A stretch of DNA of 33,569 nucleotides from Fibrobacteria bacterium (GCA_043732185.1 JAYTHY010000063.1:1-33569), one strand, 5' to 3'. Shown: positions 1-33,569, numbered from the stretch's first letter. Numbers and translations: made by a program. Notes: generated by a model not told the origin, from the letters alone.

Positions 1-178
1 CCAGTCCATTTAGAATCATTGCCACGACAGCTTGGCCTGGTGTAACAACGCGTTTTTCGTGCACGCCTAAAACGGCATCAATGCGCTCGGCGATTTTAAG
101 GTCTTTGCAAACGGAGGCGATTATGCCATGGTGGTCAAAAGGATTGGTTTGGATATTGTTTTCTGCTAGTTCGTGCAT
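1..178 (-). mobile_element. IS1634-family transposase, N-terminal part (DUF4277 region), runs off the window start
   Basis: Not in the ORF track. Manual translation from the ATG at 178 gives MHELAENNIQTNPFDHHGIIASVCKDLKIAERIDAVLGVHEKRVVTPGQAVVAMILNGL, matching the DHxGxxA...G..VxAMILNGLG signature of IS1634 transposases. Confidence 0.85.
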
Positions 179-630
179 GAAAGAATCCTCAAGTCCCAAA
201 GAAAACGAAATTGTTTTCGGAGGGGATGGGAATAATTGTAGGCTGATAAAAGGCTTGTGGAATGGGATCCAAATGGGCACTAGGATCCATTTGTGCACTA
301 GGCTGCGGTGGTAACGCCTATAGTACCCTGGTTAGGAAATTCGATAACAGTAAAATTTCAATGCCTTGATTTTAAAAGGGATAGGAAAAGGGTAAGGCGG
401 GCAAGGGTGATAACAGGCTAAATGTAAAAAGTTGGGAATTGCGTCCTTGCAATGTGGGCTTCAAGTCTAGTTACTTGGCATGTCATAAAGTCTGCCCCAC
501 TCAAAAGCACCTGCCCGGCCGTTTTTAATTTCTGCTTCGCTTCCATTCTGTCCTCCACCGGCTTCCAACGACACTCCCAAAAATAGTTATTGAGTTAGAT
601 TATCAATTCACTTCACAGAAAGAGTACCCT

Positions 631-1131
631 ATGTCTCAAATATTACTCAAAGGCAACCCAATCCACACTTCCGGCAGCCTTCCCGCTATCGGCAGCCAAG
701 CCCCAGATTTCAACCTAACAACGGCCGCATTGGAAGGAAAAACACTAAAGGATTTCGCCGGCAAAAAAGTAGTCCTCAATATTTACCCAAGCATTGATAC
801 CGGCGTGTGCGCCATGTCAGTCAGAACATTCAACAAAACCGCCAGCGAACTGCCTAATACCGTCGTAGTGGGAATCTCCATGGATACACCCTTTGCATTG
901 AAACGCTTTTGCGGCGCAGAAGGAATTGAAAAGGTTATCACGACATCCTTGGTGCGCGATCCCAACTTCGGCACCACTTACGGCGTGCGCATCATTGACG
1001 GTGGCATGCAAGGCTTAATGTCCCGTTCAATCGTCATCCTAGACGAAAAAGGCAAAGTCCTCTACACCGAACAAGTTCCCGAAACCACCCAAGAACCCGA
1101 TTACACCTCAGCCATAAACGCATTAAAGTAA
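631..1131 (+). CDS. tpx: Thiol peroxidase (atypical 2-Cys peroxiredoxin)
   Basis: 166 aa with PSIDTGVC peroxidatic motif, SMDTPFALKRFCG and EQVPETTQEPDY. Confidence 0.95.
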   Translation: MSQILLKGNPIHTSGSLPAIGSQAPDFNLTTAALEGKTLKDFAGKKVVLNIYPSIDTGVCAMSVRTFNKTASELPNTVVVGISMDTPFALKRFCGAEGIEKVITTSLVRDPNFGTTYGVRIIDGGMQGLMSRSIVILDEKGKVLYTEQVPETTQEPDYTSAINALK

Positions 1132-1351
1132 CCCCCCTTCCCACTTCCCCTTCCACTCCCACTCCCACTTCCCAAAGACCCCCTGCCGCGCGCATTCCCC
1201 CGCGGCAATTTCGAAAAGCAAAGAATCTCTCTCTTCTCTTCACTTCGCTTCGCTTCTCCGGCTCTCCGCTTTTCTCCTCGCGGTCTCTTCGCCACCGCAT
1301 CAACTGGTCCCCAGGGATGAGGGCGCCCTGCACAGAGGGGCTCGGGGGGTC

Positions 1352-1448
1352 TCTCCCACCCCCGGCGCACAGACTTGGCTTAGCGCGTTCGGAGAAATTA
1401 AACCAGGGGAAAATCTACGCGCGAGATTCCGATGGCGGGGGTGGGAGA
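1352..1448. repeat. GC-rich inverted repeat in the gap between convergent genes (REP/MITE-like or bidirectional terminator region)
   Basis: TCTCCCACCCCCG (1352-1364) is the exact reverse complement of CGGGGGTGGGAGA (1436-1448). The right arm also forms a local hairpin, GATGG..GGTGGG/CCCACC..CCATC. Confidence 0.6.
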
Positions 1449-1492
1449 TGCCCACCGACCCCATCTACGTAGAGCCCTCGTACCAGAGAACC

Positions 1493-3064
1493 CTACTTCC
1501 ACACAGAGTCCTTGAGATACTCCGCCAAATCGCAAAGCCGTCGGTTTTGAGGGAGCTTATCGCCCCCCATGCGAACCAGGCGAATTTGATGCTCTTTGCC
1601 GACAAATTGGACCATGAATTCAAAGGTGTCGTCATTCTCCCAAATAATTCCCTGAAAAGACTTGTACCCCGGACATGCGGCTTCACCCGTGCCTTTTCCC
1701 TCACCGGAGATTTTGGTTTTAATTCTCAGCATGCGGCCAAAGACATCGCCGCTTGATTCCGCGCTGTCCGTCACATCTGCTCGAATGCCCCAGAGCTTGC
1801 CGTCCTTGAAAGCCAATAGGTATTCGTGTTTTATTCCATCCATCACAAAGGTATCCAATAGGTTACCTCCGGGCAAAGTCACAAAGGTTTTTTTGGGATA
1901 GGCTTGCCGCACCTGGTTTGGAGAACAGCCCCATGACACACTATAGGTTCCCAGCAGCGCGTTGGTGCCGGGAATGATGACGGGTGCTTGTTCGTCCCCG
2001 GAGGATGCGGCAGCCCGTTGGCGCCGACTTCTGGATTCCGCTTCGGTCAAGGCTTGCGGCGCTTCGCGGATTAGCGCGCTAAAAGCAGCCTCACGTTTTT
2101 CGTTCAAGCCGGGCAGAGTGGAATCCAAATGCAGGCTGGAATCAAAACATTCCGTTGCGGACCCGAACATTCCACGCCTAAAATAAGCTTGGCCAAGCGC
2201 CATCCAAAGTGGTGCATTTTTGTTGTAGTGCCGTGCTAAGGGATCCAAAAGGGAAACAGCAAATATGGCCTCGGCATCGGTGGGACGAAGGCTGCCCTTG
2301 CGGCTTTTCGGCTTCCATCCCAGCGTCGTCAGCGCTTCAGAATAGTCGCCGTTGTCTGGATTCTTCTCTACCAACCGACGGTATACAGAATCGGCTTTGT
2401 GCAAAAAACCATGTGCTTCCCAAAGCCAACCTTGCACCAAATCCATCTGGTCCGTTTTCCAACCTTTTTCCTGCGAGTATTCCAGCGCCATGAGCGCGCT
2501 ATCCTCCGAACCGGTTTGATAAAACAGGGTCGCCAAATAATCATAAGGGGGAACTTCGGCGCTACCCAAGGAATCCTTCCGACCCAACTCGTAAGCCTTC
2601 GGGCTGGATTCCATAAGGCTGATGGCCGTGGCATAGCTCATGCGCGCCGGACCCACTTCCCCTTTGGCCATTTGGATGCGGCCTTGGTGGAGATAGGGAT
2701 AGGCGAACTGAGGTGATACTTGAATGGACTTTCGATAATAATGAAGGGCCGAGTCCAGCAGACGCGCGGATTCAAACGCGATTCCTGCTTGATAGTTGAG
2801 ACTGGGATTGTCCGGGTCTTTTTCTAAAGCAGCGGTCAGAGCCGAAGGCGAGAGAGAATCCAATTTCAAGCCGACTTTAAAGTCCCTGCCTCGCTTTATT
2901 AGGCTTCCGGACTCAAGACCAAAAGGCGACTCCCGCACTTTGACCTTTCGCAAGTTCAAAATAGAGCCAAAGAAAAAACCGATTCCGATTCCAAGTATGC
3001 CGGCAATGGCGGCGATAAGGACAATAGCCCTGTTTTTAGACTGGAGGTCCTTGGGGGCGCTGAT
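1493..3064 (-). CDS. Tetratricopeptide-repeat protein with N-terminal membrane anchor
   Basis: TPR-like helices (LNYQAGIAFE..A..YYRKSIQVSP; LWMALGQAYFRRGMFGSATECFDSSLHLD). The track starts it at TTG 2959, but the frame stays open upstream through a hydrophobic segment (AIVLIAAIAGILGIGIGFFFGSIL). The proposed start, ATC at 3064 behind GAGGA, is an inference. Confidence 0.75.
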   Translation of the reverse strand: MSAPKDLQSKNRAIVLIAAIAGILGIGIGFFFGSILNLRKVKVRESPFGLESGSLIKRGRDFKVGLKLDSLSPSALTAALEKDPDNPSLNYQAGIAFESARLLDSALHYYRKSIQVSPQFAYPYLHQGRIQMAKGEVGPARMSYATAISLMESSPKAYELGRKDSLGSAEVPPYDYLATLFYQTGSEDSALMALEYSQEKGWKTDQMDLVQGWLWEAHGFLHKADSVYRRLVEKNPDNGDYSEALTTLGWKPKSRKGSLRPTDAEAIFAVSLLDPLARHYNKNAPLWMALGQAYFRRGMFGSATECFDSSLHLDSTLPGLNEKREAAFSALIREAPQALTEAESRSRRQRAAASSGDEQAPVIIPGTNALLGTYSVSWGCSPNQVRQAYPKKTFVTLPGGNLLDTFVMDGIKHEYLLAFKDGKLWGIRADVTDSAESSGDVFGRMLRIKTKISGEGKGTGEAACPGYKSFQGIIWENDDTFEFMVQFVGKEHQIRLVRMGGDKLPQNRRLCDLAEYLKDSVWK

Positions 3065-3068
3065 AGGC

Positions 3069-3899
3069 TTAGTCCTCTGCGAAGAAGGGCATGAGTTTGT
3101 CTTTGGATTCCTTGGACCGCAGCAGCTTGCGCAGCGACTTGTTTTTGATCTGACGCACCCGTTCGCGCGTGAGCTTCAGTTCCTTGCCGATTTCATCCAG
3201 TGTGAACTCGCGAGAATAGTTGATGCCGTAATACATGCGCAAAACTTTTTCTTCCCGTTCCGACATTTGGCCCAGCACCGAATCGATGACCCGTGACAGC
3301 TCGGCTTTTTCATTGTCGACTTCCTGATTGCCATCTTTGCCCAGCACGTCCATCAAAGTTGTGACCGGATCCCGTCCGTCGCTTTCCGAGCCCATAGGCG
3401 CATTCAAGGAGACGTCGGCGATTTTCTCCATGATCTCGGCGATTTCCATTTCATATTCGGAAAACTCAGGCAAAGCGATGGTCTTTTCGTAGTCGCCGCC
3501 ATTTTGCACCAAGGCTTTTTTGAATCGATTGACCATGGCAAGCTTGTTGGGCGGCACGCGCACGGCACCGATTTGTTCAAACAAAGCTTTTTGGATCGAC
3601 TGCCGAATCCACCACACCGCATAGGAAATGAATTTGACTTCCCGGGAGGGGTCGTAGCGCTTGGCGGCTTTGTAAAGGCCTAAGTTGCCTTCATTGATGA
3701 GCTCTAAAAGGGACAGGCCCTTGCCCTGATACCGTCTCGCTATGGAAACGACAAAACGCAAGTTCCCGAGGATAAGGCGGTGCATGGATTTCGCATCGCC
3801 CTTTTTGATGCGCTGCACCAAATCTTTTTCTTCTTCGGGCGTAATGATCGCATGGCGATACAAATCCCGGAAATAAAGCTGCTCGTTTTGTTCGACCAA
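3069..3899 (-). CDS. RNA polymerase sigma-70 factor, RpoD/SigA-like family lacking region 1.1
   Basis: Region 2 motifs NLRFVVSIARRY, LINEGNLGL and KFISYAVWWIRQSI; region 4 TLDEIGKELKLTRERVRQI. Confidence 0.93.
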   Translation of the reverse strand: MVEQNEQLYFRDLYRHAIITPEEEKDLVQRIKKGDAKSMHRLILGNLRFVVSIARRYQGKGLSLLELINEGNLGLYKAAKRYDPSREVKFISYAVWWIRQSIQKALFEQIGAVRVPPNKLAMVNRFKKALVQNGGDYEKTIALPEFSEYEMEIAEIMEKIADVSLNAPMGSESDGRDPVTTLMDVLGKDGNQEVDNEKAELSRVIDSVLGQMSEREEKVLRMYYGINYSREFTLDEIGKELKLTRERVRQIKNKSLRKLLRSKESKDKLMPFFAED

Positions 3900-3975
3900 A
3901 GCCCGGACCCCATTTCAAAAATCGAAGCTATAGAGACAATGTAGCATTCTAAGTCCGCCATTCTCAAGCTCTTGA

Positions 3976-4317
3976 CTATGCGGAAACCTTATCTGCCGGA
4001 GGATTCCGCTCCGGATTACCCAGACTCAGGTTTTTCAAGTAATCGTAACTGTAAATCCCGGTCTTATGGCCATCGCTCCATTGAATGACCATAGCATAGC
4101 GTCCCACGGATTTAAGTTCCACCGGATGGACATCTTTGGGCAACTTCGCCTCGTCCAGAATCTTTTCACCCGTCCACTCATTGACGCAAACCGCGCAAGG
4201 ACAGGCGGACCGTAAGCCTAATACCGTGAACTCCGAGGTGCTGCCGTCGTTCCAGGCGATCCTCAATACATCATTCCCTTTGCGATAAATACCGACAGGA
4301 GCATTGACCTTAATCAT
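3976..4317 (-). CDS. DUF971 (GBBH-like N-terminal) domain protein
   Basis: LRSACPCAVC and VGRYAMVIQWSDGHKTGIYSYDYL motifs; ATGA overlap with the upstream mrp gene. Confidence 0.9.
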   Translation of the reverse strand: MIKVNAPVGIYRKGNDVLRIAWNDGSTSEFTVLGLRSACPCAVCVNEWTGEKILDEAKLPKDVHPVELKSVGRYAMVIQWSDGHKTGIYSYDYLKNLSLGNPERNPPADKVSA

Positions 4318-5453
4318 GCTTTGACCCTTTCTTTAACCGGGGCCACAAGCACCATGGGGATGGTCTCCCAGGTGTAGTCAAAATCCGTCAACACCCCGCT
4401 CTGGGCCACGCTTAAAATAGACAACTCCGATGCCAACAACCCGGCGATTTCCCGGTACATGCGGGCCGATTCCGAGGCTGGATTCTTTTCGACAATGGGC
4501 GAACCCGCATCGCCGCCTACAGCCACTTCCGGCTCCAGGGGGACTTCACCCAAAAAGGGTACGCCGAGCGAGTTGGATATGCGTCTGCCCCCGCCCTGAC
4601 GGAAGATGTAATGTTTCTTTTCACAATTGTCGCAGATGAAATAAGACATGTTCTCGATGATACCGAGCACGGGTACCGAAACCTTCTGGAACATCTTCAG
4701 TCCCTTTTTGGCGTCGAGCACGCTGACATCCTGCGGTGTAGTGACGATGACGCCGCCGGACAAAGGCGCGCTCTGGGTCAACGTCAGCTGGATATCGCCG
4801 GTTCCCGGGGGCATGTCGATCAGCAGATAATCCAGTTCCCCCCAAACCACATTGTGAACAAAGTTTTGAATCATCTGGGAGACCATGGGTCCGCGCCAGA
4901 TCACAGGCTTTTCATCATCCGCGAACATGGCCATGGAGACGATCTTTATACCGTTGACGACTACGGGATGGAGCTTCTGTTTGTCGTCGAGTACAGGCGA
5001 TTCCTTAACTTGAAACATCATGTTCATCGATGGGCCATAGATGTCGGCATCCAGAATCCCTACCTTCGCTCCGGTTTGTGCCAGAGCCACTGCCAGATTG
5101 GCCGTTGCCGTCGACTTGCCGACCCCACCTTTGCCGGAAGCCACCGCGACCACATGCCGCACATCCATTAGCAAATCCGTCTTTTTGCTGCCCATCGTTT
5201 TAGGCACTTGCGCGGTCATGTTGACTTCGACCGATGTCACGCCGGGGATGGCATTAACGGCTTCCAGGCACTGGGTTTTAAGATCCTCCTTAACCGGGCA
5301 AGCCGGCGTGGTCAGCTGCACATCGAACTTGACCGAGCCTCCGGTAATCCGAATATTCTTGACGAACTCCAAATCCACGATATCGCGATGAAGATCCGGA
5401 TCCTGAACGACCCTAAGGGCCTCCAAGACTTGCTTTTCCAAAACTGTCGCCAT
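4314..5453 (-). CDS. apbC: Mrp/ApbC (NBP35-family) Fe-S cluster carrier ATPase with N-terminal DUF59 domain
   Basis: V.DPDL..DIV.L and LTTPACP (DUF59); SGKGGVGKST; DADIYGPS; DMPPGTGD; ENMSYFICDNC. Confidence 0.92.
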   Translation of the reverse strand: MATVLEKQVLEALRVVQDPDLHRDIVDLEFVKNIRITGGSVKFDVQLTTPACPVKEDLKTQCLEAVNAIPGVTSVEVNMTAQVPKTMGSKKTDLLMDVRHVVAVASGKGGVGKSTATANLAVALAQTGAKVGILDADIYGPSMNMMFQVKESPVLDDKQKLHPVVVNGIKIVSMAMFADDEKPVIWRGPMVSQMIQNFVHNVVWGELDYLLIDMPPGTGDIQLTLTQSAPLSGGVIVTTPQDVSVLDAKKGLKMFQKVSVPVLGIIENMSYFICDNCEKKHYIFRQGGGRRISNSLGVPFLGEVPLEPEVAVGGDAGSPIVEKNPASESARMYREIAGLLASELSILSVAQSGVLTDFDYTWETIPMVLVAPVKERVKA

Positions 5454-5569
5454 GGGTTTTTTCGCCTTTTGGTTGAAGTAAACAATATAGTTTTATGCTA
5501 TTGGCTTAGCTAATTTGAAGCGTTTGCTAATTTGAACGGAACTCGTATGGATTGGGAAAGGTAAAACCG

Positions 5570-6865
5570 ATGAGCATGGAACGACAAATCGCCGTAGTAG
5601 GACTTGGATATGTGGGCCTACCTATCGCAGTATATTTTGGCAGGTTGACAAAGGTTATCGCCTTTGATGTCAATGCCAAGCGCATCGAAGAGTTAAAGCG
5701 GGGCGTCGATCGCAACCACGATTTGCCCACGGAAGAACTAACCAACACCAAAGCCGAGTTCACGCTAGACGCCGCTCGCCTTAAAGAAGCAGACTTCATC
5801 ATCATCACCGTCCCCACTCCCATCAATGAAGCCAACCGCCCGGATCTGACGCCCCTAGTCAAAGCCTCCACCACGGTGGGCCGCAATTTGAAAAAAGGCG
5901 CCATCGTTGTTTATGAAAGTACCGTGTATCCCGGAGCCACCGAAGAGGAATGCGTCCCCATTCTGGAAAAGGAATCCGGTCTCAAATGCGGCGTAGACTT
6001 CAAAGTAGGCTACTCGCCCGAGCGCATCAATCCCGGTGATCATGAGCACACCTTCACCAAAATCACCAAAGTTGTTTCTGGCATGGATGCGGAAACGTTG
6101 GACATTGTCGCCGCTACTTACTCGTCTGTGGTTACGGCCGGGGTATTCAAAGCCTCGTCCATCAAGGTTGCCGAGGCTGCCAAGGTTATCGAAAACACAC
6201 AGCGTGATCTGAATATATCTCTCGTGAACGAACTGTCCATCATCTTCCATCGCCTGGGCATCGATACACAAGAAGTCTTGCAGGCAGCGGGCACCAAATG
6301 GAACTTTCTCAAATTCTCACCCGGCCTGGTAGGCGGGCATTGCATCGGCGTGGACCCGTACTATTTAACGCATAAGGCCGAGCAGGTGGGCTATATACCC
6401 CAGGTTATCCTAGCGGGACGCCGCATCAACGACGGCATGGGCCGTTTTGTGGCGCGGGAAATGACCAAGCTGATGCTGAGTCAAGGCGCAGCCAATTTCC
6501 AGAATGGACGTCCAATGGTTTCCGTGCTGGGCTTGACCTTCAAGGAAAACGTATCCGACATCCGTAACACTCGGGTTACTGATATCATCGGTGAATTGCG
6601 CGCTTTTGGGTTCGATGTGCAGGTGGCCGATCCCATGGCCTATCCAGAGGAAGCCAAGCACGAGTATGAAATTGATTTGGTGCCTTTGGAGAAGTTCAAA
6701 CCGGCGGTGGGCGTGGTGTTTGCCGTGTCGCATGAGCAATATGTAAAGTGCGGTTGGGAGTTGCCCGTCTCGCTGCTGCAAGGCGGAAAAGGCGTGGTTG
6801 CCGATTTAAAAGGTGTGTTGCCGCGCGCGAAAACGCCTGCGGGTGTGGCGCTTTGGAGGCTGTAG
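5570..6865 (+). CDS. Nucleotide-sugar dehydrogenase (UDP-N-acetylhexosamine 6-dehydrogenase, TviB/WbpO-like)
   Basis: GLGYVGLP, YESTVYPG, YSPERINPGD, AAKVIENTQRD and GGHCIGVDPYYL. Start moved to ATG 5570 behind AAAGGT. Confidence 0.92.
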   Translation: MSMERQIAVVGLGYVGLPIAVYFGRLTKVIAFDVNAKRIEELKRGVDRNHDLPTEELTNTKAEFTLDAARLKEADFIIITVPTPINEANRPDLTPLVKASTTVGRNLKKGAIVVYESTVYPGATEEECVPILEKESGLKCGVDFKVGYSPERINPGDHEHTFTKITKVVSGMDAETLDIVAATYSSVVTAGVFKASSIKVAEAAKVIENTQRDLNISLVNELSIIFHRLGIDTQEVLQAAGTKWNFLKFSPGLVGGHCIGVDPYYLTHKAEQVGYIPQVILAGRRINDGMGRFVAREMTKLMLSQGAANFQNGRPMVSVLGLTFKENVSDIRNTRVTDIIGELRAFGFDVQVADPMAYPEEAKHEYEIDLVPLEKFKPAVGVVFAVSHEQYVKCGWELPVSLLQGGKGVVADLKGVLPRAKTPAGVALWRL

Positions 6866-6894
6866 ACTTTTGGTGATTGATAGGCTTAAAAAGA

Positions 6895-7923
6895 TCATTT
6901 TGTCAAAGTAAAATTGGCTAGTGAAAAACCATAAGCGTCGTCTTTACTTTTTTTGATTTGAACGTTATAGGTTCCCGCTCCCAAGCCCGTCAGGCCAATG
7001 GGAACAATAACGCTATCCGTATAGTTCATTGCACCTAAACCGGATTCTACAGCATATCCCAAGGGGCCGGAAACCCTGATTAACGCTGAACTGTAGAGGG
7101 AGTATCCCTTAACCGTGAGGTTGGCATTAACATCGCCACCTCCGAAAGGGCCGTGGTTAAAAGAGGCGTTATTAACGTGCATGGGCGGTGAGGTGGAAAG
7201 GTGGTATGCTTTTTCCTTGGTCTTTCCATCGCCATTAATGATTTTTATGGTTGTCAGTTTCTCTTGACAGTTATCGTTGAGTTCACCAAAATGATTTTTA
7301 GGAATTCTGAAGCGCAACACGTTGGTGCTTTCCGTGATCACCCCTGGTATGGTTTTTCCGTCGATGGACACGGAACAACTACCATAAAAGCTGGTTCCAG
7401 ATAATTTAATGGAATCACCAGCCTGAACAAATTGAAAGCAACCCGGTTGAGGAGCAATAGCATCGGCAAGGGACAAATTAAAGGACATAAGCCTCTTAGA
7501 GTGTTTTATAGCGCCTAGAGCCGATTTATCCAGGTTGGTAACTTGTATGCGATACGCAGCATCGTAATATATTTTAAAGTCGATGGTTGAGGGCTCAACG
7601 GCTTTGGCAACAATCTTAGTCGCCGTGGCACTTAGTACTGTAAAGGACGGATCTGTGTCGAAGGTTTTGTTGAAAGGTTGAAAGGGACCTGTTCCAGCGG
7701 AGCCCATCTCGACAAGGTTCTTAGCTATGTCAGTGTTAAAACCTGTTCCGATTATGGTGATTTCATCATCTGCATAGAACGTTTCCGGCGAGATAGAAAT
7801 TATGGTCATTTCACCCGTAGGACCAGGATCTATGGGGTTGATTTTAGGGGCATCGGTTGGTGATTTGCATTCCTGCAAGCTGAATGCAAGAATGAGGGCC
7901 AGGAGGGGGTGGCGATTTTTCAT
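6895..7923 (-). CDS. Putative lipoprotein with IPT/TIG-like beta-rich repeats
   Basis: Signal peptide ending near a Cys (MKNRHPLLALILAFSLQEC); ISISPETFYADDEITIIGTGF and AGDSIKLSGTSF resemble IPT/TIG domain starts; visibly more AT-rich than its neighbours. Confidence 0.65.
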   Translation of the reverse strand: MKNRHPLLALILAFSLQECKSPTDAPKINPIDPGPTGEMTIISISPETFYADDEITIIGTGFNTDIAKNLVEMGSAGTGPFQPFNKTFDTDPSFTVLSATATKIVAKAVEPSTIDFKIYYDAAYRIQVTNLDKSALGAIKHSKRLMSFNLSLADAIAPQPGCFQFVQAGDSIKLSGTSFYGSCSVSIDGKTIPGVITESTNVLRFRIPKNHFGELNDNCQEKLTTIKIINGDGKTKEKAYHLSTSPPMHVNNASFNHGPFGGGDVNANLTVKGYSLYSSALIRVSGPLGYAVESGLGAMNYTDSVIVPIGLTGLGAGTYNVQIKKSKDDAYGFSLANFTLTK

Positions 7924-8018
7924 ATTGGGTAAAAATAGGAAACAAAATTAGTGGAGAGGGCGAACTTTGAATTGCGGAGGGGCCTTGATTTACCCAGGAT
8001 CTTTTTGAAATTTAGCGA

Positions 8019-10736
8019 ATGTCCAGTTCCACTGCTTTTAACCTCATCGCCGCCTTGCAACCGGACGGAAATTTTGCCCTGGAACGGGAAGCCGTTCCGG
8101 GAGCGTCCGAGCAGGCGTCGGTTCAAGATTTGGAACGGCATTTGGAGTCCGCCTTCGCTGAGAATAGGGCACAGTTTCTCCTTTTGCTCGGTCTTTCTGA
8201 TCCAGCGCTTTCACTGCATTCTTCGCTTCGATTCTGGAGGGAGTTCGCGGCGGCATTCCCGCGCCGCCTGCTATTATTGCCAGAGGTGGAAACACTGCGT
8301 GCCAAAGCATCGGCTGTGTTTGATGTCGAGGCTTGCCGATTATTGCTTGAGACCATGCCGCTTATGGCTGGCTCGGAATATTTGAACCTCGATGTATTGC
8401 GGAAGAATTGGCAAGCACTGCACGACCACTTTAAGTTGTGTATTACCGATTATTCGGGTTCGGTGGAGGATTGGTTCAACTCGCAGCCAGGAGTGGTACG
8501 GGAAATTGGGCGCATTCATTTTCACCTGGTTGAGAACAAAAACGGACCGCTGCCCTTTGCCTTTTTGGCCACCTACGGATCCCATGTCGGCACAGCCGGG
8601 CGCGTGCGCCATTTGCCGCTTGGACATGCGCTGGAAGAATTCTCAGGAGATGCCCGTCGTCAACTGGAAGTATTGAAGTCCTTGCACCGGGCTGCCAAGG
8701 GCAGTAGCTGGCTTAAAAACCAGGTGGATTCAGGAGAGATTTTTCATCCCTTGGGCTGGACGCCAACGCAAGCGTACCGATTTCTAAAGGATGTCGAAGT
8801 GTTTTCGGAAGCCGGGATCCTGTGCAGGATTCCAGATTGGTGGCGGCAAACCCGCAAAGGCATTCAGCTGCGTTTCGCTGTGGGAGAAAAAGCCGTGGGT
8901 GGGCTTGGCATGGAAACGCTGCTGGAAATGCGGCCCGAATTGACGCTTGAAGGCGTAGCCTTGGACGAAGCCGAACTCAAGCGCCTGGCCACCTCTGGAG
9001 AGGATTTGGCTTTTCTCAAAGGCAAATGGGTGGCGGTGGATGGCGACAAGATCAAACGGAATCTGGAACTGTTCCAACGCGCGCGTAAACTGGCCAAGGG
9101 CCAGGAAATCACTTTAGCCGAAGCCCTGCGCCTCTTGGCAGGAACGGATCGGAAAGCGTTGCTAGGCGTGAACCCGGACGATGTGGAAATCGTACAAGGG
9201 GAATGGCTGCTGGAATTGCTCGACAAAATGCGGAACCCGACGCTCGTGCGCAGCATCCGGCCTAGCGCGGCTTTTCGCGGAGTGCTACGTCCCTATCAGC
9301 AACTAGGGCTCAACTGGCTTTCCTTTCTGCATCATCTGGGATTCGGTGGTTGCCTAGCTGATGACATGGGGCTCGGAAAAACCATTCAAGTGTTGGCGCT
9401 TTTGCAATCGCTAAAGGAACAAACCAAGCTGTCTCTTAATGTGATACTTGTTGCGCCCACTTCTTTGATACGAAATTGGACCAGTGAGTTCAGTCGCTTT
9501 ACCCCCAATTTGAAAGTCAAAGTCGCCCACCCGGCTTGGGAAGAAAAGGGCGTGGCGACGGTAGGTAAAACGGCTAAAGCAAATGTGAATTTGGTTACGA
9601 ATGCAAGCGCGGACCCAGACGTAGTCATTACTACTTACGGCATGGTGGAAAGGGTAGCTTGGATCAAGGACAGGCAATGGAGTCAGGTGATTCTGGATGA
9701 AGGACAAGCCATCAAGAACGCCGGATCCCAGCAAACTCGGGCCGTAAAGAAACTGAAAACGAGCCATCGTCTGGTGCTCACTGGAACACCCATCGAGAAT
9801 AGACTTTTTGATTTGTGGTCCCTGTTCGATTTCTTGAATCCGGGTTTGCTCGGTAGCGCGGAAGAATTTCGGAAACGCGCTGCCCGTCTGCATGAAACTC
9901 CGGAAGCCTACGGCCAGCTGCGTCGCATCATCCAACCCTATATCCTGCGCCGCCTCAAAACCGATAAATCGTTGCTGCCGGATTTGCCCGACAAGGTGGA
10001 GCGCAAAGTCTTTGCAACATTGAGTCGCAAACAATTGACCCTATACCGGGCCCTTTTGGGAAAGCTGGAGGCGTCCTTGGAGGAGAGCACGGGCATCAAA
10101 CGCCGGGGCCGCGTGCTGGCTTTTCTCATCCAGTTCAAACAAATTTGCAATCACCCCGATCATTTTTCCGGCCTGGGTAAGTATAAGCCCGAGGACAGCG
10201 GCAAATTCGAACTCTTGCGCGAGATTTGCGAATCGATTTTGGCCAAATATGAGCGTGTGTTGGTATTCACCCAATTTGCGGAAATCGCCGAACCCTTAGC
10301 CGAATTTTTGACTAGTATTTTTGGTCGATCTGGACTGGTTCTGACTGGAAGCACACCGGTCAAACGTCGGCATCAGTTGGTGGACGCTTTTCAGAGTGAC
10401 ACCTATGTTCCCTTCATGGTTTTGTCTCTGAAAGCCGGCGGCACGGGGCTTAACTTGACCCGCGCGAACCATGTTGTGCATTTTGATCGATGGTGGAATC
10501 CGGCTGTGGAAAATCAAGCTACGGACCGGGCGTTTAGAATCGGGCAGACCAAAAATGTCATCGTGCATAAATTTGTCACGCGAGGGACGTTGGAAGAAAA
10601 AATCGACGCTCTTATCGAAGGCAAAGCGGCCCTGGCCCGGGATCTGCTTCCCTCCGGCAATGAGGACTGGATCACGGAAATGAGCAACCGGCAACTCGTC
10701 GAATTGTTTACATTGGATTCCAAAAAGGCGGAATAA
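8019..10736 (+). CDS. SNF2-family helicase-like ATPase
   Basis: LRPYQ, LADDMGLGKT, LDEGQAIKN, LTGTPIEN, LRRLK, SLKAGGTGLNLT, DRWWNPAVENQATDRAFRIGQ. Confidence 0.95.
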   Translation: MSSSTAFNLIAALQPDGNFALEREAVPGASEQASVQDLERHLESAFAENRAQFLLLLGLSDPALSLHSSLRFWREFAAAFPRRLLLLPEVETLRAKASAVFDVEACRLLLETMPLMAGSEYLNLDVLRKNWQALHDHFKLCITDYSGSVEDWFNSQPGVVREIGRIHFHLVENKNGPLPFAFLATYGSHVGTAGRVRHLPLGHALEEFSGDARRQLEVLKSLHRAAKGSSWLKNQVDSGEIFHPLGWTPTQAYRFLKDVEVFSEAGILCRIPDWWRQTRKGIQLRFAVGEKAVGGLGMETLLEMRPELTLEGVALDEAELKRLATSGEDLAFLKGKWVAVDGDKIKRNLELFQRARKLAKGQEITLAEALRLLAGTDRKALLGVNPDDVEIVQGEWLLELLDKMRNPTLVRSIRPSAAFRGVLRPYQQLGLNWLSFLHHLGFGGCLADDMGLGKTIQVLALLQSLKEQTKLSLNVILVAPTSLIRNWTSEFSRFTPNLKVKVAHPAWEEKGVATVGKTAKANVNLVTNASADPDVVITTYGMVERVAWIKDRQWSQVILDEGQAIKNAGSQQTRAVKKLKTSHRLVLTGTPIENRLFDLWSLFDFLNPGLLGSAEEFRKRAARLHETPEAYGQLRRIIQPYILRRLKTDKSLLPDLPDKVERKVFATLSRKQLTLYRALLGKLEASLEESTGIKRRGRVLAFLIQFKQICNHPDHFSGLGKYKPEDSGKFELLREICESILAKYERVLVFTQFAEIAEPLAEFLTSIFGRSGLVLTGSTPVKRRHQLVDAFQSDTYVPFMVLSLKAGGTGLNLTRANHVVHFDRWWNPAVENQATDRAFRIGQTKNVIVHKFVTRGTLEEKIDALIEGKAALARDLLPSGNEDWITEMSNRQLVELFTLDSKKAE

Positions 10737-10737
10737 C

Positions 10738-11649
10738 ATGGGATGGCGCTCCTACAGTCGTTTTCCAAAAACATTAACCGTAGGCGAACGCAGAGCCAAG
10801 GCTGAAAAAGCGGCCCAAAAGCTGGGTCGCAAACAGCATTTGGATCCGGTGCAAATCGAGGGTCCCTTGGCCGTTACCTGGTGGGGAAAGGCCTGGAATC
10901 GCAACCTGGAAGGTTACGCTGATTATTCCAATCGTCTGCCTCGGGGTCGAAGTTATGCCAAGCATGGCTCCGTTATCGATTTGCGCATTGCCGCCGGTTC
11001 CGTGGAATCCTTGGTGCAAGGCAGCAGTTCGCGTCCCTATGCGATAAAAATCACCATCCAGCCCATGGCAGTTGCCGCCAGCAAAGCATTATTGGCCGCC
11101 TGCGCCGGTAAACTGGATTCTGCTGAAGCCTTACTCTCGGGCCGCTTTCCGGAAGATCTCGGCCGCTTGCTGACCGAGGCTAAAACCGGTTTATTCCCCA
11201 ATCCCAAAGACATCCGTTTTACCTGCAGTTGTCCGGACTCAGCATATATGTGCAAGCATATAGCGGCCACCTTATACGGTGCGGGCGCGCGGTTGGATCG
11301 AGATCCCTCCCTATTTTTCCTTTTGCGAAACCTGCAAATGGAAGACTTCGTGTCCCATGCCATCAAAGCGGAAACCAAAAAAATGCTAACGGCCAAGGCT
11401 ACGGGCGTGTCTACGCGATTGAAGCTGGGCACTGGAGATTTAGGATCCCTATTTGGAGTGGAATTGGAGCCTGTTAAAGTAAAGCGGGCGAAAGCAAAAG
11501 TGGAATCTACTCCAGCTAAAACCCTAGGCAAGCGAAAGAAGGCTTCGTCCGTCAAGGAGGAGGTCAAGTCCACCAGCCGCGCCTTGAAACAGACTCGGGA
11601 CCAGGTGGATGATTTGGTCAAAAAGCTGCTCAAACTTTCCAAGACTTGA
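10738..11649 (+). CDS. SWIM zinc-finger protein, partner of the SNF2 ATPase
   Basis: CSCPD...CKH SWIM motif; NRLPRGRSY; TWWGKAW; starts 1 nt after the SNF2 stop; Lys-rich C-terminal tail. Confidence 0.9.
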   Translation: MGWRSYSRFPKTLTVGERRAKAEKAAQKLGRKQHLDPVQIEGPLAVTWWGKAWNRNLEGYADYSNRLPRGRSYAKHGSVIDLRIAAGSVESLVQGSSSRPYAIKITIQPMAVAASKALLAACAGKLDSAEALLSGRFPEDLGRLLTEAKTGLFPNPKDIRFTCSCPDSAYMCKHIAATLYGAGARLDRDPSLFFLLRNLQMEDFVSHAIKAETKKMLTAKATGVSTRLKLGTGDLGSLFGVELEPVKVKRAKAKVESTPAKTLGKRKKASSVKEEVKSTSRALKQTRDQVDDLVKKLLKLSKT

Positions 11650-11682
11650 GTTAGCTGTTACCATAAGGCGGGCAGAAACGAT

Positions 11683-12705
11683 ATGGAGAATAAGATGGAA
11701 ACCTTGCTTATCACCGGTGCCGCTGGCTTTATCGGCTTTCATTTAGCCCGGCTGTGTCTCCAACGGGGGCATGCAGTTGTAGGCCTCGATAGCCTGAACG
11801 CGTATTATGATGTGCGCCTCAAAGAAGCCAGGCTCGCCGAGCTGGAAAAGTTTTCCGGATTCACTTTCATTAAAACCGATTTGGCCGATGCCAAAGCCGT
11901 GATGGATATTTTCGCTACGCATAAGCCCAGCCATGTGGTCAACCTGGCCGCCCAAGCTGGTGTGCGCTACAGCCTGGACAATCCTCGCGCCTATATCGAC
12001 GCCAATATCGTCGGGTTCCTGAATATTCTGGAAGCCTGTCGAGCCTATCCAGTGGCACATCTGGCTTATGCCTCCAGCAGTTCCGTATACGGGGCCAATA
12101 CGCGCATGCCTTTTTCCGTGCACGACAATGTGGATCACCCTTTAAGCCTGTACGCGGCTTCCAAAAAGGCCAACGAACTGATGGCGCATACCTATAGCCA
12201 TCTGTTCCGCATCCCAACCACGGGTTTGCGTTTCTTTACCGTCTATGGTCCGTGGGGCAGGCCGGACATGGCGCTTTTCAAATTTACAGCCAATATTCTG
12301 GCGGGCCAGCCCATCGACGTTTACGGCGAGGGCAAGCAGCGTCGCGACTTTACCTATATAGACGATATCGTAGAAGGCGTGTATCGGGTAACTTTCCGGA
12401 TACCTACGGCCAATTCGGACTGGACCGGGAACAAGTCGGATCCTGCTTCAGCGGCCGCGCCTTATCGCATTTACAATATCGGCAACAACAGCCCCGTGGA
12501 ACTGATGCATTTTATCCGAGTTATCGAATCCAAACTGGGTAAAAAGGCAGTGCTAAACCTAATGCCCATGCAACCCGGAGACGTCCCGGCCACTGAAGCC
12601 AATATCGACGATCTCATCCGCGATGTCGGCTTTAAACCCGCCACAACTGTGGAAACGGGTGTCGGACACTTTATAGATTGGTACCGAAACTTTTATGGGG
12701 TTTAA
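11683..12705 (+). CDS. NAD-dependent epimerase (UDP-glucuronate 4-epimerase-like)
   Basis: TGAAGFIG, NLAAQAGVRYS, YASSSSVYG, YAASKKANE, RFFTVYGPWGRPDMA. Confidence 0.93.
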   Translation: MENKMETLLITGAAGFIGFHLARLCLQRGHAVVGLDSLNAYYDVRLKEARLAELEKFSGFTFIKTDLADAKAVMDIFATHKPSHVVNLAAQAGVRYSLDNPRAYIDANIVGFLNILEACRAYPVAHLAYASSSSVYGANTRMPFSVHDNVDHPLSLYAASKKANELMAHTYSHLFRIPTTGLRFFTVYGPWGRPDMALFKFTANILAGQPIDVYGEGKQRRDFTYIDDIVEGVYRVTFRIPTANSDWTGNKSDPASAAAPYRIYNIGNNSPVELMHFIRVIESKLGKKAVLNLMPMQPGDVPATEANIDDLIRDVGFKPATTVETGVGHFIDWYRNFYGV

Positions 12706-12721
12706 AAATCAGGTTTAAAAA

Positions 12722-13126
12722 ATGAAAATACAAATACTGTTTGTTTTCCTTGCACTGCTTATGGCCTGTAATAATGGTACCGATTCCTCGACGAATACGG
12801 CCGGCCTTACTGTGGTTTCCGGTCCCTGTGCCAAAATCTTAGCCAAGTCCTCTGCAAAGCAAGGCGTTCTCATCTATGCAGAGAAAGACAGCATAGGTTT
12901 TATCTTCAATGCTAGCCTCAATTGCGGTGCCACTTATGCCTATCATTCTTTCCTTATCGACGGCCACACGCTAAGCCTTTCGGCAGTAGATGTAGGCGAC
13001 AGTAGGGCTAGATGCGATTGTGCGAGGGATTTGACTGTCAACCTGAAGTCGGTTTTTGTGGAAGATTATTCCTCAGTCCACACCCTGGTTTTTGAAGCGG
13101 ACACCATTGAGCTGAAACGGCGATAA
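12722..13126 (+). CDS. Hypothetical lipoprotein
   Basis: Lipobox LLMAC after a hydrophobic stretch; Cys pattern NC...CDC in the mature part. Confidence 0.65.
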   Translation: MKIQILFVFLALLMACNNGTDSSTNTAGLTVVSGPCAKILAKSSAKQGVLIYAEKDSIGFIFNASLNCGATYAYHSFLIDGHTLSLSAVDVGDSRARCDCARDLTVNLKSVFVEDYSSVHTLVFEADTIELKRR

Positions 13127-13177
13127 GTATGCGTGAATGAAGTAAGTGGTGAAGGAGGCAAACGGTGCCGGGAACCC

Positions 13178-13649
13178 TTAACTCGATATCTTGATCGGCT
13201 TCATTACAGCTACGAGAACACCCAAAGAAATAGCGCCTCCTGAAAATATTAAGCGAGAGGGAATATTTTCGGCAATACCGTATACCAAATGGAATAGCCA
13301 ATTCCGGACGAGATCGCGCCTGATAAACACGCCAAAGAGATTCCATACGAAGAAATTTTGTGCTGATACACGATAACCGGTAATAAAATGACGGAAAAGA
13401 GTGAAGCCAATAAAAAGTTTCCGGCTGTATTTGAAATGGGATTTGTCGATTTTTTTCCCAGGATGGAGTAGATGCCCCAACCATTTCATTTTTATCTGGG
13501 CCCAATCCGACTTTCATACTCCAGCCGATCATGGTCGCTTGCACGGAACCAAATAGAATCGGATTCAGAACGACCGCACCGCTTACTAGCCTGATCAAGG
13601 TGAAGGCAATCAAAACCACCGTTTTTAGCGTTAGGGAAGGATTGGCCAT
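13178..13649 (-). pseudogene. EamA/DMT-family transporter pseudogene with several internal deletions and frameshifts
   Basis: Family-like segments lie in three frames: FTLIRLVSGAVVL and ILFGSVQATMIGW; then GWGIYSILGKKSTNPISNTAGNFL...LACLSGAISSGIGYSIWYTVLPKI; then RLIFSGGAISLGVLVAV. About 470 bp against roughly 280 aa expected. Confidence 0.75.
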
Positions 13650-13729
13650 GGTTAGCGAAGGATCGGGTTTATTGTTCAGCATTCAACCAGAATAAGATTT
13701 GAGGGTGTTTTGGTCAGGTTCTTTTACTT

Positions 13730-13801
13730 TAACCCCTGTAAGGGATATTGACATTTATTCCCCTACAGGGTATAATTCAGATATATACCCCAGAAGGGAT
13801 A
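13730..13801 (+). promoter_or_regulatory. hipBA promoter with three HipB-type operators
   Basis: TTGACA (13748-13753), 17 nt, TATAAT (13771-13776). TATCC-N8-GGATA-like sites start at 13730, 13757 and 13784. Confidence 0.85.
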
Positions 13802-13804
13802 ATT

Positions 13805-14059
13805 ATGGAATACGCGGTTTTTACCCCAAAGCAATTGGCCCAGGCCCTGAAAGGCTGGCGCAAAAACCGAATGCTGACCCAGGCGGATGCGGCCGGTCAA
13901 GTGGGCTTAAGGCCCAAGACCATTTCAGCCCTCGAATCGAAACCGGAAACGAGTACGCTAAGCAGTTTTTTCAAACTGCTTTCGGCATTGGATTTAGAAT
14001 TGGTCCTTCGCGACAAATCCAAGGGGGCTGCCGGCAAAAGCCATTCGGGAGAGTGGTGA
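13805..14059 (+). CDS. hipB: HipB-like XRE HTH antitoxin
   Basis: TPKQLAQALKGWRKNRMLTQADAAGQVGLRPKTISALE..P...TL..FFKLLSALDLELVL. Start placed at ATG 13805, downstream of the promoter. Confidence 0.88.
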   Translation: MEYAVFTPKQLAQALKGWRKNRMLTQADAAGQVGLRPKTISALESKPETSTLSSFFKLLSALDLELVLRDKSKGAAGKSHSGEW

Positions 14060-14062
14060 CAT

Positions 14063-15385
14063 ATGGGCCGACCGACCACAACCAAGCAGCTCAATGTTTG
14101 GATGAATGGGGAACTGTGTGGTAACTGGACCGTTACCCATAACAAAGAACACGTTTTCACTTACGACGCGGCTTGGCTTATGTCTCAATTTTCCAGACCC
14201 ATATCCCTTTCCATGCCGCTTCGAACGCCCCGCGCACCTTATCGCGGTCCTGCGGTAGAAGCTTTTTTCGACAACTTGCTTCCAGACAATATTGAAATCC
14301 GCAAACGTCTACAGTCCCGTTTCGGAACAGGAAGTTTGCAGGCTTTCGACCTGCTGACGGAAGTCGGCCGCGATTGCATTGGCGCTTTGCAAATTATTCC
14401 GGAAGGAAAAGGTCCTGGAAAAGTGAAGGCCATCCAGTCCCAGCCACTCAGCAACTCGGAGCTCGCCGACAGCTTGCGTGGCGTTTCGTCTCCACTGGTG
14501 CTAGGCCAACTGAACCCGGATGAATTCCGGATCTCCCTGGCCGGGGCCCAAGAGAAAACAGCCTTCCTAAAACATAAGGGCAAATGGCATCGGCCAACCG
14601 GGGCAACGCCGTCGAGCCATATTTTCAAGCTCCCTATGAGCGACCGCATAGGCAGAGCGCAAATTGATTTGTCCGCGTCCGTGGAAAATGAATGGCTGTG
14701 TCGTCAAATTATGGCCGCCTTTGACATCCCAATCGCTGCCTGTGAAATGGCGCTCTTTGAAGATCAACGCGTGCTTATTGTAGAACGGTTTGATCGGGAA
14801 TGGTCCAAGGACAAATCGTGGTTGATACGGCTTCCGCAAGAAGATTTGTGCCAAGCCTTGGCTATACCGCTGGGAGTGAAATACGAATCCGAAGGCGCTC
14901 CCGGTATTTTGGAAATTCAAAATTTTTTGTTAGGCTCCTGGCGATCCCAATCCGACCGGCGCACCTTTCTCAAGGCGCAGGTTTTGTTCTGGATGCTCGC
15001 CGCAGTAGATGGCCATGCCCGCAACTTCAGCGTCTTTATCGGCCGAGGCGGACGGTTCAGTTTGACACCGCTCTATGACGTACTTTCCGCATATCCGATT
15101 CTTGGGCATGGCAAAAACAAATTGGCTCCGGAAAAAGCGAAAATGGCAATGGCGGTTAAAGGTCGAAGCAAGCATTACCTATGGGAACGGATGACACGCA
15201 AGCATTGGCTGGAAACGGCGAAAGCCTGCGGGCTCGAAAACGAAATCGGGGGAATATTTTCGGAGCTTTTTGAGAATGCGGATAAAGTGGCGGATATTGT
15301 AGGGGCGAATCTCCCGCCCGGATTTCCGTCTTCGGTGGCTGAACCTGTTTTAAAAGGCTTGAAAAAAGCGGGTCAGGCCGGATAA
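14063..15385 (+). CDS. hipA: HipA-family Ser/Thr kinase toxin
   Basis: FFDNLLPD, GRDCIGALQ, RISLAGAQEKTA, HIFKLP, VERFDR, RLPQEDLCQAL, DGHARNFS, LTPLYDVLS. Confidence 0.95.
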   Translation: MGRPTTTKQLNVWMNGELCGNWTVTHNKEHVFTYDAAWLMSQFSRPISLSMPLRTPRAPYRGPAVEAFFDNLLPDNIEIRKRLQSRFGTGSLQAFDLLTEVGRDCIGALQIIPEGKGPGKVKAIQSQPLSNSELADSLRGVSSPLVLGQLNPDEFRISLAGAQEKTAFLKHKGKWHRPTGATPSSHIFKLPMSDRIGRAQIDLSASVENEWLCRQIMAAFDIPIAACEMALFEDQRVLIVERFDREWSKDKSWLIRLPQEDLCQALAIPLGVKYESEGAPGILEIQNFLLGSWRSQSDRRTFLKAQVLFWMLAAVDGHARNFSVFIGRGGRFSLTPLYDVLSAYPILGHGKNKLAPEKAKMAMAVKGRSKHYLWERMTRKHWLETAKACGLENEIGGIFSELFENADKVADIVGANLPPGFPSSVAEPVLKGLKKAGQAG

Positions 15386-15465
15386 TATATTGGAATGGGT
15401 TCCAGAAATATGAATGATTTATTGGAATTGATTTCTCACGGCGCGGTTTACGGGTTTAATCGGTC

Positions 15466-16017
15466 CTCGAGGATCTGGAATTCTATTACCAACGCATTCT
15501 TAACACCATTGAAAAAACCATTTACGAAGACATCGCGCATTTTTTTTCTCTCAGCACTTCTAAACTACCGTTGTTCAAAAAGCTGCTGGTCTATTTGGCC
15601 TCCGTGCCTCCCGGCGAAATCAGCGTGAATACACTCGCACGCGATTTAGGTGTGGATCACAAAACCGTGCAAAGCTATTTGCAAATGTTGGAAGACACTT
15701 CCCTTATCCACAGCCTTAAATTGGGTCACACCGGTAAGGCCGCGCTCCGATCTCCGGACAAAGTGCTGCTGGAAAACGCAAACCTGTACCATGCCATTGC
15801 CGTGGAATCGGGTTTTGATGCCAATCCAGGAAGCTTGCGCGAAACCTTTTTTGTCAACGCCCTGCGCGGAGCCGGTATTCCCGTCCAATACAGCAAGGAG
15901 GGAGATTATCGGGCTGCCGGAAAGGTATTCGAAATTGGAGGCCGGAACAAAACCCGTAAGCAGCTCAAGGGCATACGCAATGGTTTATTGGTGAAGCATT
16001 TGGGTTTCCTGTGGTGA
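15466..16017 (+). pseudogene. C-terminal fragment of an AAA_14/DUF4143-type ATP-binding protein
   Basis: Frame reads YYQRILNTIEKTIYEDI...SPDKVLLENANL...GSLRETFFVNAL...FEIGGRNK. There is no ATPase N-terminus and the C-terminus is shortened (LLVKHLGFLW). Confidence 0.75.
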
Positions 16018-16036
16018 CAGCGAAGTCCGCGCCCAA

Positions 16037-17206
16037 TTAAACCAAGTAGGCCAGGAACTCCTGGGCTGACGCAATCAACAAATCCTTCTCACCTATTTTG
16101 ACCCACTTCCATCGGCCAGGTTCCGCGACAAGCTGTACAGCCATGATATTTCCCAAGACTGGTAAAAACTTTTTCCAGTTGGGAGAGGGCGCACCGTCTG
16201 ACCATTTCGTTTCCACCGCCATCCAGGGCTTTCCATCCTTGGCCACGAGAAAATCGATTTCCTGTTTTTCCTTATTCCGGATAAAGTGCAACGAAAACTC
16301 GCCCTCTCCTGCATCGGTCCAAAAATGGCAAGCCTTTAAAAGGTGCGAGCCCACAAGATTCTCATAGCGCGCCGCCTTTTCAGTGACTTCGCTGAAATCC
16401 CAAAGATAGGCCTTGCCCTCTTTTTTTAGCGAGCGGGACACGGCGCCTTGATACGGTTTGATTTCATAGAGGTAAAACAATTCTTGCAGGAACAGGACCC
16501 AACGTTTAACGGTCTCGTGATTCACATCCAGATGTTCTCGAAGCCCGGCAATGCTGAATAGCGACCCGACTTTTTCAGGCAACAAAGCTGCCAGCATTTC
16601 GATGCGGCTGAGTTCTGGAATACGGGTCAAATCCCGCAGGTCTTCGCGAATCACCTTTTCCACTCGGCCCCGACGCCACAGCCGGGCTTTCTTCTCATCC
16701 TGAGCAAATAGCGGTTCCGGAAATCCACCGAACTTCATCAGGCTCGCAAAGGCTTCCAGCCATTCTTTCTTTGGATTCAAGGCCCGCGTGCGCAACGCAT
16801 CAAAGAGGGAATCAGGTAAGAACTCCTTGTTCAAAACCATTTCCCGTAAGGTAAAGGGATGCAATCGGAAATGGAAATATCGTCCAAGCAAACTGTCGCT
16901 GCCTTTTTTGTACACATTCAAGCGCGCACTTCCCGTGACCAGAATATCCACCGGGCTTTCCAAAGTATCGAAAATACCTTTGATATTTCGCTTCCACATT
17001 TTGGCTTTGTGGATTTCATCCAGTACTAGGAGAGGAGTTTCTCCACGCTTCGCTGCCGGTACAATGAACTTTGGATCCTTGGCCCAAGCCCTTCGAAATT
17101 CCGTTTCATCCCAGTTGAAATACCCGCCCGCTCCCCGCGATTTTAAGAGCATTTTCGAAAAAGTGGTTTTGCCGACCGAATTACGATCTGATCGTAATTT
17201 GGTCAA
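16037..17206 (-). pseudogene. AAA_14 + DUF4143 ATP-binding protein with damaged N-terminus
   Basis: LVLDEIHK, VTGSARL, DSLLGRY, GGFPEP, ENLV..HLLK and EIDFLV..VETK are present. Walker A is cut to VGKTT, and the usual GPRQ part is replaced by a palindromic junction. Confidence 0.75.
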
Positions 17207-17218
17207 GATCTGACTGAA

Positions 17219-17836
17219 TTACGATCTGGTGTGGGAATGGTCGTAATTCTCAGGGAACAGGGTGCGCTCCACGCATTCGATGAGGATGTGCAGGGCGGTC
17301 ATGTGGATTTCTTGGATGCGCTCGGTAGTGTCCGATTCGACGATGATTTCATGAGTGCCGGTGCCTTTGAGTTGGCCGCCGGTTTTGCCCAGCAGGAGCA
17401 GGGTCTCCATGCCTAAGCTCTTGGCGGTTTCGACGGCGCGGATGACATTCTTCGAGTTGCCGCTGGTGCTGATGGCCAAAAGCAGATCGCCGGGTTTTCC
17501 ATAAGCTTCGACACCGCGGGCGAAGACTTCGTCCCAACCATAGTCGTTGGCGACGCAGGTTAAGTGAGAGGATTCAGTGAGGGCGATGACGGGCAGCGCT
17601 TTCCGGTGATTGCGGAAGCGGCCGGTGAATTCTTCGGCGAAGTGAATGGCGTCACAGGCGGAGCCACCGTTGCCGCAGGCTAGGACTTTGTTGCCGGATT
17701 TAAAGCAGGAGGCTAGGGCCGCGGTCATTGCGGAGAGAGTGGCGAGGTTGGCGGAGCTAGATTGGAAGCGATCGAGGGCGGTGCGGGCCTCGGTTAAGGA
17801 GTGGAGGAGGGCGTTTGGGATGGTTGCTGGGTTCAT
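17219..17836 (-). CDS. gmhA: Phosphoheptose isomerase
   Basis: CGNGGSACDAIHFAEEFTGRF, ANDYG, ISTSGNSKNV, RIQEIH. Confidence 0.95.
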   Translation of the reverse strand: MNPATIPNALLHSLTEARTALDRFQSSSANLATLSAMTAALASCFKSGNKVLACGNGGSACDAIHFAEEFTGRFRNHRKALPVIALTESSHLTCVANDYGWDEVFARGVEAYGKPGDLLLAISTSGNSKNVIRAVETAKSLGMETLLLLGKTGGQLKGTGTHEIIVESDTTERIQEIHMTALHILIECVERTLFPENYDHSHTRS

Positions 17837-17916
17837 GGGTCCGCCTGGGTTGGGGTTGGGAATGGCTCTATTTCTTGGGTGCCATTCTCGATGCCACCCA
17901 ACGAAGCTCCGGCAGG

Positions 17917-18297
17917 TTACACAGATCGTTTTTTAATCGGTTTCGTTTCCGATAGTAGGGAATCAGCAGGGATGTGCATTTTTTTGTGCAGGACCCGCAT
18001 CATTCGGATCGAGAGATTTCTTTTCCGATTCAATATTTCGGTCGACCGATTTCTTCCACCCAAAAACCGCGCCAAATCAGACTTTTTCATTCCAGATTGT
18101 TCCATCCTAAACTTAATGGCGTCAATAGGATCGGGTGGAAGGACTTTGAATTTTCCGCTTTCATAATTTTCAACTAATATCGCGAGGATGGAAAGCTCAT
18201 CGCCTTTCTTAGTATTGTTCTCTGCATCCCAGAGCGCGTCAATCCGAGTTAAAGCGGCCTGATAATCAGTCTCTGTCTTAATGGGTTTGATATTCAT
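17917..18297 (-). CDS. higA: HigA-family HTH antitoxin
   Basis: MNIKPIKTETDYQAAL...LVENYE...PPDPIDAIKFRMEQ...EILNRKRNLS. Confidence 0.9.
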   Translation of the reverse strand: MNIKPIKTETDYQAALTRIDALWDAENNTKKGDELSILAILVENYESGKFKVLPPDPIDAIKFRMEQSGMKKSDLARFLGGRNRSTEILNRKRNLSIRMMRVLHKKMHIPADSLLSETKPIKKRSV

Positions 18298-18299
18298 TA

Positions 18300-18477
18300 T
18301 TAAACGCTCCTTGCATCTATGGCGTCATATTCTTGGTGGGTCCCAACAAATCGGACATAAACGATTTTGAATTCATATTTGATGGCCACAATTAACCTGT
18401 ACTTATTCCCTTTGATATTGAACACAACCCGGTTTTTCCAAAAATTCCTTTAAAGTTCGCACTGAAATGACTCTCAC
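18300..18477 (-). pseudogene. higB: HigB toxin with internal deletion and frameshift
   Basis: GTG start [15 protein letters not shown] is joined out of frame to [44 protein letters not shown]; the middle of the gene is missing. Confidence 0.88.
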
Positions 18478-18492
18478 GCGCTATAAAGATAG

Positions 18493-18515
18493 CATGTTCC
18501 CATTTTGGGAACATG
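18493..18515. promoter_or_regulatory. Putative HigA operator palindrome
   Basis: CATGTTCCCA-TTT-TGGGAACATG, perfect 10-bp arms, just upstream of the higB start. Confidence 0.75.
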
Positions 18516-18530
18516 GGTTTACTGGATGGC

Positions 18531-18618
18531 GGCAGGCTTTCGATTCTTGTTTATGGCTATACCGCTACTGCCGGTTTTGTCGATGGGCAAAGCCAAGAGA
18601 GCGATAAGGCGTGGAGTT
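18531..18618 (+). repeat. Eroded copy 1 of the truncated outer-membrane gene at 24681-25124
   Basis: 18531-18596 matches 24686-24751 at 64/66; 18597-18608 equals 24828-24839; TGGAGTT (18612-18618) equals 25116-25122. Confidence 0.9.
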
Positions 18619-18698
18619 AGATAAACCCTTCCACGGGCTTCTTATCGCCTATCAAAGCACCCAGCCCACTTTGCGAGAGGGGAGGCCGTTTGCTTCAC

Positions 18699-18780
18699 TT
18701 CAAAAAAATGCGGGCGGACTTGGGTTTGTCTCAGTCGGAGATGACTGCGGCCCTCCATGTGTCTACGAAGACAATTCAAG
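18699..18780 (+). pseudogene. XRE HTH antitoxin fragment
   Basis: FKKMRADLGLSQSEMTAALHVSTKTIQ, cut off where the convergent Fic gene ends. Confidence 0.6.
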
Positions 18781-20302
18781 GAAAGGAATTCGCGATCAAT
18801 TTCTCGGCATCTGCCACTTCTTGGTCGGTCATCCAACCGAAATGAGCTTCCCGTTTTGCCTTGGAGATGCGGCCGGAATTCTGATCCGCACAGCGGATAA
18901 ACAGGTTTAGACTTTGCCCGGGCCAGTCCAGCAATTCATTTAGGGCAATTCGGGACTTTTCATACCCGATCAGAAAATCTATTTCCTTTTGCAGATCCTC
19001 TTTTACCGTGCGCTCAAGGGCCTGGTATAGGAACTCGGCTTGAACCGTGCAGTCGAAATACCGGAAGTAAAGGGCGTCATTACCGGTTGCAGGTAGATGG
19101 GGCATATCCGAATCGAATTGTGTGATTTGTAGCAGGGGTTGCGAGAACGCTTCCAGTACCCGAATGTATTCACTAAGATTGGCCAGTATCACAGCTGAAA
19201 CAGGTAGCACGATACCAGAAGGAGTAAATTCGGTTTTAGCGAGCATGTCATGGATCAAATAACGGTGTATGCGTCCATTTCCATCCATGAAAGGGTGAAT
19301 GAATACAAATCCGAAGGAAACGGTGGCTGCAAACACGACGGGATCCATGCCATTGTCTTTATTGTCTTTATTATCTTGGGCGATTCCCAAATTTAGCCTG
19401 TCATACTTTTCAGAAAAATTGAGTAGACCTACCATTAACATTGGTACATCTTCGGGGCGTGGCGGTACAAAATCCATTTTACTGCGATACCCAGGGTTTC
19501 TGCCAAGCCAATTCTGCCGAGTACGCCAACCGGCTTCCTGCAGCCGCGGATCCGCAACAGTATTTTGCAGCTCGATTAATCTGCTCATGGTCAATGGACT
19601 GTGGATGTCGGCATTCTGCAAAAGGTTCGCAAATCTTTGCGCGCGATCTGCTGTGGGCTTTTCCCGCTCGACTTCAAAAGAAGATTGCGTTTCTTTCAGG
19701 TAAAGAAAGTTGGCTGCTCTACTAAGCAAATCCGGATCGTAACGGTTGATCGTCTGCTGGATTTTTTGTTTGATATCCTCTTTAATTTTCTTGGCCAGAA
19801 ATGGCGTTCGCCGCACGAGAGGACAAAAGTCCCGATTTCCAGGCAGATTATCGGTAACTCGAAATTTTGTGCTTTGGCTACCGTTTTCCATACCGAATTG
19901 GAGTCGGGTATCCAGGACATCAACATAACGTGACTTGGACGATACCTTTGCATTTAACGATTTTCGCGTCAACCATTCAAAAAGAAAACCTATCCGCCGC
20001 GCATACTTGGATTCCGGATTCTCAATCAACCATGCCTGTATTTCATCGCCACCTGCTCGCTGGAAAAGCAGTGCCAAGATTTCAAGATTTACACCTTCAT
20101 ACTTTAGCGCGAACTGAAGGTGGCCGGACAACGTGTTCTTGGAGGCATACGCCGGTTCAAAAAGGAGGATTTCTTTGTTACGCTGAGTTGTTGTGCTTCG
20201 CCCTTTTATCGACGAATCGATACGCGCGCACCTTGTTAATGGCCGTGCCGGTAGCGAATACGTGTCAATTAAGAGTTGATAGCCAAGATTGCCATAGTCC
20301 AT
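18776..20302 (-). CDS. Fic-family protein (large type)
   Basis: Canonical HPFMDGNGRIHR motif; upstream SSFEVE resembles the inhibitory (S/T)xxxE helix. Confidence 0.92.
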   Translation of the reverse strand: MDYGNLGYQLLIDTYSLPARPLTRCARIDSSIKGRSTTTQRNKEILLFEPAYASKNTLSGHLQFALKYEGVNLEILALLFQRAGGDEIQAWLIENPESKYARRIGFLFEWLTRKSLNAKVSSKSRYVDVLDTRLQFGMENGSQSTKFRVTDNLPGNRDFCPLVRRTPFLAKKIKEDIKQKIQQTINRYDPDLLSRAANFLYLKETQSSFEVEREKPTADRAQRFANLLQNADIHSPLTMSRLIELQNTVADPRLQEAGWRTRQNWLGRNPGYRSKMDFVPPRPEDVPMLMVGLLNFSEKYDRLNLGIAQDNKDNKDNGMDPVVFAATVSFGFVFIHPFMDGNGRIHRYLIHDMLAKTEFTPSGIVLPVSAVILANLSEYIRVLEAFSQPLLQITQFDSDMPHLPATGNDALYFRYFDCTVQAEFLYQALERTVKEDLQKEIDFLIGYEKSRIALNELLDWPGQSLNLFIRCADQNSGRISKAKREAHFGWMTDQEVADAEKLIANSFP

Positions 20303-20441
20303 GCTGTTCCTAGAATTGGCCGCTATTGGAGATTTTAAGCCGCAATATCTAATCTACTGTAATTATACCTGCATTTGCGTGTCCTATTCTCATTTTACTT
20401 AAAAATGCGGCTATTTTTAGAGAATGCGGTGATTTTTGGGG

Positions 20442-20543
20442 GTGGACTCGAGTGCTGTTTGTCCGGAGCTGGGGGGATGGGGATCGTTTGCTTATTCTTC
20501 TTATTCCAGGTATCGGAGCAATCTGAGTTATGATTGGAGTTGG
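20442..20543 (+). repeat. Eroded copy 2 of the truncated outer-membrane gene
   Basis: 20442-20484 matches 24879-24921 at 41/43; AGTTATGATTGGAGTTGG (20526-20543) equals 25107-25124. Confidence 0.9.
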
Positions 20544-20604
20544 CTACTTCTCGAAATTGGGAGTTTGATGCTTCTTCGAATTCCAATCCTGAACGATTCT
20601 CAGA

Positions 20605-20857
20605 ATCCGATTCGACTAAGGAGATGCTCGATCATATCGCTTGCCTGGTGCTGGCGTAACGTCCTACTCGCTCATTTCTGAGCAGTTCCTTGGCTCCCGG
20701 AGAAATGGACTCGGCCACCAAGATCGACAGTGGCTCTTTAGCCTTGCCCTTGGGCCTTGTGTGATTGGTTTCCTTGAACTGCCAGAGAACCTGACGGACA
20801 TCTCATGGATAGACAGTTTTCTTGGCTTCGATTAGCATGACGAAGGACTTGCCAGCC
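20605..20857 (-). pseudogene. Diverged, internally deleted duplicate of the AbiE-like pair at 22444-24437
   Basis: 20605-~20665 aligns to 22446-~22506 and ~20662-20857 aligns to 24087-24282, with scattered substitutions. About 1.6 kb is missing at a short (C/T)CCT microhomology. Confidence 0.92.
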
Positions 20858-20894
20858 GAATCTGGCCGAAAAATATAATTCGGCCAGATTCGGC

Positions 20895-21375
20895 CAAAAC
20901 TGGAGCAAAAGCTTTCCTCGTGGATTACAGATGGCATCCGTCCATTGTTGCTTCCCCTCATTCAAATCAGGCGTACTGCCCAAGGCCCGATATTGGCTAT
21001 CCAAGTCGGTTCCGGTTCCAAGCGTCCCTGCGGAGTTGTTGGAAAATCCAGTCAGGATGTTTTCGTGCGCATCGGCTCCAGCACGCGCAAAGCGGATGCT
21101 GCAACTATCGAGCGAATGCGATTACAATCACAGGGGCGAACCTGGGATGGATTATAAATCGCTTCGCATACAGCGAATCAACCCGCTTGGCTCCCACCAA
21201 TGCGGGAGTCCTTTTTTTCCATCCCCGTCCTCAAGAAATCCTTCCTCAGGCAAAAGTGGAAATGGCCCGTTTCGATAGAGCCAGCGCCCGGAATTTCCAT
21301 GCTTCGAAATCCTGTCTTGGCCAGGGGATTCAGCGAAATCGGTTTGATAGTTGGCTGGGGAACCGGGATTCAAGT
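20895..21375 (+). pseudogene. AlbA_2 (Schlafen-like) / HATPase_c_4 regulator pseudogene with multiple deletions
   Basis: Fragments in different frames: LEQKLSSWITDGIRPLLLPLIQ...VFVRIGSSTRKAD; PTNAGVLFF..PQEILPQAKVEMARF; GISMLRNPVLARGFSEIGLIVGWGTGI. Confidence 0.75.
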
Positions 21376-21523
21376 TGCCCAAGAGGCGTTGAGAAAAGCC
21401 TCACTCTTGCGGCTACCATGGGTAGGATTACAACCGGGGACGACTAAGGCGGCGGCCTATCGGTTGCAAGGCATGGGAAGGGTCGATTGAAGGATTTAGG
21501 GCTGGGCCCTAGGCATCCAATCC

Positions 21524-21551
21524 GGATGTGCAGGGCGGTCGTGTGGATTTC
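21524..21551. repeat. 28-bp internal fragment of gmhA
   Basis: GGATGTGCAGGGCGGTCGTGTGGATTTC matches 17284-17311 at 27/28 and abuts the stop codon of the MNT gene. Confidence 0.85.
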
Positions 21552-21851
21552 CTAGGGTAGCAAAACGGTATGCGTCTTTTCCACAATCAGTTTGAAATCA
21601 GGCGAAACCGATGCGAGATCAATGACATCTACTCGAAAAGGAAGATCTGAATCTGAAAACGATTCTCGCAAATCCCAAATGGTTTCGGATGGAATCGGCT
21701 TATCGCTTAACAGCGCAAGATCCAAATCAGAAAAACGCTTGGCTTTTCCCGTTATTCTGCTTCCAAAAGCCCAAACTGTAGCGTCAGGAACGATTTTCCG
21801 CAAAATGGTGCGGACTTCTGACAATTGGTTGGATCCAATATCGACATTCAT
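21552..21851 (-). CDS. Minimal nucleotidyltransferase (MntA/HI0073-like antitoxin)
   Basis: AFGSRITGKAKRFSDLDLAL (GSx10DxD) and SDLPFRVDVID. Confidence 0.9.
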   Translation of the reverse strand: MNVDIGSNQLSEVRTILRKIVPDATVWAFGSRITGKAKRFSDLDLALLSDKPIPSETIWDLRESFSDSDLPFRVDVIDLASVSPDFKLIVEKTHTVLLP

Positions 21852-22170
21852 TCCTTACGCTTGGCCAAGCACTCCAGGAGGTCGTTTGCATCGGCAACGA
21901 AATTCACAGCTATGGCGTGCACTTCTTCGGCCTTGGCCTCTTGATAGGTATGGACAGTTTCATTGCGCGCCCGGTGATATCCAAACCAAAGGACCGGGTC
22001 CTTAAGCAATCTCAGTACCGTTTTAAAGACTTCCATGCTAATTCATACGTAAACTCAAACCGCTGAATGACGGAGTCCCGAAGAAACTCGTTTTTAGGCT
22101 CTAAGGTTGCCCGCCTAAGCGCCTCTAAAACTTGGCGATAGAGGTTTAGGTTGAGGGTTTCAGGCAGCAT
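21848..22170 (-). pseudogene. HEPN toxin (HI0074/HepT-like) with internal deletion and frameshift
   Basis: MLPETLNL...RDSVIQRFEFTYELAWKSLKRY*, then out of frame LLKDPVLWFGYHRARNETVHTY (Rx4H motif); the linking segment is absent. Confidence 0.85.
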
Positions 22171-22228
22171 GCATACAATGTACAGCTCTTTTTGAGGTTT
22201 TACCAAGGATGTCTTAGAGGCGGGGACA

Positions 22229-22396
22229 TATTTATTGGAAGCGGAATACCACCGCATGATAGATAGCGATAAGCCTCGGTCCTATATTTTTCCGCGGTTT
22301 TTTTTTCGGAAGTGGACTCGAGTCCGGATTGTCCTGAGCTGGGGGGATGGGGATCGGAGCAGCACGGGGACCCGCTTCATCCCAGTTATGATTGGA
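22229..22396 (+). repeat. Eroded copy 3 of the truncated outer-membrane gene
   Basis: Aligns to ~24795-24921, then jumps to ~25078-25119 (CGGAGCAGCA...CTTCATCCCAGTTATGATTGGA). Confidence 0.92.
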
Positions 22397-22443
22397 AGTA
22401 GGTGGTAAGGCCAGTTGTGTTGGCGAGGCTGGACAATGCTCCA

Positions 22444-23340
22444 CTATCCGATTCGACTAAGGAGATGCTCGATCACATCGCTTGCCTGCCGCTGGCGCAA
22501 CGCCCTCGCTTCGCGCTGCTCGGGCTCGTCGCTCTCACCAAGTTCGAACTTGGCGACCGACACGGGACCATCCTTGCGATAGCCTTCCGTTTTGTCGTCC
22601 TGTGTGAAGCGATTGCGTAAAATCGCCAATGAAGCCTTAATCACCGCTCCATGCTTGCCGTCCAGCTCCTTGCGGAAGGCTTCGGCAACGGCTTCCATTC
22701 CTTCGGGTGCGTTCTCAATGCAATAAACGAGATCGTGCGCATCCTTGCGTTCGAATCGCTGGTCGAATGCAAACGACTTCAGGCAGGTAAAGCTAATCAG
22801 ATTGGCGTGCTTGACCTTTTCGGTCGTCATGCCATTTTCGCCCAACAGCTCGGCGTGAATCTCAGTGACCTGATGAAGATCGAAAACGATGGACGAATGC
22901 GGAATGTTCAGCGCCGAAATTTTGCCCTTGGTCGGAAGTGGTTGAACCTTGCCGCCGGCGATGTCCGGTGCATCCGCTAGCAGCTCAAGCAACATTAGCG
23001 CACCGTTTTCGGTTCGTGTTTGCCAACGCCATGAAAGTTTTACCCCAGCCTCATTTTCGGCGCGCTCGAAGCCCATTTTCTTAAGGTTGTCTTCCAGCGT
23101 ATGATACGCATCGGTATTGGTCAGGATTTGCAGATCGATTACGATATCGACATCCAGTGTGCCGGCATGTGCTGGAACCGCTGGCGGTCGGGCGGCGACC
23201 AAATACCTAGGCGTGAGGCCACCCACTAAATAGATCGAGTTCTTCCAAGGCCCTAGCCCGCGCAGCAGCGTCACGAGGACGCGTTCGCAGTCGAATGTGT
23301 ACTGGTCATTGTAGCCAGAAAATGTCGTTGGTTTGGCCAT
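22444..23340 (-). CDS. Nucleotidyltransferase-fold protein, AbiEii-like partner of a type IV TA pair
   Basis: YLVGGL...HAGTLDVD motif and LKSFAFDQRFERKDAHDLVY; 1-nt overlap with the upstream gene. Confidence 0.75.
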   Translation of the reverse strand: MAKPTTFSGYNDQYTFDCERVLVTLLRGLGPWKNSIYLVGGLTPRYLVAARPPAVPAHAGTLDVDIVIDLQILTNTDAYHTLEDNLKKMGFERAENEAGVKLSWRWQTRTENGALMLLELLADAPDIAGGKVQPLPTKGKISALNIPHSSIVFDLHQVTEIHAELLGENGMTTEKVKHANLISFTCLKSFAFDQRFERKDAHDLVYCIENAPEGMEAVAEAFRKELDGKHGAVIKASLAILRNRFTQDDKTEGYRKDGPVSVAKFELGESDEPEQREARALRQRQASDVIEHLLSRIG

Positions 23341-24437
23341 CAGAAGCCGATCCTTTCTTTGCGCAGATGCTCAGCCATTTCTTTGGAGCGCCCTTCACCG
23401 CGTAGCAGATCGAGGTAGACCTGGACGGGACTGGCCAGCCAAATTCCGCCGACTTGTTCGCGAAACAGCAACTCACCGGGTGACTTCGCTTCAATGATAA
23501 CCAGGTTGGCGCCTTCGTTGACGACGCGTGCGCCGAGGTCGGCGATCGCGGCGTCGGCGTTTGCCCCGATCAGCATCCGAATACGCACCTGGGAGACGCT
23601 AGTGAGAAACGGAGCGTAGCTCTGCGCGGCAGCTTCATGGCTGACCGCGTACTTGGCATCATGCGCATCAAAGACTTCGCCGACACGCTGCAGCATCGCG
23701 TCCGGTTTGATGGCAGGCACGTAATAGCGGCGTAGATTTAAGGGCTGAATTAAAGCGAGCTGCTTCACCCAACCATCCAACAGGGCTGCGGGTTCGCGGA
23801 GATGCCGTTCTTTGCTAGGCCCCTGTCCGCGCGATGTCAGCCAGTCGAAGCGGTCCAGTTCCGTCAACACCTGCGAGGCGGTAGCCGGTGACACCATCGC
23901 CTGGTGCGCGAGTTCCTTGACACTGAACCAATCCTGATGTTGGACCAGCAAGGCGTGAACCACCTGCGCGCTTCGTCCGGAATACAGGGAGCGAAAGGCC
24001 TTCACTAGACTGTTGGGTTGCGGCTTGTCGATATAGAGATAGGCCCCCGGTGCAGGCAAATACAGACTGCCGCCGCTGTCGTAATACCCTACTCGCTCAT
24101 TTCTGAGCAGCTCCTTGGCTCCCGGAGAAATGGACTCGGCCACCAAGATCGATAGTGGCTTTTTAACCTGGCCCTTGGGCCTTGTGTGATTGGAATCCTT
24201 AAACTGCCAGAGAGCCTGACGGACATCTCGTGGATAAACAGCTTTCTTGGCTTCGATTAGCAAGATGAAGGACTTGCCAGCCACATGCAGGTCGATTTGA
24301 GCATCATGGCTGCGGCCGATGGTCGAACCAGCAGGTTTCCAGTGATCCAGGTCGGCGTGCACTTCGGGTAGTTGCCGCAGCGCTTCGAGAAACTGCTCGA
24401 TTAATTGCCGCTCGGTAATGGGGGATTCAAGCGTCAT
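23340..24437 (-). CDS. Type IV TA AbiEi-family antitoxin (winged HTH)
   Basis: VGYYDSGGSLYL, HTH SVKELAHQAMVSPATASQVL..L, LLDGW, EGANL, ASPVQVYLDL...GRSKEMAEHLR. Confidence 0.8.
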   Translation of the reverse strand: MTLESPITERQLIEQFLEALRQLPEVHADLDHWKPAGSTIGRSHDAQIDLHVAGKSFILLIEAKKAVYPRDVRQALWQFKDSNHTRPKGQVKKPLSILVAESISPGAKELLRNERVGYYDSGGSLYLPAPGAYLYIDKPQPNSLVKAFRSLYSGRSAQVVHALLVQHQDWFSVKELAHQAMVSPATASQVLTELDRFDWLTSRGQGPSKERHLREPAALLDGWVKQLALIQPLNLRRYYVPAIKPDAMLQRVGEVFDAHDAKYAVSHEAAAQSYAPFLTSVSQVRIRMLIGANADAAIADLGARVVNEGANLVIIEAKSPGELLFREQVGGIWLASPVQVYLDLLRGEGRSKEMAEHLRKERIGF

Positions 24438-24451
24438 GGAAATTAGGCTTC

Positions 24452-24524
24452 TTTACTGTTCAGTGAATAACTGAATTATAGCAAATAATTAATAATTATA
24501 CAATATTTACTGCTCAGTAAATAT
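24452..24524. promoter_or_regulatory. Two related inverted repeats upstream of the AbiEi gene (putative autoregulatory operators)
   Basis: TTTACTG-TT-CAGTGAA (24452-24467) and perfect ATATTTACTG-CT-CAGTAAATAT (24503-24524). Confidence 0.7.
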
Positions 24525-24680
24525 ATTGATATTTCCTTTGAATGGGTGAAAGCTCACGGAGTCGACGGGGCCAGGTGGTTTATTGTGCCACTATTTGCAG
24601 GCAATGGCCTGATCAAGTCTCTAGAAACTCAAATGTGATTTTGATACAATAAGCCTCTATCCTTTTTACCTGGGTTGGGT

Positions 24681-25157
24681 ATGCTGGCAGGCTTTCGATT
24701 CTTGTTTATGGCTCTACCGCTACTGCCGGTTTTGTCGATGGGCAATGCCAATCAACCGCTCGATCATCCCTATACTCTGAGGAACCAGAGTCCGTATTTA
24801 TTGGAAGCGGAATACCACCGCATGATCGAGAGCGATAAGCCTCGGTCTTATATTTTTCCGCGGCCCTGTTTTTCGGAAGTGGACTCGAGTGCGGTTTGTC
24901 CTGAGCTGGGGGGATGGGGATTTAAGGATTCTTTGCGGCAACGGAGTATGAGGCTTTCTCCCGTTGTTGGGTATGAGTACCGGTATCTAAACGAAAATGT
25001 GCATGCCGGGGATTTCGGGGTGATTACGGAAGGGGGTTCGGGACCGGTTTCGTTTTACTTGGATGCGCGGATGTATACGGAGCAGCATGAGGATTCACTT
25101 CATCCCAGTTATGATTGGAGTTGGGGGCTTAGTGGCGCGCAACGGGAAGTCTGTTGA
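24681..25157 (+). pseudogene. 5' fragment of an exported or outer-membrane protein (possibly Wzi-like); longest copy of the repeated unit
   Basis: Signal peptide and beta-strand-like segments (LSPVVGYEYRY, PVSFYLDARMY). It runs into the PIN remnant near 25125. The family call rests only on context. Confidence 0.55.
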
Positions 25158-25231
25158 GGAACTCGATAAACCTGATCCAGATCAGATGGCACGAAGATGA
25201 TTTTAACGTTGGTATCAAGAACGACGAGCAC
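25129..25231 (-). pseudogene. PIN-domain toxin remnant
   Basis: GTG start overlapping the AbrB gene's 3' end gives MLVVLDTNV (PIN signature). The core is missing; a possible C-terminus FIEFLNRLPVARH* is in another frame. Confidence 0.72.
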
Positions 25232-25487
25232 GACGACGGACTTTCTGAATAGCCTCCTCAACATCGCTTTTTTTTAGTCCTGCTTCCTTGGCGTAGCGGT
25301 AGCTATCCTGGATTAGCTTCTTGAAAGATGCGGCGCTTGGGGCCATGATAGGCTTCATGAGCAGATTGACCCCGTCGCTGAAGACCATAAGTTTAGTGCC
25401 TTCTTCTAGTCCCATTTGTTTCCGAATATCGTTAGGTATAACAACTTGACCCCTTGAGGATACGCTGGTAAACTCGACATGAGACAT
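25215..25487 (-). CDS. AbrB/MazE/SpoVT-family antitoxin
   Basis: TSVSSRGQVVIPNDIRKQMGLEEGTKL; SD GGAGG; upstream palindrome TACTTA-CTAA-TAAGTA (25511-25526). Confidence 0.9.
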   Translation of the reverse strand: MSHVEFTSVSSRGQVVIPNDIRKQMGLEEGTKLMVFSDGVNLLMKPIMAPSAASFKKLIQDSYRYAKEAGLKKSDVEEAIQKVRRRARRS

Positions 25488-25568
25488 GATGCCCCTCCAC
25501 TAATAAGATTTACTTACTAATAAGTATACACCCTTACTACCGATTCCGCCAACGCAAAAATTTTGGGT

Positions 25569-25910
25569 TTAAAAGCAAAGTTTCTTTCCTAGAGCGACAG
25601 GAGCTGGTCGGGCCTTTTTTTTGAAAGTCACGACCTTTGTCTTACGGGGCCGCAAAGTCAAATCCATTTCCAGGGCATCACAGACCTTGAAAAGTGTTTC
25701 CACATTGCAAGCCTTGGCATTCTCAACTTTGGATAACTGCTGCTGGGTAATATGGGCTTTTGTGGCTAAGTCCGCTTGGGTCATTCCCAGATTGTCCCGA
25801 GCCTGTGCAATTTCAATGGCGAGACGTGCCGCATGCAGCTCCTTCTCGTACCCTTGAGCGAATTCCCTGTCCTTGAGCATTTCTGCGAGTTGGTCACGAA
25901 AACGAATCAT
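25569..25910 (-). CDS. XRE HTH antitoxin-like protein with no adjacent toxin
   Basis: FRDQLAEMLKDREFAQGYE...IAQARDNLGMTQADLATKAHITQQQLSKVEN; ATG 25910 behind AAAGGAGG. Confidence 0.8.
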   Translation of the reverse strand: MIRFRDQLAEMLKDREFAQGYEKELHAARLAIEIAQARDNLGMTQADLATKAHITQQQLSKVENAKACNVETLFKVCDALEMDLTLRPRKTKVVTFKKKARPAPVALGKKLCF

Positions 25911-26019
25911 AAAGATCCTCCCTTTAATAACCATACATCATAACAGATGTAAGGCTAATCTTCTCCAATTCTATTGGAAAGACCACCAGAGCCCTTCGCG
26001 CGCGATCCAACCCGGGCCA

Positions 26020-26630
26020 TCATTCCTCTGTCAGGAACTGATGAAGATCCGGCATTGCCTTGGCCACGATGGTAAGGAGATCCTTCCGCCAGGAAGGATG
26101 CATGCTGGCATAGACTGTTTTGATGCTCTTCCGGCCGGCTCCACTTTTTAAGAGGAACTGAACGATACCTTGAGCAGCCTCTCGATCCTTGACCTTCTTT
26201 TCTGCATTCTTCCGCCGTGGCTGGATCAGGAACTTATGCAGGGCGTAAGCAGCTGGCTCCGGCACGTTCACCCGCAACCCATGGTAAGGAACTGTAAGTA
26301 CATTTTCAGCCAACATATCCAGCATACGAATACCGGATGCGTTGGTATTGAGCTTTGCAACTTTATAAGGTTCTTTCTGGCCTTTACCGTGCATGGGAAC
26401 CAGAAACTCCAGAAGTAGATCCGGATGGACATGCTTCTCAAGCCCGTCGGTCATATTAACCTGCACCTTGAAGTCGAGATTCGCTAAAATATTTGGGACA
26501 TTCACTACTTTTTTGATCCGACTGAGCCGTGGGATTAGGAAGTCGATATCCAAGGTCCTAAGTCTTCCAAAATACCTTCATGGTCAAAACTCTTGAGGAT
26601 GGAGAGAACCAAATTACGCTGCGCGGACAC
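26020..26630 (-). pseudogene. GSU2403-like nucleotidyltransferase-fold protein with internal deletion and frameshift near the N-terminus
   Basis: GTG 26630 gives MSAQRNLVLSILKSFDHEGILEDL, joined out of frame to LRTLDIDFLIP...VPEPAAYALHKFLI..RR...K..KDR. The glycine-containing (IGSW-type) motif between them is missing. Confidence 0.72.
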
Positions 26631-26928
26631 GAAGCATCCTTTCCACCTCTTTAAGGTTAGTTTTTGCTTTTTTAACCAAAGCCTCAAGCTTCCTCCGTTC
26701 AGCAACTTTATCATTCATTTTCTGAACAGACTCGGAGGAAGCCAAACCAAGATAGTCAAAATGGATTTGCCCCTTTTTTCGATAAGCAAGGTAGGCGTAT
26801 TCACCATTGCGGATACGCTTAAGCGAGATGGAACCGCGAGGAAAGGCCTTTACCTCCGAGCCATACAAACGAAGCAGGGCCTTTAGCCTTTGCTTTTCTT
26901 CTTTAAGTACACCGCGTAAGACGCTCAT
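26614..26928 (-). CDS. Small basic coiled-coil protein, upstream partner of the nucleotidyltransferase (putative antitoxin or regulator)
   Basis: PRGSISLKRIRNGEYAYLAYRKKGQIHFDYLG flanked by helices; upstream palindrome TTGTTA-CC-TAACAA. Confidence 0.7.
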   Translation of the reverse strand: MSVLRGVLKEEKQRLKALLRLYGSEVKAFPRGSISLKRIRNGEYAYLAYRKKGQIHFDYLGLASSESVQKMNDKVAERRKLEALVKKAKTNLKEVERMLRVRAA

Positions 26929-27076
26929 AGTTGTTACCTAACAATAATAATTTTATGATACTTTGTTAGTTAATAGCCGTCAACTAGGTATTTAGTGTTT
27001 TTAATGGGCGGTATTGGAGATTTTTCCCTATACGCGATTTTTGGGCCACTCCGCACGACGGCTAAGAGGTAGTGAT

Positions 27077-27157
27077 GTCACCGTGAACCCCGCTATCTTC
27101 GGGGGTAAGCCCTTGATCCGGGGTCACCGATTGGCGGTGGAACACGTTCTGGGGCTG
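27077..27157 (+). pseudogene. DUF433 antitoxin-like fragment
   Basis: VTVNPAIFGGKPLIRGHRLAVEHVLGL matches the DUF433 pattern; no start and no C-terminus. Confidence 0.8.
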
Positions 27158-27178
27158 CCGCATTGAACTCATTTCCTC

Positions 27179-27532
27179 CTAAAGAGTCTTCAACCTCTCA
27201 CGGCTCTTCCTCCGACCGGGAGGACTCTTTCTTCTTTCGGGTTCGAACTTAAAGCGCAGGCGGTGACCGGTTGCTACCGCGATGCGTTCCAACGTAGTGA
27301 CCGTGGGATTATCCGCCTCGCCGCTTTCCAGTCTGGCAATAACTTGCTGAGAGACGCCCAAGCGCTGGGCCAACACCTTTTGGGTAAGGCCTGCCGTTTC
27401 CCTCAAGTCCCGGATTTTAAGGCCGATTTTGAGAATATCATGATAGTGCTCGTACGCCTCCCGGAACGTCTTGTTCTTGAGCTTGGCATCGAGATAGCCA
27501 TTGAAGCTGTTGTCGATCTCATCTTTTTTCAT
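27179..27532 (-). CDS. XRE HTH antitoxin
   Basis: IRDLRETAGLTQKVLAQRLGVSQQVIARLESG..NPTVTTLERIA. Confidence 0.9.
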   Translation of the reverse strand: MKKDEIDNSFNGYLDAKLKNKTFREAYEHYHDILKIGLKIRDLRETAGLTQKVLAQRLGVSQQVIARLESGEADNPTVTTLERIAVATGHRLRFKFEPERRKSPPGRRKSRERLKTL

Positions 27533-27533
27533 T

Positions 27534-27881
27534 TTATCCTCCGTGCCTCGTTTGCCAGTCCTTCATACGTTTCAGCGCCAACTTAAGATCTTGCTTGGGC
27601 GTTTCCTGTGTCTTCTTTAGGATGCTATGAAGAAGCACAGCCGAATCACCCAAGTGAAAAAAGAAAAAGACCCGATACGGTCCCGCTGAGATTTTGAACC
27701 GAAGCTCTTTGATCTTGTCCTGCATAAACTTGACATGGGGCTCCCTTAAAGTATGCCCTTGCTGTTGAAGGAGACTAAGATGAGCTGCGGCCCTGGCCTG
27801 ATCGGGTTCCGACAACTTCTCTAGGTCTTCTTTGACCGGCATATGGCCATTTTCATTCACGTAGAAAAGGATCTTGGTCAC
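27534..27881 (-). CDS. RelE/ParE-superfamily (Gp49/HigB-like) toxin, intact
   Basis: FY....G..PVKE, LREPHVKFMQDKIKELR, YRVFFF, LLHSILKKTQETP. Confidence 0.9.
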   Translation of the reverse strand: MTKILFYVNENGHMPVKEDLEKLSEPDQARAAAHLSLLQQQGHTLREPHVKFMQDKIKELRFKISAGPYRVFFFFHLGDSAVLLHSILKKTQETPKQDLKLALKRMKDWQTRHGG

Positions 27882-27887
27882 TCATAT

Positions 27888-27916
27888 AGGATACAACAAA
27901 TGTGTTGTATCGTCAA
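27888..27916 (-). promoter_or_regulatory. Promoter and operator of the RelE-HTH pair
   Basis: Minus-strand TTGACG, 17 nt, TATCCT, overlapped by the palindrome GATACAACA-AATG-TGTTGTATC (27890-27911). Confidence 0.7.
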
Positions 27917-28170
27917 TAAGATTACAACTGCTTCCTTCAGTATCAAAGCCGCGCGCGGGGGAAGTAATGCGTGCGGGATTGTCTCCACGCAGGTGCCCGG
28001 CACAGGCGTGGGTCCGGCCCTGTCCAAGGCCCTTCACCTAAGCCTGGCGCAAGTCCCCGTCTTTTCTGGTTCCGAGGGATTTTGGCCCTGAGTTTCCTCT
28101 TTTGGGGCTTGCCTGCCCTCCCGGAAAGACGTATTCTTATATTATAACATCTATATAACGGAGGCGTCCC

Positions 28171-28377
28171 GTGATCAAGCAGCTCACTCGTATAGGCAAC
28201 AGCCAAGGAATCATTCTCGACAAGGCTATTTTGGAACTCCTCAACATCAAGGACGGCGCGTCTTTCGATGTGTCGACCAAGAACGGCGGCCTTTTTTTGA
28301 AGCCCGTCGACATCAAGGAAATCTATGAGGATGTCGCCAAACACCACCGCAAGACCTTGGATAAGTTGGGTCGATGA
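28171..28377 (+). CDS. AbrB/MazE-type antitoxin (Doc partner)
   Basis: KQLTRIGNSQGIILDKAILELLNI...HRKTLDKLG; SD GGAGG. Confidence 0.9.
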   Translation: MIKQLTRIGNSQGIILDKAILELLNIKDGASFDVSTKNGGLFLKPVDIKEIYEDVAKHHRKTLDKLGR

Positions 28378-28530
28378 GCGATCCTATTTTCCTTTCGTTG
28401 GAACAGGTTCTCTACATTCAGAAGGCTGAAGCCTCTCTGACCCACAGCCTTGGCGGATTTGGTTTTAGGTTATCTGAACAAGGAAGCGACCAAGGACGAC
28501 TTGACCCGGTATTTTAAGGACCACGCCTAG
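28374..28530 (+). pseudogene. Doc (death-on-curing) toxin with the catalytic core deleted
   Basis: ATGA overlap. MSDPIFLSLEQVLYIQKAEASLTHS is joined out of frame to LADLVLGYLNKEATKDDLTRYFKDHA*; no HxFxDGNKR motif. Confidence 0.8.
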
Positions 28531-28581
28531 GCCCTCCGCGCGCAACCCCACCTGGGAGGCCTTTCCCTTGGCTCTTTCCGC

Positions 28582-28610
28582 TGGACATGTAGCTACATTG
28601 TAGTTATACT
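28582..28610 (+). promoter_or_regulatory. brnTA promoter with operator palindrome
   Basis: TGGACA, 17 nt, TATACT, with CTACA-T-TGTAG in the spacer; ATG follows 6 nt after the -10. Confidence 0.6.
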
Positions 28611-28616
28611 CTTTTT

Positions 28617-28789
28617 ATGCGATTCGAGTGGGATTTAGTCAAAGACGAGATCAACCGCAAAAAGCACGGGATCTCTTTCGAGAGGGCCCAACTGGTTTTC
28701 AGTGACCCTCTGGCTCTTTCCGTTCCGGATGAGGAACATTCCAAAGATGAAGAGGTCATCCCACGAACTTGCCAGGAGGTACAAGATGA
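28617..28789 (+). pseudogene. brnT: BrnT toxin with C-terminal half deleted
   Basis: MRFEWDLVKDEINRKKHGISFERAQLVFSDP...DEEHSKDEE; the R..lG...lVV...RIISAR part is absent. Confidence 0.85.
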
Positions 28790-29040
28790 AGAAGGAGTAC
28801 GATTTCAGCGGAGGAGAACGCGGGAAGTTCTTCCGCGAGAACAAGGTGCAGAAGACGCTGCGCCTCGATGCCGATATTTTGGAGTACTTCCAGACCCTAT
28901 CCAGCCGGAAGCACGTTCCCTATCAAACCCTCATCAACAACACGCTTCGGGAAGCCATGGAGCATCCCGGCAGCGGCATCGACTTGAAGCTTCTGAGGAA
29001 GGAGATCCACTTGGCGGTACAAAGTGCCATTCGGAAGTAA
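28786..29040 (+). CDS. brnA: BrnA antitoxin
   Basis: MKKEYDFSGGERGKF...TLRLDADILEYFQ...PYQTLINNTLRE; SD AGGAGG. Confidence 0.9.
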   Translation: MKKEYDFSGGERGKFFRENKVQKTLRLDADILEYFQTLSSRKHVPYQTLINNTLREAMEHPGSGIDLKLLRKEIHLAVQSAIRK

Positions 29041-29139
29041 CTGAACTGGCACCGCTATTCCTGGTTGGAATCTGCCTGCCTAGTTCAAAATGCGGCAAGG
29101 GTGACATGTGCCAGTAGTTATGAGTTATAATTCTGCCCT

Positions 29140-30723
29140 ATGCCCGGCTCGGTCTCCCAACAGCTCACTCGATATTTAATCAACCGGGCCCGCCTGGGAT
29201 TGATATGCACCGCTTTGGTTACGGGCGCTTTTGTTACCCCCACATTTAGCCAGGATACCCTGCACACACTTCCCGTCTCTTTAACGGTTGATTTCGGCGC
29301 CTACCCCCTGGAACGCAGCTACCCCCTAGGCCACCCCTTCGAATCCTTCGGCTCCGGCTGGGGCTCAGTACGCATTAGTCCCGAACTCGCCCACACCTGG
29401 ACCGAACTTCCTCCCGCCATTAAAACGGAACTCCGCTACCCGGTTTCGCCCCATACCTTTGTCTACTTCCGCCTAGGCCTCCGCCGGGATTTGGCCGCCT
29501 GGCACGGGGATGCCTATGGCTTTAATCTTCCCTTTGCCGCCAAGGAAGTGGACCTGAATGAGCCCTCCCTAGGCTATTTCCATGCCGAAAACGAAAATTT
29601 TGCTTTCACCGTGGGTCGTTTTCAGGTGCATTGGTCTCCGTCCCCGGACTTTGGCCTCGCCTTGAGCCGTTCCGTTCCCTATCACAATGCCGCCGAATTC
29701 GCGCTTAAGACGCCTTATGTCAAGTACCGTTTTCTGCTGTCCAGCTTGAACCCGTGGCTCGAAGGAACCCCCGGCGGTGATTCTGCCGGCACCGAGTACC
29801 CTGTGGGGTCCGAGGAGTATCGGCAGCGGCATTATGCCGATCAGAATCAGGCCAACAATGCGCATAAGCGCGTGTATGACGACCGGATCAAAACCCTTAT
29901 CGCCCATCGGCTGGAGGGGTATGTGGGCCCGGCAACTTTGGGAATGACTGAGACGGAGATCATCGGCGGCAAAGTTCCGGATTTGCGAGATGGCAATCCG
30001 TTTGCTTTTTTTCACAATGATTTCAAAGATGGGTATACGAACCTTGCCTTGAGCTTTGATGGTTCGGTGCGGTTGCCATGGGGTTTGCGGGTGTTTGGGG
30101 AGCTGATACTGGATGATGTGATCTATTCGGCTACGGAAACCGATGGTTCGTCGGCGTCACTTATCGGTTACCTGGCGGGTGTGGCCCATGTTTTTAGTGC
30201 GCGGGGCTGGCTGTTCTCGCAAAGTGTGCAGACGGTGCGGACGGATCCGTATTTATACGGGTATGTGCAGCCGCTGAATACCATGTCTTCGCGTCAAGTT
30301 TTGAGCAGCAATTTCATTGGGCTGGAAAACGGCAAGGCGGTGGACAAAGTCATAGATAAGTTTGTGGTCGACTATCCGCTGGGGTATTTACGCGGCGGGG
30401 ATGCGCTGGATTTTTGGTATCGGATGGATGCGGTGCGGGGGAGTAGGTTGGAGGTTTCGATGACCGTCGGGATTTTGTCCAAGGGTGTGGTGGATTTGTA
30501 TACGCCTTATGAGACGTACTATTCGAGTGGGCATGATGCGCCGACTGGGATTGCGGAGCGGGAGCTGCGCGTTCGGGTGAGTGGGAGCTACCGTATGATG
30601 CACGGGCTTGCGGTGCATGGTGGGATTGGGTGGCAGAGTTTTCAGGGTGAAGGGCATGTGGCTGGGCAGGATGTGAACCGGGGGCAGGGGTCGCTGGGAG
30701 TTTCGTGGAAGTTTCCGGAGTAG
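29140..30723 (+). CDS. Outer-membrane beta-barrel protein, capsule-assembly Wzi-like
   Basis: Signal peptide; FTVGRFQVHWSP, KTLIAHRLE, FGELILDD and PLGY..GGD resemble Wzi-family motifs; C-terminal aromatic strand; lies next to fcl and the SLBB gene. Confidence 0.65.
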   Translation: MPGSVSQQLTRYLINRARLGLICTALVTGAFVTPTFSQDTLHTLPVSLTVDFGAYPLERSYPLGHPFESFGSGWGSVRISPELAHTWTELPPAIKTELRYPVSPHTFVYFRLGLRRDLAAWHGDAYGFNLPFAAKEVDLNEPSLGYFHAENENFAFTVGRFQVHWSPSPDFGLALSRSVPYHNAAEFALKTPYVKYRFLLSSLNPWLEGTPGGDSAGTEYPVGSEEYRQRHYADQNQANNAHKRVYDDRIKTLIAHRLEGYVGPATLGMTETEIIGGKVPDLRDGNPFAFFHNDFKDGYTNLALSFDGSVRLPWGLRVFGELILDDVIYSATETDGSSASLIGYLAGVAHVFSARGWLFSQSVQTVRTDPYLYGYVQPLNTMSSRQVLSSNFIGLENGKAVDKVIDKFVVDYPLGYLRGGDALDFWYRMDAVRGSRLEVSMTVGILSKGVVDLYTPYETYYSSGHDAPTGIAERELRVRVSGSYRMMHGLAVHGGIGWQSFQGEGHVAGQDVNRGQGSLGVSWKFPE

Positions 30724-30784
30724 GGACTGGTTTTGGACATTGATGCGTCAATTTGATATACTGATTGCATTCTAAGGACTTAAA

Positions 30785-31720
30785 ATGGAAAAAAATGCCA
30801 AGATTTACATTGCTGGAATGTACGGAATGGTCGGTAGCGCTATTGCCCGAAACTTAAAGGCCAATGGGTATACAAATCTACTCGGCCACTCCTCCAAAGA
30901 ATTGGATCTGACCAACCAACAGGCGGTGTTCAACTTCTTCAAGGCTGAAAAACCGGACTATGTCTTCTTGGCAGCGGCAAAAGTGGGTGGCATTTACGCC
31001 AACAACTCCTATCCCGCCGATTTCATTTACAGCAATATTTGCATCCAAACAAATATCATTCATGCCTCATATATTTTCCGCGTGCGCAAGCTGCTTTTTC
31101 TGGGGAGCTCCTGCATTTACCCCAAGTTTGCCGAGCAGCCGATGAAAGAATCCTGTCTTTTGACCGGTGAGCTGGAACCGACCAATGAACCCTACGCGCT
31201 GGCCAAGATTGCCGGGATTAAGATGTGTCAAGCGTATAATCGGCAGTACCATACGAGTTTTATTTCGTGTATGCCGACCAATCTGTATGGGCCCAATGAC
31301 AACTACGATTTGATGAACGCGCATGTGCTGCCGGCGCTGATTCGCAAGGTGCATGAGGCCAAGGTGAATGGGCAGAAGTCCTTTGTGGTGTGGGGTACGG
31401 GGTCGCCTAAGCGTGAGTTTTTGTACGTGGATGATTTGGCTTCGGCGAGTGTGTTTTTGATGAACGAATACCTGCACGATGAGACGATTAATGTGGGGAG
31501 TGGCCAGGAAGTGACGATTAAGGAGCTGGCTTTGGCTGTGCGCGATGTGGTGGGTTTCGAGGGGGAGATGGTTTTTGATGCGTCGAAGCCGGATGGGACG
31601 CCGCGGAAACTGCTGGATGTGTCCAGGCTGAAGGAAATGGGTTGGGGACCAAAGGTGGAGTTGAAGGAAGGCATAAAAGCTGCGTACGAGAACTTCGTTT
31701 CCGGTAAAGTGCGGATGTAA
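30785..31720 (+). CDS. fcl: GDP-L-fucose synthase
   Basis: [67 protein letters not shown]. Confidence 0.95.
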
Positions 31721-31777
31721 GCGGGGTCTTGACTTAAAGGATTCGGAAAAATGCCTAATAATGCTATAATTCCTGAT

Positions 31778-33569
31778 ATGACATGCACTTACACCTTCCC
31801 GCGCTCTGGATTTTTTAGGGCTTTCTCTGCTGGGTTGCTAGGCTTCACTTTATGCATTAGCCATGGTCAGAGTTTGGAGGACAAGGTTTCTCAGGCGCGG
31901 AAGCTACAGGTTCAATCGCTGCTGGGGCTTGACGAACAGGGCATGGATTCCGTGTTGAATGAAAAGAAAAATGGAAGGGCTCATCAGCAAAAGAAGGGCA
32001 ATGCGCGAGAAGCGGCTTCCTTAGAAACACAGGCTCTTGATTCAATGATTGCCGGACCCAACATGTCGAAATGGGATGGAAAAGATCCTTCAGAGAACTT
32101 GGAAAAAAATGAAACGGATACGGATAGCTTGGGAAAGCCGATTAAAAGGCTGAAAAAATCAATTCCAAAAAGATATGAGCAGCGGATTTTTGGCACAGTC
32201 GATCGAAGCGCCTTCAGTAGTGCCCGAGGCTCAGTAGGTCGCGATTATACCCTGGCACCCGGTGACCAGTTCATGGTTTTTCTTTGGGGAGACAAAGAAA
32301 AAGAATACGACCTGGAACTGAATGGAGAGGGCAAAGTTTTTTTGGAAGGGGTGGGCTTGATAGCCTTGGCCGGAATGAACATCAATGAAGCCCAAAAGGT
32401 GATCCAGGAAAAGCTGGCAAAGATTTATTCCGGGATCAATCGCGGGTCCGCGCATGTGGAAGTGTCCTTGGCCAAAGCAGGGCCCATCAAGATTTTTGTT
32501 CTCGGTGAGGTAAAGGTTCCCGGAGGCTATGTGTTCACCGGCAATACCAGCGTCCTCTCTGCCCTTTATTATGCCCAGGGACCTACAGATATCGGAACCG
32601 TGCGAAACTTGCAGCTAAACCGGGCTGGGAAAAAATATACCCTCGATTTGTACAAATACCTTATCTACGGGCAAGGGCTTGTTCCTGATCAGTTACGCGA
32701 CGGGGACATACTTTTCTCAGGCAGAACAGAATCGTTAGTTGAAATTTCCGGGGATATCGGCAGGCCAGCTACCTATGAATTGAAAAAGGGAGAAGGCCTC
32801 AAAGAAATTCTTGAATTCTCCCGAGGATTAAATGCAACAGCCGCCTCCCATAAAATGACCTTGCAGCGCATCTTATCCGGAGGTCAAACTGATTTTATTG
32901 ACCTCGCCCCACCCCAAGACTACCTATCCGGGAAGCTTAAAATGGAATTGCAAGACGGTGACAAGATTACCGTCCGAAAATCCACGGAACTCAGCAAAAA
33001 TTTTCTGACCATCTCAGGGCCGGTAAAATATCCCGGCACCTACTCTTTTGAAAACAGTGCAACTCTCTACGATTTGGTCCGAAAATCAGGCGGGCTGCGT
33101 GAAGACGCGTTTTTAAAAACCGCCCATGTGGTACGCTTCAAGCCCGACGGCTCCAGTCAGCTATTTGCTTATTCCTTGGACACAACGGCCATTCAGTCCA
33201 TTATACTAGAGGACAAAGACAATGTTCTGCTTTATAGCACCAAAGACATGTACTTGCCTGATTCTGTTGAAATTGCCGGTGCGGTTTTTAATCCAGGCAA
33301 ATATGAATTTCGAAATGGAATGACCGCCAGAGACTTGGTCATGCAGGCGGGTGGCTATTTGCCAGAGCACGAAGCTGGAAAGCTTCTGATATTCAGCGGC
33401 GAAGCGCTGGATAGAAAAGTGACACAGTTATTGCTGTCGTTGAACGAATCGGAAGAACGGCCTACGGACAACTATGCATTGAAAGCAAAAGATTTAGTTC
33501 AGGTTCCGATTGATCCGAGATGGTATAAAAAGGAAGTTGTGATTTTGGATGGCCTTTTTAATCGGCCGG
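31778..33569 (+). CDS. Polysaccharide export protein with SLBB repeats (Wza/KpsD-like), partial
   Basis: Runs off the window, so absent from the track. Manual translation gives DYTLAPGDQFMVFLWG, IFVLGEVKVPGGY, ISGDIGRPATYEL, ISGPVKYPGTY, IAGAVFNPGKY. An in-frame ATG at 31751 is an alternative start. Confidence 0.9.
   Translation, partial: MTCTYTFPRSGFFRAFSAGLLGFTLCISHGQSLEDKVSQARKLQVQSLLGLDEQGMDSVLNEKKNGRAHQQKKGNAREAASLETQALDSMIAGPNMSKWDGKDPSENLEKNETDTDSLGKPIKRLKKSIPKRYEQRIFGTVDRSAFSSARGSVGRDYTLAPGDQFMVFLWGDKEKEYDLELNGEGKVFLEGVGLIALAGMNINEAQKVIQEKLAKIYSGINRGSAHVEVSLAKAGPIKIFVLGEVKVPGGYVFTGNTSVLSALYYAQGPTDIGTVRNLQLNRAGKKYTLDLYKYLIYGQGLVPDQLRDGDILFSGRTESLVEISGDIGRPATYELKKGEGLKEILEFSRGLNATAASHKMTLQRILSGGQTDFIDLAPPQDYLSGKLKMELQDGDKITVRKSTELSKNFLTISGPVKYPGTYSFENSATLYDLVRKSGGLREDAFLKTAHVVRFKPDGSSQLFAYSLDTTAIQSIILEDKDNVLLYSTKDMYLPDSVEIAGAVFNPGKYEFRNGMTARDLVMQAGGYLPEHEAGKLLIFSGEALDRKVTQLLLSLNESEERPTDNYALKAKDLVQVPIDPRWYKKEVVILDGLFNRP

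Follow-up and report, generated by a model that had tools for sequence, protein, structure and literature searches.

Six toxin genes of six different toxin-antitoxin (TA) families, HigB, HEPN, PIN, an NTP_transf_8 nucleotidyltransferase, Doc and BrnT, are broken in one islet of an uncultured sediment bacterium, and all six still lie beside a full-length partner gene. The reading that we favor, with a probability of about 80%, is that a variable TA and defence islet is being eroded by small, tolerated deletions, and that the toxin of a pair goes first and leaves the antitoxin as a short-lived orphan. The islet lies in a 33,569-nucleotide stretch of DNA (the window, to which all coordinates refer) from a metagenome bin of 139 contigs, here called G000. 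The region is a variable TA and defence gene islet inside a polysaccharide-synthesis locus, bordered by an SIS/GmhA-type gene on one side and by outer-membrane and export genes on the other. These flanks are conserved in a relative, G008, where the gene content between them differs. An initial annotation had located the six toxin remnants, and profile matches as well as alignment to intact relatives agree with these placements. It had also ascribed the loss of an internal block to every one of them; deletions mapped against intact relatives bear this out for five, but the PIN gene proved to be truncated at its 3' end.

The HigB remnant (18300-18477, minus strand) keeps its GTG start and has lost 122 nt, which leaves two segments in different frames. 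Compared with the intact orthologue of 99 aa in G008, it retains residues 1-17 and 55-99, and no single-frame match runs through the Pfam HigB_toxin profile from end to end; only positions 35/39-74 of 74 are matched, whereas the G008 gene covers 1-74 of 74. In the alignment with G008, the imperfect direct repeats GG(G/T)AAAA(G/A)CCGGG flank the junction. The partner, a HigA-type HTH antitoxin of 126 aa (17917-18297, minus strand), is as long as in G008 and G009, both of which have an intact HigB, and differs from that of G008 by two amino acids. In the HEPN remnant (HI0074-type; 21848-22170, minus strand), 73 nt are gone relative to G002, and the two profile pieces, 2-52 and 75-124 of 126, lie in different frames. 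The RNETVH motif is kept but out of frame, and Rx4-6H does not occur within one open frame. Its intact MNT nucleotidyltransferase antitoxin (21552-21851, minus strand; Pfam Polbeta and NTP_transf_2) matches NCBIfam MntA_antitoxin with an E value of 5e-14, under the family cut-off, and has 99 aa both here and in G001, where HEPN is intact.

The PIN_3 gene is reduced to its first 19-20 codons (25205-25264, minus strand). A tblastn search with the intact G004 PIN matched residues 1-19 only, DNA homology to that 150-aa gene ends after VLDTNV, the remainder is fused to a truncated gene of the opposite strand, and no PIN domain is present. The adjacent AbrB/MazE-type antitoxin (25215-25487, minus strand; Pfam MazE_antitoxin) is intact, with 90 aa as in G004 and G010. 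An orphan XRE-type HTH antitoxin-like gene (25569-25934, minus strand), already listed in the initial annotation, is real (Pfam HTH_3); its homologue in G007 is preceded by a Gp49-type toxin, for which there is no space in G000. The NTP_transf_8 remnant (26020-26630, minus strand) matches profile positions 43-203 of 218 and lacks 73 nt relative to G005, including the LIGSW segment. Next to it is an intact 104-aa gene (26614-26928, minus strand; 104-106 aa in relatives), for which profile searches found no Pfam or NCBIfam family naming the protein. Homologues of 104-106 aa overlap intact nucleotidyltransferases of 230-238 aa in all five relatives that have an intact one, a conserved two-gene arrangement of a putative TA pair.

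The Doc remnant (28374-28530, plus strand) has lost 227 nt. Residues 1-25 and 102-127 of 132 are left, and the Fic motif HHPFLDANKR falls within the missing part, in keeping with the earlier claim that the lost block includes the catalytic motif. The AbrB-type partner (68 aa; 28171-28377, plus strand) is intact and equal in length to those of G008 and G021, which carry intact Doc genes. On another contig, outside the islet (C67:30370-30773), an intact 68-aa AbrB gene adjoins a Doc gene that has suffered both a frameshift and an internal deletion. The BrnT remnant (28617-28789, plus strand) covers profile positions 1-41 of 77, short of the full domain that is intact in G004, with 127 nt gone. 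Its deletion junction is common to G000 and G008; the G008 gene has a second deletion, and in a contig of run X4 the remnant is shorter by another 64 nt. The BrnA antitoxin (28786-29040, plus strand; Pfam BrnA_antitoxin) is intact, with 84 aa as in G004 and G012. The partners of all six toxins are therefore whole by comparison of their lengths with those in relatives, as had been proposed. By type, the HEPN/MNT pair is type VII-like, the AbrB/PIN pair VapBC-like and the AbrB-Doc pair Phd/Doc-like.

G000 is a metagenome bin and repeats occur inside the islet, and so mis-assembly or mis-binning of a mixed population might have created the deletions or the module order. Indeed, other samples join some segments differently (20604 to 22446, 20686 to 24112, and 25114 back to 20480). 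Such an artefact is nevertheless hardly credible as the source of the lesions. In Logan contigs from runs X1 and X2, 17200-18589, 20698-22258 and 24797-29200 are present without gaps or differences; these contigs span every toxin junction, each reproduced exactly, at an even depth of ~12. The two runs are probably the source samples, which would make this a re-assembly of the same data and not a second sample. The BrnT junction recurs in the separately assembled G008, and an X4 contig spans 26522-28633, including the Doc junction near 28449, with no reported joint or gap. Moreover, at <=13 nt the junction repeats fall well below the length that could confuse an assembler. Less confidence attaches to how the larger blocks are ordered between repeat copies than to the deletions.

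The deletions are not toxin-specific. Between 13445 and 20476, G000 lacks 103, 129, 78, 102, 494, 42, 89 and 122 nt relative to G008, whereas G008 lacks only 2 nt. The 9.7 kb of neighboring housekeeping DNA is free of such deletions, 2652-12322 aligning to G008 in one piece (9671 versus 9686 nt). Genes that are open in G008 are broken in 13038-17206 by G000-only deletions: a permease-like gene lost 103, 129 and 78 nt, and two AAA/DUF4143 ATPase genes lost 494 nt and 89 nt. An outer-membrane-type gene, which we call gene R (24675-25157, plus strand), is cut to 160 codons, compared with open frames of ~490-530 aa in relatives. Even a predicted antitoxin, DUF433 (27005-27163, plus strand), is a remnant that covers Pfam positions 1-27 of 56, with 135 nt gone in frame; that of G008 has 83 aa and covers 1-56 of 56. 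The islet holds six toxin-only broken pairs (seven counting the orphan HTH gene) versus one recognizable broken-antitoxin pair, and the earlier statement that no intact toxin accompanies a broken antitoxin holds for the window.

Intact genes and further fragments are interspersed among these lesions. A Gp49/RelE-type toxin of 115 aa (Pfam Gp49, 1-90 of 90) and its 117-aa HTH_3 antitoxin are intact (27179-27881, minus strand), as is a HipB-HipA pair in the same islet (13748-15385, plus strand; HTH_3, and HipA_C with Couple_hipA). A Fic-domain protein of 508 aa (18776-20302, minus strand; Pfam Fic; PADLOC PDC-S24, E 6e-165) is intact here and in G008. An intact AbiE-like two-gene module (22444-24437, minus strand) encodes an AbiEi-like protein of 365 aa and a nucleotidyltransferase-like one of 298 aa; its GC content is high (0.55-0.58), and its proteins share 82-94% amino-acid identity with proteins labelled by their source as from Betaproteobacteria or other Proteobacteria, under the names 'antitoxin' and 'AbiEi family antitoxin'. 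A second copy of this module survives as a deletion derivative (20605-20857, minus strand; 91-92% identical), of which 20605-20665 matches 22446-22506 and 20650-20857 matches 24075-24282. An AlbA_2/HATPase_c_4 gene is left in two frames (20879-21487, plus strand; AlbA_2 54-117 of 118, E 6e-4; HATPase_c_4 33-74 of 89, E 2.5e-6), and a second SIS/GmhA-type gene persists as a 3'-end relic (21500-21551, minus strand) 81% identical to 17260-17311. Three plus-strand fragments derive from gene R: a 5'-end piece at 18526-18622 (94-97% identical to 24681-24751), one at 20432-20543 (residues 174-194 of the G008 R protein by tblastn), and one at 22229-22409 recognized by its sequence match. Many pseudogenes of non-TA genes are present in the window; these, the intact Gp49-HTH and HipBA pairs and the broken DUF433 gene were absent from the initial annotation.

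The order of loss can be followed in relatives. We compiled 38 BrnT/BrnA loci from 41 related genomes, having inspected 27 of the 63 BrnT matches and 17 loci found through BrnA. Both genes are intact at 24 loci and only the toxin is broken at 10 (nine events, one being common to G000 and G008), while two loci have both genes damaged and two lie at contig ends; none of the 38 loci inspected has a broken antitoxin alone. The toxin-first pattern is thus clade-wide. Later stages are also found: in G002 both HEPN and MNT are broken, the former by a 2-nt frameshift and the latter by a deletion of 75 nt, BrnA is broken along with BrnT in G010, and BrnA is shortened in G018. Of the two readings offered initially, ordered decay with the toxin lost first is supported, because non-TA genes are hit too, DUF433 is broken, later stages exist in G002 and G010, the remnants are themselves eroding, and the census stands at 10 versus 0. 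The deletions, their absence in relatives, their presence in non-TA genes and the loss order across relatives are all observed.

A simple course of events could produce this order. Deletions of ~40-500 nt, possibly arising by a slippage-type mechanism and in several cases bounded by short imperfect direct repeats, would land anywhere tolerated in the islet. One in a toxin gene would be tolerated or even helpful to the cell, but one in an antitoxin gene beside a still-active toxin should be lethal, and the first lesion in each pair would therefore fall in the toxin. The orphan antitoxin would be left behind to decay later. The scattered fragments of the flanking gene R may be scars of repeated gene gain by recombination.

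The other reading offered initially was a selected library of antitoxins, kept because they protect against incoming elements with related toxins (anti-addiction or anti-defence immunity). Chromosomal antitoxins reportedly can serve as anti-addiction modules, in that they could neutralize a related toxin on an incoming plasmid, and in chromosomal ccdO157 the toxins are said to decay while the antitoxins stay functional. Compared with such modules, expression of the G000 orphans and neutralization by them are candidate properties. Six full-length partners from six families would suit a library. Furthermore, G000 has no other gene matching the BrnT, HigB_toxin, NTase_sub_bind or NTP_transf_8 profiles for the orphans to serve, and a resident cognate toxin thus does not explain their retention. 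BrnA has also remained intact in G000 and G008, two species that both carry the BrnT deletion, with eight synonymous and no non-synonymous differences, which could mean selection. However, seven of the eight are clustered in nt 45-114 and derived in G008. The cluster resembles an imported patch whose changes selection may already have sifted in another lineage, and the 8:0 signal is confounded for that reason; the other pairs have too few changes for a selection comparison. Both sides of the junction in the HigB and Doc remnants match G008 at 100% identity; these deletions are so recent, too recent for partner decay, that intact partners would be expected regardless of selection. In addition, intact toxins (HipBA and Gp49-HTH) sit among the orphans, unrelated genes are destroyed by the same kind of deletion, and antitoxins themselves are broken (DUF433 in G000, MNT in G002, BrnA in G010) or shortened (BrnA in G018). 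A selected library is accordingly without positive support and unlikely. A related proposal, that incoming modules are quickly disarmed by deletion in this lineage and the multi-family antitoxins then selected as a shield against plasmids or phages with related toxins, with BrnA as a first sign, also appears improbable.

Alternatively, the DNA-binding antitoxins (AbrB, HTH and RHH types) may have been domesticated to control host genes. Most of the partners have DNA-binding folds, and promoter-like sites are kept 5' of four modules (the 104-aa gene, BrnT, AbrB-PIN and the intact Gp49 pair); overall, 19 such sites were found versus 11.1 +/- 3.3 expected, all being consensus matches only. The same sites count against erosion as well. 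Against domestication, the analysis found neither a target nor a conserved new context, MNT and the 104-aa protein do not belong to DNA-binding types, and orphans are lost in relatives. We regard domestication as very unlikely.

Toxin-first erosion has a published parallel. According to the accessible part of a 2026 study in Mol Biol Evol (PMC13617665), TA pairs of Photorhabdus undergo a 'two-step decay': most non-functional pairs carry truncated toxin genes, and toxin inactivation was inferred to precede antitoxin loss. The G000 islet fits this published course better than it fits a purpose-built immunity store. In both organisms, as far as that text describes Photorhabdus (PMC13617665), TA pairs are clustered in small genomic spots of high turnover. 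Unlike Photorhabdus, G000 is one metagenome-derived genome known here from sequence alone, all of its mapped lesions are deletions of 73-227 nt or larger, and its six families lie side by side in 11 kb. The Photorhabdus counts given there are 185 toxin-only, 186 both and 8 antitoxin-only, or ~1:1 versus 6 (or 7):1 in the islet, a weak comparison since fully decayed pairs are unrecognizable (PMC13617665). Unpaired antitoxins are likewise common in Klebsiella pneumoniae, with a median of nine per strain, and were discussed, in the portion of that survey available, as decay products or possible anti-addiction genes (Horesh et al. 2020, PMC7192599). While that survey, as far as available, is population-wide (PMC7192599), the broken toxin is still visible beside each orphan in the G000 islet, and the origin of each orphan is thus directly documented.

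Whether orphan antitoxins confer immunity is an old question, and to this question the locus brings candidates for testing rather than an answer or a new question. Its lesions belong to a general process of deletion within a dispensable islet, and they extend the toxin-first erosion model from Photorhabdus to an uncultured sediment bacterium. The islet thereby offers a snapshot of how chromosomal TA pairs die, with six families within 11 kb all at one early stage, their breakpoints mapped, and later stages preserved in relatives.

Six toxin-antitoxin (TA) pairs in the variable stretch, HigB/HigA, HEPN/MNT, PIN/AbrB, NTP_transf_8/104-aa protein (a putative pair), Doc/AbrB and BrnT/BrnA, had been described in the initial annotation as having a toxin gene broken by loss of an internal block and a full-length antitoxin. 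Examination by Pfam, three-frame reading and comparison with related genomes bore out that all six toxin genes are broken. HigB retains its start and last 45 codons, and lacks 122 nt that are present in the relatives G008 and G009. Of HEPN, two parts survive that differ in frame (73 nt absent, present in G002), while NTP_transf_8 retains its start and most of its body but lacks 73 nt present in G005, which encode a LIGSW segment seen in five intact relatives of 230-238 aa. Doc is reduced to residues 1-25 and 102-127 (227 nt absent, including the HHPFLDANKR motif), and BrnT to profile positions 1-41 of 77 (127 nt absent). Internal-block loss holds for these five, whose deletions were mapped against relatives, but not for PIN, which has kept its first 19-20 codons and nothing beyond VLDTNV. 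The PIN stump abuts an outer-membrane-type gene on the opposite strand (24675-25157), of whose roughly 500 codons 160 remain; the simplest reading is that one larger deletion took the 3' end of each of the two convergent genes. Pfam and NCBIfam searches of the PIN and Doc remnants gave no matches because the pieces are too short, and these two were therefore defined against relatives.

All six partners match their homologues in the relatives in length, and most of those relatives carry an intact toxin. Immediately upstream of where HigB starts (18493-18515) is a 10-bp inverted repeat, CATGTTCCCAAAATGGGAACATG, which is operator-like and was also flagged as terminator-like. Just upstream of BrnT (28582-28612), a conserved palindromic stretch, TGTAGCTACA(A/T)TGTAGTTATACT, is common to G000 (the genome carrying the window), G004, G012 and G006 (alignment A1) and is lost in G008. 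This palindrome, which overlaps a promoter-like site, is a likely operator. The HEPN gene of G011, an unpublished genome left out of every count, has an in-frame internal loss.

G000 comprises 4.46 Mb in 139 contigs, and the window is one entire contig, C63. The genome is probably a metagenome bin from two sediment samples, as 99% of the region's sampled words are present in two sediment-metagenome runs. Logan contigs, assembled separately from sequencing runs X1 and X2, cover 17200-18589, 20698-22258 and 24797-29200 with zero differences and zero gaps, and span every toxin junction. Since X1 and X2 are probably the source data of G000, this agreement rules out an error of a single assembler, though not rare population variants. 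Two junctions are documented independently of the G000 assembly: the BrnT junction is identical in the separately assembled G008, and the Doc junction is spanned by a contig from another run, X4 (26522-28633), for which neither a joint nor a gap was reported.

The order of loss was followed in 38 BrnT/BrnA loci from 41 genomes, drawn from 27 of 63 BrnT-profile matches and 17 loci found through BrnA, the two sets overlapping in part. Both genes are intact at 24 loci, BrnT is broken or gone beside a full-length BrnA at 10, both are damaged at two (G010:C40, and G018:C80, where BrnA has 70 aa versus 84), and two are ambiguous at contig ends. An intact BrnT with a broken BrnA was found at none of the 38 loci inspected. 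The lesions at the 10 toxin-only loci are internal deletions, a nonsense codon, a frameshift or loss of almost the whole gene. These loci represent nine events because one is common to G000 and G008, and related genomes are not independent of one another. Ordered decay in which the toxin goes first, one of two readings offered initially, is supported by this census (10 toxin-only versus 0 antitoxin-only). Matching stages are seen in other families. In G010, PIN falls into two reading frames, as a frameshift would produce, beside an intact AbrB. In G002, HEPN carries a 2-nt frameshift and MNT a 75-nt deletion. The nucleotidyltransferase of G005 has an internal stop, and no open reading frame of at least 80 aa was found for its partner. 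A second AbrB-Doc locus in G000 (C67:30370-30773) has an intact AbrB, 79% identical to that of the window, and a Doc with an independent internal deletion plus a frameshift.

Deletion in this stretch is not confined to toxins. When window 13445-20476 was aligned with G008, G000 lacked 103, 129, 78, 102, 494, 42, 89 and 122 nt, and G008 just 2 nt. Besides HigB, the genes so broken are a permease-like one and two for AAA/DUF4143 ATPases, all open in G008. These three lie within 13038-17206, where HipBA stands whole among them; the ATPase genes are of the PADLOC candidate family PDC-S01. Several deletion junctions are flanked by short imperfect direct repeats, those at HigB agreeing at 11 of 13 positions. 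A control segment (2652-12322) aligns with G008 as a single block (9671 versus 9686 nt, 94% identity), and therefore deletions build up solely in places that tolerate them. Genes in the flanks have polysaccharide functions (a UDP-glucose dehydrogenase, epimerases and a Poly_export/SLBB exporter), with a SIS/GmhA-type gene at 17219-17836; debris within the islet includes a collapsed second copy of an AbiE-like pair, an AlbA_2/HATPase_c_4 gene remnant and 52 nt left over from a SIS-type gene.

The 5' end of the outer-membrane-type gene occurs in four partial copies (18526-18622, 20432-20543, 22229-22409 and 24675-25157) located between modules, the three shorter ones being deletion derivatives of the longest. 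Such inter-module repeats prompted consideration of a cassette array or integron, which was rejected because they are 5'-end fragments of one roughly 500-aa gene and are confined to C63. Repeated gene gain through recombination in the flanking gene may have left them as scars. In runs X3 and X4, joints at 20604-22446, 20686-24112 and 25114-20480 connect the repeat copies differently, so that the block order of the islet varies between related strains. Erosion of the islet is ongoing: a second deletion in G008 removes the BrnT start, and in contigs from other samples 64 nt are skipped in the BrnT remnant and 226 nt in the gene for the 298-aa protein of the AbiE-like pair. Such contigs also show joints, with undefined intervening content, in the nucleotidyltransferase remnant and the orphan HTH gene.

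The alternative reading, and the initial headline, was a selected archive of antitoxins conferring immunity. Full-length partners would be expected of it; however, what remains of HigB and Doc matches G008 fully on either side of each junction, so these losses are recent and intact partners are expected with or without selection. BrnA is the sole case of divergence after a shared toxin deletion. It differs between G000 and G008 by eight synonymous and no non-synonymous changes, but as evidence of selection following loss of the toxin it became less clear-cut once the changes were polarised: seven of the eight, all derived in G008, fall within nt 45-114, a pattern that suggests an imported patch. 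The overall divergence of BrnA (3.1%) differs little from the 3.8% of the BrnT remnant and the 4.1% of the spacer. A resident toxin was also considered as a reason for retaining the orphans, but the rest of the G000 genome holds no other BrnT, HigB_toxin, NTase_sub_bind or NTP_transf_8 gene. Six PIN genes, one PIN_3, one ParE-type and one Doc-sized Fic-family gene are intact elsewhere in G000, and the sole close antitoxin paralogue is the C67 AbrB, whose Doc is likewise broken. The Doc-sized Fic-family gene (C50:85184-85561) reads YSSIVDGNKR at the expected Fic motif position; it may be without the catalytic histidine, and inactive though untruncated. With recent HigB and Doc losses, the apparently imported patch in BrnA and unrelated genes also broken, the archive is unsupported and, in our estimate, quite unlikely.

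Several genes had been overlooked. Intact pairs within the islet are a Gp49/RelE-type toxin with an HTH antitoxin (27179-27881; Gp49 profile positions 1-90 of 90), HipB-HipA (13748-15385) and an AbiE-like pair of 365-aa and 298-aa proteins (22444-24437). The last lies in a GC-rich patch, and its proteins are 82-94% identical to homologues labelled by their sources as Betaproteobacteria and other Proteobacteria, which together suggest a recent transfer across phyla. Source names for the two proteins conflict, both being called antitoxin ("antitoxin" and "AbiEi family antitoxin"). A Fic protein of 508 aa is also whole, and a DUF433 remnant (27005-27163) is short by 135 nt and keeps less than half of its domain; DUF433 was predicted to act as antitoxin to PIN toxins (Makarova et al. 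2009, PMC2701414).

Orphan antitoxins proved common in Klebsiella pneumoniae, and anti-addiction roles have been discussed for them (Horesh et al. 2020, PMC7192599). Belot et al. (2026, PMC13617665) reported that TA pairs cluster in small spots of high turnover, that 30 of 80 predicted pairs were unvalidated, the majority of these having truncated toxin genes, and that breakage was toxin-only in 185 cases, of both genes in 186 and antitoxin-only in 8; a two-step decay model is stated explicitly there. The islet follows that same pattern. It is no new kind of system, but an unusually dense new example of two-step decay.
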